DNA of 64,000 bases, taken from IMG/VR virus record IMGVR_UViG_3300044724_003561. One strand, 5' to 3'. Shown here in pieces: positions 1-64,000 of the stretch. Numbering within the stretch: position 1 is the first letter of the stretch; each line of letters begins with the position of its first letter. The notes beneath the pieces were generated by a model. It searched no databases. It was not told the origin of the DNA and was given only the letters and a program-made list of their open reading frames with translations. Source of the DNA: an uncultured virus (IMG/VR IMGVR_UViG_3300044724_003561) (taxonomy: Duplodnaviria; Heunggongvirae; Uroviricota; Caudoviricetes). The position numbers and the translations under genes were made by a program.

Positions 1-413
1 AAAGTATCTATTGCTATTCTAGTTGCGTTTGGTTGTGTAGCAACAATATGTGTACCACTTCTTATATTTTTAGTTTCATCACAATACACAAAAACAACAG
101 GTGCTAGTATTTGAGAATTAGTTACAGTATATCTGTGGTCAGTTACAAACTTTTCAGCAGTTTCTCCAAATATTTTATCTGTTTGAGTATTTGTTTGAAA
201 GGTAAATAATTGTGTTAACTTATAAATTTCTCTTATAATTTTAGGATCAGTATATACTCTTAAACTATAATGTGTTTCGTTTTGCTTTGATGGTGAGTTA
301 GCTGCAACATAGATAAGTGTATCTAAATCTTTTTCTGAAACCATTTTATTCAAATCATAATTACGCTGTGCTTTTTTACATACGTCAATAGCATTCTCTA
401 TTTCATCATTCAT
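1..413 (-). CDS. Nitroreductase-family protein (partial, runs off window start)
   Basis: Not in ORF track; manual translation MNDEIENAIDVCKKAQRNYDLNKMVSEKDLDTLIYVAANSPSKQNETHYSLRV... shows the nitroreductase N-terminal R-x-Y/F and A-x-x-S/A-P-S-x-x-N pattern; frame stays open to position 1. Confidence 0.7.
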   Translation of the reverse strand, partial: MNDEIENAIDVCKKAQRNYDLNKMVSEKDLDTLIYVAANSPSKQNETHYSLRVYTDPKIIREIYKLTQLFTFQTNTQTDKIFGETAEKFVTDHRYTVTNSQILAPVVFVYCDETKNIRSGTHIVATQPNATRIAIDT

Positions 414-418
414 GTGTT

Positions 419-433
419 TATTTATTATAAATA
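419..433. promoter_or_regulatory. Back-to-back T4-type late promoter motifs (AATAAATA on -, TATAAATA on +)
   Basis: TATAAATA at 426-433 (+) and variant AATAAATA at 426-419 (-), between divergent genes. Confidence 0.6.
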
Positions 434-485
434 TTACTAACATAATCTTATATTAATTACCGAACATTGTAACAAGGAGAATAGT

Positions 486-743
486 ATGGCTAAAAAGCCT
501 AAGAAGATAACTATATCCTCTCTAAAAAAGAAGGCACCTAAAGTACCTCCTTTCACGTGTATAAAGATTGACAATGTTATAAGTAAATTAGAGAAGATTG
601 TAGAACGTAAAAAGACGTTAGATAAAAAACAACTAAAAGATTTAGTTAAGAAACTTGAAACATTAAGGGAGGCCAATGAGTCACTACGAGATAGTGGTAT
701 CTATTGGTACGAAAAATTAAAACTGTTATTAAAAACGAGGTAG
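486..743 (+). CDS. Hypothetical lysine-rich protein with coiled-coil
   Basis: 85-aa ORF, SD AAGGAG upstream, follows a late promoter motif. Confidence 0.75.
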   Translation: MAKKPKKITISSLKKKAPKVPPFTCIKIDNVISKLEKIVERKKTLDKKQLKDLVKKLETLREANESLRDSGIYWYEKLKLLLKTR

Positions 744-745
744 AT

Positions 746-820
746 ATGAATTACTACTTTACAGGTTGCATAATAATATTGTTTGTGTTACTCACGTTGA
801 TAGCTGCACCTATGTTATAA
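746..820 (+). CDS. Small hydrophobic (single-TM) peptide, 24 aa
   Basis: MNYYFTGCIIILFVLLTLIAAPML*, preceded by GAGGT; fills the gap between genes. Confidence 0.45.
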   Translation: MNYYFTGCIIILFVLLTLIAAPML

Positions 821-826
821 TAATGA

Positions 827-2068
827 TTAAAAGTTAGAGTGTACTAATTTCATCCAGTCATAGTTTCTGTGAATGGCATGAGTCGTGTATATTTTATTGT
901 TCTCAAAATCAATTGAAATTGTCTGACCACCATAACCGTCCATAACGAATATTGGTTTGTCAGCATATGTGTGAAACTGACCAGCATAATAAGTAGGGTT
1001 TGAAAATGCGTCTGTACTATTTCTATTTTTAGATTTACCTTTGTGTATTTTGTTTTCGTATAAATCTTTTAAGTATTGACCTTCACATGTATTATTATTC
1101 CAATCATCTAACATTGCAACAGCAATTCTTAAATAATCATATCTTGTTATGTAGAAAGAATAAGTTAATGATTCTGTTTTACTTGAAGCGTCTTCTTGTT
1201 TAAATAATTTTACATCATATTGTACGTTTACTTTTTCATTAAACAAATAATTTAATAATTTTTTAAAATCTTTATGACCCATTTTATGTAATAGGTAACT
1301 AGCAACAACGTTAGTATCAACGTTACTATAATTATAAACATTTTTACCTGGTGTTGTATTTTTAATTTCTCTTTTCATAATACTTTGTATAGTACTATTG
1401 TTAGGCCATTTCTTATAATCTTTATTATGATTTTTAGGATTACCACTTGCCATGTTTAATACATTTATTAACGTAGCGTTTTCATAATACGTATTATCAA
1501 ATATATCCCAATTCATTGTTTCATTAATACCTGATATATAACCTCTACAGATAGCATGACCTGTCATGTAAGATATAATAGACTTACCCATTGACATTGA
1601 TTGCCATTTAGTTTTGTCATTAAAATATTTACTATACTTTTCTGTTTTTTGATCTACTACAATTTGACCATCAGCAAAAGCAATATAACTTAATAGAGCA
1701 GTTGTGTTTAATTGTTCAGTTACAAATTTGTCTGTAGTAGTATTAGTATCAAAAATTTTGTACTCACCATCTGCCTTTATTGTAAATTTGTAACCTTTTC
1801 TTGTACTAGAGTCTTTTGAATATTTTTTAGCATAATGTTTCAATACTTTATCTGTTGGATTTGCCCATTCAGGTAATTCAACTTTGGATGTACTTGTATA
1901 TAATTTTTTAACTTTTTTGATTACTAATGTTTCGCCATCACAACCATTGACGTACCATATCTGACTATATTTTTGTTCATGTTTACAAACGTCATGTTCT
2001 TCAGCAAATACAGCAGCGGCAGAAAATATAAATGAAAATATTAATATTGTTATCCAAAGTCTAAACAT
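827..2068 (-). CDS. Exported serine hydrolase, beta-lactamase/PBP-like family
   Basis: Signal-peptide-like N-terminus; SxxK (SMGK), YxN (YSN) and C-terminal GYGGQ motifs. Confidence 0.8.
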   Translation of the reverse strand: MFRLWITILIFSFIFSAAAVFAEEHDVCKHEQKYSQIWYVNGCDGETLVIKKVKKLYTSTSKVELPEWANPTDKVLKHYAKKYSKDSSTRKGYKFTIKADGEYKIFDTNTTTDKFVTEQLNTTALLSYIAFADGQIVVDQKTEKYSKYFNDKTKWQSMSMGKSIISYMTGHAICRGYISGINETMNWDIFDNTYYENATLINVLNMASGNPKNHNKDYKKWPNNSTIQSIMKREIKNTTPGKNVYNYSNVDTNVVASYLLHKMGHKDFKKLLNYLFNEKVNVQYDVKLFKQEDASSKTESLTYSFYITRYDYLRIAVAMLDDWNNNTCEGQYLKDLYENKIHKGKSKNRNSTDAFSNPTYYAGQFHTYADKPIFVMDGYGGQTISIDFENNKIYTTHAIHRNYDWMKLVHSNF

Positions 2069-2343
2069 TATATTCCGTATTCGTTTAATCTGAAATCTAC
2101 AACAGGCATAAAGTCGTAGGCATATTCATAATCAGGTAAGGCACCTGACATTTTAACCAAAGTATCATTAGGTTTACGTTTATCAAAAAACTTTTGTAAA
2201 ACAGTTTTAAGATTTTCTGCCATTACGTTATGAATGTTTTTATTAAATTTACAAAACAATGATCCACAAACTACATTGACATCTGTAGCACCAACTTTCT
2301 TTGCAACGTTAATAATTTCATTTCTTAATTGTTCATTTGTCAT
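2068..2343 (-). CDS. Hypothetical protein
   Basis: 91-aa ORF, SD AGGAG, stop overlaps the next start. Confidence 0.7.
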   Translation of the reverse strand: MTNEQLRNEIINVAKKVGATDVNVVCGSLFCKFNKNIHNVMAENLKTVLQKFFDKRKPNDTLVKMSGALPDYEYAYDFMPVVDFRLNEYGI

Positions 2344-2361
2344 AATGTTCTCCTATGTTGG

Positions 2362-2724
2362 TTATTTTAAATATAAAGGTCCTGTCCATTGTATTGGATA
2401 GTTACCTGTTAATACGTTACCTCTAGCAGAGTTTAAAGCAGGTGCATTGTAACCAGCGGCTTTCAATATATCACCTTTCTTAAAATGTTTAAAGTCTTCT
2501 TTTGCAATAAAACAAAATACGCCGTTTTCTCTTACAACTTTAATATATTTTTTACCAGGTCTTATAGATATTTTACTATCCCAATTATCAACTTGTTCTT
2601 TAGAATAACCAGTTAATTCTTTGCCACCTATAGTTGACATTTTAATATAGTCTTGTTTAGCACCATCCATTAGATTTGTAATTCCTTCATCAAGTGTTTT
2701 TGCAGTTTGTGTTACCATAGTCAT
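2362..2724 (-). CDS. Conserved hypothetical phage protein
   Basis: GKKYIKVV...GDILKAAGYNAPA...ARGN resembles small early proteins of marine T4-like phages (recalled, not searched); SD AAGGA. Confidence 0.65.
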   Translation of the reverse strand: MTMVTQTAKTLDEGITNLMDGAKQDYIKMSTIGGKELTGYSKEQVDNWDSKISIRPGKKYIKVVRENGVFCFIAKEDFKHFKKGDILKAAGYNAPALNSARGNVLTGNYPIQWTGPLYLK

Positions 2725-2728
2725 AGTG

Positions 2729-2857
2729 TTATATATCCTTTTTAGTTTTCATTATTTGTATTACTTGAAATAAAGATTTTGTTTTAAGTAATTTGTTTCC
2801 ATAAGCAAGTCTTTTTTCAAGTTTTTTAATTGCAGTTTTTAATTGTTTATTATTCAT
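2729..2857 (-). CDS. Small basic hypothetical protein, 42 aa
   Basis: MNNKQLKTAIKKLEKRLAYGNKLLKTKSLFQVIQIMKTKKDI*; start overlaps the upstream stop (TAATG). Confidence 0.55.
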   Translation of the reverse strand: MNNKQLKTAIKKLEKRLAYGNKLLKTKSLFQVIQIMKTKKDI

Positions 2858-3066
2858 TATTTTACTTTTATTATACCAGTTTCTTGGTATGCCTTATAGT
2901 CGTTAATGATTTTATTAATTGCATTTTTCATATTAATGTCAATCATCTTTAAAAGAGTGTTATCAATTTCAATAACTTCTTTTATGTTTTTGTTTATTTT
3001 GTTTATTTGAGAATATGCAACGTTTCTAACAATTGCCATATTCATATTTGTGTTTTTGTTTTTCAT
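2857..3066 (-). CDS. Hypothetical protein, first gene of the putative early cassette
   Basis: 69-aa ORF directly after a sigma70-like promoter. Confidence 0.65.
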   Translation of the reverse strand: MKNKNTNMNMAIVRNVAYSQINKINKNIKEVIEIDNTLLKMIDINMKNAINKIINDYKAYQETGIIKVK

Positions 3067-3074
3067 ATACTACT

Positions 3075-3103
3075 AATATACCGTATTTTTATGTAAAAAT
3101 CAA
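3075..3103 (-). promoter_or_regulatory. Sigma70-like (early) promoter
   Basis: Minus strand TTGATT-17 nt-TATATT; ATG of the 69-aa ORF lies 8 nt after the -10 box. Confidence 0.65.
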
Positions 3104-3186
3104 CAAAAAAATGGAATATTTGTCCGATTCTTCCGTAGCTTGTCGGCATTTTGGCACATATAGAACAAAAGTAGAACAAAAACCGT

Positions 3187-3194
3187 TATAAATA
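3187..3194 (+). promoter_or_regulatory. T4-type late promoter
   Basis: TATAAATA ahead of the baseplate block. Confidence 0.75.
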
Positions 3195-3223
3195 GTAGAA
3201 ATTAACTAAAAATTGAGGAAATT

Positions 3224-3430
3224 ATGGCAAAAATGCGTGAATTTCTGTTCTGGAACGAATCAGGACAAGAGGAAAAGAAAGAAGATACAAGTTTTAAGAA
3301 GGCTGTTAAGTCAATCCAAGAAAAATTTAAGAATCAGTTGATTGGATATGAATATATTAGTAAAAAAGGCAAAAAAATTGTGTCTTCAATACAATTACCA
3401 CTTGGTAGAAAGAAAAAAATAGGTAGATAA
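3224..3430 (+). CDS. Small basic hypothetical protein
   Basis: 68-aa ORF, SD GAGGA. Confidence 0.7.
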   Translation: MAKMREFLFWNESGQEEKKEDTSFKKAVKSIQEKFKNQLIGYEYISKKGKKIVSSIQLPLGRKKKIGR

Positions 3431-3579
3431 TGGCAAAAATGAGTAAAACCTTTGTTGCAAGGGAAAAATCTTACAAAAAAACTTCACAAAGTAAGAAAAA
3501 AAGAAGTGTGAAGTTTGGATCAATGAATAAATCTAAAAAACGTAGTTGGAAACACTATAACGGTCAAGGAAAAAGGTAA
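3430..3579 (+). CDS. Small very basic protein, 49 aa
   Basis: MAKMSKTFVAREKSYKKTSQSKKKRSVKFGSMNKSKKRSWKHYNGQGKR*; TAATG coupling; resembles the K/R-rich peptide ending YxGQG near gp25 in marine T4-like phages (recalled). Confidence 0.65.
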   Translation: MAKMSKTFVAREKSYKKTSQSKKKRSVKFGSMNKSKKRSWKHYNGQGKR

Positions 3580-3580
3580 A

Positions 3581-3883
3581 ATGGCGGCAAGAGAAGGAGA
3601 TTTGTTAACTACAGGACACGCTTGCGATGGAACCACTAATTTAGCGATCTCTTTAGTAAGAACAGTAAAGGCAAACGGTATCTATGGTGCTGTTCAAGGC
3701 ACACCTACAGTAACACACCTAGTTCCACCTATTTTACCACCTTGTTCATCACATGTTGCCTTTTTAAACAAAGGATCATCAAACGTAAAGATAGGTGGTA
3801 TACCTTGGGGTCGTACAACTGATAGTGCTGATTCAGGTGCAATGTTACTCACTTCTCTAAATGTATTAGTAAATGGTCTGTAA
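3581..3883 (+). CDS. gp5.4: PAAR-domain spike tip protein (T4 gp5.4-like)
   Basis: MAAREGD...GH.C, GSSNVKIGG, conserved His residues; directly upstream of gp25. Confidence 0.8.
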   Translation: MAAREGDLLTTGHACDGTTNLAISLVRTVKANGIYGAVQGTPTVTHLVPPILPPCSSHVAFLNKGSSNVKIGGIPWGRTTDSADSGAMLLTSLNVLVNGL

Positions 3884-3888
3884 AGTCA

Positions 3889-3896
3889 TATAAATA
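3889..3896 (+). promoter_or_regulatory. T4-type late promoter
   Basis: TATAAATA, 5 nt before the gp25 ATG. Confidence 0.75.
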
Positions 3897-3901
3897 TAGT
3901 T

Positions 3902-4333
3902 ATGGCCTATTCAAACTATGACGCAAGTACAACGAATCAAAGTAAACGATCAAATCGTATTTACAAAGATTTAAATTTAAACTTTACTAAAAATCCAGCA
4001 ACTAAAGATGTTGCAAGATTATTTGATGTACAGGCAATTAAGAGAGCTGTTAAGAATATAATCTTAACAAACAAATACGAAAAACCTTTTAATTCTGACT
4101 TTGGTTGTAATTTAAGAGGTTTCTTATTTGAGAACATGACCGAACCTATGATGGTAATCATCAAAGATAGGGTCGCAATGGCAATTGAGAAATATGAACC
4201 TAGAGTTTCAGTAGAAGATGTAGTTGTTCAGGAAGATGAAAACAATAATGGGTTAGATATTATGGTTTCATTTTTAATTAATGGTGCAGAAGCGCCTATA
4301 TCAGTATCAACATTTTTACAAAGAGTAAGATAA
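3902..4333 (+). CDS. gp25: Baseplate wedge subunit gp25
   Basis: YKDLNLNF, AIKRAVKNIILT...EKPF...FG, YEPRV motifs. Confidence 0.93.
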   Translation: MAYSNYDASTTNQSKRSNRIYKDLNLNFTKNPATKDVARLFDVQAIKRAVKNIILTNKYEKPFNSDFGCNLRGFLFENMTEPMMVIIKDRVAMAIEKYEPRVSVEDVVVQEDENNNGLDIMVSFLINGAEAPISVSTFLQRVR

Positions 4334-4334
4334 G

Positions 4335-6191
4335 ATGGCACAACACAAATTAGAAATTTCAGAATTAGATTTTGAAAATATAAAAGGTTCACTCAAAAGA
4401 TTTTTAGCAAATCAAAACGAATTTAAAGATTACGACTTTGAAGGTAGTTCAATGGCAATATTGCTTGACCTACTTGCTTACAATACACATTACTTGGCTT
4501 ACAATGCAAACTTTGTAGCAAACGAAATGTTTATGGACACAGCACAGTTAAGATCAAGTGTTGCGTCATTGGCTAAATTAGTAGGATACACACCTAACTC
4601 TGCTAGAGCACCAATCGCTGATTTAAAATTAGTAATCAACGATGGTACAGGTGCTTCAATTACAATTCCTGCAGGTACAAAATTTACTTCATCAATAGAT
4701 GGTTTAACTTACACGTTTGTTTCAGTATCAGATAAAGTTGTACAACCAATTGATGGTATTTACACAGCACAAAGTTTAAATGTTTACGAAGGTACATATG
4801 TTACCTATGCTTACACATATGACAGCCAAGATATAGATCAAAGATTTTTAATACCTAGTGACAGAGCAGATACAACTACAATAAAAGTTGTAGTGCAAAA
4901 TAGTGCTTCAGATGTAACACAAAACACGTACACTAAAGCAAGTTCAATAACAGAATTAGATAGTACATCAAAAGTTTATTTCTGCCAAGAGGCTGAAGAC
5001 GGTCAATTTGAAATTTACTTTGGTGATGGTGTAATTGGTAAATCATTAGACGATGGTAACATAATTAGTATTAGTTATGTTGTTACAAACAAAACAGAAG
5101 CTAACGGTGCAACTGCATTTACATTATCAGGTTCTATTTCTGGATTTACAGACGTAACTATAACTGTTAACTCATCAGCACAAGGTGGTGCTGAACCTGA
5201 AAGTTTACAAAGTATAAAATTCAATGCACCTAATTTTTATGCGTCACAAGACAGAGCAGTTACAATAGAAGATTATAAATCAAAAGTAAAACAACTTTAT
5301 GCTAACACACAATCAGTTAGTGCTTGGGGTGGTGAAGACGCTGAAACGCCATTCTATGGTAGAGTTTATCTTTCTATTTTACCAACAAGCGGTTCTAATC
5401 TTACAGACGCTACAAAAGATAAAATAGTAAAAAATTTAAAAAAATATTCAGTTGCTTCAGTTACACCAGTTATCATTGATCCTGAAACAACAGATATATT
5501 AATTACATCTAACGTTAAGTTTAATGCGGCAACAACACCTAAAACTGCTGACACAATTAAATCAAACGTTGTTACAACAATAACAGATTACAACGCAAAT
5601 ACTTTACAATCATTTGATACTATTTTTAGATATTCTAAATTAACAGGATTGATTGATGAAACAGATGAAAGTATTTTATCAAACATAACTACAATTAAAA
5701 TGAGAAAGTCTTTTGTACCAACATTAGGCAGTTCTACAAAATATACAATTAACTTTGCAAACGCATTATTCAATCCACATTCAGGTCACAATTCTGCTTC
5801 TGGTGGTATTTTAGAATCAACAGGATTTAAAATTGATGGCGACACTACAAACATTTGGTTTTTAGATGATGATGGACAAGGTAATGTAAGAAGATATAGA
5901 AATGATGGTTCTGTAAGATCATATGCTAACAGTTCACAAGGTACAATAGATTACTCAACAGGTAAAGTTGAAGTAAACTCTTTAAATGTTTCTAATATAG
6001 AAAACGTAAGAGGTGCAGCTTCAACAGTTATAGAAGTTACGGTTAAACCTAACTCAAACGATATTGTTCCTATCAGAAATCAAGTATTAGATATTGATGT
6101 TGCAAACAGTTCAGTTACAGTTGAGGCTGATACATTAGCGGGAGGCTCAGCAAACGCTGGTATAGGATATACCACGACTAGTAGTTATTAG
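4335..6191 (+). CDS. gp6: Baseplate wedge subunit gp6
   Basis: LDFENIK, FKDYDFEGS, LAYNTHY, YFGDG, QDRAVT motifs. Confidence 0.95.
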   Translation: MAQHKLEISELDFENIKGSLKRFLANQNEFKDYDFEGSSMAILLDLLAYNTHYLAYNANFVANEMFMDTAQLRSSVASLAKLVGYTPNSARAPIADLKLVINDGTGASITIPAGTKFTSSIDGLTYTFVSVSDKVVQPIDGIYTAQSLNVYEGTYVTYAYTYDSQDIDQRFLIPSDRADTTTIKVVVQNSASDVTQNTYTKASSITELDSTSKVYFCQEAEDGQFEIYFGDGVIGKSLDDGNIISISYVVTNKTEANGATAFTLSGSISGFTDVTITVNSSAQGGAEPESLQSIKFNAPNFYASQDRAVTIEDYKSKVKQLYANTQSVSAWGGEDAETPFYGRVYLSILPTSGSNLTDATKDKIVKNLKKYSVASVTPVIIDPETTDILITSNVKFNAATTPKTADTIKSNVVTTITDYNANTLQSFDTIFRYSKLTGLIDETDESILSNITTIKMRKSFVPTLGSSTKYTINFANALFNPHSGHNSASGGILESTGFKIDGDTTNIWFLDDDGQGNVRRYRNDGSVRSYANSSQGTIDYSTGKVEVNSLNVSNIENVRGAASTVIEVTVKPNSNDIVPIRNQVLDIDVANSSVTVEADTLAGGSANAGIGYTTTSSY

Positions 6192-6196
6192 ATGAA

Positions 6197-8791
6197 ATGG
6201 CCGACTTTAAAGATAAAATATCAAACCTTATAAATTCACAAGTACCTGATTTTGTACTTGAAGACCACCCATTATTTTTAGATTTTGTAAAAGCATATTA
6301 TCAGTTGATGGAATCAGCTGAGATTACATTAACAAACATTGGCGATCCAGATCATTTAGTATTAGAAGGTTCAACAGCTGCAAAGATTGTACTTGATGGT
6401 ACAAACGTAAGTAAAGATGATGGTGACGATAACGTTCTTTTAGAAGACACAAGTTATGGTGATTTTATAAACGGCGAAACTATTACAGGTTCTATATCTG
6501 GTGCAACGACAACGGTAATAATAGAAGACGTTGATGGTGGTGGTCGTTTGTTTGTTGCTCATCAAAATAAATTTATAGAAGGTGAATTAATTACAGGTTC
6601 AACTTCAGGTGCTCAGGCAACCATCGGTAAGTACAGAGCAAACCCAGTTCAAAATATTCAACAACTTTTAGATTACGCTGACGTAGATAAAACTATATCA
6701 GGTTTCTTATCTAAATTTAGAAACGCATTTTTAACAAGTGTACCTGATAGATTATATACAGGTATAGATAAAAGAAATCTTACAAAAAATATTAAATCAT
6801 TGTATCAGGCAAAAGGTACAAAACGTGCAAGTGAAATATTTTTTAAATTACTTTTAAATGAAGACGCTGAAATAAGATACCCTAAAGATGAGATGTTAAG
6901 GGTGTCTGATGGTAAATGGGATACTAAAAAAATAATTCGTTGTTTAGCATTAGGTAATTCAGAACCTTCAAATCTTATAGGTCAAACAATCACACAGGAA
7001 AATGATCCAGTTAGTGCTTCAGTAAATGAAGCAACTGCAATTGTAGAAGACGTATTTAAATTTTTAATAGGTGGTGTAGAAGTTACTGAATTGGTTGTTG
7101 GTGATGATTCTGTTTCTGGTACTTTTGTTGCTGATCAAACAATTACAGGTACAGATAATACAGACGCTGATGTTTTAGTTTCATTAACAGTTTCAGAAAT
7201 TATAGATCAAAAAACAATTACAAATGATGGTGCATTATATAACGCAGATGACCAAGTAGAAATAACAGCAGGTGGTACAGGTGCAAATGTTAAAGTTGGT
7301 ACAATAGGTCCTGGTACAATACAAGAAGTATTAGTAGATACAGGTGGTACAGGTTACGCTGTAGGTGATACCATAAACTTTGGCACAGGAAATGCGACTG
7401 CAAGAGTATCAGTTGTAAATGGTGGTGTTACATTAGAGTCTGGTACAGGTACAGGTCAATTAATATTAGAAGATGAAACAGGTAAGAATGACCAATATTT
7501 TGGTAACAAAGTTGTACAAGAAGCGGGTTCAGGTAACGAAGATATTACAGATGTTAGAATGATTGAATTTGGTAATGGTTATACATCTTTACCTAGTGTG
7601 ACGGTTACGTCATCTGGTGGTAGTGGTGCAAAACTATTAGCATATGGTTCCGAAATAGGACGTGCATTAACAATGAAAGTAATTGAGTCTGGTTATAATT
7701 ATCAAGCAAGTCCTGCACCAACAATAAAGTTACCAACTTATATTTTATACAATGGTCTTTCAGGTGGTTTAAGTGAAGGAGAAACAATAACTGGTGGTAC
7801 TAGTAGTGTTACTGCTGAGATAGTTTCTATAGATACGGATTTGAATATTGTAAAAGCAAAAAATCATAGTGGATCATTTGTAGAGGGAGAAACAATTACT
7901 GGTGGTAATGGCGCTACATTTACTGCATTAAGATTACAACAAGCAACTGGTACAGTTTCAATAGGTACAGTTGTAACTACAGATGGTACTTTTATAAACG
8001 AAGATGGTTGGGTATCTGAAAACTCAATGAAAATACAAGACAGTTTATTATACCAAGATTATTCATATATCATAAAAGTTGGTAGATCAATTAATGAATG
8101 GCGTGACGCATATGTAAAAACTTTACACTCTGCTGGTTTTTATTTTCAAGGTGAGATTGCCATACAGTCAAGTTTAAATGCTCAGATTAGAAGAATAACT
8201 GGAGTAAACTCTGGTGTAGAAGGTATCTTAAAAACTCTACTTATAAGAATTTACTCAAAACTTGTTGGTCGTAGATTAGGTACAGAATCAGATGGTACAA
8301 GTTTAAGAGCAAACGCAAACGAAGTAGTATCTGCTGACTTTGATACAGATACAATTTCACAGTTTAGTAAAACAACAAGAGATGTAACTTTAAAAACACA
8401 ACCACTTGTAATAGATTATGTAAGTAGAGTTAGAAGAAATTTATCCAACTCATCAGGTGACTTAGTAAATGTAAGACAAGGATTTGCATATGCAGGACCA
8501 AGATTTGGTGTTTTAAATAGATTTATTAATACTGCATTTGGAGTTACTGCAAACAATTCATTTAGTAGTAGTGGTATTACTTTTGCAATATTAAATGATA
8601 TAAAAGTTCAAGGTACAAGAACATCTTTAGACGGTTCAAATGCAATCTTTTTAATGACTTCAAGTGCTGAAGGAAGAAAACTTAAAACAAATTTTACAAT
8701 TCCTGCACAAATCGGTGATACATCAGGTAATACTATGGATGAAACAATAACAACATTTGATAATACTAATATTACAATGGATGTAGGATAA
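6197..8791 (+). CDS. gp7: Baseplate wedge initiator, gp7-like
   Basis: QVPDFV...FVKAYY N-terminus, KNIKSLYQAKGT, IQDSLLYQDYSYIIK, LHSAG; lies between gp6 and gp8. Confidence 0.75.
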   Translation: MADFKDKISNLINSQVPDFVLEDHPLFLDFVKAYYQLMESAEITLTNIGDPDHLVLEGSTAAKIVLDGTNVSKDDGDDNVLLEDTSYGDFINGETITGSISGATTTVIIEDVDGGGRLFVAHQNKFIEGELITGSTSGAQATIGKYRANPVQNIQQLLDYADVDKTISGFLSKFRNAFLTSVPDRLYTGIDKRNLTKNIKSLYQAKGTKRASEIFFKLLLNEDAEIRYPKDEMLRVSDGKWDTKKIIRCLALGNSEPSNLIGQTITQENDPVSASVNEATAIVEDVFKFLIGGVEVTELVVGDDSVSGTFVADQTITGTDNTDADVLVSLTVSEIIDQKTITNDGALYNADDQVEITAGGTGANVKVGTIGPGTIQEVLVDTGGTGYAVGDTINFGTGNATARVSVVNGGVTLESGTGTGQLILEDETGKNDQYFGNKVVQEAGSGNEDITDVRMIEFGNGYTSLPSVTVTSSGGSGAKLLAYGSEIGRALTMKVIESGYNYQASPAPTIKLPTYILYNGLSGGLSEGETITGGTSSVTAEIVSIDTDLNIVKAKNHSGSFVEGETITGGNGATFTALRLQQATGTVSIGTVVTTDGTFINEDGWVSENSMKIQDSLLYQDYSYIIKVGRSINEWRDAYVKTLHSAGFYFQGEIAIQSSLNAQIRRITGVNSGVEGILKTLLIRIYSKLVGRRLGTESDGTSLRANANEVVSADFDTDTISQFSKTTRDVTLKTQPLVIDYVSRVRRNLSNSSGDLVNVRQGFAYAGPRFGVLNRFINTAFGVTANNSFSSSGITFAILNDIKVQGTRTSLDGSNAIFLMTSSAEGRKLKTNFTIPAQIGDTSGNTMDETITTFDNTNITMDVG

Positions 8792-8793
8792 CA

Positions 8794-8801
8794 TATAAAT
8801 A
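8794..8801 (+). promoter_or_regulatory. T4-type late promoter
   Basis: TATAAATA in intergenic gap. Confidence 0.75.
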
Positions 8802-8814
8802 GTAAGAGAGAGAT

Positions 8815-9969
8815 ATGGCAAAACAAACAATAAACATCGGATCAATCGCAAATGACGGCACAGGTTCAACACTTCGAGCCGCTGGTGATTTAGTTAATGA
8901 TAATTTCAATGAAATTTATGCAGCAATAGGTGATGGAACTACTTTAACAGATATATTAGCTGCTGGTTATATTACAGCTTCTAGTACATCTACTTTAACA
9001 AACAAGTCAGGTAATATATCTCAATGGACAAATGACTCAGGTTATCTAACTTCAATTTCCGAAACTAACGATTTAACATCATCAGTAACTTGGGCAAATG
9101 TTCCTGACGCAAACATAACTCAAAGTTCAGTAACACAACATCAAGCCGCTTTATCAATAACAGAGTCACAAATTAGTGATTTACAAAGTTACATAACTGC
9201 AGGTTCAACAACAACACTCACTAATAAAACTTTTGACGCAAATGGTACAGGTAACTCAATATCAAATATTGAAGTTGCTGATTTAGCGTCTGGTGTTTTA
9301 GATACAGATATAACCACAGTTTCATCTTTAGATAATACTCTTGCATCAGCAAAAGCAATTAAAACTTATGTTGATAATATTGCTGCTGCTGGTATTCATT
9401 ATCATACAGCAGTAAGAGTAGAGTCTCCAATAAATTTAAATGCTTCATATGATAACGGTACTTCAGGTGTAGGTGCAACTTTAACTAACACAGATACTTT
9501 AGCAGCCATTTCAATTGATGGTATTGCTTTATCTTTAAATGATAGAGTTTTAATTTACAATCAAACAAATGCAGCTCACAATGGTGTATATTATGTATCA
9601 ACTGTTGGTGATGGTGCAACTGCTTGGGTATTAACAAGAACAACAGATACAGATAGTTACGGTGCTTCTGATCCAGATTCTTTAGGAGAAGGTGACGCTT
9701 TCTTTGTAAAAGAAGGTAATACAGGTGCTGGAGAATTATATGTAATGAATACTAGTGGTACAATTACATTTGGCACTACAAATATTACATTTTCTGTAAT
9801 TGCCGAAACAGCAGTATATTCAGCAGGTCAATCTTTAACACTATCTGGAACAGAATTTTCAGTAACAGCAGGTTCTATCAGTTCTACACAGTTAACAAGT
9901 GCCGTTACTTTAGAAATATTAGATTCAACAGGATCAGCAGTTAAAACAATAATAGGAGCAGGATCATAA
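8815..9969 (+). CDS. Baseplate-attached fibre protein with gp9/gp10-like N-terminus
   Basis: KQTINIGSIANDGTGSTLRAAGDLVNDNFNEIY is a gp9/gp10-type motif; TLTNK repeats; DRVL..Q.....NGVY fibre domain. Confidence 0.75.
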   Translation: MAKQTINIGSIANDGTGSTLRAAGDLVNDNFNEIYAAIGDGTTLTDILAAGYITASSTSTLTNKSGNISQWTNDSGYLTSISETNDLTSSVTWANVPDANITQSSVTQHQAALSITESQISDLQSYITAGSTTTLTNKTFDANGTGNSISNIEVADLASGVLDTDITTVSSLDNTLASAKAIKTYVDNIAAAGIHYHTAVRVESPINLNASYDNGTSGVGATLTNTDTLAAISIDGIALSLNDRVLIYNQTNAAHNGVYYVSTVGDGATAWVLTRTTDTDSYGASDPDSLGEGDAFFVKEGNTGAGELYVMNTSGTITFGTTNITFSVIAETAVYSAGQSLTLSGTEFSVTAGSISSTQLTSAVTLEILDSTGSAVKTIIGAGS

Positions 9970-9980
9970 TAGATTTTGAT

Positions 9981-9988
9981 TATAAATA
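9981..9988 (+). promoter_or_regulatory. T4-type late promoter
   Basis: TATAAATA upstream of gp8. Confidence 0.75.
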
Positions 9989-10003
9989 TAAAGAGGAATA
10001 ATA

Positions 10004-11500
10004 ATGCCAGCAATAATAACAAACAAATTTAGAATGAACAATGCGGAACAGTTTCAGGAATCATTTTCTGAAGCTTCCCCAACAGTTTACTACTTAGGAA
10101 TAGGTAGAGCACAAGAATTTGGTACTTTAACAAGACCAGATGGTAGAACAGACTACGAAGGTACAGAAACAGCACCTACTACACCAGGTGATAGTGTACT
10201 AAATGAATTTAAAAACTATGATGATCTGCTGGCTGCAAAAAAGATCACAGGTTCAGACGTTTCATTTGTTATTCCTAGAAGAAACTGGACATCAGGTACA
10301 ACATACGATATTTACAGACACGATTACGAGGAGTTTGTAACAGGTAGCACATCAACAAGGATTACATCAAATAGTGGTGCAACAACTTTGTTTGACTCTA
10401 CTTTTTATGTAATAACTTCAGACAGAAACGTTTACAAGTGTTTAGACAATGATGGTAATACTACTTCGACAGTAGAACCAACAGGTACTGGTACAACTTT
10501 AATTACAACTGGTGATGGATACAAGTGGAAATATATGTACACTTTATCGGCGTCACAACAATCAAATTTCTTATCAACTGACTTTATGGCAGTTTCAACT
10601 GACTCAACTATATCATCAGCTGCTGTTGATGGCGCACTAGACGTAGTAAAAGTTAAAACTGGTGGATCAAGTTATACAGTTTCAGGTGGTGGTACATCAG
10701 GAACAATAACTGCTGTACCAATTAGAGGTGATGGTAGTGGTGGTGTTTGCTCTGTAACTTTAACTTCAGGCGCTATAACTGCTGTATCTATAACAACCTC
10801 TGGTACAGGTTACACTTCAGGTTATATTAGAAATGCTGACATACTTGCAGCTACAAATGCTGGTGGTGCTGGGTCAGGTGCAGAATTAGACGTAATCATT
10901 CCACCAAAAGGTGGTCATGGTTTTAACGCTGTAGAAGAATTAGGTGGATTCTTTGTTATGTTAAATACAACATTAGAAGGAACTGAAAGTTCTAACTCTG
11001 GTGATTTTACGGCTGCAAACGACTTTAGAAAAATTAGTTTAATTAAAAATCCAAACAACGCAGCTGGTTCGGCTGCTTCTGCAACAACATTAAGAGGCAC
11101 ATCTGCTGTTAAAATTAATACTTCACCCACTCCAGGAACATTTGTTGCTGATGAAGAAATTAATCAGGCAAGTACAGGTGCTGTAGGTAAAGTTGTTGAA
11201 TGGGATGCTACAAATAAAATTTTATATTATGTTCAGACTAGACACAATGGCGCTGGTGCTGATACAAATGGTAACGTTACTGCTTTTAGTGGTACAAATG
11301 TAATTACTGGACAAACATCTAGTGCTACAGGTACTCCTGAAAATACTACTTCAACTGTTAACAATGTTTCATTTACTTCTGGTTATGCTGCTCCTGAATT
11401 GAAACATGATACTGGAGAAATCTTATACGTTGAAAATAGAACAAAAATTGCAAGAGCGACTGACCAAACTGAAAATATCAAACTCATCATTGAGTTTTAA
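10004..11500 (+). CDS. gp8: Baseplate wedge subunit gp8
   Basis: VIPRRNW, VYKCLDN, DGYKWKYMY and GEILYVENR...QTENIKLIIEF motifs. Confidence 0.92.
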   Translation: MPAIITNKFRMNNAEQFQESFSEASPTVYYLGIGRAQEFGTLTRPDGRTDYEGTETAPTTPGDSVLNEFKNYDDLLAAKKITGSDVSFVIPRRNWTSGTTYDIYRHDYEEFVTGSTSTRITSNSGATTLFDSTFYVITSDRNVYKCLDNDGNTTSTVEPTGTGTTLITTGDGYKWKYMYTLSASQQSNFLSTDFMAVSTDSTISSAAVDGALDVVKVKTGGSSYTVSGGGTSGTITAVPIRGDGSGGVCSVTLTSGAITAVSITTSGTGYTSGYIRNADILAATNAGGAGSGAELDVIIPPKGGHGFNAVEELGGFFVMLNTTLEGTESSNSGDFTAANDFRKISLIKNPNNAAGSAASATTLRGTSAVKINTSPTPGTFVADEEINQASTGAVGKVVEWDATNKILYYVQTRHNGAGADTNGNVTAFSGTNVITGQTSSATGTPENTTSTVNNVSFTSGYAAPELKHDTGEILYVENRTKIARATDQTENIKLIIEF

Positions 11501-11516
11501 TAAAGGAAAATAAATT

Positions 11517-14500
11517 ATGCCAAGTCCAACTGATTTCAATGTCAGTCCTTACTATGACGATTTTACAGAGTCAAAAAAGTTCCATAGAGTTCTTTTTAGA
11601 CCTGCGTTTGCTGTTCAAGCTAGAGAATTAACTCAATCTCAAACACAATTACAAAATCAAATAGAAAGAATGTCAGATCACCTTTTTGATAAGGGATCAA
11701 TGGTCATTCCTGGTGAAATTGGTTACGATTTAAAATACTATGCTGTTAAGTTAACATCTAAATCTGCTTCAACTGTAGATAGTTATATTGACACTACACT
11801 AACAGGTGGTACTTCAGGCGTTACTGCTAAAGTTGTAAACGCTGTTGCTACAGACGGTACTGATCCAGATACACTATTCGTTAAATACGTGAATACTGCT
11901 TCTGATGGTGCACAAATTCCTTTTACACATGGTGAAACAATAACATCATCTAATACTTCAACAGCTGTTGTTGCTTCTTGTCATACAGGATCAGCTGCAC
12001 AGATTAAAGAAGGTGTATATTACATCAATGGTTTTCACGTTCAAGTATCTACACAAACTTTGATACTTGAAAAATATTCAGATACACCTAGTTATAGAGT
12101 TGGTTTATCAGTAACAGAATCTTTTGTCACACCTGGTGATGATACATCTCTAAACGATAACGCACAAGGCGTATCAAACTCAAACGCTCCTGGCGCTCAC
12201 AGATTTAAAATACTTTTAACATTAGGCAAAAAAGCATTAAACAATACTGAAGATAGTAACTTCTATGAATTGTTAAGATTGTCAAGTGGTGTATTACAAA
12301 ACCAAGTTAGAACAACTGAATACGCTGTATTAGAAGATACACTTGCTCGTAGAACATTTGACGAAAGTGGTGACTATGTTGTAAGACCTTTTGATATAGA
12401 TGTTAGAGAACATTTATCTTCAGGCAACAATAGAGGTATCTTTACATCATCAGCAGGTGGTGACGCAACTAAACTTGCAGTAGGATTCTCTCCTGGAAAA
12501 GCATATGTAAAAGGTTATGAGATAGACACAATCGCAACAACTTTTTTACCTGTAGATAAGGCAAGAGATTTTGACACACAAAATAATTTTAGTACTAGAT
12601 TTGATGTAGGTAACTTTGTAAACGTAACAAACGTTTATGGTTCTCCCGACATTTCAACTGCTTCAGGTGTAGAAGGATTTAAAGGTTTAACTTTACACAA
12701 TACAGCAACAAGTTCACGTGGTACTGCAAACACAGGATCAAGTTCAGGTATTACTACAATTGGTAGAGCAAAAAGTAGAGGCTTTGAATATTCTTCAGGT
12801 ACTGCTGCTTCAAACATATTTTCAAGTTCAAGTGTAACAAGTGCTGTTTATAAACATTATCTTTTTGATATAGTTTTATTTACACACTTAAATATTAAAA
12901 CTGCACAAGCATTTACAACAGGTGAAACTGTAACTGGTGGTACTTCAAGTGCTACTGCAACAGTTCAATCTGTATCTACTACAGAAAGTGCTACAATCAC
13001 AGGTGCAACAGCAGCTGATCCTGTAGTAGTTACATCTTCAAACAATTTTAAAGAAGGTCAACAAGTAACAATTACAGGCGTTAGTGGAATGACTGAATTA
13101 AATAATAACGTTTATACAGTTAGAAACCCATCGACATCAAATTTCGAGTTATATGACACAGACGGTACTACTTCAATTGATGGATCAGGATTTACCACTT
13201 ACACTTCAGGTGGTGCAGCTGCACACGGTGTAGTTATAGTATCAAACGTACAAGGTACTTTTGCTACTGGCGAAACAATAACAGGTGGCACATCAAGTAA
13301 CACAGCAGTTATTCAAGCAGACGCTGTTGGTTTAAAAGGTGTTACTGCATTTGATATACCACAAGTTAAACAAATTGCAATGGCAGGTTCGCCTACATTT
13401 ACTGCTGATACATCATTAGACGTTACAAATGGCGACAATGCAACATTAACAGGTACACTATCTATCGCAAATAGTGACACATCTGTAACAGGTTTCAACA
13501 CAAGATTTACATCTGAATTATTAGTTGGCGATTCAATATCATTTACTACAAACGGTGGTACCTCTTTAACTAGAATAGTTGAGGCTATCATTAGTGATAG
13601 TTCAATAACACTATCAGCTGCTGTTGGTGGATCAGACGTATCCACAAAAACAATTGCAACGAGAAGAAGAACAAAAATACAATCACCTGATAAAAATATT
13701 TCTATATTTAAACTGCCATATGAAAATATTAAAACATTAAAGACTACTGTAAATGGTAATGCTTCAGATACAACTTACACATTTAGAAAACACGAAATTA
13801 AAACACTAACTGGTGATGGTATCGCTACATTTTCTGCTGGTGTAAATGAAACATTTGCTGATTTATCAGAGACCGATTATACTATCTCAATTACAAGTAC
13901 AGGTTCTGGTGGATCAGGCGCTGTAGGAGATGTATTAAGTTTAACAGGTAACAACCATGAAGGTAGTGCTATATTTACATTGAATGGTGCTAAAACTACT
14001 TTGACAATTGACTTTGGTGCAAACTACGCTGCTCACAATATTAAAGCATTAATTACGTTAAACAAAACGGTAGGTACTTCGAAAACTAAAACACTTAACA
14101 GTAATGAAACACTTGCTGTATCTACACAGGCAACAATAGAGAGTGGTGTAATTAGTTTAGCAAAAGCAGATGTAATTGCTATCAATTCAATTTACATGGC
14201 ACCTGACTTTAGTACGGATGCAACAACATCACATACAGACGTTACAGATAGATTTGATTTAGATACAGGTCAAAGAGATAACTTCTATGATGTTGGTAGA
14301 ATAAAATTAAAAACTGGTGCGTTAACACCAACAGGTAGATTACTTGTAAACTTTAACTATTACTCTCATAGTGCAGGAGATTATTTTGATGTTGACTCAT
14401 ACTCAGCAATTAATTACGAAGACATTCCTGCTTACACTTCAAACAATACAGGTGTTAGATATGAATTAAGAGATAGTTTAGACTTTAGACCAAGAGTTGA

Positions 14501-17500
14501 TGACGCAAGTACAATCAATTCAGGTAACCAAGATAGATCATTTGATGATACTGGTAATTCAGTAGTACAACCTATCAAATTTAATTCAGACGTTAGATCA
14601 GACTTTGAATACTATTTAGGAAGAGTAGATAAAATATTTTTAGATAAAGATGGTAACTTTAAAGTATTAAAAGGCGCTAGTTCATTAGAACCAAGAGTAC
14701 CTGGTACATTAGATAACGCAATGCACCTATACACGTTGTTTTTACCTGCATATACATTGGATACATCCGAAGTTGGTATAGAACACGTTGACAACAAACG
14801 ATATACAATGAGAGATATTGGTAGAATAGAAAGAAGAATAGAAACTACAGAATACTATACTCAATTATCTCTACTAGAAACAGCTGCACAGAATTTACAA
14901 ATACAAGACTCAAATGGTTTTGATAGATTTAAAAATGGTTTCGTTGTAGATAACTTTACAGGTCACGGTATTGGTGATGTAGGAAATAACGATTACAAAG
15001 TTTCTATAGATTACGCAAACGGTGAGTTAAGACCTACATTCCATGAAGACGCTGTACAACTTATTGAAAGAGATGATGATGGTACTGCAATTACAGCTGA
15101 TGATAGAACAACACATAACTATCAAAAGACTGGCGACTTAATAACATTACCATATACTGAGGAAACATTAATAGATCAACCTTATGCAAGTAAGGCTATC
15201 AATGTTAACCCATTTGGTGTATTTACATGGATAGGTGCAATAGAATTAACACCTCCAGGTGATGAATGGAAAGAAACAGAAAGAGCACCTGAATTAGTTA
15301 TCAACAACCCTAATGGTAGTTGGGACAACTTAACTAAAAACTCTGGTAACTCTAATCAGTTATCTGAATTTCCTATGTCAACAGTTTGGAATTCATGGCA
15401 AGATACATGGACAGGAAGACCTATTGAAACAGAAAGAAAAAATGTAGGTACATATAAGAAAAGAGGTGGTCATGGTTGGAGAGTAATTGCAAAAGAAGAA
15501 GTAACTACTGCTCAACAAGTATCACAAACAAGAACAGGAATTAGAGCAGTTGCTGTACCTGAAACAGTAAGAACATCTATCGGTGATAGAGTTGTTTCAG
15601 TTGCATTTGTTCCTTTTATTAGAAGTAGAACATTAACATTTACTGCAACAAGATTAAAACCTAATACAAGAGTTTATCCATTTTTTGATAATATAGACGT
15701 TACTGCATATGTAACTCCAGACGGCGGTGCATTAGGTGGTAATTTAGTTACAGACGCTAATGGTAAGGTTGAAGGTACATTTGCAATACCTGATCCTAAA
15801 ACAAATTCAAATCCTAGATGGAGAACAGGTCAAAGATTATTCAGATTAACAAGTTCATCTTCAAACAGTTTAACAAACGCAAACGTAGAAACGGCTGCAA
15901 ACGTTGAATATGTTGCAAGAGGTCTATTAGAAACAGTAAGAGAAACTATTATTTCAAGTAGAGAAGCTCGTGTTGAAATGAGAAGTGTTACAGAAAGTCA
16001 AAGTATTACTAGAACATCCACAAGAACGGAAGAAAGACAAGTTGGTTACCATGACCCACTTGCTCAAACTTTCTTAATTGATGATGAAGGTGGTGTATTC
16101 TTAACATCTTTAGATGTATTCTTTAGTACAAAAGACGCTGCGATACCAGTAACAGTTCAAATAAGAGATGTTGTAAATGGTTATCCAGGTCAGAAAATAT
16201 TACCATTCTCGGAAGTAACTTTAAATCCAAGTGCTGTTAATACAAGTACAGATGGTACAACTGCAACTAAATTTACATTTGCAAGTCCTGTTTACATACA
16301 ATCAAACGTTGAGTATTGTTTTGTTGTAATGGCAAACTCACAAGACTACAATGCTTATGTGGCAAGAATAGGTGAAACATCTTTAGATACAAATAGAACA
16401 ATATCTGCTCAACCATATGCTGGTGTATTATTTAAATCACAGAATGGTATGACATGGTCTGCTGAACAAAATGAAGATATGAAATTCAAATTAAGAAGAG
16501 CAGAATTTAGTAACGTAACTGGTACAGTTACATTAACTAACGATACATTAGGAACAAGAACACTTAAAAATAATGCTTTAAGAACAACAAATGGTTCTAA
16601 AGTAATTAGAGTATTCCATCCTAACCATGGTATGCACGGTACAAGTAATAACGTTACAATCGCTGGTGTACCTAGTGGTTCACACAATGGTCTTGCACAC
16701 TCTGATATTAATGGAACATATACAAGTATTTCAAATGTAACTTTAGATAGTTACGATATTACATCTCCAAGTTCAACAAATGCTACTGCAACAGGTGACA
16801 TCGGTGGTACTGCTATTACAGCAACACAAAATAGATTGTTTGATGTATTAAATTTAGGTGGTATTCAAATAGTAACTTTACCTGATACAAATATTGATTA
16901 CTTTGTAAGAACAACAACTGGTAGATCAGTACATGGATCAGAAACAGAATTTACATTAACATCAGCAACAAATAAACTTGCTGTAATTAATAACGACAAT
17001 ATTGCTTTCACAGCACCTCAAATGGTTGCAAGTGAAATAAATGAGTCAGGAGATACTGTATTAGGTGTTGCAGCAAAAGGTGTTGGCAAATCTTTCTATA
17101 CAATATTAGAAATGACAACTACAAATACTAAACTTTCTCCTGTATTAGATACTCAAAGAATGAGTGCATTTACAATTTCAAATAGATTAAATAATCCTAC
17201 AAGTTCTAACACACCTGATTTTGTTAGTGATACAACAAATACAGGAACATCATCAGCTGCTGTTTATTGTACTAAACCAGTATTGCTAGAAAACAACTCA
17301 AAAGCGTTAGACATTAGATTAACTGCAAACATAAGAGCAACATCTGAAGTTGAAATGTACTTTAGAGCTGCAACAGATGGCGACAAACTAGATGATTTGA
17401 GTTGGACACCTTTCAATACAGATGGTAGTTCAGACTCATCTATTGTACCTGCTGAAGATGATACAACATTTAAAGAATACAAATATACAGCAAGTGATAT

Positions 17501-17603
17501 AAATGACTTTACTGCCTTTCAAATTAAAATAGTTATGAAAGGAAGTAATTCATCATATCCACCTGTATTAAGAGATATGAGAGGAATAGCACTGGCGGTA
17601 TAA
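11517..17603 (+). CDS. Large virion structural protein (DUF4815/VrlC-like)
   Basis: PYYDDF...VLFRP...QARELTQ N-terminus, GKAYVKGYE, RFKNGFVVDNF, DPLAQTF; 2028 aa. Confidence 0.85.
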   Translation: MPSPTDFNVSPYYDDFTESKKFHRVLFRPAFAVQARELTQSQTQLQNQIERMSDHLFDKGSMVIPGEIGYDLKYYAVKLTSKSASTVDSYIDTTLTGGTSGVTAKVVNAVATDGTDPDTLFVKYVNTASDGAQIPFTHGETITSSNTSTAVVASCHTGSAAQIKEGVYYINGFHVQVSTQTLILEKYSDTPSYRVGLSVTESFVTPGDDTSLNDNAQGVSNSNAPGAHRFKILLTLGKKALNNTEDSNFYELLRLSSGVLQNQVRTTEYAVLEDTLARRTFDESGDYVVRPFDIDVREHLSSGNNRGIFTSSAGGDATKLAVGFSPGKAYVKGYEIDTIATTFLPVDKARDFDTQNNFSTRFDVGNFVNVTNVYGSPDISTASGVEGFKGLTLHNTATSSRGTANTGSSSGITTIGRAKSRGFEYSSGTAASNIFSSSSVTSAVYKHYLFDIVLFTHLNIKTAQAFTTGETVTGGTSSATATVQSVSTTESATITGATAADPVVVTSSNNFKEGQQVTITGVSGMTELNNNVYTVRNPSTSNFELYDTDGTTSIDGSGFTTYTSGGAAAHGVVIVSNVQGTFATGETITGGTSSNTAVIQADAVGLKGVTAFDIPQVKQIAMAGSPTFTADTSLDVTNGDNATLTGTLSIANSDTSVTGFNTRFTSELLVGDSISFTTNGGTSLTRIVEAIISDSSITLSAAVGGSDVSTKTIATRRRTKIQSPDKNISIFKLPYENIKTLKTTVNGNASDTTYTFRKHEIKTLTGDGIATFSAGVNETFADLSETDYTISITSTGSGGSGAVGDVLSLTGNNHEGSAIFTLNGAKTTLTIDFGANYAAHNIKALITLNKTVGTSKTKTLNSNETLAVSTQATIESGVISLAKADVIAINSIYMAPDFSTDATTSHTDVTDRFDLDTGQRDNFYDVGRIKLKTGALTPTGRLLVNFNYYSHSAGDYFDVDSYSAINYEDIPAYTSNNTGVRYELRDSLDFRPRVDDASTINSGNQDRSFDDTGNSVVQPIKFNSDVRSDFEYYLGRVDKIFLDKDGNFKVLKGASSLEPRVPGTLDNAMHLYTLFLPAYTLDTSEVGIEHVDNKRYTMRDIGRIERRIETTEYYTQLSLLETAAQNLQIQDSNGFDRFKNGFVVDNFTGHGIGDVGNNDYKVSIDYANGELRPTFHEDAVQLIERDDDGTAITADDRTTHNYQKTGDLITLPYTEETLIDQPYASKAINVNPFGVFTWIGAIELTPPGDEWKETERAPELVINNPNGSWDNLTKNSGNSNQLSEFPMSTVWNSWQDTWTGRPIETERKNVGTYKKRGGHGWRVIAKEEVTTAQQVSQTRTGIRAVAVPETVRTSIGDRVVSVAFVPFIRSRTLTFTATRLKPNTRVYPFFDNIDVTAYVTPDGGALGGNLVTDANGKVEGTFAIPDPKTNSNPRWRTGQRLFRLTSSSSNSLTNANVETAANVEYVARGLLETVRETIISSREARVEMRSVTESQSITRTSTRTEERQVGYHDPLAQTFLIDDEGGVFLTSLDVFFSTKDAAIPVTVQIRDVVNGYPGQKILPFSEVTLNPSAVNTSTDGTTATKFTFASPVYIQSNVEYCFVVMANSQDYNAYVARIGETSLDTNRTISAQPYAGVLFKSQNGMTWSAEQNEDMKFKLRRAEFSNVTGTVTLTNDTLGTRTLKNNALRTTNGSKVIRVFHPNHGMHGTSNNVTIAGVPSGSHNGLAHSDINGTYTSISNVTLDSYDITSPSSTNATATGDIGGTAITATQNRLFDVLNLGGIQIVTLPDTNIDYFVRTTTGRSVHGSETEFTLTSATNKLAVINNDNIAFTAPQMVASEINESGDTVLGVAAKGVGKSFYTILEMTTTNTKLSPVLDTQRMSAFTISNRLNNPTSSNTPDFVSDTTNTGTSSAAVYCTKPVLLENNSKALDIRLTANIRATSEVEMYFRAATDGDKLDDLSWTPFNTDGSSDSSIVPAEDDTTFKEYKYTASDINDFTAFQIKIVMKGSNSSYPPVLRDMRGIALAV

Positions 17604-17604
17604 G

Positions 17605-17826
17605 ATGAGCAAATTAAGAGTAGAAGGATTTTCTGGACTAGTAAGAGATACCAACTCAAATGCCATCGTTAACGTAAATAAAAGTGAATTTCAATTGTAT
17701 ATGTCACGTCACAAGACTAGACAAAAACAAGGTGATGAGTTAAGAGGAGCAATAAAAGAAATAAATACTTTAAAACAAGAATTGTTTGAAATAAAAAGAT
17801 TAATAAAAGAGGTAATTAAAAAGTAA
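17605..17826 (+). CDS. Small coiled-coil hypothetical protein
   Basis: VEG...LVRD..SNAIVN N-terminus; tightly packed after the DUF4815-like gene. Confidence 0.75.
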   Translation: MSKLRVEGFSGLVRDTNSNAIVNVNKSEFQLYMSRHKTRQKQGDELRGAIKEINTLKQELFEIKRLIKEVIKK

Positions 17827-18656
17827 TGGCTGCACGACAAATAACTGCTACACAAACATTAGAAGACTTTAGAACACAGTTTAATGCTCTATCGGCTGAT
17901 GATTTTGGTGATATTGCTACGTTAGATTCTGGTTTAACCGCAACGTCTGTAATAGGCGCTGTTAATGAATTATACGCTGCGATTGCTGGTGCATTATCTT
18001 TTACAGTTTCAGATGGCTCAAGTACTCAAACACTTGTAAATGGAAATACGTTATTATTTAATGGTACAGCAAATCAAATTGCAGCAACGGTATCAGCAAC
18101 AGATACGGTTACATACGCATTAACCGATGATGTAACAATTGCTGGTGAGTTTACTGCTTCAGGCACAGGTGCTCACACATTAGGTGAGTTATCATTTACA
18201 GGCAGTACAATTGCAAGTTCAGGCTCTACTATCACAATGAGTGATGATGTAACAATGCCTGCAACTAAAACGCTAACTGTTGATAAGATTTCAAGTAATC
18301 AATCATTTGTTGATTTCGGAACTAAAAACGTATCAACTGACGGATTCTTCTACACATCATTAGCAAGTGGAGGTCTGATATTTGAAGGAACAACAGCAGA
18401 CGCACACGAAACTATAGTAACTGTTGTAGACCCCACAGCAGATAGAACAATCACTTTGCCTAATGTGACAGGAACAGTTATAACTACTGGCGATACAGGT
18501 ACTATCGTTGGTTCTATGATTGCAAACGACACTATAGGTGAGGTAAATATAGCTGATGATGCCATAGGGCAAGATCAACTAAAAAGTGTAGTAACCTTGC
18601 AGATTTTAAATTCTAGTGGCGTTGTTGTTAAAACAATGTACGCTGCAGGTGCATAA
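17826..18656 (+). CDS. Short fibre/whisker-like virion protein
   Basis: TLEDFRTQFN N-terminus; FEG...[11 protein letters not shown] module shared with the downstream fibres. Confidence 0.7.
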   Translation: MAARQITATQTLEDFRTQFNALSADDFGDIATLDSGLTATSVIGAVNELYAAIAGALSFTVSDGSSTQTLVNGNTLLFNGTANQIAATVSATDTVTYALTDDVTIAGEFTASGTGAHTLGELSFTGSTIASSGSTITMSDDVTMPATKTLTVDKISSNQSFVDFGTKNVSTDGFFYTSLASGGLIFEGTTADAHETIVTVVDPTADRTITLPNVTGTVITTGDTGTIVGSMIANDTIGEVNIADDAIGQDQLKSVVTLQILNSSGVVVKTMYAAGA

Positions 18657-18668
18657 ATAGTATAAATA
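18652..18668 (+). promoter_or_regulatory. Tandem late promoter motifs
   Basis: CATAAATA 18652-18659 and TATAAATA 18661-18668. Confidence 0.7.
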
Positions 18669-18723
18669 AGTAAAGAGAGGTACTTACTGAAAGACGTGGT
18701 ACCAGATAAAAAATGGAGAAATT

Positions 18724-19665
18724 ATGGCAGTAAGAAAACCTTTATATGTAGATTCAGGTAATCTACGAGAGATGGACACTACTATGGTCGGACAGATCAT
18801 AGATCAGGCTGTCTATCAATATTCATTGAGTCCTAGTGTAGCATTATCTGTTGTCGGTTCGGGTGGTTCACTTGCGGCAATTAACGACACAAGAAAACAA
18901 GCGGGTGCTCAATCAACAAGTACAACTTCAACACCAACTGAAGCTACTACAGCAGAACCAAGTACTGTTACAGTTACTTACGATAAAGTATCTGAAACTA
19001 GAACAGCAGGATCACCTACGTCTGATACTGGTAAAACTTGGCCTGTGTATTACAACACATCTGGTCAGATACAAGCAATGAATTTAACGGATGTAAAAGA
19101 TACATTTTTACACCCAGCAATTGATCTATTGGCTTCAGGATCAACAACCACTCAACAAGGTGGAACTTATCACGTTTCAACAAGTGCTTCGATTGCTGGA
19201 TCAACTGAAGTATCAGGATCATCAACACCAATCTTTATAGATACTAGAGCAGATACATCTCTCTACACAGCAAGTGAAATTCCTGAAACGCTTGACCAAC
19301 CTACAACTGTTACAAACTATTATTTACAAAGAATTACTGGTTCTCAAATTACATATACTGAACCATATTTTTTAGATGGTTCTAATAACATCAAAGAATT
19401 TACAGCATCTGCTTTTGATACATTGTTACAAGAATGGATGAAGTACACAGCAGTATCATCTGGAGATGGTTACTCTTTAAGTTATAACATTGGTACTTCG
19501 GGCTCTGGTAATACTAGAGGTTCTGGTATGGTTGATACTATATTAGATGGTTCTGGTAACTATCAAACATTATTTGTAAACGTTGATGACTATAGAGCAC
19601 AGGAATTTCCAAATGGATCTGCAACTACAGCTGCAACATATTATTTAAGAATACATAAGTCTTAA
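18724..19665 (+). CDS. Virion structural protein (putative fibre tip/cap)
   Basis: Thr/Ser-rich 313 aa; repeated P-x-Y/F-x-D/N-x-x-x-N/Q-I/L-x-E/A motif; late promoter and SD GGAG. Confidence 0.6.
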   Translation: MAVRKPLYVDSGNLREMDTTMVGQIIDQAVYQYSLSPSVALSVVGSGGSLAAINDTRKQAGAQSTSTTSTPTEATTAEPSTVTVTYDKVSETRTAGSPTSDTGKTWPVYYNTSGQIQAMNLTDVKDTFLHPAIDLLASGSTTTQQGGTYHVSTSASIAGSTEVSGSSTPIFIDTRADTSLYTASEIPETLDQPTTVTNYYLQRITGSQITYTEPYFLDGSNNIKEFTASAFDTLLQEWMKYTAVSSGDGYSLSYNIGTSGSGNTRGSGMVDTILDGSGNYQTLFVNVDDYRAQEFPNGSATTAATYYLRIHKS

Positions 19666-19674
19666 TAGACTTAT
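19655..19674. terminator. Short stem-loop at the left island boundary
   Basis: ATAAGTCT-taat-AGACTTAT 8-bp inverted repeat; overlaps a TATAAATT variant; no U-tract. Confidence 0.3.
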
Positions 19675-19691
19675 AAATTATATTATGAATT

Positions 19692-20423
19692 ATGAAAATA
19701 TTATTAACAGGTAGTGAAGGCTTCATAGGTCAACACTTAAATAAATTCTTAACAGATCAAAAACACGAAGTAATTTGTCTGGACAAAACAACAGGCAATG
19801 ATTTACTTTCTTGCGACTTAAAATATTCTGTAGATTTAGTTATACATCTCGCTGGTTTATCTGGTGTTAGAGATAGTTTAAATAAATCGGAAGAGTATTG
19901 GATACAAAATGTAATCGCAGGTCAAAGACTTTTTGATTTTTTCAAAGATACAAGAATCTTATACGCAAGTTCATCAACAGCACATGAACCTTGGAAAAAT
20001 CCATATGCAATGAGTAAATATGCTTTAGAGCGTATTGCTCCTGCAAACAGTATGGGTATGAGATTTACAACCGTGTATGGTCCTAATGCTAGAGAAACAA
20101 TGTTGATACCAAGAATATTACGAAATGATGTTCCTTATATCAACACAAATCATAGTAGAGATTTTATACACGTTGACGATTTAGTGAGAGGGATAGATAC
20201 TTTAATTAAATCAAATTTAAGAGGTGTAACAGATTTAGGTTCTGGTACTACAAACAATCTTGTAGAGTTAATTGATTACTTTGGAATTAACTGTAAACGT
20301 GTTGTGGGAGAACAAAACGAAAGATTGGATAACCTTGCTGATAATACACTACTAAATAAAATAGGTTGGTCACCTAAAATAAACTTATATGACTATATTA
20401 AGGAGAACAAACATGTTAACTGA
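19692..20423 (+). CDS. NAD-dependent epimerase/dehydratase
   Basis: TGSEGFIG, HLAG, YASSS, YAMSK (YxxxK), RFTTVYGP, RDFIHVDD. Confidence 0.92.
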   Translation: MKILLTGSEGFIGQHLNKFLTDQKHEVICLDKTTGNDLLSCDLKYSVDLVIHLAGLSGVRDSLNKSEEYWIQNVIAGQRLFDFFKDTRILYASSSTAHEPWKNPYAMSKYALERIAPANSMGMRFTTVYGPNARETMLIPRILRNDVPYINTNHSRDFIHVDDLVRGIDTLIKSNLRGVTDLGSGTTNNLVELIDYFGINCKRVVGEQNERLDNLADNTLLNKIGWSPKINLYDYIKENKHVN

Positions 20424-20901
20424 AGAATACTTAAAAGATCATTTTATAACTGCTCATTTTTGTGACAATGAAAGAAAAAACATTGAAATATTAATGACAA
20501 GCGAAGATAGGTCAGCAACTATACCATATTACATTCCTTTTGATGAAAAAGATGTTAAGTTTCAAGCGCTACAAACTGTTATGACTTTAGATCAATTGCA
20601 TGAGGCAACGTATCAAAAAAAGAAAAACGAAAGACGAGATTTTGAAAATGCGGTTTTAGAAATTGCAAAAAAAGATGGTCTAATAATGGACTCAAATAAG
20701 ATTGACACTAAATTTTATCCTAGAGTAGTAGAAGCTATTTTTGGTGATGAAGAAAATTTAGATCACGTTTTTGCTTTAAAACTTGCAATATTTGAGTTAG
20801 ACGCAATCAAGGATACTAAAAAAGAAGACTTAAAGAAAAAGTTAAGACAATCAAAAACTAAAACTGAAATTATAGCAACTGCTTGTGAGATACTATCTTA
20901 A
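20413..20901 (+). CDS. Hypothetical protein
   Basis: Start moved to ATG 20413 because SD AGGAG lies at 20401-20405. Confidence 0.7.
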   Translation: MLTEEYLKDHFITAHFCDNERKNIEILMTSEDRSATIPYYIPFDEKDVKFQALQTVMTLDQLHEATYQKKKNERRDFENAVLEIAKKDGLIMDSNKIDTKFYPRVVEAIFGDEENLDHVFALKLAIFELDAIKDTKKEDLKKKLRQSKTKTEIIATACEILS

Positions 20902-21459
20902 AAAATAGTCTGAATACCAACCAGTCCAACCTTTTTCCATAATATGTTGCATTTGACCGAGTGTAATTATACTATATGATAGAGGTTTATAATACATATA
21001 GTCTTTAATTGAAGGACATACTCTTTCATACGTTTTATATTCTGTATATTTCCAATACCATTCATCACTACCTCTGGTGTAGGTATCCACGTAGAAGGTG
21101 TCTTCTTTTTTAAATCTATCCCATATATAAGATACATCACCAGTCCATGAAACAATAGATGAATTTAAAGGTGTATGAGCAGTTTCTCTCCACCACGTAT
21201 CATCTAATAACGTAAAATCTTTTCTTACTAGATTAGGTAACTTGTTGTAGATAATCATATCTAAATCAAAATACAGGTTCTCCCCATCTCGGAACCTATC
21301 GTACATCTGAAATTTGTTAAACCAATTACCATATAGGTCGTCTTCTATAACTTCAAAACTATCATACTTTAGACCAGAGTATTCATCTATCATATGTTTT
21401 AAGTTATCAACGTGCCATTGAGTAAACTTATTACCAAATCTACAACAAATAATTCTCAT
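20893..21459 (-). CDS. Glycosyltransferase-like protein (GT-A fold)
   Basis: YFDLD DxD motif, WFNK, NSSIVSW. Confidence 0.7.
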   Translation of the reverse strand: MRIICCRFGNKFTQWHVDNLKHMIDEYSGLKYDSFEVIEDDLYGNWFNKFQMYDRFRDGENLYFDLDMIIYNKLPNLVRKDFTLLDDTWWRETAHTPLNSSIVSWTGDVSYIWDRFKKEDTFYVDTYTRGSDEWYWKYTEYKTYERVCPSIKDYMYYKPLSYSIITLGQMQHIMEKGWTGWYSDYFLR

Positions 21460-22159
21460 TTATCTTTCTTCCTACACCTGTAAAGTGTACTACTTTTAAT
21501 TTTTCGTTTACTTCTTTATCTAATATCATAAAGTCAGTATCAAACTTTTGCATATACATTTGATTTAGTTTTAAATTTTCATTGTATTCATCTGTATATT
21601 TCGCAATCCATTCACTAGGTGTTTTAGTTAGTTTTGCTTTATGTTCTAATATCTTCCACTTGACATAATTTTGTTCGCCATAATATTTCTTATGTACTGT
21701 TCCTTCGTTATAGAAATGTAATTGCCAGTATTCAGGATTAAGTGCAAAGTCATCCCATACAAATTTTAAACTACCTGATTTAAACTTATAGAAACCACCA
21801 TTGATACCTAGTTTGTTTTCCCACCATTGACCATATGTTATTAATTCATTATCTGATACAGGATGGCCTAGTAAATCATCTATGTTACTTACTATGAGTT
21901 GATCTATATCCATAATGATTATTTCATCACCTGGATTCTGATATGCAAATTGAGGACTAAAGAATTTTAGTTTATGCCAATGTTTTACTATATTACTATG
22001 ATGATTGTAAGGTAGGACTAAATCTGCTTTGACATCTGTATCACTTAAACATACAAACTCAAAGTCTATTGATGAGTGCTTACGTAAACTATCATGTAGT
22101 CTTTCAACGTAATCAGGTGTGTAGAAACCATCAAAGTATACCGTACATATTTTAAGCAT
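21440..22159 (-). CDS. Glycosyltransferase-like protein (GT-A fold)
   Basis: WHKLKFF, MDID DxD, NGG, GEQNY, VVHFTG; start set to MLKICTV. Confidence 0.75.
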   Translation of the reverse strand: MLKICTVYFDGFYTPDYVERLHDSLRKHSSIDFEFVCLSDTDVKADLVLPYNHHSNIVKHWHKLKFFSPQFAYQNPGDEIIIMDIDQLIVSNIDDLLGHPVSDNELITYGQWWENKLGINGGFYKFKSGSLKFVWDDFALNPEYWQLHFYNEGTVHKKYYGEQNYVKWKILEHKAKLTKTPSEWIAKYTDEYNENLKLNQMYMQKFDTDFMILDKEVNEKLKVVHFTGVGRKINENYLL

Positions 22160-23015
22160 TAAGCCTTCTCCACACAAGTTCAAAGTCTTTATTGATAGCG
22201 TGGCAGAGTATAGTTTTGTTAGGTATAAAACCTTGATGATATAAAAAATAATGCCACTTGTCATCTAACCATTGCATTGGCACATTGTTTTCCTCAATTT
22301 TAACTGAAAATAATGTTTCATTATCCCAACCAAAGTATTGTCTTACCTTGTCAGGAAATATATCACTACTCTTTTTTAATTCAGACATCATAGCTAAGTC
22401 GTTTTCAAAATTTGCAAAGTAATTTAGTTTTATTAAATGATCTTTATTAATACCTACAATACCTGTATTAATAACATCATTTCTAGGACTTAATCCTTTT
22501 TCTAACAACATTGCCTGAGCATTAAAATATTTTGATGATGGACTTCTTATTGTTTGTGATGTATTTGTAACTGAATCAATTTTTGTGATTTTATTATTAT
22601 TGTTTAATACTGCTATACCTTTTGTTAAATCCCATGCCTCAAAAAAGTTTTCGTTCTTCATAGGCACAACATCAAAATCTAAAAATAATATTTCATCATA
22701 CGTCATAGCTAGTTCATACATTAAATGTATCTTATAAAAATTTATTATATTATACATTGTAAGGTATGGATATTGTTTCTTTATATTTTCTGACCAAGAT
22801 ATAAACTTTGAATCATTTTCATATAAGATAAAATCAGCACCAATAGCGTCAGCATAGATTTGTTTACAAGCACACAAATCACCATAATGTTTTGCAAATT
22901 GTTGTTTACTTCTTATGTTCATAGGTGTATCACCTGTTTTTAAAATATTCTCATCAAAAATATCAATATCTTTTAAAGGTATATCAATATATAAACTATA
23001 AATTACTCTTTTCAT
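22152..23015 (-). CDS. Glycosyltransferase-like protein (GT-A fold)
   Basis: FYKI, FLDFDV DxD, INTG, DNETLF. Confidence 0.7.
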   Translation of the reverse strand: MKRVIYSLYIDIPLKDIDIFDENILKTGDTPMNIRSKQQFAKHYGDLCACKQIYADAIGADFILYENDSKFISWSENIKKQYPYLTMYNIINFYKIHLMYELAMTYDEILFLDFDVVPMKNENFFEAWDLTKGIAVLNNNNKITKIDSVTNTSQTIRSPSSKYFNAQAMLLEKGLSPRNDVINTGIVGINKDHLIKLNYFANFENDLAMMSELKKSSDIFPDKVRQYFGWDNETLFSVKIEENNVPMQWLDDKWHYFLYHQGFIPNKTILCHAINKDFELVWRRLNA

Positions 23016-23743
23016 AATATCTTTCCTATTATTGTAAATCTTGTTCCTCTTTCATCATTGATCTCATCTTCAACAAGTACTTCGGTGTTTGTAGGTAATT
23101 GTGTTTTAAATTCATCGCCATTGTTTACACAATTTATATGTGTATCAATATTGAACATGTCATTTGATTGAAAGGCAAAATGTGCTGTTTTTTTCATTCT
23201 TGTCCACCATGGAACTTTACGTGTAACAGGCACACCAAATTTTGAATTGAAATATAGTGATTTAGGTCCTATAGGTCCCCATTCAGACATTGGTCGCATA
23301 TGTTCACACGAAGTATTAATGAATAAATCTGTTTTCTCATATTCGTTTCTAAAATCTTTGAATATGTCATCTGATATAAAGGTAACATTTTCATAGTTGT
23401 AAAACAATTTATTTTTAGCAATCTTTATAACTCTATCGTCCATATCTATTGCTGTAATCTTTTTTACTCTAGGCGCCAATGCAGGTACTAGAATACTGCC
23501 AAACCAACAACCGAATATTGTTATTTCTGTTTGATCTGTTATTAAACCAAGTTTATCACAATGGTTTATAATATTCATTTTTGCATTAACTTGAGGACTA
23601 CTAAAAGAGTCTAGTATATTATACTCTAAATCAGGTTCTTCTTTTATTGTATAGATTATTTTTTCTAATAAATTATAATCTATATGATTGTTATGTAAAC
23701 TTAATATATTTTTTAAAAATTGTAACTGATCTCTTTCTATCAT
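23012..23743 (-). CDS. Class I SAM-dependent methyltransferase-like protein
   Basis: IFGCWFG motif I, AIDMD acidic motif, INTSCEHM. Confidence 0.7.
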   Translation of the reverse strand: MIERDQLQFLKNILSLHNNHIDYNLLEKIIYTIKEEPDLEYNILDSFSSPQVNAKMNIINHCDKLGLITDQTEITIFGCWFGSILVPALAPRVKKITAIDMDDRVIKIAKNKLFYNYENVTFISDDIFKDFRNEYEKTDLFINTSCEHMRPMSEWGPIGPKSLYFNSKFGVPVTRKVPWWTRMKKTAHFAFQSNDMFNIDTHINCVNNGDEFKTQLPTNTEVLVEDEINDERGTRFTIIGKIL

Positions 23744-26646
23744 TTTCTAATTATCCAATCGTTAATAACTAACATGTTCAATGCTGTTCTTTTGAAAGTT
23801 CTTAATGCGTGTTGAGGTGTTTCTACGATAGGTTCCTGACAATTAAAACTTGTATTCAATAACATCGGTATACCTGTAATTTTGTAAAACTCATTCACTA
23901 TCTTATAAAACTTCTCATTGTCTTTTATATTTATAGTCTGTATTCTAGCAGTATTATCAACGTGTGTAATGCCTGGTACTTTATCAGTTTTTACTTTACA
24001 TATCCTAGACATATAAGGACTAGGACCTCCTCTAGTATCAAAGTATTCTTGGTAATGTTCTTCTAATACTACAGGTGCAAATGGTCTAAAATCTTCTCTC
24101 ATTTTTATAGTGTGATTAATAATATTTTTTATATTAGGATTACGTGGGTCTGCAAGTATTGATCTATTACCTAATGCACGATTACCACTTTCTGATTTAC
24201 CTTGAAACCAACCTACGATAGCACCATCTGCTATTGCTTGTGCCACTTCTTTGTAATCTACTTTTTCTTCACCTATATAATCATACTCTTTACCAGCATA
24301 CAATTCTGATTTATGTATATTTTCATTTAAGACAAAATCAGCGTGTTGATATGCACCAATGGCTTGCCCCTCATCACCAACTGCAGGTGGTACAAATACA
24401 TTGTTATAATGTTTAGTAAATTCTTCATTCATATAACCATTGTATGCAACGCCACCTGCAATACATAAGTTATCACAAGTCTTTAATGGATATACATGTT
24501 CTTTTATTTTATCTAAAGTAAATCTTTGTAGTGTGTATGCTAAATCATCTACACCGTGCGTATCAACATCAATTTGCTTAAAGTGTTCTTGTTTCTTTTC
24601 AGTTATAGGACCATCAAGTATAACTTCAAAACATGTATAGTAATATCTACTAAACTTACCATATCCTACTTTACCCATAAGTTTACTTGCACCTAATGTA
24701 CCAAAACCTGTAAGACCAGACATATGATTCCATAACCAACCTATAGGTAGTTTATCCGATAGATCAATTAGGTTTTGTTCTTTATCAAAAAATACACATC
24801 TAAATTTAGAACCTATACCATCTATCGCAAGTATATCAGATTCTTCATAACCTGAATTAAGAAAGGCGTAGGCTGCGTGAGATTGATGATGGTCTATAAA
24901 ATAAAGATTATCTTTAAGATAATAATCCCATAAGTTTTTAGGGTCATAGTCAAATATTTCTTTTGGTAATATATTTCTACACATTCTAATACCACCAAGT
25001 GTGTAAGTAAATGCTAGAATACCATTTGTACCATCTCTTTTATTTTCGTGCCAATACTCTTTTACAAACTCGTTATTTAAACGATAGTCGCCTGGGTTTA
25101 GAATATCTGATTGATGAGCATATGCCTCAGCATGATAAGGTAGATTATGTTTAAATCTAGTTTCTCGTTCTCTTTGATTGTGCCATACGCCATCGTATGT
25201 ATTATGGTCGTGTAAATTTAATGCTATTGAATATATCTTTTTCACTCTTTTTTCCTTATTATATTTTTTCAATTCAGGAAAGACATCAAATAAGTTTGAT
25301 TCCCATTTAGTGCCTTTATAGTATTTATCAATTTTTAACAAGTAGTCTATTGTATCTAAATAAGACAGACCACCATTATCTTCTTTTAAAACATTCTGTA
25401 TATCAGGAAAGTTTTTATATTTGTCTATAAGTTTTTTCTTTAAATCATCTGGTAATACATTTGCACATAACTTTGCTGGTCCTCTTATATTAGACCAGTT
25501 GATCTGATTAAATAGTTTTTTGTTTTTATCAAACCATTCTATTAGTTGATAAAATCTTAATACACTTAAAAAGGATATTGTGCCATTGACATTTATTACA
25601 ACATTAGGGTATTGTTGTAGCGTTTTTATATTGTTAACTATATCTTCCCAATTCGATCTACGTCTAATATATTCATCTACCTTACCTATACCATCAAGCG
25701 ATACGGTAAATTCAAATAGTTTAAAATGTTTAATGTAGTCTGTAGTTTTATATTTGCCTTGTGTTAGAACAGACATATTAGTTTGAAATTTACAATATAT
25801 TTTATCAGTATGACCTGTCTTTACCATTGCGTCAAGTAATTGATAAAATTGTTTCATAACTAATGGTTCACCTCCAATCAATTTAAGATTGTAAATATAA
25901 GGTGCAAATTCAACTATCTGATCTATAATATCTTTTATGTGGCCTTTGAAAGAATTAACTTTAACATCATTACCGTGTCTGATAGTAGGATCATTTATAA
26001 CCGTTTGACCTTCTAACTCTTTTGAGTTCAATGTTGTAGTTCTTGTAGAAGAGTCGTAGGTATGGCACATATAACAATCTAAATTACATTCATTGCCAAA
26101 CGCTTTAACTTGTACTTCAAAAATTCTATGTTCTATATGACCTCTATCAGTATGTTTAAATGCCTCAACTGCCTCACGCATACCAGGCCATAGACCACGA
26201 TTTTGACTTTGTATTTTTAAAGAGGCCTGTCTTCTGGATCTGCCATATTGTTTTTCTTGGTTGATACACGATACACATGATTTTTTTGTCAACTCTAAAT
26301 CAGAACCAGGTGTTGTCATCTCTTTTCGTAATTGATTTAGTTTAGGATCGTTTTCAAACCAATCTCTTATAGATGTATCTCTTATATTAGGACCAAATTC
26401 TTCTGATTTAGCCCAAGAGCAAGGTGCATAATTACCTTGTATATCTGTAAATAACTGTTGAAAAGGAGCGCTACAAAAAAATATATCTTGGTTTTTGACT
26501 TGTTTTTCAAATGGTCCTACTTGACCATTCATGTGTGGATCTTCAAACCAACTAGATGTATCTAACTTACCTTCGCCTAGAAACTTATCTCCAGGACCAC
26601 CTTTAGTTAAGTGTTCTGGTAATTGGCTATCTTTCTGTTTTTTCAT
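23740..26646 (-). CDS. Radical SAM (twitch/SPASM) domain fused to a CmcH/NodU-family carbamoyltransferase
   Basis: N-half: CSAPF...APC, CNLDCYMC, GGEPL, SLDG. C-half: HDHN, DHHQSHAA, IDGIG, GGVAYN, GDEG, RALGNRSILADP, REDFRPFAP, HVDNTARIQT, LNTSFN. Confidence 0.9.
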   Translation of the reverse strand: MKKQKDSQLPEHLTKGGPGDKFLGEGKLDTSSWFEDPHMNGQVGPFEKQVKNQDIFFCSAPFQQLFTDIQGNYAPCSWAKSEEFGPNIRDTSIRDWFENDPKLNQLRKEMTTPGSDLELTKKSCVSCINQEKQYGRSRRQASLKIQSQNRGLWPGMREAVEAFKHTDRGHIEHRIFEVQVKAFGNECNLDCYMCHTYDSSTRTTTLNSKELEGQTVINDPTIRHGNDVKVNSFKGHIKDIIDQIVEFAPYIYNLKLIGGEPLVMKQFYQLLDAMVKTGHTDKIYCKFQTNMSVLTQGKYKTTDYIKHFKLFEFTVSLDGIGKVDEYIRRRSNWEDIVNNIKTLQQYPNVVINVNGTISFLSVLRFYQLIEWFDKNKKLFNQINWSNIRGPAKLCANVLPDDLKKKLIDKYKNFPDIQNVLKEDNGGLSYLDTIDYLLKIDKYYKGTKWESNLFDVFPELKKYNKEKRVKKIYSIALNLHDHNTYDGVWHNQRERETRFKHNLPYHAEAYAHQSDILNPGDYRLNNEFVKEYWHENKRDGTNGILAFTYTLGGIRMCRNILPKEIFDYDPKNLWDYYLKDNLYFIDHHQSHAAYAFLNSGYEESDILAIDGIGSKFRCVFFDKEQNLIDLSDKLPIGWLWNHMSGLTGFGTLGASKLMGKVGYGKFSRYYYTCFEVILDGPITEKKQEHFKQIDVDTHGVDDLAYTLQRFTLDKIKEHVYPLKTCDNLCIAGGVAYNGYMNEEFTKHYNNVFVPPAVGDEGQAIGAYQHADFVLNENIHKSELYAGKEYDYIGEEKVDYKEVAQAIADGAIVGWFQGKSESGNRALGNRSILADPRNPNIKNIINHTIKMREDFRPFAPVVLEEHYQEYFDTRGGPSPYMSRICKVKTDKVPGITHVDNTARIQTINIKDNEKFYKIVNEFYKITGIPMLLNTSFNCQEPIVETPQHALRTFKRTALNMLVINDWIIRK

Positions 26647-27217
26647 AAAATGGTAGTTCTAATTGTTCATATCTATCTGTAAGATTAATATCAAATGCGT
26701 TATGATATTTAATGTAATCATACGCTTGTTTAAATCCATTATATGCCTTTTCTGTTGAATTAACTCCTGGTTGTTCATACTCCGCACACAAGGGTAAATG
26801 TATTGTAGTTTGAAATCCTAATTTTGACCAATGTACAGCAGATATCTTTTTAGAATTAACAACACAACCACCAAAATTACAACCACCTATAATTATTTGC
26901 GTATTATTTAATTGTATATTCCAACCTAATTTTATCTGGATTATATTAAGTAATTCTCTAATAGAAGTATCAACTTTTTCAGTTAGAGCAATAGTTTTAA
27001 AACCAACAGTATGAGCCATTTTAAATAACTCCCTTAATTTGAGGGAATCCCTATTATTTGAAACAAAAACTATATTTTCTTTATCAATACCAGGATAAGG
27101 ATTACTTAAAAACTTTTGTATTTCTGAATATCTTGCATTATTTACATACTCATCACTCAATATAGGGTGACCTTCAAAATCAATTAGAATAACAATAGTT
27201 TTCTCTTTTCTACTCAT
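26627..27217 (-). CDS. Isochorismatase/cysteine-hydrolase-like protein
   Basis: VILIDFEG and IIIGGCNFGGCV resemble the cysteine-hydrolase Asp and G-x-x-x-x-x-CV motifs; start set by SD GAGGA. Confidence 0.45.
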   Translation of the reverse strand: MSRKEKTIVILIDFEGHPILSDEYVNNARYSEIQKFLSNPYPGIDKENIVFVSNNRDSLKLRELFKMAHTVGFKTIALTEKVDTSIRELLNIIQIKLGWNIQLNNTQIIIGGCNFGGCVVNSKKISAVHWSKLGFQTTIHLPLCAEYEQPGVNSTEKAYNGFKQAYDYIKYHNAFDINLTDRYEQLELPFYEKTER

Positions 27218-27893
27218 TGTCGTCCTCAAATGAAAAGATGTCCTCAAATGGTGGTTGAGTATCTTTTGCTAAACTTTCAGGTTTCATATTTTGCCATTTA
27301 TATAATTCTGATCTACCTATTGTTTGTATTAGATATGGCATGTACTTAATAAAATCAAAGTAATTTTTTGTATTAACTTTCCATTTTTCAACTTGTTTAG
27401 GAAAACAAATACAATAAGAAGTATCCCAACCTGCGTCTAATACTGCACCTGTAATTGTTTTTGCAATCATACCTACCTCTATAGACCAACTCTCTCTACC
27501 ACGAGGTATAAATGACTCATCGCCCATTTCCCATTTTGTTCCTGTTTTGGCACATTGTTCTTGTGCAAATTCATTACCTGGTGCAACTCTTGGTGTAAAT
27601 ATTAATGTCCAAGGTGCTGATGATATATGATATAAATTAGGATTTGCGTGATATTTTTCTCCTACATCTCCATCAAACTCTACTTTATTGTATTCACACA
27701 GGTCATATAACATCTTACTTCTTTCTTCATTAGGTCCTAGTACATATGCTTTGTAAGGAAATGCTTTTTGTTTTGATGTTGCAAGAGGATAACCTATTCT
27801 TAATATTTTCTCTATTTGTGATCTAGTAGGTATAATATCTTTTTTATAATTAACAACGTGGGCTCTTCTTTTTAATGAATCAGTTATACTCAT
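27210..27893 (-). CDS. Nitroreductase-family protein
   Basis: LKRRAHVVNY N-terminus, ATSKQ..FPY, SAPW, IEVGM, GWDTSYC. Confidence 0.7.
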   Translation of the reverse strand: MSITDSLKRRAHVVNYKKDIIPTRSQIEKILRIGYPLATSKQKAFPYKAYVLGPNEERSKMLYDLCEYNKVEFDGDVGEKYHANPNLYHISSAPWTLIFTPRVAPGNEFAQEQCAKTGTKWEMGDESFIPRGRESWSIEVGMIAKTITGAVLDAGWDTSYCICFPKQVEKWKVNTKNYFDFIKYMPYLIQTIGRSELYKWQNMKPESLAKDTQPPFEDIFSFEDDNE

Positions 27894-28738
27894 AATACAC
27901 TCGCATATTTTGATAATGGAAAATGACCTTTAGGTTCAACCCATTCCATACATGTTTTACAATAGTTCTCATATTTAAATAATCTAAAATTCATCATCTT
28001 ATCTATATTCTCCTGTGTTATGTCAAATGTTCTGGAGTGAATTGCGTTATTGGCAAACTTCTTACTACAATGTACAAGTTTTTTTGTTTCAAAATTGATA
28101 ACAGGTACCATAGGAAAAGCTGCACACATCTTACGATCTATTTCTGCAGCTTGTTCATGTACTGCTGTAACATCATCTTTATTAGGTGTTCTACCATTAA
28201 ATGATTTCCACATTGTGTTTTTATGATTTAACTTTTTCATTTCTTCAGGAAACCTATCTTTGTATTTAAAGTAATTAGGTGTTTTTACACATAGATTGTA
28301 ATTGTTATAATCATTGGGTTGTATGAAACCATAAGGTTCTAATCTATCTAAATTACCTAGTTTCTTAATACCGTCTTCGTAAAAATCTAATATGTTATGT
28401 TCAACATAAAGTATATCAGGATCTTTTAGTATATGTGGATATCTTTTACGTACAAAAGAGTTTGATAGTACTGAACATACGTGATTAGGTCTACTTTTAA
28501 CTTCAGCAATTACATCATCTAAATTTTTAATTAGTCCTGGCTCACCACCTAAAAGACAAACACGTATCTTATAATTTTTTAAATAGTCTAGTGTTTGTTT
28601 TAGGAAATCCATATCAACTGTTAAGTTTCTCATCTCTAAAGTATAACTTGTACAGTAATGGCAATCTTTATTACAAGACATAGACATAAAAAAATCTATG
28701 GCTAAATAATTCTGTTGTATTTCTTTTAACGTTATCAT
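27890..28738 (-). CDS. Radical SAM protein with C-terminal Cys-containing (twitch-like) region
   Basis: CNKDCHYC, LGGEP, C-terminal C...HC...CKTC. Confidence 0.88.
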   Translation of the reverse strand: MITLKEIQQNYLAIDFFMSMSCNKDCHYCTSYTLEMRNLTVDMDFLKQTLDYLKNYKIRVCLLGGEPGLIKNLDDVIAEVKSRPNHVCSVLSNSFVRKRYPHILKDPDILYVEHNILDFYEDGIKKLGNLDRLEPYGFIQPNDYNNYNLCVKTPNYFKYKDRFPEEMKKLNHKNTMWKSFNGRTPNKDDVTAVHEQAAEIDRKMCAAFPMVPVINFETKKLVHCSKKFANNAIHSRTFDITQENIDKMMNFRLFKYENYCKTCMEWVEPKGHFPLSKYASVL

Positions 28739-29055
28739 CTATTATCAAATTTAGTAAAAAATAATTTATTAAATGCTATTAGTAATTGTTCCTTTGCTAA
28801 TGTTTTAAATCTTGTTTGTTTAAATAAAAAGTCTTCTCTTTCATAAGCCTTTTCTATAAGATACTCGTAAATATCTTCATTGTGTTTTTCTACTAATGCT
28901 CTATCCAAAATTATATCATCACCAAACAACCACTTTGATCTCTTTACAAATTTAAGCAACCTTTGAGGTATCTTATCTGTTATATCAATCATATTATTGT
29001 TATCATCTACATAACAAAAACTAGTGACATTTGGGCTTATAATTATTTCATTCAT
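28735..29055 (-). CDS. Hypothetical protein
   Basis: 106 aa, ATGA-coupled on both sides. Confidence 0.7.
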   Translation of the reverse strand: MNEIIISPNVTSFCYVDDNNNMIDITDKIPQRLLKFVKRSKWLFGDDIILDRALVEKHNEDIYEYLIEKAYEREDFLFKQTRFKTLAKEQLLIAFNKLFFTKFDNR

Positions 29056-30107
29056 ATTGTTGCCATTATAATATTACACGTATTATCCACCTCATCATCT
29101 GTTAAATATGGATGAATAGGTAATGTTAATATTGTATCACATATTAACTTGGAATTCAAGCAATTATCTTTTCTATGTATATGTTTATTATATAATAGAT
29201 TTTCTGATATGGGTATAGGATAATGTACATTAGCGTTAAGTCTTTTCTTTAGTAAATCCCTTGTTTCTTTATTTTCTAATCTTATGACGTATTTGTGATA
29301 ACAATGATTTACAACCTCATCTACATGTGGTATGGTTACAGGTAAATTTTTTAAATTGTGATTATATCTTTTTGCAATTCTAAAACGTTTATCTTGCCAT
29401 TCGTGCATTTTGTCCATTCTATGACTAATAAACTCAGCATTGATTGCTAACATTTTAGAGTTATAACCTAATACATCACCGTTACCGTGTCTTCTTACTT
29501 TTTTTAAAAATTCTGCTTTACCTTTTTGATCTAATAAAATAGCACCACCACCTGATATACCTGCAACAGGTTTATTTGCATTGAAACTTAATGTTGCAAT
29601 GTCACCAAATGTACCTGCTTGTTGACCATTTCTACTTGCACCAAATGATTGACAAGCATCCTCTATTAGTGGGATATTCTTTTCTTCACAAAAGTTTTGT
29701 ATTTCTGTCATATCAGATATATTGCCAAACAAATGAGGATATACAATTGCTTTTGTTTTGTCTGAATACATACGTTTGATACTATCAATTGACATATGAT
29801 TTGTTTTTGGATCAACGTCACAAAATACAGTTGTTGCACCATTCATCGCTACACATGACGCTGAAGATATCCATGAGAAGTTTGTAACTAATACTTCATC
29901 ACCAGGTTTTATAGCATATGCCATGAGAGCATATTGTAAAGCGTCTGTACCACTAGCACACGCAATAACATATTTTCTATTGATAAGTTTTTGTATTTTC
30001 TTTTCTAAAAACTCAATGTTTCTTTCGTTTTCTTTTTGCATAACATTATCAAAAAGTTTTAAGTACTCATCTTTGTTTGCTAGATAATCTCTATCCCATC
30101 CTGTCAT
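29052..30107 (-). CDS. DegT/DnrJ/EryC1/StrS PLP-dependent sugar aminotransferase
   Basis: SGTDAL, GDEV, EDACQSFG, SFNANK (PLP lysine), LPIHP. Confidence 0.93.
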   Translation of the reverse strand: MTGWDRDYLANKDEYLKLFDNVMQKENERNIEFLEKKIQKLINRKYVIACASGTDALQYALMAYAIKPGDEVLVTNFSWISSASCVAMNGATTVFCDVDPKTNHMSIDSIKRMYSDKTKAIVYPHLFGNISDMTEIQNFCEEKNIPLIEDACQSFGASRNGQQAGTFGDIATLSFNANKPVAGISGGGAILLDQKGKAEFLKKVRRHGNGDVLGYNSKMLAINAEFISHRMDKMHEWQDKRFRIAKRYNHNLKNLPVTIPHVDEVVNHCYHKYVIRLENKETRDLLKKRLNANVHYPIPISENLLYNKHIHRKDNCLNSKLICDTILTLPIHPYLTDDEVDNTCNIIMATI

Positions 30108-30912
30108 ATAATACCTCCGCTATTTTTTCTTGCCCTTTTGCGTTAGGGTGTCTATCAAATTCAGATATTCTATATTCGTTAGTTAAAAAATCTTCCATAG
30201 AGTATCCACCTAGTCGGTCATCTGGTGGCCAACCTAAAAATGTATCATTAAATTTATAATTACTTCGTTTAATTGTATTAACAAATTCTTTATTAAGTGT
30301 TTTACGTACATAATCTGTACCTTGTTTATGTAATTCTGCAAATTTTTGAAACTTATATAATCTTGCTTGTATATCACTTTCATTTAGAGATGAATAATCT
30401 ACAGCGTTTATAATTTCCCAAATATGACCTTTAATTAAACTTATCATTTGAAATTGATTATAAAAAAGTGCCTGATCAGCAACTTTTGTTTTATAATGTT
30501 GCATTAAATTTTGAAACGCAAATTGGTATCTTATAGATTTTTTTATCCAATATCGCAAATCACCTTTTGAGTCTGTTCTAATATTTTGCCATCTTGTTAC
30601 ATCATGTTTTATCTCATTTTTAGACTCCGTACCAAACGTAATTGTTTCTTCAAAATCACGTCTTGGTGCTGATGACCAAGCAGCCAAAACATGACCTACT
30701 TTATTAATATCAATTTCTGTTAAATAATCTGATAAAGAACTATAGATATATTCATTTCCCATTCCTGACTTGCAAAGATTAACTGGTTCCATATTCATCA
30801 TCTCTGCTAAAATTTCAGGCCATTTAGGCCAATCAGTATCCATTGTGGGATGTTGTGCTGAAAGAAAATGAGGATCACCCCAACTACAACCACTAACTAT
30901 TAATTTTTTCAT
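30091..30912 (-). CDS. SGNH/GDSL-like hypothetical protein
   Basis: GCSW, GMGNEYI, C-terminal DRHPN; paralog of its neighbour. Confidence 0.55.
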   Translation of the reverse strand: MKKLIVSGCSWGDPHFLSAQHPTMDTDWPKWPEILAEMMNMEPVNLCKSGMGNEYIYSSLSDYLTEIDINKVGHVLAAWSSAPRRDFEETITFGTESKNEIKHDVTRWQNIRTDSKGDLRYWIKKSIRYQFAFQNLMQHYKTKVADQALFYNQFQMISLIKGHIWEIINAVDYSSLNESDIQARLYKFQKFAELHKQGTDYVRKTLNKEFVNTIKRSNYKFNDTFLGWPPDDRLGGYSMEDFLTNEYRISEFDRHPNAKGQEKIAEVLYDRMG

Positions 30913-31594
30913 ATATTATCTCAGCTATTTTTTCTTGTCCTTGTTTATTTGGGTGATTATCTAATTCAGATATGTTATTTTCTTTGTACTCATCTAAATC
31001 ATGTAATCTAAAACCTCCTAATTTTTTTACTGGAGGCCATCCCATAAATTTAGAAGTATCAATTTTAAAATTCTTTATATTTTCTAATATATCTTTTTCG
31101 TCTTTTTCTTTATCTCCTGAATAACTTTGAGCAGTAGGATCATAACCATGTAAGTAGTGTTCATAAATGTCAATAGTTTGAAAATGAAAATATGGTAAAT
31201 TAAATCTCTCACATAAAATTTGAAAATCTAAATAATGTCCTAAAGTCTTATTTACCCAACCTATTAAATTGCCATGCGTATCAATTCTTAATGATGTCCA
31301 AGGTTGATTTTTTCCATATCTTCCTACTTCTAAATCCCTTCTTGTGGCTTGTGACCAAGCAGCGATAACTAAACCAATTTCACTCTTATTTTTTATATCA
31401 ACTACTTTATTTCGTAAAGATGTATAGATATATTCATTACCTGCTCCAGACCTAGCCATGTTAACAACTTCCATTCCTAGTTTTTTTCCTAACAATTCAG
31501 GCCATTTTTTATAACTATTATTCATATCAGGATGAAACATAGATTCAAAGTTTGAATCTGTATTACTATCTCCACTAACTATAAGTTTCTTCAT
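30893..31594 (-). CDS. SGNH/GDSL-like hypothetical protein
   Basis: GDSN, GAGNEYI, DNHPN; paralog of its neighbour. Confidence 0.55.
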   Translation of the reverse strand: MKKLIVSGDSNTDSNFESMFHPDMNNSYKKWPELLGKKLGMEVVNMARSGAGNEYIYTSLRNKVVDIKNKSEIGLVIAAWSQATRRDLEVGRYGKNQPWTSLRIDTHGNLIGWVNKTLGHYLDFQILCERFNLPYFHFQTIDIYEHYLHGYDPTAQSYSGDKEKDEKDILENIKNFKIDTSKFMGWPPVKKLGGFRLHDLDEYKENNISELDNHPNKQGQEKIAEIIYEKINS

Positions 31595-31965
31595 ACTTTA
31601 TTCTTTACTATTGATTTACCTTTTTCATCTAAATGATGTTCTATTTTTATATTATCATCTGGTCTAATTAAACAATGATACAGACAATTTTTAGGCACTT
31701 TACTATGATCGCCTGCCTCACCGTCTTTCATAATTTGTTCAAACTCTCTCCATTCATCTGACAATACTATTTCATCTATGTTTTCTGCCTCACTTACTTT
31801 ACTTACTTTTAACATTTTTTGAAATAATGGTGTGCTTAATGTCCATTCTTGGTCGCACCAACAACAAGGTAATAGATGACCTCTATTACTCATAGCCATT
31901 TGCATTTTGCCGTTCATACATTGAGCAACAAATTTACCTTCTAGTTTATCTTTTTTATCTGACAT
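31591..31965 (-). CDS. Stand-alone SPASM/twitch-like Fe-S domain protein
   Basis: C...GHLLPCCWC...CLYHC pattern. Confidence 0.65.
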   Translation of the reverse strand: MSDKKDKLEGKFVAQCMNGKMQMAMSNRGHLLPCCWCDQEWTLSTPLFQKMLKVSKVSEAENIDEIVLSDEWREFEQIMKDGEAGDHSKVPKNCLYHCLIRPDDNIKIEHHLDEKGKSIVKNKV

Positions 31966-32611
31966 TAGGTCTTACGTATCCTTTATATCCTAAATTGTAT
32001 TCTTTTGATTGAGGTCTTAATGGGTCATCTTCTCCCATCCACCTTGACGAGTGTAACACTATGAACATTAAACCCTCGTCTATTGCCATTTGTTTCGCCT
32101 TTTCTAAATTGTGTTCATTGTAACTAAACACTATAAACTGCCAAGATGGCGTTTGTTTTAAGTGTTTCTTTGCTTCTAACATAACTTCATATAATTTTTT
32201 ACCGTCTTGGTTAACACGATACATGTTACTTTCTTCAGGTAAACCATCTATTGCAAATATCCATTTTGCTTTAGGGTGTGCCTTAAACGCTTGTACGTAC
32301 CAACTTTTAGATTTGGCAGATGAGGCATTATGTACTGTAACTTGTATATCTTTATTATACAGGTACTCTAATATCTCAACAAACTTTGGATGATGTACAG
32401 GATCAGATAACTGACCACAAAAATTAAATGATGAAAAATAATCAGATAACTTTCTTATCTCATCCATTGTAGCATCCCGACCATAAACTTTTCTGCCTTC
32501 AAGTGTAAAGTTTGTCTGCCTTTGACAACGCATACATTCAAGTGGACACCTATTGCTTATGTCAATATTTATTCCTTTCTTTGATCTTCTATAAAATGCT
32601 ATATCACTCAT
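31955..32611 (-). CDS. Radical SAM core-domain protein
   Basis: CPLECMRC, GQLSDP, FAIDG, WQFIVF.YNEH. Confidence 0.88.
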   Translation of the reverse strand: MSDIAFYRRSKKGINIDISNRCPLECMRCQRQTNFTLEGRKVYGRDATMDEIRKLSDYFSSFNFCGQLSDPVHHPKFVEILEYLYNKDIQVTVHNASSAKSKSWYVQAFKAHPKAKWIFAIDGLPEESNMYRVNQDGKKLYEVMLEAKKHLKQTPSWQFIVFSYNEHNLEKAKQMAIDEGLMFIVLHSSRWMGEDDPLRPQSKEYNLGYKGYVRPNVR

Positions 32612-33471
32612 CTTAAATGTTTTAGTAAATTTTCTATTTTATCTTTTTGTTCAGTTAAACATTTTGCAGGTCTTTTCCAATATACAGGTCCACCATCTTT
32701 AATAGATTTATCTCTTAAATAAATCACTTCTTTTCCTAACCATTTACATTCTTGTATAATTCTAGGTGCAGGATCAAAGTTAGGTTTAGTGTAAACATAA
32801 GTGTCAAATAAACCTAATAGATTTTTAACAGGTACGAATACATGATTATGTTTTTGACTTATGTACTTATCTTTATATGCTATGATACCATGTGACGTAT
32901 AATTTTTTATATGTTTTTCTACTTCTCTATAATATGTTTTATTTGTTCCTAAGAATAGATATTTAAATTGTATGTTATCTTCTATAGGTTTGTATATACT
33001 AAAGTTTATTATCTTTTCAAACTGCTCACCTACACCGTTTACATATACCTCATGGTCACATAAGTCAATTACTTCTTCAGGTCCGTAAAATTCTAGTGCG
33101 ATAGGATATTCTTTAATATGATTTTCTGAATATACAGATATAAGTTTACCATTGAACAAACTATGTAATGTTAATTTTTGTTCTTCAGTATATTCATTGT
33201 AATCAAGGTATGCAAGTGTCAACATACTTCTACCCATAATTAAAGTAGTGTCATCTGACCGTGGCATATAGTCATTAAAGACTATATTTTCAAACTTTGT
33301 ATAACACTCATTTATTGCGTCAATGTAATCTTGTATTGTATGTTTTTTGTTGGGTATAACAATGAGTTTGGCACTTATACCTAGGTCGTTGAGAAAACAA
33401 CAATGTTCGTAACTGTAATGAAACAGACCATCACCAGGTTTACTTGTACATACTATATTTACATTTTTCAT
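32608..33471 (-). CDS. Hypothetical protein, possibly glycosyltransferase-related
   Basis: First gene of the leftward operon; C-terminal FDPAPRIIQEC..LGK resembles a GT-B acidic motif (weak). Confidence 0.4.
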   Translation of the reverse strand: MKNVNIVCTSKPGDGLFHYSYEHCCFLNDLGISAKLIVIPNKKHTIQDYIDAINECYTKFENIVFNDYMPRSDDTTLIMGRSMLTLAYLDYNEYTEEQKLTLHSLFNGKLISVYSENHIKEYPIALEFYGPEEVIDLCDHEVYVNGVGEQFEKIINFSIYKPIEDNIQFKYLFLGTNKTYYREVEKHIKNYTSHGIIAYKDKYISQKHNHVFVPVKNLLGLFDTYVYTKPNFDPAPRIIQECKWLGKEVIYLRDKSIKDGGPVYWKRPAKCLTEQKDKIENLLKHLR

Positions 33472-33485
33472 AATATATTATAACA

Positions 33486-33501
33486 TATTTATGTATAAAT
33501 A
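33486..33501. promoter_or_regulatory. Back-to-back late promoter motifs heading both island operons
   Basis: CATAAATA (-) 33493-33486 directly abuts TATAAATA (+) 33494-33501. Confidence 0.75.
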
Positions 33502-33538
33502 TCAATAGAGGGTAGAGTAGAGAATTAAGGAATGAAGC

Positions 33539-35389
33539 TTGAAAAAGGTATATTTTACTCAAATAAACAATCTAATTGCTGACGCTATCTTTTTACCGTT
33601 AAGTGTTGCTTACATATGGGAATATTGTAAGACACAGGTAACAGATTGGGAACTAGGAAACATCTTCTTTGAAAGAGAGTCTGTAGAGGACTATCTAAAA
33701 AAGATAGACAATCCTGACATCTTAGCATTATCAACATACGTGTGGAACTGGGACATAACTTGTCAGTTAGCAAGAGCAGTCAAAAAGAAATATCCTAATT
33801 GCAAAATAGTAATGGGTGGACCACAAGTGCCATTCAAACAAAGTTGGTTAGAAGACAATACTGACCTATGCGATATTATAGTTACATATGCAGGTGAAAG
33901 AGCATTTGCTGAAATACTAAAAGGTAACTATACGTACCCAGGCGTAATGACAAAAGACTCTTATACGCCACCTAAACCAGATAAAGAATTAAACGACATA
34001 CCAAGTCCTTATTTAAGTGGGTTGATGGATAGTCTTATGCAACCTGGTAAACAATATAGTGCTATCATAGAAACTAATAGAGGTTGTCCATATAGTTGTT
34101 CTTTCTGCGATCAACAAGATTTATATTACAATAAGATTGCCATGTTTGATTATGATAGAGTAATAGGTGAGATAGATTGGATTGTAAAAAATAAAATTGA
34201 CTTCTTATACTTTGGTGATAGTAATGTAGGTATGTTCAATAGAGATGTTGACTTTATAAGACACATCGCTAAACGTAGAAATGAAACTGGTTATCCTAGA
34301 CAAATAGATTATAGTACAGCAAAACAACAACCAAAACGTATTGTTGAGTTGGGTGAAATACTCAATAAAGAAGCAAAGATAAGACGTGGTGTTACAATTG
34401 CTTTACAAAGTATGAATCCTAAAACATTAAAAGCAATCAAAAGAATTAATCTTGCAAATGAAAAATTAGAACAAATTGTTGGCGACTATAATAAAGCAGG
34501 CGTTGATAATTATTGTGAACTAATTGTAGGTTTACCTGAAGAAACATTAGAAACATGGATAAAAGGAATAGGTAAGATACTAGAATTAGGAAGTGACCAT
34601 GCGTTGACAGTACACCCTTTGAGTATCGTACCTAATACTCCTTTTTCTGATCCTGAATATAAAAACAAATACGGATACAAATATACAAAGACAGCTGCAC
34701 CTGCAGGTGGTAATACTTATCCTAAAGATAGTAATGGTGAGATTGATTATGTTGCCTATGAAAGTAAAAGTTATAGTAAACAAGATTATATAGACATGTA
34801 TTTTTTCGCTAAAGGTCTTGTGATACCTCATCACTATCATGGCGTTAGTCAAGTTGCAGCCACATATCTAAAACGAGAACATAATGTATCTTTTATAGAT
34901 TTTTATAAAAAATTATTTGAGTATAGTAGAAATGGTAATGGTATACTAAATGAGGAATATAAAAATCACACAAACAGTTTGAAACAAAGTTTATTTGAAG
35001 ATAAGACATGGGGTAGAACAATAGAAGGTGGTGATGATTTTCATATACAAGATAATGGTGCAACGGCTTCTTTCTTGTATAGAAACATAGACAAGGTACA
35101 CAAAGAGGTTATAGACATATGTAAGAAAGAATATAATGTTGATGTATCAGAAGCGTGCCAGTTTAACAAGCACATTATTGACACATATGAAAGAGATGAT
35201 ATAGAAAAACAATTTAACAAAAACTGGTATAGTTGGTTTTATGATAACAAACCACTAATTTCAGTTAACAATATCGTTTCTGTAACCGTTTATAAATATA
35301 AAGATATAGTAGACCACTCAAAGCATTTATTCTGGTGGGGAAGAAAAGCCAAGAGATGTTTTTTGAAATCAAAGGAGATTACGTTATGA
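33539..35389 (+). CDS. Cobalamin-dependent radical SAM enzyme (B12-binding + radical SAM)
   Basis: LPLSVAY, STYVWNW, VMGGP, GE in the B12-binding region; ETNRGCPYSCSFC; TTG start with SD AAGGA. Confidence 0.9.
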   Translation: MKKVYFTQINNLIADAIFLPLSVAYIWEYCKTQVTDWELGNIFFERESVEDYLKKIDNPDILALSTYVWNWDITCQLARAVKKKYPNCKIVMGGPQVPFKQSWLEDNTDLCDIIVTYAGERAFAEILKGNYTYPGVMTKDSYTPPKPDKELNDIPSPYLSGLMDSLMQPGKQYSAIIETNRGCPYSCSFCDQQDLYYNKIAMFDYDRVIGEIDWIVKNKIDFLYFGDSNVGMFNRDVDFIRHIAKRRNETGYPRQIDYSTAKQQPKRIVELGEILNKEAKIRRGVTIALQSMNPKTLKAIKRINLANEKLEQIVGDYNKAGVDNYCELIVGLPEETLETWIKGIGKILELGSDHALTVHPLSIVPNTPFSDPEYKNKYGYKYTKTAAPAGGNTYPKDSNGEIDYVAYESKSYSKQDYIDMYFFAKGLVIPHHYHGVSQVAATYLKREHNVSFIDFYKKLFEYSRNGNGILNEEYKNHTNSLKQSLFEDKTWGRTIEGGDDFHIQDNGATASFLYRNIDKVHKEVIDICKKEYNVDVSEACQFNKHIIDTYERDDIEKQFNKNWYSWFYDNKPLISVNNIVSVTVYKYKDIVDHSKHLFWWGRKAKRCFLKSKEITL

Positions 35390-35970
35390 TAAGAGTTGGC
35401 GATATAATACCAGATGTTAAAACTATGCACAAAGATAGTGTAGCCACAAACTGGTATTCTACACACGAATTATTTAAAGATAAAAAGATATTACTAATAG
35501 GATTGCCTGGTGTATTTCTAGTTGAGTATGCAGCCACACATTTAAAAGCATACGACTTCTATTACAGCAAGATAAAAGAACTAGGTATTGATGAAGTATA
35601 TTTTACAAGTGTTGATAATTGTTACGTACAAAACGCATATCACAAATCAGAAAATTTATCGTACCTAAAAAACTTACCTGACCCTAATGGTGATTGGGCT
35701 ACATCTATAGGTATGTTAGAGAGTATGAGTAAAGAAGGATTAGGAAATTGTAGTCATAGATACGCTATGATTATAGACAATCTAATTATGAAACATTGTA
35801 AGTATGAAGACTTTACACACAATCCTATGACGTGTTTTCAAGTATCAGACGCTGATACAATGATTAAGTATTTAGAAATTATACAAACAAATTATGAAAG
35901 GTTTAATGATGACGCCAGAGATAAGGTTGACGTCCTTGGAAGAAACAAGATCAGCACCGTATTGTCGTGA
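35386..35970 (+). CDS. Peroxiredoxin-5/redoxin-like protein lacking the canonical peroxidatic Cys
   Basis: IRVGDIIPD, GLPG.F, GIDEVY..SV, LPDPNG, RYAMII; the PxxxTxxC position reads PGVFLVEY; start set by SD AAGGAG. Confidence 0.8.
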   Translation: MIRVGDIIPDVKTMHKDSVATNWYSTHELFKDKKILLIGLPGVFLVEYAATHLKAYDFYYSKIKELGIDEVYFTSVDNCYVQNAYHKSENLSYLKNLPDPNGDWATSIGMLESMSKEGLGNCSHRYAMIIDNLIMKHCKYEDFTHNPMTCFQVSDADTMIKYLEIIQTNYERFNDDARDKVDVLGRNKISTVLS

Positions 35971-36550
35971 GCTAAAAACTCTTTGGTATGATAGAGAATA
36001 TTTATTAAATCATTTAGAGAATATAGACGAGAACAATTGGTATCTGTTTGATTGTGGTCACATAAGATGGACTGTACAAGAGGCATTTAACGCTAGACGA
36101 GAATGTAAAAACTATCCTTTTAGTGAGTTTCATTATGAGTTGATAAATCTTTTTACACCTGCAATATCTTTTGATACTGTATTATACACACAAACAGCAG
36201 TAGGTGGTGCACCACCACACCAAGATAGAAACAGACCTGCTGCTTTAAACTTTGCAATACGAGGTGAGTTTAGTGATACAAGTCCACAAGTCTTCTATGA
36301 TAGTTTTGATAGAAGTACAGAAAAGTATAGAATGACATATGAGAAAAATGATATTACAAATGAATTTGCACCTTGGATATTTAAAGGTCCTGAAATACAT
36401 GGTGTAGAAAACAAGACAGAAAAAAATAGAATTATTATAACTTGTGCTTGGCGACATAACAGTTATGAAGATATAGAGAAAAGATTACTAGATGGTACGT
36501 TAGTAAACTGGGAACAAAATGAGAAAAACAAAAGGATAAAATTTATATGA
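35894..36550 (+). CDS. 2OG-Fe(II) oxygenase-like protein
   Basis: PPHQD...ALNF...IHGV...R: HxD...H triad. Confidence 0.7.
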   Translation: MKGLMMTPEIRLTSLEETRSAPYCRELKTLWYDREYLLNHLENIDENNWYLFDCGHIRWTVQEAFNARRECKNYPFSEFHYELINLFTPAISFDTVLYTQTAVGGAPPHQDRNRPAALNFAIRGEFSDTSPQVFYDSFDRSTEKYRMTYEKNDITNEFAPWIFKGPEIHGVENKTEKNRIIITCAWRHNSYEDIEKRLLDGTLVNWEQNEKNKRIKFI

Positions 36551-37200
36551 GTAGTATAGATAGAACAAACAAAGCACTTCAAAGACTATCTACTATGGGT
36601 GACTGGTTGCAAATGAAACAACACATCAATACTAGACAGATAATGAAAGACCTTGAGCCGTACAAAGACTCATGGAAACCTTACAATTTAAGAAACCCAA
36701 ATAACAGGTGGGGTTTAAGTGTAACAAGTTTAGATGGCAAGTTAAGTGGTATACCTGATTTAGATAGTTTACTACAATACAATAAAATACATGGTACTAG
36801 TATTACAAATCATCACATAAAAGAATATACCGAAGTATATGATAACTCAAAAGAATTGCAGAAACTCATTGAACCATGGAAACCTTGGTTGGGAAGATGT
36901 CACTTTCTAAAACTAAACACAGGTGGTTATTTTCCTGAACACTATGATGTAAACAAATTAGAATATGGTTATGATGAAATAAGATTTATTGCTTTCATCA
37001 ACAGGTGTGATAAAAAAGATTTAAAGTTTATATATGAGGATACAGTTAGAGATGTTAAAGATGGCCAGATGTTTTTCTTTAACGCAAATAAAAGACATTC
37101 AGTTTTTAGTACATCGGACGATATTATTATGTTAGTATTTTGTATGAAATTTGATGAACATTTATTTGAAAGATTAATAGAACAATATAGGTATGCGTAA
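36547..37200 (+). CDS. 2OG-Fe(II) oxygenase, Asp/Asn beta-hydroxylase-like
   Basis: GGYFPEHYD...G.MFFFN....HSVF. Confidence 0.75.
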   Translation: MSSIDRTNKALQRLSTMGDWLQMKQHINTRQIMKDLEPYKDSWKPYNLRNPNNRWGLSVTSLDGKLSGIPDLDSLLQYNKIHGTSITNHHIKEYTEVYDNSKELQKLIEPWKPWLGRCHFLKLNTGGYFPEHYDVNKLEYGYDEIRFIAFINRCDKKDLKFIYEDTVRDVKDGQMFFFNANKRHSVFSTSDDIIMLVFCMKFDEHLFERLIEQYRYA

Positions 37201-37733
37201 TGTGGTATCATAAAAAATTTAAATTACAATACGACACTAACGTTTTCAATGAGATAATTGAATATGCTGAAAGAGCAACATGGAGACAAGGGTACGATCA
37301 AAATGGGTTACTTTGGAATGTTGAAGAACTACCTTTAAACCCTAAACAATTTCCTATACTAAATGAATTATATGAAGGTCTTAATACAGAATTTAAAAGA
37401 CCATCATTTTTTATTAGTAATGTGAAACCTGGTGGGTTAGTAAACCATATTGACCACAACAAGTGGGGCAATCTAGGTATACCTTTAAAAGGTGATTTTA
37501 AAAATACACCTCAATACTTCTACGATCAATTCAATCATCCAGTAGAGTCATTTGTAGTTGACAGTCCTGTTATATTCAATACACGTATGTTACACGCTGT
37601 ACCTAGACAGTTAACTGATACAGGACCTAGATGGGTATTGATGATGGATTTATTTGAGTGGGTTGATAAGTTGTTTGCAAAGATTGACAACAAAACTATA
37701 TGGACAGATACAAAGAATTTTAAAAATGCGTAA
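37200..37733 (+). CDS. 2OG-Fe(II) oxygenase-like protein
   Basis: PGG...HID...FNTRMLHAV...R. Confidence 0.72.
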   Translation: MWYHKKFKLQYDTNVFNEIIEYAERATWRQGYDQNGLLWNVEELPLNPKQFPILNELYEGLNTEFKRPSFFISNVKPGGLVNHIDHNKWGNLGIPLKGDFKNTPQYFYDQFNHPVESFVVDSPVIFNTRMLHAVPRQLTDTGPRWVLMMDLFEWVDKLFAKIDNKTIWTDTKNFKNA

Positions 37734-39390
37734 CTTCTATTTCTTACAGATACCTTTAGGTACAGACGCAGCCTATCTACCACAAGCAGTAGGTACGATC
37801 TGGTCTTATTGTAATCAGTTTGAAGAAGTACGAAAGAAATATAAACTTGCAGGTGTATGGTGGAACAAAGAGATTGATATAGTTGAACCTGATTTTATAG
37901 CTGCAAGTTGTTATATGTGGAACTGGAAAATAACATATGACGCATTGAAAGAAATAAAAAAGAAGTATCCTAAATGTAGAATAGTCGTAGGTGGACCTGA
38001 ACCACAATATACATCTGAATGGTGTAAAAAACATCCTGAAATAGACGCTGTGTTAGCATACTATGGTGAAGAAACAATGAGAAGATTACTAGTAGATGAT
38101 GATCTTAACATACCAGGTGTTGTTACAAAAGATTTTAACAATGCAGCTGAGGCAGAATATGCCGACCCTAAAATGATACCTAGTCCCTATCTTAATGGTT
38201 TCTTTGATAGTTTATTAGAAGGCAACACACAAAAAGTCAGAGCAATCTTTGAAGGCAATAGAGGTTGTCCTTATACTTGTTCTTTCTGTGACATAGGCCA
38301 TAAGAAATATACAAAGATACAAATGTTTGAAACAGAAAAATGTTTAAAAGAATTAAAATGGATGTGTGATAGAAATGTAACTGCTATAGATGTAGCAGAT
38401 AGTAACTTTGGTATATTTCCTAGAGATGAAAAACTTGTAGATTTTGTTGTCAGTCAAAAAAAACTAGGTAACTTTAATGGTAGATTTATGCCTACGTGGG
38501 CAAAGACACATGGCGATAAGATAATGAAGTTAGCAAAGAAATTACAAGACGCAAATGTAGATGACACTTTTGGTTTTAGTTTACAATCTACAAATCCTGA
38601 AACTTTAGATAATGTCAATAGAAGAAATGCGTTTGATATTAAGAGTTTCAAACCTATCATAAAAGATTTAAAAGACAAAGGTGTTTCATCATATACAGAA
38701 TTAATCTTTCCTTTACCTGGCGATAGTTTAGAAACATTTAAATATGGTCTACATGAAATAGTTGATATGCCTGCACCATTTGATATGATACAGATTAATA
38801 CTTTAAGTAGATTAAGTAATACAGAATTTAATACAGGTTTTCCTGAAATGATATGGCAAAATATTAAAGGTACTGCAAAGCCATATAACAATGATGTAAT
38901 AGATGAGATTGCTGTTGCAACAGATAAGATGACAAGAGACCAAGTCTTTGAAGGCTTCTTTTATAGTAGAAGTTTCTTAATACCAATGTACTGGTATGGT
39001 CTAGCAAAGTATCATGCTGATTGTTATTATGAAATTAATGGTAATAGAAGTGAATTATTTAAAGACATATATTCAAAACTATTTAAGAATAAAACATTTA
39101 TGAAACACAAACTAGATGTTAGAGAACATTATTTTAAAGCACTTAACGAATACAAAGACATTGGATATAAGATACTTAATAGAGATATAAATTATTATAC
39201 AGATACAGCTTATTCTCACTTGTTCTATACCGAGAATAATATATTTGATGTGTTCAAAGAAATGTATCCAGAATATGATGAGATTATTGATCGCAACAAA
39301 AAAGATTTCAGACCTATTGACGATAAAATGGAATGGCTCAGAGATATACACGTTAGAGGTAGATTTAGTGAGTCTTGGAGAAAAACATGA
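37726..39390 (+). CDS. Cobalamin-dependent radical SAM enzyme, second paralog
   Basis: YLPQAVG, SCYMWNW, VVGGP, EGNRGCPYTCSFC, DSNFG; start set to MRNFYF. Confidence 0.9.
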   Translation: MRNFYFLQIPLGTDAAYLPQAVGTIWSYCNQFEEVRKKYKLAGVWWNKEIDIVEPDFIAASCYMWNWKITYDALKEIKKKYPKCRIVVGGPEPQYTSEWCKKHPEIDAVLAYYGEETMRRLLVDDDLNIPGVVTKDFNNAAEAEYADPKMIPSPYLNGFFDSLLEGNTQKVRAIFEGNRGCPYTCSFCDIGHKKYTKIQMFETEKCLKELKWMCDRNVTAIDVADSNFGIFPRDEKLVDFVVSQKKLGNFNGRFMPTWAKTHGDKIMKLAKKLQDANVDDTFGFSLQSTNPETLDNVNRRNAFDIKSFKPIIKDLKDKGVSSYTELIFPLPGDSLETFKYGLHEIVDMPAPFDMIQINTLSRLSNTEFNTGFPEMIWQNIKGTAKPYNNDVIDEIAVATDKMTRDQVFEGFFYSRSFLIPMYWYGLAKYHADCYYEINGNRSELFKDIYSKLFKNKTFMKHKLDVREHYFKALNEYKDIGYKILNRDINYYTDTAYSHLFYTENNIFDVFKEMYPEYDEIIDRNKKDFRPIDDKMEWLRDIHVRGRFSESWRKT

Positions 39391-40292
39391 TAAACAAATT
39401 AATCTGGAATAAAATAGAAGAATTATTTTACTGGAACATATCAGTAGATAGCCCTATCAATCAATTACCTTTTACAATGGAATTTATTCTTGCTTGTCAA
39501 AAAGAATTTTCTATGACAGTAAGAGATAAAGAATACCCTATACATTTAGGTGGCATAATGGATTGGCACGATAAAACAATGGGCGATTTCGTAAAAGAAA
39601 TAGATAAACAATATCAAAGTAATTACTTTGTAGCAGAAAATGGTACAAGTACAACAGGTGTCGTAGGTGAAATAAAAGATGTAAACGATAAACCTATTAC
39701 GAACAAATGGAATATAAGAGGTGACGCTCTTGTTAAAAGATTACAAGCAATGCAAAAAGAAAGACCTAATCTAACAATATTAGATATGGGTTGTGGTGTA
39801 AACGAATATAAGAAACACTTAAACAATGTTACAGGTGTTGACCCTTACAGAAAAGAAGCAGATATATTATGTAGTCAAGCAGATTTTAAACCTGCTAATG
39901 ATATAAAATGGGATGTAATTATATGTTTTGGTCCTCAAAACTGGTATACGTATGATGAACAATATAGAAACTTTATGACGTTAAAGAAATGTTTAGCACC
40001 TAGTGGTTTACTATTATGGTCACACGTTCATAATTACTATAAAGTATTTCAACCAGATCACCCACATGGTCACACTTGGATACATGGCGATTTAGAACAC
40101 GCACAAAAAAATAGTGCGTTTTATTTCTACGATAGAAACTGGAAGTACACATGGTACTTTAATTGGACTGAACATGCTGTAAATACACTTGCAGGACATG
40201 TAGGTTTAAAAATAAACAAAGTTGATTATGACCATTGTAATTTATACAGACCACCTATGTACAGAATATTTACGGAGATGAGTCATGTTTGA
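39387..40292 (+). CDS. Class I SAM methyltransferase with ACP-like N-terminal region
   Basis: ILDMGCG, GVDP, LAPSG; the N-terminal ~75 aa resemble acyl carrier protein helices. Confidence 0.75.
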   Translation: MINKLIWNKIEELFYWNISVDSPINQLPFTMEFILACQKEFSMTVRDKEYPIHLGGIMDWHDKTMGDFVKEIDKQYQSNYFVAENGTSTTGVVGEIKDVNDKPITNKWNIRGDALVKRLQAMQKERPNLTILDMGCGVNEYKKHLNNVTGVDPYRKEADILCSQADFKPANDIKWDVIICFGPQNWYTYDEQYRNFMTLKKCLAPSGLLLWSHVHNYYKVFQPDHPHGHTWIHGDLEHAQKNSAFYFYDRNWKYTWYFNWTEHAVNTLAGHVGLKINKVDYDHCNLYRPPMYRIFTEMSHV

Positions 40293-40893
40293 ACAAGGTA
40301 ACTTCTTTGTCAAATGTCATAACATTTATTACAATCAACAATGGTTAATAGATGTATTAGATAGTTTGAAACCTAGTGATTGGGTAAACGGAGTTAGTAG
40401 AACAGGCGTAGCATGGAATGTTAGTGAGTGTAGAAATATACCATATGAGAATATGTGGAAAGATATTGTAGAGAATATGAATTTAGATCAAGTCGGTAGT
40501 ACAGAAAGAACATTCCATGGTAAAAAACCATGGGCATTCTTTTCTAAATTACCACCAGGTGGCATAAATTTACACTATGACCATAGACGTTGGGGTGCGT
40601 TACTGTTTCCTGTAAGAGGTAAGTTTGAAGTTACACCTCAAATATTTGCAACAGAAAACTATACAGAAATAGAAAGATTTAATTTTACTAAAAGTAAAAT
40701 ACACAATAATGGTACACCTGTATTTTTTGATAGCAGAGTTTTACATGCTGTACCTACACCTTTAGATTTAGAGGAAGAAAGAGTTGTATTTTCTGTAAAC
40801 ATACACTCACACCCTACAGAATTTTTTAGAAAAGCGATTGACGGAACATGGTTAAACAAGAATACAGAAAACATAGGTGTATCTAATGACTAA
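40285..40893 (+). CDS. 2OG-Fe(II) oxygenase-like protein
   Basis: PGG...HYD...FDSRVLHAV...ERVVF; clear paralog of 37200..37733. Confidence 0.72.
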   Translation: MFEQGNFFVKCHNIYYNQQWLIDVLDSLKPSDWVNGVSRTGVAWNVSECRNIPYENMWKDIVENMNLDQVGSTERTFHGKKPWAFFSKLPPGGINLHYDHRRWGALLFPVRGKFEVTPQIFATENYTEIERFNFTKSKIHNNGTPVFFDSRVLHAVPTPLDLEEERVVFSVNIHSHPTEFFRKAIDGTWLNKNTENIGVSND

Positions 40894-41452
40894 TTTTTAT
40901 TCTATACAAGCAGATAAAATGAAATTTAATTTAGATATGTTAGTTGATCTATACAAAACAGTAGATCAAACAAAGTGGGTACATAGACAAGATAAGTTAC
41001 CACAGTATTGGCCTATTGATGAAAACAGTACGTTTGATCGTAACCATGAATTTTACAGACTACTAAAAGAAAACATAAATGCTGATATAGATGAAACGAG
41101 AGTATATTTCAGTAGAGTACATCCAGGTGGTATACCTAACCATTGGGACTTTGAAAATTTTACTAAACTACAATTTCCTGTTATATGTGATGAAGAAGAT
41201 AACGATTGGTCAAAGTCGCCTGTTATCTTTATAGATCAATTTGACCAAGTTGTAGAAAGAGTAGAACATACGAATAATACGCCTATAATTTATAGTGCGA
41301 ATTACATGCACGGAACAATCAAATCTTTAGATAATACAAACGATAGAATTACTTTTGTTGTTGATATTAAGTATTGGTTTGCCAGAGTTAGATCAAAATA
41401 TAACAACGGTACTTTGTTTACAAACAACAAAGCATTTTGGAGTATGGCATGA
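40886..41452 (+). CDS. 2OG-Fe(II) oxygenase-like protein
   Basis: PGGIPNHWD...MHGT...DRITF. Confidence 0.7.
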   Translation: MTNFYSIQADKMKFNLDMLVDLYKTVDQTKWVHRQDKLPQYWPIDENSTFDRNHEFYRLLKENINADIDETRVYFSRVHPGGIPNHWDFENFTKLQFPVICDEEDNDWSKSPVIFIDQFDQVVERVEHTNNTPIIYSANYMHGTIKSLDNTNDRITFVVDIKYWFARVRSKYNNGTLFTNNKAFWSMA

Positions 41453-42105
41453 ACAGGTGGGATATAACTGTTAAACAAAGTAACTATGATTTCAATCCTT
41501 TTAGAGAAAGCGATCATGGTAAATACTTTAAAACAGTTACAAACATTTACGAGGACTGGTCAAAGGAATTAGAATATGCAAACAATCAACAATATGATTT
41601 CTATTGGCCTAGTCCTGTGAAACCAGGTGGCGATCATTTTGATTATGAGTATGAAAATAAACTAGTAGAAGATTGGGGTATACCTAAAGACTTTGTAATC
41701 TACAGAATGTGGACTGCAACAAAGAAAGAGTGTCCTATATTATGTGGTCTAGCAGACAGGTTAGGTTTAGAAGACGCACAAGTTAATATACAAACACAAA
41801 CTACAGGTATGATGTTACATTTACATATTGATAGTTTAACAGGTTTAAGAAAAGAAAGAAAAGATCAATCATCAAGCAGAGCAACTGATCCTGAATGGGG
41901 TAGAGTTTTTGTTATGTTAGAAGATTGGAAACCAGGACATATTATTCAATTTGGGAATACATATGTACCACCATGGAAAGCAGGTGATGTAGTATGGTTT
42001 GATTGGGCAAACATACCACATAGTACTGCTAACACAGGACCATGGCCTAGAACTATTGCCAAGATAACTGGCAAACAAACAGAAAAGTATAAAAAATTAT
42101 TATGA
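41449..42105 (+). CDS. 2OG-Fe(II) oxygenase-like protein
   Basis: HLHID...WKAGDV...PHSTAN.G..PR. Confidence 0.72.
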   Translation: MNRWDITVKQSNYDFNPFRESDHGKYFKTVTNIYEDWSKELEYANNQQYDFYWPSPVKPGGDHFDYEYENKLVEDWGIPKDFVIYRMWTATKKECPILCGLADRLGLEDAQVNIQTQTTGMMLHLHIDSLTGLRKERKDQSSSRATDPEWGRVFVMLEDWKPGHIIQFGNTYVPPWKAGDVVWFDWANIPHSTANTGPWPRTIAKITGKQTEKYKKLL

Positions 42106-42491
42106 ATATAACGCCTTTATTTGCTATTGCAATATTATTACCTAGTATTACAAGTAATCAAAGAATACAATATGGCATACCATTATCTTTAATGTTATTT
42201 AAAGATGTGTTTTTAGGTTTTCATGGCCTAATGATACCTGTCTATGGTTGTATGTTGATTTTCGTGCTACTAGGCAGACATATAAGTAATAGTATAACAG
42301 CAACGTTTGTAGGCGTTTTGATTTGGCATGTTGTTGTTAACTTCGCTGTATGGTACTCATACGGTGGCAATTTATTACAAACTTACATACAAGCAATACC
42401 TTTTGATTTTAATCTTTTGGTATCAAGTTTGATATGTGTTATGATAGGAAAATTATGTATAAAATATTACTCACATTATTTGTATTACTAA
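42102..42491 (+). CDS. Small multi-pass membrane protein, DUF6580-like putative (cobalamin) transport protein
   Basis: NITPLFAIA, D.FLGFH, NFAVW, Y.QAIPF..N pattern; about four hydrophobic segments; directly upstream of the BtuB-like gene. Confidence 0.6.
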   Translation: MNITPLFAIAILLPSITSNQRIQYGIPLSLMLFKDVFLGFHGLMIPVYGCMLIFVLLGRHISNSITATFVGVLIWHVVVNFAVWYSYGGNLLQTYIQAIPFDFNLLVSSLICVMIGKLCIKYYSHYLYY

Positions 42492-44221
42492 TTAGTTTTA
42501 CAAGCGCTAAAGCAGATGACTGTAGAGGTGATAGGCCACAATATGATGAAGATGGTCATCTCATTATCTATATCTGTAAATCATTTATTAGAAACTCAAG
42601 CGATCTAACTCATAAAACATATTCATATGAAGTTGTATCAGCAGACAAAGACGAACTACAAAAAGTATCTTCTTTAAACGTTGTACAATCTGGTCCTGAT
42701 GGCCAGTTAACTTCTACGTTTATGAGAGGTACAAATTCAAACCATACTCTTGTTACACTTAATGGTATTGCTATACAAGATCACTCAACACCAAATGGTA
42801 CTGAAGATTTATTTGCACACAGTTTTTTAGGTGTAGATAGAGTTGAAGTAATCAAAGGACCTATGGGTAGTATCTACGGACCTAATGCAATAGGTGGTGT
42901 TATCAATATGGTTACACAGGCAAATGGTCTAAACTATATTGAGTTATCAGGTGGTAGTTTTGGTCAGAAAACACAAGTAATAAAACTTGGTAAAGCAGAT
43001 TACTCAAAAGGTTTTATTATAGACTTTAGAGTAGAGAATGAAACTGCTGATGGTATATCTGTAGTAGATGGTACAGAAAAAGATGGTATCGCTGATAGAA
43101 ATTATATCTTTCAAGTAGAGAAGTTTCTAGGCAAATGGATGTTAAAGTCTAATATAATTCAAACTGTAAACAAATCTGATTTAGATAAATCTACAGACTA
43201 TACTGACTATACATCTAAATGGCAATTCAATAATCAATACATCTCTTTACAAAGTAAAGATACCGAGTTTTCTTTTCAAAAATCAAAACATAAAAGAACA
43301 TATGACGATAAAGGTACAAAAGATATTTACAATTCAGACCAAGAAACATTTATCGCTAGTCATACATTTCATCCAGAAAAAACAATATCTTTGACTACAG
43401 GATTTGAACACAATCTACAAGAAATAGATTTTGATACTAACATTGCAGGTTATGATTCAAACGTAGATAAAGAAAGACACAATCATGGTTACTATGTCAA
43501 TTTTGATAAACAACTTGATAGTGGTGTCTTCTTTCATAGTGGTATTAGACATGATACACCCGATACATTTGACAATCAAACTACAGGCAGAGTTGCTGTA
43601 GAAAAAAATGGTGTACATTTAAGTTACTCTACAGGTTACAAAGCACCTACAGTTTACGAGATGTATGGTAAAAACAATTATGGGTTTTTAGGTAACAGTA
43701 ATTTGATACCTGAAAAATCAAAGACATGGGAAATAGGTTACAAATCAGATGAACATAAGTTTGTTTATTTTGAATCAGAAATAGATAATCTTTTAAAGTA
43801 TGATACAAACACTTATGTTAACGATACTAAACAAAGTAAACAACATGGTGTAGAATTAAACAATACATTTACATATGGTAAAATACAATTGAGTAATAGT
43901 TTATCTTATACAGTATCAAAAGATGGTGACAATAAAGACATGTTAAGAAGACCTAACTGGCAGAATACATCAACAGTATATTATGATAACTTCTATGTTG
44001 ACTTTAATTACTTTGGCAAACACAAAGACATTGACGCTTCAACATATGCAAGAAAAGATATGCATGCTGTTGAAACATTTGATATAGGTTACAACATTGA
44101 TGTTGATAATAATACTTTCTTTTGGAGTATAAACAACGTCTTTGATAAGTCTTATGAAAGACCAGATGGTTACAATCAATACGATAGAACTTTTAATCTA
44201 GGCTTTAGAAAATACTTTTAA
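42455..44221 (+). CDS. btuB: TonB-dependent outer-membrane receptor, BtuB (vitamin B12)-like
   Basis: Signal peptide; plug QSGPDGQLTSTFMRGTNSNHTLV and RVEVIKGP..SIYG.NAIGGVIN; barrel YKAPT..EMYG...GN.NL.PEKSK.WE matches E. coli BtuB motifs as recalled; C-terminal Phe. Confidence 0.8.
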   Translation: MYKILLTLFVLLISFTSAKADDCRGDRPQYDEDGHLIIYICKSFIRNSSDLTHKTYSYEVVSADKDELQKVSSLNVVQSGPDGQLTSTFMRGTNSNHTLVTLNGIAIQDHSTPNGTEDLFAHSFLGVDRVEVIKGPMGSIYGPNAIGGVINMVTQANGLNYIELSGGSFGQKTQVIKLGKADYSKGFIIDFRVENETADGISVVDGTEKDGIADRNYIFQVEKFLGKWMLKSNIIQTVNKSDLDKSTDYTDYTSKWQFNNQYISLQSKDTEFSFQKSKHKRTYDDKGTKDIYNSDQETFIASHTFHPEKTISLTTGFEHNLQEIDFDTNIAGYDSNVDKERHNHGYYVNFDKQLDSGVFFHSGIRHDTPDTFDNQTTGRVAVEKNGVHLSYSTGYKAPTVYEMYGKNNYGFLGNSNLIPEKSKTWEIGYKSDEHKFVYFESEIDNLLKYDTNTYVNDTKQSKQHGVELNNTFTYGKIQLSNSLSYTVSKDGDNKDMLRRPNWQNTSTVYYDNFYVDFNYFGKHKDIDASTYARKDMHAVETFDIGYNIDVDNNTFFWSINNVFDKSYERPDGYNQYDRTFNLGFRKYF

Positions 44222-45507
44222 TGTTTGATACTATATTATGGGCTGTTATAGGCACTTTAAGTGGTGTCATATTTGGTGTGATACCAGGTGCAGGACCTTT
44301 TGTTGCAACGGCAACTCTATATCCTTTCTTAACGCATATAGAACCTGTCAATGTTATGATGTATTACATAACAGTTTTGATTGCAACTAATTATACAAAT
44401 AGTGTAACTGCTATTCTGTATGGTATACCTGGTGACGCTACAGCGATGAGTACTGCAAGGAATGGTCATAGATTATTCTTAAAAGGTTTTGGCAATCTAG
44501 CAGTTGCCTCTAACGCTGTAAGTAGTACAGTAGGAGTTATATTTGCTTTTACTGTTTTTATTTTAGTGTTGCCTTACATTATAGAAGTTTTTAGATTTTA
44601 TAATAGTGTATTACAGACAGTTATTGTTGCAGCTGCAATTGTAATGATTACACTATTGACAAAACAGAATAAATTGTTTACAATAGTATTGTTTTTATTT
44701 GGAGGCATGATTGCAAAAATAGGTATAGACCCTATTACATTTGATAGTTTTTTGACTTTCAATAACTCATATCTCGCAATTGGGATACCTTTTGCAAGTG
44801 TGATGATAGGATTATACATAGTGCCAGAACTAACAAAGTTAAACAATTTCAAAGTAGGCGTACCTAAACGTATAAATACTTTTACAGTTGGTAAAGATAC
44901 TGCCACCCCTACACTTATAGGAAGTTTTGTAGGATTTTGGTGTGGTATGATACCAGGTGTAACAAACATTCTTGGCAGTTATGCAAGTGCAAATATTATT
45001 AAAAGGTTTTTCAAAAAACCTGTACTTAAAAGCATAGCAGCCGCAGAGGCAGCAAATAATAGTGGCGCATTATCATCACTATTGCCTTTGCTTATACTAG
45101 CGATACCCATAACGGGAAGTGAAGTTTTGATTTATTATATTATGTTAGAAGATGGTTTCGTTTTCAACGCTCAAAATACAGTCAAACATTTAGAAAGTAT
45201 AATTTATATTATACCATTTGTGACTGCCTTTTGTCTGTGGTTAAGCTGGTACGGTTTCAATCTGTTAGGTAAGATTGCTTATTACTATAAAAAACATAGA
45301 AATATAGCAAACATCTTACTTCTCTCAATAATTAGCATTGCAAGTATATCAATATTCGCCATACGTGAATGGATGATTATCTGTATATTTGTTTTGTCTA
45401 TAATCGGTTTCTTAATTAGACGCTGGGACACTAGTCCTATTATTTACGGATACTTTCTAAGCGATCTATTTTATGAAAATTTTATTAGAACATTAATAAT
45501 CTTATAG
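44221..45507 (+). CDS. tctA: Tripartite tricarboxylate transporter permease, TctA family
   Basis: G.IPG.G, TAILYGIPGDA, G.IPG, AAEAANN, PLL.LAIP; multi-TM. Confidence 0.85.
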   Translation: MFDTILWAVIGTLSGVIFGVIPGAGPFVATATLYPFLTHIEPVNVMMYYITVLIATNYTNSVTAILYGIPGDATAMSTARNGHRLFLKGFGNLAVASNAVSSTVGVIFAFTVFILVLPYIIEVFRFYNSVLQTVIVAAAIVMITLLTKQNKLFTIVLFLFGGMIAKIGIDPITFDSFLTFNNSYLAIGIPFASVMIGLYIVPELTKLNNFKVGVPKRINTFTVGKDTATPTLIGSFVGFWCGMIPGVTNILGSYASANIIKRFFKKPVLKSIAAAEAANNSGALSSLLPLLILAIPITGSEVLIYYIMLEDGFVFNAQNTVKHLESIIYIIPFVTAFCLWLSWYGFNLLGKIAYYYKKHRNIANILLLSIISIASISIFAIREWMIICIFVLSIIGFLIRRWDTSPIIYGYFLSDLFYENFIRTLIIL

Positions 45508-45515
45508 GAGATAAA

Positions 45516-46298
45516 ATGAAAAAAATAATGTTAATAATAATGAGTATGTTATTCAGTACAATGGCATACGCACAAGTGCAAATTATCAACCCAGGTTCAC
45601 AAGAAGGTGTATTCAGACAAATACTTTCTACAATAGGTGATACAACTGACCACAATTTTGTTCAGGCAGACAATCCAGTTACTGCATACACTTATATAGA
45701 AGGTGCTGAAGGTGGCACAGAACCTATCTTAACAATATGGTCTAGTGAATGGCCAGGTGACGATAGTTTAAAAAGTCCGAAAGTATCTAAAGATAACATT
45801 GTAGCTTTAATGACATATGAGACTCTTATGTGTAGTAGAGCATACAATTCACTTGAAGATATGAGTGGACAAACTGTTAAGATTGCGACATGGGGATCAG
45901 AACCAGTTGCAAAATTTCTTACAAATTTAGGTGCAAAATATAATGTAAATTTTGTAGTTGTACCTTATTCTGGCAGCGGAAGTACTACTAAAGGTTATGT
46001 TGGCAAAGACGCCGATACTGTCTTTACAATTACTTCACGTCAAGCCGCATTAGAGGAAGATGGATCTAAATGTATTGCCTTTTCAGAAAAAGGTGAATTA
46101 GGTTTTAGATTTGTTGACGCAATCATCACCATTAATGCTAACTACGCCTTAACAAATGAATTACGTTCTGCTGTAACAAACCTCTCTACTACTACCGAGT
46201 GGAATAGTAAATTCAAAGGCTCTGTAACTTATGTTGGAAATGGTTCTAATCAAACTATAGAAATGTTTGAAGAGGCTGTTACTAATTTTAGTAAGTAA
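45516..46298 (+). CDS. Periplasmic substrate-binding protein, TctC/Bug-like
   Basis: Signal peptide, VPYSGSG motif (TctC VPY/FxGxG), adjacent to tctA. Confidence 0.6.
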   Translation: MKKIMLIIMSMLFSTMAYAQVQIINPGSQEGVFRQILSTIGDTTDHNFVQADNPVTAYTYIEGAEGGTEPILTIWSSEWPGDDSLKSPKVSKDNIVALMTYETLMCSRAYNSLEDMSGQTVKIATWGSEPVAKFLTNLGAKYNVNFVVVPYSGSGSTTKGYVGKDADTVFTITSRQAALEEDGSKCIAFSEKGELGFRFVDAIITINANYALTNELRSAVTNLSTTTEWNSKFKGSVTYVGNGSNQTIEMFEEAVTNFSK

Positions 46299-47616
46299 TA
46301 CAATTATGTAAGAGCTGGTTGGCATCCTTATAGTTGTCAAACAGCTCTTCCTGATCTCTACCAGTTATGTTAAGATTTACATTAAACTTTTTGTTTTGTA
46401 GATTTTGAAATTCAGGTATATTCATACCGACTTCTAACTTCTTATTCAGATAATTTAGATATTGTTCAACGATTTCTATATTCTTTATTTCTTTAATTAC
46501 ACCAGGTTTTAATTGAGTACAACCCCACAGTAGATGATTTGTAATTTCTGGTTCTTTGTTGTTACCTATATTGTTAAATATATTATTGCCAGGTAACTTA
46601 TCTAATATATTAATAAACTGACCTATACGTGTATTAAAATCTATTGCAATTAATTTTTTACCTGATATGTGAAAGTCAGGACCTGCAAAGTACATATCTT
46701 TTACTTTTAGTTTATCAACTATAGTCTGTACGAAACCATACATTATTCTATGTTGCTCTTCATCTACTTCACTCACAGGTATAGACCATACTGCCATATC
46801 TTTTGCGATATCACTTTTCTTACTGATTGAATGTTGATCTATAGGATTTTTATGAAAGTCTAATATGTCGCCATACTTTACTTTAGCATTTCTTACATAG
46901 AATAAACAATCTACTTTACCATCTTTAACATAACCATAAGGTGATATAGATGGCTCTTCAGACCAATAGTATTCTTGTGCCATAATTTTACAAGGTACAT
47001 TATTAAAGTTTTCATTTTGAATACCTGTTTTATTGATTTCAAAAAAATCATTATGATAATTTAGTTTACTTAAATGATCTAAAAAATGATGTTTGTTATT
47101 CCATCTTCTATACTCTATTATAGGTGTATTCTGATCTGATTTAGGAAAGAAAGAATTACTGCCTGTACCTATATCTGGTTTTGTAAAAAACTCATTGCCA
47201 TCAAATACATCTAGTTGACTATGAAAGGTAGGTGTAATACTTTTAGGTACGTTATGTTGTAGTCCTATTGCTCTACAAAAATCATCAAGTTTTTGTTTAT
47301 TACTAAACACCTCAGCTGCAAAGGCAGACATGTTGTTTATGCCGTAATAACTTTCTAATTGTGCTTGAATAGGAAATAAATTTTCTGATACACAAAACAC
47401 TTTATCACAAGATAAAATCTTTTGTGTAATTTCTATTATATCAAACTTCTTTGATACAACTAAATCGTCTATGTGTTTTATGAAAGGTTTGTAGCGATCG
47501 CCTGACTTGTTTGGCACCACATCACAAACTAATGTGATGTGGTTATTTAAATTCGCTGTGATAAGACCTTCGGTCTTGTTAAGACTACGCTTGTGTGATA
47601 ATATAATTACATTCAT
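46288..47616 (-). CDS. ATP-grasp ligase-like protein
   Basis: NKQKL, FTKPDIGTGS, AQEY, DFH...IDFNTRIG. Confidence 0.75.
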   Translation of the reverse strand: MNVIILSHKRSLNKTEGLITANLNNHITLVCDVVPNKSGDRYKPFIKHIDDLVVSKKFDIIEITQKILSCDKVFCVSENLFPIQAQLESYYGINNMSAFAAEVFSNKQKLDDFCRAIGLQHNVPKSITPTFHSQLDVFDGNEFFTKPDIGTGSNSFFPKSDQNTPIIEYRRWNNKHHFLDHLSKLNYHNDFFEINKTGIQNENFNNVPCKIMAQEYYWSEEPSISPYGYVKDGKVDCLFYVRNAKVKYGDILDFHKNPIDQHSISKKSDIAKDMAVWSIPVSEVDEEQHRIMYGFVQTIVDKLKVKDMYFAGPDFHISGKKLIAIDFNTRIGQFINILDKLPGNNIFNNIGNNKEPEITNHLLWGCTQLKPGVIKEIKNIEIVEQYLNYLNKKLEVGMNIPEFQNLQNKKFNVNLNITGRDQEELFDNYKDANQLLHNCITY

Positions 47617-47640
47617 TCATAATATATATATTAATATTAT

Positions 47641-47994
47641 CTATTCTTCATCTGGTAACAAAGGTTCTTTTGCAGATTTTTTTTCTTCATCAATAAAGTG
47701 ACCTTCTTCAGATTTGATAAGATCATCAACATCTGGTAAAGCATCCGCTTTTTCTTTCCACTCGTTGTATGAAGCTTCATCTTTAAAATCTTTTTGAATT
47801 ACGATTGACTTTTTGTCTGTTGATAAAACAGCAAATTTATCTAATACGTATTCTGCTTCATTATCAATGTGTTGACTTATTTGTTCTTCACTTATGTTTG
47901 TTGAACAGCTTTTGTTAAAAAATTCCTCTACTGATCCAAATGTCAACGAATCATTTACATTAGTTAGTTTCCATTGTTTTGTATATGTTGCCAT
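47641..47994 (-). CDS. Hypothetical protein (paralog of neighbour)
   Basis: Shares T..S..EFF, L..DKK.....F.....YNEWK with 47994..48371. Confidence 0.7.
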   Translation of the reverse strand: MATYTKQWKLTNVNDSLTFGSVEEFFNKSCSTNISEEQISQHIDNEAEYVLDKFAVLSTDKKSIVIQKDFKDEASYNEWKEKADALPDVDDLIKSEEGHFIDEEKKSAKEPLLPDEE

Positions 47995-48371
47995 TAGTTA
48001 AACTCCTCTTTTGTTGGCATTAGATTTACACCGTCTTTTGGTCTATAGTCTCCCCATTCTTTTACTTTCATAAAAAAACCTTCTTGTTCGGTTATGTTAA
48101 AATCTATTTTAGGTAAAACACTTCTTTCTTTTTTCCATTCGTTATAATGTATAACTCTATCAAATCTTCTTATAACGACAACTCCTTTTTTATCAGGTGT
48201 TAAAAGGGCATGTTTTTCGTGTACAAACTTATTGTTTATATTGTCATGTAATTTAACGGTTTCTTCATCTGTAGTTCCAGTATATGCTGAGTCAAAAAAT
48301 TCACCAATTGACTCATAAGTTTTGTTTGGATCTACTATATTTCTATATAGAAACTGTATATCTAGTGCCAT
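47994..48371 (-). CDS. Hypothetical protein (paralog of neighbour)
   Basis: SD GAGG; follows a minus-strand late promoter motif. Confidence 0.7.
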   Translation of the reverse strand: MALDIQFLYRNIVDPNKTYESIGEFFDSAYTGTTDEETVKLHDNINNKFVHEKHALLTPDKKGVVVIRRFDRVIHYNEWKKERSVLPKIDFNITEQEGFFMKVKEWGDYRPKDGVNLMPTKEEFN

Positions 48372-48399
48372 AATTTAACCTCAAATTGATTAATACTAT

Positions 48400-48417
48400 T
48401 ATTTATGCGTATAAATA
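48400..48417. promoter_or_regulatory. Back-to-back late promoter motifs
   Basis: CATAAATA (-) 48407-48400 and TATAAATA (+) 48410-48417. Confidence 0.75.
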
Positions 48418-48422
48418 CTACT

Positions 48423-48758
48423 ATGGCAGCAATAGCTAATTATAATATAGATCAAGGTACAACTTTCAGTTCAACTGTAACCGTAAGAGATAACAGCGGA
48501 GATCCGTTAGATTTAACGGGTTATACGGCAACTGCAAAGATGGCATTGGGATATAGTTCTACAAGAACAAGAACAGATTTAACTATTGTGTTTGATGGTG
48601 ACAGGACAACTGGAGAAGTTACAATGTCACTAACTGCAACACAAACAGCTGCTTTAGAAGCGCCTGCAAGATATGTTTATGATTTAGACATAACAGATTC
48701 TTCAGGTACAGTAACAAGAATAATTGAAGGTCTAATAACTGTTAGACCTAACGTATAA
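48423..48758 (+). CDS. Small virion adaptor protein (Ig-like/BppU N-terminal-like)
   Basis: NIDQGTTF, DLTGYTA, LTATQTAAL...RYVYD...RIIEG.I.V.P pattern common in phage fibre clusters. Confidence 0.7.
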   Translation: MAAIANYNIDQGTTFSSTVTVRDNSGDPLDLTGYTATAKMALGYSSTRTRTDLTIVFDGDRTTGEVTMSLTATQTAALEAPARYVYDLDITDSSGTVTRIIEGLITVRPNV

Positions 48759-48778
48759 TAACTAAGGAGAAATATAAC

Positions 48779-49033
48779 ATGAGTAGTGAAAATATCAACT
48801 CAACAACAGCACCTGCGACAGAACAAACTTTTACAATTGATGGTAAAGACTATAAAAGAAGTGAGTTAAATACAAAAACTTTAAATAGTATTATCATTAG
48901 ACAAGACCTACAAGCAACTAGAGTTAAGTTGTCTTTAGAGTTAGAAAAAGTTGCTATTTTACAAAAACACTATGATGATATTATTGCCGCTGAATTGGGC
49001 ATTGATACATCAAAAGAAGCTGAAAAAAAGTAG
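48779..49033 (+). CDS. Hypothetical protein, possible fibre chaperone
   Basis: TFTIDGKDY followed by a coiled-coil; SD AAGGAG. Confidence 0.6.
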   Translation: MSSENINSTTAPATEQTFTIDGKDYKRSELNTKTLNSIIIRQDLQATRVKLSLELEKVAILQKHYDDIIAAELGIDTSKEAEKK

Positions 49034-49050
49034 TTATTAATTAGTTTTAC

Positions 49051-49098
49051 ATTACCTTATTATTATAAATATTATAAACTTACTAGTAATAAGGTAAT
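49051..49098 (+). promoter_or_regulatory. RBS-sequestering hairpin enclosing a late promoter
   Basis: ATTACCTTATTA (49051-62) and TAATAAGGTAAT (49087-98) form a perfect 12-bp inverted repeat; TATAAATA at 49064-71; SD AAGGT lies in the right arm. Confidence 0.7.
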
Positions 49099-49329
49099 AT
49101 GGCAGACAGAATAACAGCTACAATTAATAATAGTACTTCGGGACCGAGAAACGTTTCCGTTACTGTTCCATCAGCTTCAACTAGACTTAATGCTCTAGGT
49201 GATGTTAACGTTACAACGTTAAATGATGGTGCAATGCTTCAATATGATGATAATTCTAAAAAATGGACGAGTCGAACTGATATAAAAACTGAAAGTGGAA
49301 ATTTAATATTAAACGGTGGCACATTTTAA
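49099..49329 (+). CDS. Small fibre-associated protein
   Basis: L..LGDV......GAMLQYD....KW module; ends NGGTF. Confidence 0.7.
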   Translation: MADRITATINNSTSGPRNVSVTVPSASTRLNALGDVNVTTLNDGAMLQYDDNSKKWTSRTDIKTESGNLILNGGTF

Positions 49330-49349
49330 AAGATAGGGAGAGATTTTAA

Positions 49350-51746
49350 ATGGCAACAATAATCAAAATTAAACGAACCACTGGTGCTAATGCACCCAGC
49401 GGCCTTAACCAAGGGGAATTAGCTTATGTCTATGATACTTCAGCAACCGATAGTGGTGCTGGTGGTAATGGTATTAGGTTATTCATTGGTGATCCAACAT
49501 CTTCATCTAATTCAGCAATTGAAATTGGTGGAAGATATTACACACAACTTTTAGACCACACACCAGGAACGCTAACTGCGTCTTCTGGTTTAGTAGTAGA
49601 TTCTAATAAAGCAATTGATGAATTGCTTATTGGTAATAATGCTACCACAGGTGGTACAATAAAATTAAACGAAGGTACTAATAACGGCGCACATTTTGTA
49701 GCTCTTAAATCTCCCAATTCTTTAGCTGCAGACGTTACTTATACTCTTCCAGGTACTTACTCAAATGGTCAATTCTTAACAGTTGACGGTTCTGGTAATT
49801 TAAGTTTTGCTGCTGTTCCATCTGGTTCATTTACTTTATCTGATGGCTCAACTACCGATACATTTACTACTGGTGAAACTTTAACATTTACTGGTGGTAC
49901 AGGTTTAACATCAACTATTTCTGATAACACAGTTACTTTTGATTTAGATAACACTGCTGTAACTCCAGGTGCATATGGTTCTTCAACTGCAATTCCAACA
50001 TTTACTGTTGATCAACAAGGTCGTTTAACAGCGGCTGGTACGGCTACAATATCAACAACATTAGATATTGCTGCTGATAGTGGTACAGACGATGGTGTTG
50101 CATTAGGTTCAGACACATTAACATTTACTGGTGGTACAAATATTGATACTTCAGTTTCTGGTGATACAGTTACAATCAGCACACACGCTGACGTACTAAC
50201 AGCTTCATCAACACATACTTTAACAAATAAAACATTTGACGCAAATGGAACTGGTAACTCAATTTCAAACATTGAAGTTGCTGATTTTGCTTCTAGTGTT
50301 GTTGAAACTGATTTATCCGTATCTTTAACTACAGATGACAGCACTCTTGCTTCTGCTAAAGCAATTATAACTTATGTTGATAATCAAGTTACAGCACAAG
50401 ACTTAGATATAAGTGCTGATACAGGTACTGCTTCAATTGATTTAGATAGTGAGTCATTATCATTTGTTGGTGGAACTGGTATTAATACAACAACTGATAA
50501 CTTAACTAAAGAATTAACAATAGATATAGACAGTACTGTTGCTACGTTAACAGGAAATCAAACTTTACAAAACAAAGTAATTGATAGTGCAAACAACACT
50601 TTAACATTAGATTTATCTGAAGGTACTTTAACTGGTACTTTATCAGAATTTAATAGTGCATTGTCTGATGGTTCTTTTGCTACATTAGCAGGAACAGAAA
50701 CATTATCAAATAAAACACTTACAACACCTAAATTTGCTGACGCTGGTTATCTTGCTGACGCAAATGGTAACGAGTTAATTCTATTAAGAACAACTGCAAG
50801 TGCTGTTAATGAATTACAAGTTACTAACGCTGCTACTGGTGATGGAGTAGAAATTGCTACAACAGGCGATGACACTAACATTGATCTAGTATTAAATCCA
50901 AAAGGTTCTGGTTCAGTAGATGTTAATAACAGTAAAATTACAAACGTTAGTGATCCAAGTTCAGACCAAGACGCTGCTACAAAAGCATATGTTGATAGTG
51001 TTGCAAATGGTTTAGATGTAAAAGATAGTGTTAAAGTTGCTACAACTGCCAATTTATCTGCTACTTATGATAATGGCGCAGGAACATTAACCGCTGGTTC
51101 AAATGGTGCAATATCAATTGACAGCGTTTCTTTAACTTCAGGTGATAGAGTTTTAGTTAAAGATCAATCAACAGCTACTCAAAACGGTATCTATACTGTA
51201 ACAACTGTTGGTGATGGTTCAACTGCGTATGTATTAACAAGAAGTCCAGATGCTGATACAGCTTCAGAATTAACTGGTGGTACTTTCTTCTTTGCTGAAC
51301 AAGGTTCTACAAATGCTGATAACGGCTATGTTGCTACACATAACGGCGTACCAACATTTGGTAGTACAAGTATTACATTTTCTCAATTCTCTGGCGCTGG
51401 TCAAATAAGTGCTGGTGACGGTTTAACAAAAACTGGTAATCAAATAGATGTTGCTGTTGACGACAGTACGATTGAAATATCATCTGACGCATTACAAATT
51501 AAATCAACTTATGCTGGTCAAACATCAATCACAACATTAGGAACTATTAGTCAAGGTACTTGGAATGGTGATGTTATTGGCGAAGTATATGGTGGTACAG
51601 GACAAAGTTCATACACTACTGGTGATATTTTATTCGCTAGTGGTTCAAACACACTTGATAAGTTAACACTTGGTGCAAGTGGTAAAATTTTACAATCAGA
51701 CGGTAGTAATATTACGTACGGCGATTTAGACGGCGGAACTTACTAA
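49350..51746 (+). CDS. Tail fibre-like protein (798 aa)
   Basis: MATIIKIKR...GELA N-terminus; TVDQQGRLT, DAATKAYVD, DRVLVKDQ...QNGIY modules; ends DGGTY. Confidence 0.8.
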   Translation: MATIIKIKRTTGANAPSGLNQGELAYVYDTSATDSGAGGNGIRLFIGDPTSSSNSAIEIGGRYYTQLLDHTPGTLTASSGLVVDSNKAIDELLIGNNATTGGTIKLNEGTNNGAHFVALKSPNSLAADVTYTLPGTYSNGQFLTVDGSGNLSFAAVPSGSFTLSDGSTTDTFTTGETLTFTGGTGLTSTISDNTVTFDLDNTAVTPGAYGSSTAIPTFTVDQQGRLTAAGTATISTTLDIAADSGTDDGVALGSDTLTFTGGTNIDTSVSGDTVTISTHADVLTASSTHTLTNKTFDANGTGNSISNIEVADFASSVVETDLSVSLTTDDSTLASAKAIITYVDNQVTAQDLDISADTGTASIDLDSESLSFVGGTGINTTTDNLTKELTIDIDSTVATLTGNQTLQNKVIDSANNTLTLDLSEGTLTGTLSEFNSALSDGSFATLAGTETLSNKTLTTPKFADAGYLADANGNELILLRTTASAVNELQVTNAATGDGVEIATTGDDTNIDLVLNPKGSGSVDVNNSKITNVSDPSSDQDAATKAYVDSVANGLDVKDSVKVATTANLSATYDNGAGTLTAGSNGAISIDSVSLTSGDRVLVKDQSTATQNGIYTVTTVGDGSTAYVLTRSPDADTASELTGGTFFFAEQGSTNADNGYVATHNGVPTFGSTSITFSQFSGAGQISAGDGLTKTGNQIDVAVDDSTIEISSDALQIKSTYAGQTSITTLGTISQGTWNGDVIGEVYGGTGQSSYTTGDILFASGSNTLDKLTLGASGKILQSDGSNITYGDLDGGTY

Positions 51747-51771
51747 TCGTCATTGAATAGGAAATATATTA

Positions 51772-52230
51772 ATGGCGACAGTTATTAAACTAAAAAGAGG
51801 TACGGACACTCCAACTACAAGTGATCTTGTAAGTGGAGAGGTTGCGATTGATACTTCAAGTCAAAAGTTTTATATCAATGACGCTGGTGTTATAAAAGAA
51901 ATAGGTGGTGCGGCTGCTGCTGGTAATGGTGCATTAGTTGATTTAACAGATACAAATTTCACAACTCAACTACCTAGTCAAATTTTAAATTATAATGGTA
52001 GTGAATGGAAAAATGATTTTCAACATAATGTTGGTAAAAGAGTGCCATTTACAAAAACAGATGGAACTGAAGCTACTCTTGCTCTTGTAAATAATAAAGA
52101 TATGACTACAGTTAATGGATTTTTAGATCACGTTGTTGTACAATCATATTATTTACCATTCACAACTGCAAATGGAACATCAATACAAACAATTAGACCA
52201 GGCCATATGCCAACAATGGAAGGAATATAA
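51772..52230 (+). CDS. Fibre adaptor protein
   Basis: MATVIKLKRGT...GEVAID N-terminus; two PFT..D/NGT motifs. Confidence 0.65.
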   Translation: MATVIKLKRGTDTPTTSDLVSGEVAIDTSSQKFYINDAGVIKEIGGAAAAGNGALVDLTDTNFTTQLPSQILNYNGSEWKNDFQHNVGKRVPFTKTDGTEATLALVNNKDMTTVNGFLDHVVVQSYYLPFTTANGTSIQTIRPGHMPTMEGI

Positions 52231-52235
52231 AGTAA

Positions 52236-55200
52236 ATGAGTGCTAAAACTCCAATACGAGCAACGTTTAATGGATCTGAAGTATCAGGTCTTGCCGAATA
52301 TCAATCAGGTGAATTTATTGATCTATCGCACGGAGGTCTTGGTGCCTCTTTATCTATTGGTACTACAGGTCAGGTTATAAAAGTCAACTCTGCTGGTACA
52401 GCTTTAGAATTTGGTAACGTTGAGGCTATTGTAAATATTGATAATGCTACTGATCTAACAAGTTCAACACTTGCGGCTAGTGATCAAATTTTATTATCAG
52501 ATGGCGGAACTGAAGGTAGAGTTACATTATCACAATTAGATACTTTATTTTCTGGCACTACACAAACTTTAACAAACAAAACTTTAACTGATCCTATTAT
52601 TTCAAATACAATTATATTTGAAGGTTCTACAGATGATGATTTTGAAACAATTTTAGAAGTTACAGATCCAACGGCTGATAGAACAATTACTTTTCAAAAT
52701 GCTAGTGGTACAGTTGCTTTCTTATCAGACGTATCTGGTGGTGGTCAACCTGGTGCATTTACAACATTAACAATTGATAACAACATTGTTTTTGAAGGTG
52801 CAACAGCTGATGAAAACGAATTAACTTTAACTGTTGCTGATCCAACAGCAGATAGAACAGTTACTATACCTGACGCTACAGGTACAATAGTATTAAAAGA
52901 TACAACAGATACATTAACTAATAAATCAATTAGTTTAACAAATAACACATTAACAGGTACATTAGCAGAATTTAATACTGCTTTATCAGATGGCTCATTT
53001 ACTTCTTTAGCGGGAACAGAAACACTTACAAATAAAACTATAGATAGTGCTAATAACACAATTACTTTAGATTTATCTGAAGGTACTTTAACTGGTACTT
53101 TATCAGAATTTAATTCTGCTTTATCGGATGGCTCGTTTGCTTCTTTAGCAGGAACAGAAACGTTAACTAATAAAACGTTAACATCACCAGTTATTTCTAC
53201 AATCAGTAATTCAGGCACATTGACATTACCTACGTCAACTGATACATTAGTTGGTAGAGCTACTACTGATACATTAACAAATAAAACATTAACAAGTCCA
53301 GTTATATCAACTATTTCTAACTCAGGTACTTTAACGTTACCTACATCAACTGATACATTAGTTGGTAGAGCTACAACAGACACGTTAACAAATAAAACTT
53401 TAGGTGCTACAACTATTGCTGGTCACTTAACACCAGATACAAATGAAACATATGATTTAGGTTCATCATCATTTAAATTTAGAGATATATATTTGAGTGG
53501 TACTTCTATTAATTTAGGAGATGCTACAATAACTGCTGATGGTAGTTCAATAGTATTACCAGCAGGTACAACAGTTTCAGGTGGTAATGGTGCAGCTGTC
53601 GACTTAAACTCAACACAAACTTTAACTAACAAAACAATTGACGCTTCTAGTAATACTTTAAGTAACATTGCTAATACGTCTTTAACTAATTCTACAATTA
53701 CACTTGCTGGTGACTCAGGTTCACAAGCAATAGATTTAGGTGACACTTTAACAATTGAAGGTACATCAAACGAAATAGAAACATCACAATCAGGTGATAC
53801 ATTAACTATTGGTTTGCCAGATGATGTAACAATAGGACAAGATTTAAGCGTAAGTAGAAATTTAACAGTTACAGGTAACTTAACTGTAAATGGAACTACT
53901 ACAACAGTTAATACTACAAACACAACTGTTTCAGACTCAATATTAGAGTTAGCAACTGGTACAACAGGAACACCTGCTAATGACGCTGGTATCGTAATTG
54001 AAAGAGGAGATAGTAATAACGCATTTATCGGATTTGATGAAAGTACAGATAAATTTACAGTTGGTACTGGTACATTTACTGGTGCAACATCTGGTGATTT
54101 AACAATTACAACAGGAACATTAGTTGCAAATTTAGAAGCTACAACTGCTACATTAGGTGGTAGTGATATTCTATCAACTGATAATACTAAAACTTTATCA
54201 AATAAAACTATTAATCTTTCAAGCAATACTTTAACAGGTACAGCTGCAGAATTTAATAGTGCTTTAAGTGATGGAACATTTGTTGAAATTGATGCTTCAC
54301 AAACATTAACTAACAAAACTTTAACTACTCCTGTTATTTCATCTATTTCAAATACAGGAACATTAACACTTCCTACAAGTTCAGATACATTAGTTGGAAG
54401 AGCTACATCGGATACTTTAACTAATAAAACAATTAGTGGTTCAAGTAATACTTTATCTAATATTGATAACTCATCTTTAAGTAATTCTACAATTACTATT
54501 CAAGGAAGTGATTCAAGTTCAGACGCTGTTGCTCTTGGAGAAACATTAACAATTGCAAACGGTGAAGGTATTACTACAGAAATTGCTTCAAATACTTTAA
54601 CAATTACTGGAGAAGACGCTACAGATACAAACAAAGGTTTGGCTTCATTTAATGCTACAGACTTTTCAGTATCTTCAGGAAATGTTACTTTACAAACAGA
54701 AAGAATACAAGATATTGCTGGTGCAATGTTCAGTTCAAATACTGAAACATTAATTACAGCAACTTACCAAGATGTTGACGGCACAATAGATTTAGTTGTA
54801 GATAGTAATTTAGCAAACTATGATAACTCATCTTCTGGTTTCATAACAGCTTCATCTACATCAACATTAACAAATAAAACTTTTGACGCAAATGGTACAG
54901 GTAACTCAATATCAAACATTGAAGTTGCTGATTTAGCGACTGGTGTTTTAGATACAACTTTTTCAAGTGTATCTGTAAGTGATAACACACTTGCTTCAGC
55001 AAAAGCAATTAAGGCTTATGTTGATGCTCAAGTAACTGCTAGTGCATTGGCAATTGCTGGTGATAGTGGTACTGGTTCAATAGATTTAGACACAGAAACT
55101 TTTTCAGTTTTAGGTGGTACAGGATTAACAAGTGCAAGTAGTGGAAATGCTATTACACTTAATATAGACAATGGCGGAGTTGATACTACACAATTAGCAG

Positions 55201-58200
55201 ACGCTGCTGTTGAAACAGCCAAAATAGACAACCTTGCTGTAACTACTGCTAAAATAAATAATTTGGCTGTAACTAATGCTAAATTAGGTGCTGACTCTGT
55301 TGATGGAACAAAAATTGCTGATGATAGTATAAATTCAGAGCATTATGTAGATGGTTCAATTGATACTCAACACATTGGTGACGACCAAGTTACAACAGCT
55401 AAAATTGCTGACTCAAATGTAACTGAAGGTAAAATTGCAAACAATGCTGTTACTGTTGCTAAATTAGCAACTACTTTAGATTTATCATCTAATACTGTAA
55501 CGTTACCAAGTTCATTTGTAACTACAACAGGCACACAAACACTTACAAATAAAACAATAAGTGGTGCTTCAAATACTTTAACAAGTATCGGTAATGCTTC
55601 ATTAACAAATTCTACAATTACACTTACAGGTGATAGTGGTACAAATGCTATAGATTTAGGCGATACAATTACAGTTTCAGGAACTGCAAACGAAATAGAA
55701 ACAAGTGTATCTGGTGATACTTTAACAATTGGTTTACCAGATGATGTTACAATTGGAAACAATTTATCTGTAACAGGTAACACTACAATTACAGGAAATT
55801 TAACAGTTAATGGTACTACAACTACAGTTAACTCAACAGCAGTTAATATTCAAAACGCATTTACATTTGAAGGTGCAAGTGCTGACGCATATGAAACAAC
55901 TTTAACAGTTGTTGATCCTACTGCTGACAATACAATTAATTTACCAAACGCTTCTGGTACAATTGTATTAAGAGATACAACTGAAACATTAACTAACAAA
56001 ACAATAAGTGGTGCTTCAAATACTTTAACAAATATTGGAAACAGCTCGTTAACAAATAGTAAGATCACAATTTCTGATGGTTCAAATACACAAGATTTAG
56101 ACTTAGGTAACACATTAACTATTACTTCAGGTGAAGGAATTGACGCCGTTGTATCTGCAACAGACACTTTAACAATTTCTGCTGAAGAAGCTACTTCATC
56201 TAATAAAGGTGTTGCTTCATTTAATTCTACAGACTTTACAGTAACTTCTGGTGCTGTAACTCTAAACGCTGAAAGAGTACAAGACATTGCTGGTGCAATG
56301 TTTAGTAGTAACACAGAAACACTTATTACTGCTTCATACCAAGACGCTGATGGAACAATTGATTTAGTTGTTGATAATGATTTAGCAAATTACGATAATA
56401 CTAATTCTGCTTTCATTACTGCTTCATCAACAGATACTTTAACAAATAAAACATTTGACGCTAACGGTTCTGGTAACTCAATTACAAATATTGAAGTGGC
56501 AGATTTTGCTGCTGGTGTTTTAGATACTGATTTAGCTTCGGTATCTGCTAGTGATAATACTGTGGCTTCTGCTAAGGCAATTAAAGCTTACGTTGACGCT
56601 CAAGTAACTGCTAGTGACTTAGACTTCCAAGCAGATACAGGTGGTGCTTTATCTATTGATTTAGATAGTGAAACGTTATCATTTACTGGAGGAACTGGTA
56701 TTGATACAGTTGGTTCAGGAAACAATGTAACGTTTAATATTGATTCAACTGTTGCGACATTAACAGGATCACAAACGTTAACAAACAAAACTTTAACAAG
56801 TCCAGTAATTGCTACAATTTCAAATACAGGAACTATTACTTTACCATCATCTACAGACACATTAGTTGGTAGAAACACTACAGATACGTTAACTAATAAG
56901 ACTATTGACACTGCTAACAACACAATTACTGTTGTTGAGGCAGATATATCTGATTTACAATCTTACATACTTACTGACAGTACTGATACGTTACAAAACA
57001 AAACAATTAACTTATCAGATAATACTTTAACAGGTACAACAGCACAATTTAATAGTGCTTTATCAGATGGTTCATTTGCTACATTGGCTGGTACTGAAAC
57101 ATTAACAGGTAAAACAATCAATACTGCAAGTAACACAATTACTGTTGTTGAAGCTGATATTTCAGATTTACAATCGTACATTTTAGCTGACTCTGCTGAT
57201 ACTTTAGAAAACAAAACTATTGCTTTAGGAAGTAATACAATTTCTGGTTCACTTGCTGAGTTTAATAGTGCATTGTCTGATGGTTCATTTGTTTCATTAG
57301 CAGGAACAGAAACATTAACAAATAAAACTTTAACATCACCTACAATTACAGGTACTGGTGCAATTGCTGGTACATTTACTGGTAATATCACAGGTGACGT
57401 AACTGGTAATGCTGACACAGCAACTGCCTTAGCTACTGCTAGAAATATTGGTGGAGTGTCATTTGATGGTACAGCCAATATTAATTTGCCTGGAGTTAAT
57501 ACAACAGGTAACCAAGATACTTCAGGAAATGCTGCTACAGCTACAATATTAGAAACTGCTAGAACGATTGCAGGTCAAAGTTTCGATGGTTCAGCAAACA
57601 TAACTATCGCTTCAACAGATTTATCTAACACAAGTGATGTTGTATTATTAACTTCTACACAGACTTTAACGAATAAAACATTAACCTCACCTACAATCAC
57701 AGGCACAGGTGCAATCGCAGGAACATTCACAGGTAATATTACTGGTGATGTTACAGGAAATGCTGATACAGCAACTGCTTTAGAAACAGCAAGAACTATT
57801 GCTGGTCAATCATTTGACGGTACATCAAATATTACAATCGCTGCTACAGATTTATCTGACACAGATCAATCACTATCAACTACAGATAATGTAACGTTTA
57901 ATGATATGACTGTTTCTGGTAATTTGACAGTAAGTGGTACAACAACAACAGTAAATACAGAAACTATAAATCTTGCTGATAACACTATTACTTTAAATAG
58001 TAACGAAGCAGGTACACCATCACAAGACGGTGGTATAGAGATTGAACGAGGTACTTCAACAAATAAAACATTATTATGGAACGAAACATCAGATAAATGG
58101 ACTGTTGGTTCTGAAACATTTGTTGCTGGTACATTTGAAGGTGCTTTAACAGGTGATGTTACAGGTAACGTAACAGGTGATGTAACAGGTAATGCTGATA

Positions 58201-58985
58201 CAGCAACTGCATTAGAAACTGCTAGAACAATTGGTGGTGTATCATTTGACGGAAGCGCTAATATTAATTTACCAGGCGTTAATACTTCTGGTAACCAAGA
58301 TACTTCAGGAAATGCTGCTACAGCTACTGCATTAGAAACTGCTAGAACAATTGCTGGTCAATCATTTGATGGCTCTGCTAATATTACTATTGCTTCAACA
58401 GATTTATCTAACACGTCAAATATTACTTTAAATGACGAAACACAGACTTTAACTAATAAGACAATTAACACTGCTTCTAATACAATTACAGTTGTGGAAG
58501 CCGACATTTCTGATTTACAATCTTACATACTTGCTGATAGTACGGATACATTAACAAATAAATCTGGTAATATATCACAATGGACAAATGATGCTGGTTA
58601 CTTAACTTCGTTTACAGAAACAAACGATTTGACATCATCTGTTACTTGGGCTAATGTTCCTAACGCAAATATAACTGAAAGTTCAGTAACACAACACCAG
58701 GCAGCATTAAGTGTAACAGAATCTCAAATTAGTGATCTACAGTCTTATATTACGGCTACAAGTACAGATACACTAACAAATAAAACAATTGACGCTTCTA
58801 GTAATACAATATCAAATATTGGAGATAGTCAATTAACAACAGGTATTGACGCTGCTAAAATTTCATCTGGATCAGTAAGTAATACTGAATTTGATTATTT
58901 AGATGGTGTTACATCAAGTGTTCAAACACAGTTAGATAATAAATCAACAAGAGGATTTGCTATTGCTATGGCAATTGCATTATAA
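52236..58985 (+). CDS. Giant repeat-built tail fibre protein (2249 aa)
   Basis: Dozens of T-L-T-N-K-T motifs; repeated [23 protein letters not shown] and FEG...DPTADRT modules; ends AIAMAIAL. Confidence 0.85.
53160..53381 (+). repeat. Two tandem 111-nt coding repeats with identical 37-aa translation
   Basis: [37 protein letters not shown] twice. Confidence 0.9.
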
Positions 58986-58996
58986 ATATATAAATA
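58981..58996 (+). promoter_or_regulatory. Tandem late promoter motifs
   Basis: TATAAATA at 58981-88 and 58989-96. Confidence 0.7.
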
Positions 58997-59011
58997 TAAG
59001 AGAGAGAAAAC

Positions 59012-59344
59012 ATGGCACAGAATTTTAGAAGATACACAGCAAGAAACGTTGGAACTTCAGCTACAACAGTATTTACAGCTGACAGTTATGACACAGTAAT
59101 TGGTATAGCATGTGCTAATATTACAACAGCTGAAATAAAAGTTGACGTGATATTAAATGATGCTGATTCTTCAAATGACGTGTACCTTATCAAAGGTGCA
59201 CCAATTCAAAATGGTGGCACTTTACAAGTAATAGATGGTGGAGCTAAATACGTAGTAAAAAGTGGAGACGTTTTAAAAGTCGTTTCTAATACTGCTAGTT
59301 CACTTGATGTTATTGTAAGTGTAGTAGATGATATTTCAACATAG
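59012..59344 (+). CDS. Small fibre-associated virion protein
   Basis: MAQNF...K.V...GDVLKV.S....SLDVIVS pattern common in marine phage fibre clusters. Confidence 0.7.
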   Translation: MAQNFRRYTARNVGTSATTVFTADSYDTVIGIACANITTAEIKVDVILNDADSSNDVYLIKGAPIQNGGTLQVIDGGAKYVVKSGDVLKVVSNTASSLDVIVSVVDDIST

Positions 59345-59353
59345 GAACAATAA

Positions 59354-59608
59354 ATGGCTTATATAGGAAACAACATAGATATTAGTAAAGTCAGATTTGC
59401 TGAAATGAAGGCTACTTCTTTAGACAAATCTGCAATTCAAACAATTTATTTAGGCGGCGGTGAAGATGGAGTTAATAACTCACCTACAGATGCTTTTGGA
59501 GTTTCTTTAGAACAAGTACTAACAGATTGTAATAATTCAAGTTTCGATATTATTGATATGGGAACAATTGAAGATACAGTTGGAATAGTCGATTTTGGTT
59601 ATATTTAA
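59354..59608 (+). CDS. Small fibre adaptor protein
   Basis: MAYIGN N-terminus; ends DMG...DFGYI. Confidence 0.65.
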   Translation: MAYIGNNIDISKVRFAEMKATSLDKSAIQTIYLGGGEDGVNNSPTDAFGVSLEQVLTDCNNSSFDIIDMGTIEDTVGIVDFGYI

Positions 59609-59643
59609 ACTAATAAAAAACGGGGAGTTAAACAACTTATTAT

Positions 59644-59651
59644 TATAAATA
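59644..59651 (+). promoter_or_regulatory. T4-type late promoter inside an imperfect inverted repeat
   Basis: TATAAATA flanked by AAACAACTTATTATT / AATAATAGAAGTTAGTTT. Confidence 0.7.
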
Positions 59652-59688
59652 ATAGAAGTTAGTTTGTTAATAAAGGGAGAGAACAACA

Positions 59689-61872
59689 ATGCCAACAATT
59701 TTACAATTAAGAAGAGGTACTACTGCTGAAAATGATGCCTATACAGGTTCAGTCGGTGAAATAACAGTAGATACTACATTAAACAAAATTCGATTACACG
59801 ATGGATCTACTGCAGGTGGTGACACTATTGGAGATGGATCAGGAAATATTCAAATCGGTGTAACAGGAAATAACGAAATAGATACATCATCAGGAAATCT
59901 TACTATAGATTCAGCTGGTGGTACAGTTACAGTTGATGATAACTTAACAGTATCAGGTAACTTAACAGTATCAGGAACAACTACTACTGTAGACTCAACT
60001 ACTATTGAAGTACAAAACGCTTTAGTATTTGAAGGCAGTACAAGTGACGATTACGAATTAACTTTAACAGCAGGTGACCCTACTGCTGATAGAACAATTA
60101 CTCTTCCAGATACTACTGACACACTAGTTGGTAAAGCAACAATAGATACTTTAACAAACAAAACTTTAACAAGTGCTGTATTAAATACAGCTGTTTCAGG
60201 TACTGCTATATTAGATGAAGACAATATGGCATCTGACTCTGCTACACAACTTGCAACTCAACAATCTATTAAGGCATATGTTGACGCTCAAGTTACAGCT
60301 TCTGATTTAGACTTCCAAGGTGACTCTGGTGGTGCATTATCAATTGATTTAGATAGTGAAACATTTACAGTTGCAGGTGGAACTGCTATTAGCACATCTG
60401 GTTCATCAAATACAGTAACAGTAACACTAGACGACACAGCTGTTTCTGCTGGTTCTTATGGTTCTTCAACTGCAATTCCAACATTTACAGTTGACGCTCA
60501 AGGACGATTAACTGCTGCTGGTACAGCTTCTATATCTTCAAATATGGGAATTGCTGGCGATAGTGGTACAGACACAATCACAGTTGGTACAGATACTTTC
60601 ACAATTGCTGGTGGTACTGGATTAACATCAGCTGCTACAACAGATACAATTACTTTAAACATTGATAGTACTGTTGCAACATTAACTGGTTCTCAAACAC
60701 TTACAAACAAAACAATCGATACTGCTTCTAACACAATTACAATTGTTGAGGCAGATATTTCTGATTTACAATCTTATATAACTGCAAGTTCTTCAGATAC
60801 ATTAACAAATAAAACTATCGCTCTAGGTAGTAACACCGTTTCAGGTACTACTGCTCAGTTTAACTCTGCCCTTTCAGATGGTTCATTTGTTACATTGGCT
60901 GGAACAGAAACGTTAACAAATAAAACTTTAACATCACCTACTATCACAGGCACAGGTGCAATTGCAGGAACATTTACTGGTAACATCACAGGTGACGTAA
61001 CTGGTAATGCTGACACAGCAACAACACTTGAAACTGCTAGAAATATCGGTGGCGTATCATTTGATGGAAGTGCAAACATTGATTTACCTGGCGTTAACAC
61101 AACTGGTAATCAAAATACTTCAGGTTCAGCTGCAACGTTAACAACTGCTAGAACTATTGCTGGCCAATCATTTGATGGTTCTGCTAATATCACAATTGCA
61201 GCTACAGATTTATCTGACACAAACCAATCACTAGCAACTAGTGATAATGTTTCATTTGCTAACTTAACATTAAGTGGTAATTTAACAGTTAATGGTACTA
61301 CAACAACTGTAGCATCTACAAACACAACAATTGCAGATAATTTACTTGAACTAAACTCAGGTGCAACTTCAAACGCAAACGATGCTGGTCTTTTAATCGA
61401 AAGAGGAAGTACTGGTGACAATGCAATTATTGCTTGGGATGAAAGTGCTGACAAATTTGTTGTTGGTACTACAACTGCAACTTCAAGTGACACTGGTGAT
61501 TTAACAATCGCAACCGCTACATTAGTTGCAAACGTTGAAGGAAATCTAACTGGTGATGTAACTGGTGATGTAACAGGTAATGCTGATACAGCAACACTTG
61601 CTGCTGACGCAACAACATTAGCAACGCCTAGAACAATTGCTGGCCAATCATTTGATGGTAGTGCAAACATCTCAATCGCTTCAACTGATTTATCAGATAC
61701 AGCTAGTATTGCGTTATTAGATTCAACACAAACGTTGACAAACAAAACGATTGCTGCTGGATCAAACACGATTTCAGGCCTTACATCTTCACACTTTGCT
61801 AGTGCTGTAACACTAGTAATTAATGATTCATCTGGATCTGCTGTTAAGACAATTGTTGGTTCTGCAAGTTAA
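59689..61872 (+). CDS. Tail fibre-like protein with Mtd/hyaluronidase N-terminal-like domain (727 aa)
   Basis: LQLRRGT...GEITVDT...LHDG.TAGG N-terminus; same repeat modules as the 2249-aa fibre. Confidence 0.8.
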   Translation: MPTILQLRRGTTAENDAYTGSVGEITVDTTLNKIRLHDGSTAGGDTIGDGSGNIQIGVTGNNEIDTSSGNLTIDSAGGTVTVDDNLTVSGNLTVSGTTTTVDSTTIEVQNALVFEGSTSDDYELTLTAGDPTADRTITLPDTTDTLVGKATIDTLTNKTLTSAVLNTAVSGTAILDEDNMASDSATQLATQQSIKAYVDAQVTASDLDFQGDSGGALSIDLDSETFTVAGGTAISTSGSSNTVTVTLDDTAVSAGSYGSSTAIPTFTVDAQGRLTAAGTASISSNMGIAGDSGTDTITVGTDTFTIAGGTGLTSAATTDTITLNIDSTVATLTGSQTLTNKTIDTASNTITIVEADISDLQSYITASSSDTLTNKTIALGSNTVSGTTAQFNSALSDGSFVTLAGTETLTNKTLTSPTITGTGAIAGTFTGNITGDVTGNADTATTLETARNIGGVSFDGSANIDLPGVNTTGNQNTSGSAATLTTARTIAGQSFDGSANITIAATDLSDTNQSLATSDNVSFANLTLSGNLTVNGTTTTVASTNTTIADNLLELNSGATSNANDAGLLIERGSTGDNAIIAWDESADKFVVGTTTATSSDTGDLTIATATLVANVEGNLTGDVTGDVTGNADTATLAADATTLATPRTIAGQSFDGSANISIASTDLSDTASIALLDSTQTLTNKTIAAGSNTISGLTSSHFASAVTLVINDSSGSAVKTIVGSAS

Positions 61873-61938
61873 TAATCAATTAATCTAAACCGATTTTTAG
61901 ACACACCATAATTGCGTCTTTGCAACGCCTGATAATCG

Positions 61939-61946
61939 TATAAATA
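61939..61946 (+). promoter_or_regulatory. T4-type late promoter
   Basis: TATAAATA upstream of gp13. Confidence 0.75.
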
Positions 61947-61962
61947 GTATAAAAGGATTAGT

Positions 61963-62778
61963 ATGGCCAACCCAGCAACAAGAGAAGAATTAAAACAGTA
62001 CGCTTTAAGAACATTAGGCAAGCCTGTCATTGAGATAAATGTAGATGACGATCAGGCTGAAGATAGAATAGATGAAGCGTTACAATATTTCGCACAATAT
62101 CACTATGATGGCGTTGAAAGAACATATCTAAAATATCAAGTTACTCAAGCAGATGTAGATAGAATCAAATCTCCTGATGGAGATACGTCTTCAAGTGTAA
62201 CTAAAAATTCTGTAACTACTGCGTGGACTGAACAAAATAATTTCATAGTAGTGCCAGAAGCTGTATTAGCAGTTACAAGAATATTTCCTCTTTCAAATAG
62301 GGGTAATCAAAATATGTTTGATGTTAGATACCAATTAAGATTAAATGATTTATATGATTTTACATCTTCTTCAGTTATTCATTATGAAATGGTAATGAAA
62401 AATTTAGATATGTTAGATCACATATTAGTTGGTGAAAAACCTATTAGATTTAATCAATATAATAATAAACTATTTGTAGATATGGATTGGAAACATGACA
62501 TATCTGTAGGAGAGTATCTTGTTATTGAGTGTTTTAGAAAACTAGACCCTACCGTTATGACAGACGTTTATAACGACATATACTTAAAAAGATATGTTAC
62601 TGCATTACTTAAAAAACAATGGGGTTCTAACTTATCTAAATTTAATGGTGTTGCAATGTTAGGTGGTGTTACACTTAACGGTCAACAAATATTTTCAGAA
62701 GCACTACAGGATATACAAAAATTAGAAGAAGAAATAAGAGGCACATACGAAACGCCTATAACTTACATGATAGGATAA
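61963..62778 (+). CDS. gp13: Neck protein gp13
   Basis: LKQYALRTLGKPVIEINVDDDQ, YHYDG, KKQWGSNLSKF.G..M.GGVTLNG. Confidence 0.95.
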   Translation: MANPATREELKQYALRTLGKPVIEINVDDDQAEDRIDEALQYFAQYHYDGVERTYLKYQVTQADVDRIKSPDGDTSSSVTKNSVTTAWTEQNNFIVVPEAVLAVTRIFPLSNRGNQNMFDVRYQLRLNDLYDFTSSSVIHYEMVMKNLDMLDHILVGEKPIRFNQYNNKLFVDMDWKHDISVGEYLVIECFRKLDPTVMTDVYNDIYLKRYVTALLKKQWGSNLSKFNGVAMLGGVTLNGQQIFSEALQDIQKLEEEIRGTYETPITYMIG

Positions 62779-62782
62779 TGCC

Positions 62783-63583
62783 ATGCCAATTAATCATTAT
62801 TTCCAAGGTGGCAACGGAATCGGAAACGACTCTGAAAAAAAATTACACGAAGATTTAATTATAGAAGGCCTAAAGATATACGGCCTAGATAATTTTTACT
62901 TACCAAGAACATTAGTCAACAAAGATTTAGTTTTAGGAGAAGATACTCTATCTAAATTTGACCAATCTTACATGATTGAGATGTACATGGAAACTGCTGA
63001 AGGTTTTGGTGGCGAACAAGAATTAGTATCTAAATTTGGTTTAGAAATTAGAGAAGATACAACATTTGTCATTGCAAAAAGAAGATGGCAAAATCAAGTT
63101 GATAATAATGCAAATAGTATAGTAGATGGTAGACCTAACGAAGGTGATTTAATTTATGTGCCTTTGATGAATAGTTTTTTTGAGATACAATTCGTAGAAG
63201 ATCAGGAACCATTCTTTCAATTAGGTAACTTACCTGTCTATAAATTAAGAACAACTAGATTTGAATATTCTAGTGAGAAAATTGATACAGGCAGATCAGA
63301 AATTGATGTTGCTGAAGATAGATTATCTATAGATCAATTACAACATCAATTAACATTAGAAGATGGTGGTGGTATCATGTTAGAGGATTCTGATACTACA
63401 TTAAACACTATAAACTTCTTATTGGCAGAAACACACGAAGATATAAATCTTGCAACACAAACTAGAGATTACGCTGACAACGCCACGTACAACGCTGACG
63501 CTGGGTTTGATACTGCTAGTACAGGTGATGATATACTAGACTTTACAGAAAGAAACCCTTTCGGAGAGGTTGATGAAACATAA
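62783..63583 (+). CDS. gp14: Neck protein gp14
   Basis: YLPRT, IEMY...EGF, SKFGLEI, RPNEGDLIY, FEIQFVE...PFFQLG, NPFGE. Confidence 0.95.
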   Translation: MPINHYFQGGNGIGNDSEKKLHEDLIIEGLKIYGLDNFYLPRTLVNKDLVLGEDTLSKFDQSYMIEMYMETAEGFGGEQELVSKFGLEIREDTTFVIAKRRWQNQVDNNANSIVDGRPNEGDLIYVPLMNSFFEIQFVEDQEPFFQLGNLPVYKLRTTRFEYSSEKIDTGRSEIDVAEDRLSIDQLQHQLTLEDGGGIMLEDSDTTLNTINFLLAETHEDINLATQTRDYADNATYNADAGFDTASTGDDILDFTERNPFGEVDET

Positions 63584-64000
63584 TGTTTGGAAAACAATTC
63601 TACCACGAATCATTAAGAAAGATTGTTGTATCATTTGGTACAATATTCAATAACATTGTCATTGTAAGAAAAGATGGTGACGGTGGTACAATACAAAGAT
63701 TAAAAGTACCTCTATCGTATTCGCCTAAAGAAAAGTTTTTAACAAGATTAGAACAACAACCTAATTTAGATCAAAGAGAAATGGCAATGTCACTACCTCG
63801 TATGGGTTTTGAAATTGCTGGTTTGTCTTATGACTCATCTCGTAAGTTACAAAGAGTTGGTAAGTTTAAAAATGTAAATACTTCAGACGCAACTAAACAA
63901 TATTATCAATACAATCCTGTACCTTACAATTTGTCATTTAACTTATATTCATTTACAGCAACTGCTGAAGATGGTCTATGTATTATAGAACAAATACTAC
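63583..64000 (+). CDS. gp15: Tail sheath stabilizer/terminator gp15 (partial)
   Basis: Manual translation MFGKQFYHESLRKIVVSFGTIFNNI...KVPLSYSPKEKFL...LPRMGFE...YDSSRKL; open to window end. Confidence 0.93.
   Translation, partial: MFGKQFYHESLRKIVVSFGTIFNNIVIVRKDGDGGTIQRLKVPLSYSPKEKFLTRLEQQPNLDQREMAMSLPRMGFEIAGLSYDSSRKLQRVGKFKNVNTSDATKQYYQYNPVPYNLSFNLYSFTATAEDGLCIIEQIL

Follow-up and report, generated by a model that had tools for sequence, protein, structure and literature searches.

In a viral genome fragment of 64,000 nucleotides (IMG/VR record IMGVR_UViG_3300044724_003561, hereafter the window), a run of 14 genes appears to form a mosaic operon of three modules, each also found apart, within the pelagimyophage 'host recognition cluster'. 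In the reading that we favour, to which we assign a probability of roughly 0.6, the phage's B12 importers feed its own tailoring enzymes, and the phage thus probably makes the infected cell import a vitamin required by the phage's own chemistry. Here we show the identities of the genes, their modular organisation and the associations across related loci on which this reading draws.

Module 1 would comprise the tailoring enzymes (two class B radical SAM enzymes, five or six AspH-like oxygenases, a probable SAM methyltransferase and a peroxiredoxin). Module 2 would serve cobalamin uptake through a BtuB-like receptor with DUF6580 as inner-membrane carrier, having lost its bacterial riboswitch control and come under a phage late-type promoter, and module 3 would serve carboxylate uptake and unite TctA, a TctC-like protein, an ATP-grasp-like ligase and oxygenase 2. 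The phage B12 importers would enter the host envelope late in infection and provide B12 to the phage enzymes; the tripartite tricarboxylate transporter (TTT) system would import a carboxylate, which may be 2-oxoglutarate consumed by the oxygenases or else an acid that the ATP-grasp enzyme ligates onto the product; and what the pathway decorates may be a sugar, a glycan or a small molecule that belongs to the cell envelope or to the virion. Transport specificity, timing, substrate and product are what we infer in this scheme.

Operon architecture and phage context

The features considered here are the following (window positions, strand, assignment).

19692..33471, mostly -: nucleotide-sugar/glycan-type gene cluster, adjoining the run and divergent from it (context)
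33494..33501, +: TATAAATA, T4-type late-promoter-like motif within a conserved 33-nt block
33539..35389, +: rSAM1, cobalamin-binding radical SAM enzyme (class B, TokK/CysS/KedN5-like), TTG start
35335..35970, +: peroxiredoxin-like protein; probable start ATG 35386, overlapping the rSAM1 stop
35894..36550, +: ox1, AspH-like 2OG/Fe(II) oxygenase family (alignment A5)
36547..37200, +: ox2, cupin/AspH-like oxygenase (Cupin_2 8.8e-4, Asp_Arg_Hydrox 0.035)
37200..37733, +: ox3, AspH-like 2OG/Fe(II) oxygenase family (alignments A4, A5)
37726..39390, +: rSAM2, second class B radical SAM enzyme; ORF open from 37654, ATG 37726 probable start
39375..40292, +: putative SAM-dependent methyltransferase
40285..40893, +: ox4, AspH-like 2OG/Fe(II) oxygenase, the modelled member (AF2 and fold match)
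40877..41452, +: ox5, AspH-like 2OG/Fe(II) oxygenase family (alignments A4, A5)
41437..42105, +: ox6, HxD...H protein (motif only)
42102..42491, +: DUF6580 small membrane protein, short form (PF20221 2.3e-17)
42434..44221, +: BtuB-like TonB-dependent outer-membrane receptor, plug and barrel; probable start ATG 42455
44221..45507, +: TctA-family membrane subunit of a tripartite tricarboxylate transporter (PF01970 6.8e-58)
45516..46298, +: TctC/Bug-family periplasmic binding protein (AF2 fold; signal-peptide-like N-terminus)
46288..47616, -: ATP-grasp-like protein, convergent with the neighbouring TctC-like gene

The tightly coupled + strand run behind TATAAATA described in the earlier note is borne out: positions 33539-46298 hold a single run of 14 ORFs with a maximum gap of 8 nt, the remaining junctions overlapping or abutting. 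That list of genes had, however, missed the peroxiredoxin, and its coordinates left outside the ATP-grasp-like gene, which belongs to the same unit as the 14-gene run. The motif lies 38 nt upstream of the first gene, which starts with TTG at 33539, and is kept together with its surrounding block in 8/8 related loci, including L038 with a different first downstream gene. Window-wide it occurs 16 times, against a chance expectation of 14.7, with 15 of the 16 copies on the + strand and, by our own reading of the hit list, about ten directly upstream of + strand genes.

Judged by its sequence, the source is a pelagimyophage, i.e. a marine T4-like phage of the SAR11-infecting group, with a gp6 that is 60.6% identical to that of Pelagibacter phage Mosig and 55.4% to that of HTVC008M. 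The island is flanked by the gp6, gp8 and gp25 baseplate genes and by tail-fibre genes, and corresponds to the hypervariable 'host recognition cluster' described for pelagimyophages (PMC7029224). The adjoining divergent cluster encodes an epimerase/dehydratase, a DegT aminotransferase (3.1e-80), two radical SAM proteins, one of which is a carbamoyltransferase fusion, a methyltransferase and a protein with a PHROG glycosyltransferase match.

Transporter genes are uncommon in phages, and among related sequences the contig L019 is filed under a Flavobacteriaceae MAG and the protein P0035 under a Pelagibacterales MAG, as might be expected if host DNA had been fused to phage DNA by misassembly. We regard such an artefact, which the earlier note had named among the findings that would refute its proposal, as extremely improbable. 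The run has a GC content of 32.0% versus 32.4% for the whole window, the same gene order is present on IMG/VR contigs from many samples, and the junctions to phage fibre genes recur across related loci, some of them on contigs of 128-171 kb; phage fibre genes are also present on L019. In a DNA run not flagged as source, exact contigs connect the methyltransferase gene with that for BtuB, and the latter with the ATP-grasp-like gene. Flanks, recurrence and bridging contigs thus contradict misassembly, and the region is phage DNA. Contigs from RNA-labelled libraries also cover the run, a signal that either transcription or DNA carry-over could produce.

Tailoring enzymes

Both B12-binding radical SAM assignments of the earlier note are confirmed. 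The rSAM1 translation contains the CxxxCxxC motif and matches B12-binding (1.8e-10) and Radical_SAM (1.8e-11) in Pfam, the KedN5 family as best NCBIfam model (4.6e-56), and TokK (7kdx, 1.2e-66) and CysS (6.2e-48) in the PDB; its counterpart in L027 starts with ATG. rSAM2 gives the corresponding Pfam matches (3.7e-11 and 5.1e-14) and best model (KedN5, 1.1e-46), and can be aligned with rSAM1 at the N-terminus. The closest solved relatives are TokK and CysS. Both enzymes, of the TokK/CysS/KedN5 kind, are probably C-methylases. The peroxiredoxin-like protein matches Redoxin (Pfam, 4.9e-12) and phrog_2281, 'peroxyredoxin antioxidant' (1.6e-30). The methyltransferase named in the earlier note does match Methyltransf_23 (4.2e-5), but at 23.8 bits falls below the 27-bit cut-off, and SAM-dependent methyltransferase is a weak call for 39375..40292.

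Five of the six proposed HxD...H oxygenases are supported as AspH-like 2OG/Fe enzymes by family membership or hhalign. ox1, ox3, ox4 and ox5 constitute one family with an invariant H-x-D...H and a near-invariant Arg (alignment A5, 49 sequences), 14 of whose 49 members match Pfam Asp_Arg_Hydrox (PF05118), and ox2 aligns with this family by hhalign at 95.5% probability (E 1.4e-8). The AF2 model of ox4 (pLDDT 92.9) has 2OG oxygenases as best Foldseek matches and scores Z 11.7 to 7v4m and Z 11.6 to AspH in VIA. ox6, in contrast, reaches only 5% against the family by hhalign and has no Pfam match; its residues H130, D132 and H195 are invariant in six homologues, and it is a putative oxygenase by motif only.

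A set of class B radical SAM enzymes, a methyltransferase and AspH-like hydroxylases resembles peptide-tailoring sets, and the earlier note had likened it to the polytheonamide enzymes. Under this analogy the run would mature a RiPP, or the phage's structural proteins, by C-methylation and hydroxylation. AspH does hydroxylate protein residues, a late-type promoter would be compatible with virion protein modification, there are weak NCBIfam matches to RiPP radical SAM models, and SuiA/SuiB-like peptide-modifying proteins appear among pelagimyophage proteins in Table S4 of PMC7029224. We nevertheless hold this very unlikely, and the analysis gave the analogy no support. The ORFs of the 14-gene run are packed too closely to accommodate a precursor gene, and the earlier note had likewise seen no precursor peptide; KedN5, TokK and CysS, which lead the model and structure matches, are small-molecule methylases; and nucleotide-sugar enzymes are encoded both by the neighbouring genes and at a bacterial look-alike locus (L066). 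Both the neighbours and that locus favour the tailoring of sugars or of the envelope over a polytheonamide-like peptide.

Putative cobalamin uptake genes

The DUF6580, BtuB-like and TctA assignments were all upheld. The receptor's best NCBIfam model is TonB-B12 (TIGR01779, 3.9e-52, under the curated cut-off) and its best solved relative E. coli BtuB (5e-29), the next receptor type being CirA (2e-11); all BtuB-model scores lie far under the curated equivalog cut-offs, so B12 specificity is one that we infer. The window's DUF6580 is some 30 N-terminal residues shorter than bacterial forms (alignment A2), and our search returned no solved or characterised relative of this family; we treat it as a candidate inner-membrane cobalamin carrier. 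The window ORFs that were scanned against Pfam give no family match to TonB, ExbB or ExbD, and TonB_C was likewise not found in two small low-GC genomes with the riboswitch operon.

Bacterial DUF6580 genes often stand second in a btuB operon headed by a cobalamin riboswitch: 8 of 17 loci carry a cobalamin-class riboswitch in the fetched flank (not seen there in the other 9), six of these eight in the order riboswitch, receptor, DUF6580. No cobalamin riboswitch was found in the phage. All four bacterial DUF6580 genomes checked encode B12-binding enzymes, and MetH-size and mutase-size ones are carried by such genomes. In the bacterial locus L066 (1.16-Mb genome, 27.7% GC), a riboswitch-receptor-DUF6580 operon is convergent to a full-length rSAM1 homologue (30% identity over 663 residues, 4e-93), the pair being surrounded by NAD epimerase/dehydratase genes.

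TonB-dependent receptors commonly serve as phage receptors, and the genes here lie between baseplate and tail-fibre genes of the host recognition cluster, where a single slot is taken by either of two divergent receptor lineages, as is typical of arms-race loci. The receptor and other envelope proteins could accordingly have a part in recognising the host or in controlling superinfection (receptor masking or change, decoys) without any import. Yet both lineages retain plug and barrel with BtuB as best match, the DUF6580 pairing mirrors a riboswitch-controlled bacterial uptake operon, and the link to B12 enzymes would be left unexplained, so that we give this possibility little credence.

Linkage of importers and B12 enzymes

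The co-occurrence proposed for checking in the earlier note holds in one direction. Phage btuB/DUF6580 genes adjoin a B12-binding radical SAM gene in 21/21 assessable loci; many of the contigs are near-identical, so the independent units are the four architectures in which the loci fall. The first comprises the seven window-type loci reaching the radical SAM genes (L002, L003, L004, L005, L008, L013 and L015). In the second (8 loci), the place of DUF6580 and BtuB is taken by another BtuB-like receptor of 26% identity, with TIGR01779 again the best model in both members scanned, L029 and L040 (4.8e-26 and 3.4e-27). The third, L038, has a long-form DUF6580 only, and in the fourth (L007, L009, L010, L011 and L019) DUF6580 and BtuB abut genes for an unrelated 406-aa B12-binding radical SAM protein, whose best NCBIfam model is PhpK-like, and for an Asp_Arg_Hydrox protein.

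Conversely, 7 of 21 more distant loci (L089, L092-97) combine KedN5-like radical SAM genes with TctA/TctC and lack receptor and DUF6580 within 10 kb, and four of these records (87-257 kb, CheckV completeness 23-72%) contain neither family anywhere in their available sequence; in a complete 165.7-kb genome the receptor is present and DUF6580 missing. The coupling is therefore one-way and not obligatory: an importer implies a B12-radical SAM neighbour, and the enzymes occur without an importer.

The existence of such importer-free enzyme cassettes, and the exchange of the slot between the enzymes and TctA as a unit among related loci, would also fit transporters that are independent auxiliary metabolic genes, adjacent to the enzymes because the island collects cassettes, as it is known to do (PMC7029224). 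B12 would then serve host methionine synthase or other B12 enzymes, in keeping with the MetH-size and mutase-size proteins noted above, and carboxylates would provide carbon or energy; phage PstS offers a precedent for a general nutrient-uptake gene (PMC12379486). We consider this unlikely, given that receptor or DUF6580 abut B12-binding radical SAM genes in four architectures, two with unrelated radical SAM families, that the transporters are translationally packed into the enzyme run, and that the same pairing recurs in the bacterial L066. We found no paper on the coupling of phage B12 importers with B12 enzymes, but the earlier note's remark that it knew of no such phage system needs qualifying, as the transporters themselves had been recorded: the auxiliary genes of pelagimyophages in Table S5 of Zaragoza-Solas et al. 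2020 include TctA and a TonB-dependent receptor for B12, in a listing that does not connect them to the enzymes (PMC7029224).

Putative carboxylate uptake genes

The PF01970 match of TctA covers positions 1-418 of 423 in the profile; a TctB was not found. The downstream protein has no Pfam match, a single PDB profile match (7ndr, E 0.39) and an Atlas lead to PF03401, but its predicted structure supports the TctC-like binding protein of the earlier note. The AF2 model (pLDDT 91.7) retrieves TTT binding proteins in all top five Foldseek matches and all top ten VIA rows, with TctC 4x9t at Z 17.9 (rmsd 2.9 over 240 residues) and other binding proteins from Z 11.7 down, which confirms a TctC-like fold at the level of the model.

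The convergent 46288..47616 gene encodes a probable carboxylate-amine ligase, the ATP-grasp assignment itself being weak: Atlas scores it 0.96 to ATP-grasp clusters, ATP-grasp_3 is matched by 1/12 homologues (0.005), and the window protein has no Pfam or PDB sequence match. The earlier note had proposed that the phage supplies both cofactors. The B12 half is upheld by the adjacency described above, but TctA and TctC show no tie to 2-oxoglutarate: their constant partners across loci, with which they travel most tightly, are the ATP-grasp-like gene and ox2, so 2-oxoglutarate is a candidate cargo at most. The ATP-grasp-like gene adjoins the TctC-like gene in 19/19 loci of a first set and 20/21 of a second.

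A probable late operon of enzymes and putative importers in a pelagimyophage-type genome

The window is a T4-like myovirus: PHROGs matches place baseplate proteins of the gp6, gp7, gp8 and gp25 types at 3.9-17.6 kb, and neck proteins along with tail fibres at 49-64 kb. Its gp6 homologue is 60.6% identical to that of Pelagibacter phage Mosig EXVC030M, 55.4% to that of HTVC008M, 52.8% to that of OM43 phage Melnitz and ~40% to those of cyanomyoviruses, and these identities indicate a pelagimyophage-type genome, whose putative host belongs to the SAR11 group. A large VrlC-like protein and the fibres bound an island of ~17.8-48.4 kb, which occupies the position of the hypervariable 'host recognition cluster' of pelagimyophages, as far as the accessible part of Zaragoza-Solas et al. 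2020 (PMC7029224) describes it.

Features of the island and its borders (coordinates in the window, strand where assigned, description)
11517-17603, VrlC-like structural protein, 2,028 aa, phrog_358, marker bounding the island
19692-20423 (+) and 20893-33471 (-), glycan-type cluster divergent from the operon
23740-26646, radical SAM domain fused to a NodU/CmcH-type carbamoyltransferase, 968 aa
27890-28738, further radical SAM protein
29052-30107, DegT-type sugar aminotransferase, 3.1e-80
33539-35389 (+), rSAM1, B12-binding radical SAM protein
35386-35970 (+), peroxiredoxin-like protein
from 35894, 36547 and 37200 (+), HxD...H proteins ox1, ox2 and ox3
37726-39390 (+), rSAM2, B12-binding radical SAM protein
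39375-40292 (+), putative methyltransferase
from 40285 and 40877 (+), HxD...H proteins ox4 and ox5
41437-42105 (+), HxD...H protein ox6
42102-42491 (+), DUF6580 protein
42434-44221 (+), BtuB-like receptor
44221-45507 (+), TctA
45516-46298 (+), TctC-like protein
46288-47616 (-), convergent ATP-grasp-like gene
52236-58985, tail-fibre protein, 2,249 aa

The tightly coupled gene run described in an earlier note is real: 14 + strand ORFs at 33539-46298 are packed so closely that their junctions overlap by 1 to ~77 nt, with a single 8-nt gap. The GC content is even (32.0% in the run vs 32.4% in the window), and no riboswitch or other Rfam family was found in the phage sequence. The motif TATAAATA lies 38 nt upstream of the TTG start of the first gene; its window-wide count is at chance level (16 vs 14.7 expected), 15 of the 16 copies are on the + strand, and by our own reading of the positions ~10 of them precede + strand genes, for the most part structural, by no more than 60 nt. 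The motif is embedded in a 33-nt block, TTATAACATATTTATGTATAAATATCAATAGAG, that all 8/8 related loci keep, even one (L038) with a different first downstream gene, and motif and block together fit a putative T4-type late promoter. A sigma-70-like site (TTGATA-17-TATAAT with TG, 11/12) at 33505-33477 faces the divergent glycan-type cluster, so that the two divergent units may differ in timing.

Searches against the phage collection gave no megablast match for the region, only bacterial-looking records and fragments for BtuB by tblastn, and a single weak gut-phage match for rSAM1 by tblastn; the cultured pelagimyophages of that collection accordingly gave no match to these two proteins. RNA-labelled libraries of three studies have contigs over the operon, and those from three RNA-labelled runs cover 29-30 of 30 bins, a form of evidence that speaks to neither transcription, strand nor starts and may include DNA carry-over. 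Run X18 is an RNA-labelled library tagged freshwater, and X12-X14 carry soil labels, both odd for a marine phage.

Predicted class B radical SAM enzymes and a small family of HxD...H proteins

Both radical SAM proteins of the operon carry an N-terminal B12-binding domain (PF02310; 1.8e-10 in rSAM1 and 3.7e-11 in rSAM2, both above cut-off), a radical SAM core (PF04055; 1.8e-11 and 5.1e-14) and the CxxxCxxC cluster motif (CPYSCSFC and CPYTCSFC in the respective translations). Among NCBIfam models both match KedN5 best, a family of methylcobalamin-dependent C-methyltransferases, at a score well below the family cut-off (190 vs 700 bits). TokK (1.2e-66, residues 3-463) and CysS (6.2e-48), which we take to be iterative cobalamin-dependent C-methylases of natural products, are the best solved relatives of rSAM1 among PDB sequences. 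By homology to TokK and CysS, rSAM1 and rSAM2 are predicted to be class B (cobalamin-dependent) radical SAM enzymes that would bind cobalamin and transfer methyl groups. They share the pairing of B12-binding and radical SAM domains with TokK, CysS and KedN5; unlike these, rSAM1 ends in 150 C-terminal residues common only to marine and bacterial homologues. Directly after rSAM1 comes the peroxiredoxin-like protein, which was missing from the earlier gene list. The putative methyltransferase matches its Pfam model below threshold.

The six HxD...H proteins of the run are each ~200 aa long. Four of them (ox1, ox3, ox4 and ox5) form one small family, with 62 representatives among 1.84 billion clusters (E ≤0.001), in which 49 aligned sequences all have H97, D99 and H154, and at least 90% of them also R166, 12 positions beyond the distal His; the H, D and H are likewise invariant in the ox2 and ox6 families. 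By hhalign, ox2 joins the family of the four at 95.5% and ox6 scores 5%, sharing the invariant motif only. Pfam Asp_Arg_Hydrox (PF05118) is matched by 14 of the 49 family members, none of the six window proteins reaches the cut-off of any Pfam model, and the family profile gives only chance-level matches to PDB sequences. The model of ox4, the sole protein of the six that was modelled (pLDDT 92.9), aligns with 7v4m (Z 11.7, rmsd 2.7, 135 aligned) and with human AspH (Z 11.6, rmsd 2.9, 147 aligned) in the structure comparison (VIA), where every listed match is a 2OG/Fe enzyme, and as modelled ox4 has the double-stranded beta-helix fold of 2OG/Fe oxygenases.

The polytheonamide (Poy) set combines class B radical SAM enzymes with a methyltransferase and a hydroxylase, and the phage run mixes the same kinds of enzyme, a likeness that the earlier note had pointed out while seeing no precursor peptide. 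The peptide part of that interpretation is not supported in the form first given. No candidate gene for a RiPP precursor peptide was found in the run, where no intergenic space exceeds 8 nt; the closest relatives act on small molecules; and, unlike the Poy set, the run shows neither precursor peptide nor epimerase-type radical SAM enzyme nor LanM-like dehydratase. The divergent neighbour cluster holds, besides the radical SAM proteins and the sugar aminotransferase, an epimerase/dehydratase, a methyltransferase, a glycosyltransferase and many ORFs without any family, and together with the context of two bacterial loci described below it favours the tailoring of sugars or of the envelope over the maturation of a peptide.

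A BtuB-like receptor is paired with a short DUF6580 protein

The receptor consists of a plug (PF07715, 2e-15) and a TonB-dependent beta-barrel (PF00593, 1.1e-20). It misses the cut-offs of the BtuB equivalog models (TIGR01779, 177.6 vs 599.7 bits; NF007926, 153.5 vs 836), which are nevertheless its best models by 35 orders of magnitude, so that it is BtuB-like without being an equivalog. In its plug and 22-strand-type barrel it resembles E. coli BtuB (PDB 1NQE and related entries), the best match by both HMM and PDB sequence, and its presumed ligand is B12. No TonB-ExbBD partner was found among the window ORFs scanned.

The small membrane protein encoded before the receptor matches DUF6580 (PF20221) at 64.1 bits against a cut-off of 27. 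The phage and marine proteins are a short form without model positions 1-26: they measure 127-143 aa and start ~30 residues later than the bacterial forms of 160-190 aa (alignment A2), the absent part being probably the first membrane helix. Searches against PDB sequences, with the single sequence and with a profile, gave no match at E ≤10 and thus no sequence link to solved B12 transporters; a literature search found no paper on DUF6580, and one homologue is named 'putative transport protein' by NCBI.

To place the pair in context, we collected 17 bacterial DUF6580 loci. Of 401 alphaproteobacterial genomes, 14 encode the family, and these supplied 13 of the loci; the other four come from a genome-contig scan with the DUF6580 alignment, which was limited to two peptide patterns and so returned only five loci. 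A cobalamin-class riboswitch lies in the fetched flank of 8/17 loci (six RF00174, two RF01689), and in six of these eight the order is riboswitch, TonB-dependent receptor, DUF6580 on one strand. All four bacterial genomes checked encode MetH-size and mutase-size B12-binding proteins. The phage receptor is likewise paired with the small membrane protein; unlike the riboswitch-controlled operons, the phage pair has no riboswitch, its order is inverted, with DUF6580 before btuB, BtuCDF is absent, and the genes form part of an enzyme operon that follows a late-type phage motif. The phage genes have B12 enzymes as neighbours. There is strong contextual evidence for a role of DUF6580 in cobalamin uptake, and the protein may act as an inner-membrane carrier. 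The family thereby gains a concrete, testable role as a riboswitch-controlled partner of BtuB.

Two of the bacterial loci, L065 (genome G120) and L066 (genome G278), come from single-contig genomes of ~1.2 Mb and 27.6-27.7% GC, in which an AdoCbl-II riboswitch-receptor-DUF6580 operon directly adjoins the rRNA genes. In L066 a gene convergent to the operon encodes a protein of 692 aa that aligns colinearly with phage rSAM1 (663 residues at 30% identity, 4e-93), and NAD-dependent epimerase/dehydratases lie on the flanks of the locus; in L065 the operon is preceded by a PhyH-type dioxygenase and an epimerase. By size, GC content, class sampling and the adjacent rRNA genes the two genomes are probably of SAR11 type, and the place would be their rRNA-linked hypervariable surface-glycan island. 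TonB_C was found in 3/5 small DUF6580 genomes and not in G278 or G120, a weak result as the model matches only 3/14 control genomes; a TctA protein query against the five small genomes gave no match, which does not by itself establish absence.

The 8.5-kb contig L019 (PACV01000025.1), assigned to a Flavobacteriaceae MAG, carries phage fibre genes together with DUF6580, BtuB and a B12 radical SAM gene and is probably a mis-binned phage contig; the DUF6580 protein P0035 of an NCBI 'Pelagibacterales MAG' (69% identical) may be mis-binned phage too.

A TctA-TctC-ATP-grasp-like module

Downstream of the receptor, TctA has the complete domain of the large membrane subunit of TTT transporters (PF01970, 6.8e-58, 196.7 bits vs a cut-off of 28.9) in a short protein of 428 aa. 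The secreted 260-aa protein that follows has no Pfam match and by sequence reaches 7ndr at no better than E 0.39; its model (pLDDT 91.7) compares to TctC 4x9t with Z 17.9 and the top ten matches are all TTT binding proteins (VIA), so that by its predicted fold it belongs to the TctC/Bug family of periplasmic binding proteins. No ORF for TctB lies between or beside the two genes, which are 8 nt apart, and no family match to it was found among the scanned ORFs, a fused or very divergent form being possible. The phage thus shares a complete TctA domain and a TctC/Bug-fold binding protein with the TctABC/Bug systems, from which it differs in the undetected TctB, the short TctA, a binding protein below Pfam TctC detection and a constant ATP-grasp-like partner.

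This partner, the convergent gene at 46288-47616, is a lead for an ATP-grasp enzyme. Its product scores 0.96 in Atlas to ATP-grasp_4/_3 clusters, one of 12 homologues matches ATP-grasp_3 (PF02655) at 0.005, and the family alignment has conserved KPxxGxG, QE and DxNxRxG-like columns, which to our eye resemble ATP-grasp motifs; for the window protein, searches of Pfam and of PDB sequences found no match, and its profile against the PDB gives chance-level matches only.

Putative B12 importers are optional add-ons, beside predicted B12 enzymes in all assessable loci

Three IMG/VR scans, with BtuB, with TctA and with the alignment of the TctC-like protein, were followed by tblastn and phmmer tables. 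TctA, the TctC-like protein and the convergent ATP-grasp-like gene occur together in 19/19 TctA loci. Among the 42 loci of the TctC-like scan, the 21 more distant ones (L087-L107) keep the convergent gene adjacent in 20 cases, TctA in 16 (the remainder being cut by contig ends) and an adjacent ox2 homologue in 13; in none of the 21 does either the receptor or DUF6580 occur at a distance of up to 10 kb.

Between the enzymes and TctA lies a slot whose content is exchanged as a cassette. Nine loci have the window type, DUF6580 with BtuB; eight have a 546-aa receptor, only 26% identical and without DUF6580, which in the two loci scanned (L029 and L040) best matches the B12 receptor model; and L038 has a long-form DUF6580 alone. 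A complete 165.7-kb genome carries the second receptor type without DUF6580. The exchange is also visible in the sequencing runs, where a 13.6-kb contig of X18 replaces 42080-44185, exactly the DUF6580 and BtuB stretch, by 1,637 letters matching the alternative-receptor variant of L029; the dip in cover at 42.5-44.2 kb in X17 and X18 is this variant or low cover.

The importer pair also occurs apart from TctA and the window enzymes. In five loci (L007, L009, L010, L011 and L019) the gene after DUF6580 and BtuB is convergent and encodes another B12-binding radical SAM enzyme, of 406 aa, whose best NCBIfam model is PhpK-like; it is followed by an Asp_Arg_Hydrox protein and, where the contig is long enough (L009, L011 and L019), by a methyltransferase; the contigs of L014 and L017 stop at the receptor. 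A B12-binding radical SAM gene thus lies near the receptor or DUF6580 in 21/21 assessable phage loci of four architectures, and it is these architectures that count as independent evidence, since many of the 21 contigs are near-identical. The converse fails: seven loci (L089 and L092-L097) have a KedN5-like radical SAM gene with TctA and TctC and no receptor or DUF6580 within 10 kb, and in four of these records (87-257 kb, 23-72% complete by CheckV) both families are absent throughout.

The earlier note had joined all these genes into a single system, with import of B12 and 2-oxoglutarate feeding the late enzymes. This single-system reading is not supported in the form put forward: by the condition that the note itself had set for its refutation, transporters and enzymes assort partly independently. 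The B12 importers are an optional add-on, placed beside B12 enzymes in each of the 21 assessable loci.

Two of the records without B12 importer, L093 and L095 (G406 and G407), measure 236-257 kb at 66-72% completeness by CheckV and carry the enzyme cassette with TctA and TctC, so that the cassette is also found in much larger, jumbo-size phages.

A proposed model of cofactor import for the phage's own enzymes

The identities of the genes, their packing, modularity and associations and the lack of a riboswitch are established. Beyond these, we propose, with a probability of about 0.6, that a promoter of the phage would drive a B12 receptor and a B12 carrier, which would supply its class B radical SAM enzymes, that the TTT system would bring in a carboxylate, and that the enzymes together with the ATP-grasp-like ligase would decorate a sugar, glycan or small molecule. 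Import of 2-oxoglutarate by the TTT system is possible and is not supported in the form first put forward; the tight linkage of TctAC, the ATP-grasp-like gene and ox2 makes it just as likely that the acid taken up serves as a building block. A bolder extension, which we hold tentatively and at somewhat less than even odds, is that BtuB and DUF6580, the latter as a new family of inner-membrane cobalamin carriers, form a complete two-membrane import route for B12 that has lost its riboswitch, has been wired into a late operon and feeds viral radical SAM enzymes, which with an imported carboxylate and an ATP-grasp ligase would yield a methylated, hydroxylated surface glycan or metabolite also made by a host island resembling the SAR11 hypervariable region.

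A reading in which the SAR11 host lacks B12 uptake and the phage must bring it was dropped, because the available text of PMC9296465 describes SAR11 as a B12 auxotroph with btuB and because the riboswitch operon is present in SAR11-like genomes.

Several of the parts have been listed before. As far as its accessible sections and tables extend, PMC7029224 describes the island, radical SAM cassettes and 'substrate transport' genes, lists a 'TonB-dependent vitamin B12 receptor', 'TctA family' and peroxiredoxin in Table S5, has a number of clusters of 2OG oxygenases in Table S4, and also includes an Asp/Asn hydroxylase; in those sections, unlike here, the genes stand separately, and B12-dependence of the radical SAM enzymes, DUF6580, TctC-like or ATP-grasp-like genes and any coupling between them go unmentioned. 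A literature search found no paper on a coupling of phage B12 importers to radical SAM enzymes. With PstS and other auxiliary genes of nutrient uptake, in the portion of PMC12379486 at hand, phages likewise contribute one part of an importer of host type while they infect; the present genes differ in covering both membranes and in that the imported molecule would serve viral enzymes as a cofactor and would not be a bulk nutrient. What is new is a set of phage auxiliary uptake genes, putatively for cofactor import, beside the phage's own cofactor-dependent enzymes. Known phage nutrient-uptake genes serve bulk nutrients such as phosphate, and import of a scarce vitamin for the virus's own enzymes would, if true, follow a different logic; infection would then turn cells of the most abundant group of bacteria in the ocean into a sink for B12, a vitamin limiting marine productivity. 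A pathway of B12-dependent methylation and hydroxylation would furthermore be common to SAR11-like hypervariable islands and their phages, and would probably shape the cell surface that the phages recognise.

Finally, in a 54%-identical relative (L016:12114-12854) the DUF6580-BtuB pair precedes, up to the contig end, an IscA-like and a NifU-like gene of Fe-S assembly and one for an Asp_Arg_Hydrox protein, putative further genes of cofactor supply beside the importer.
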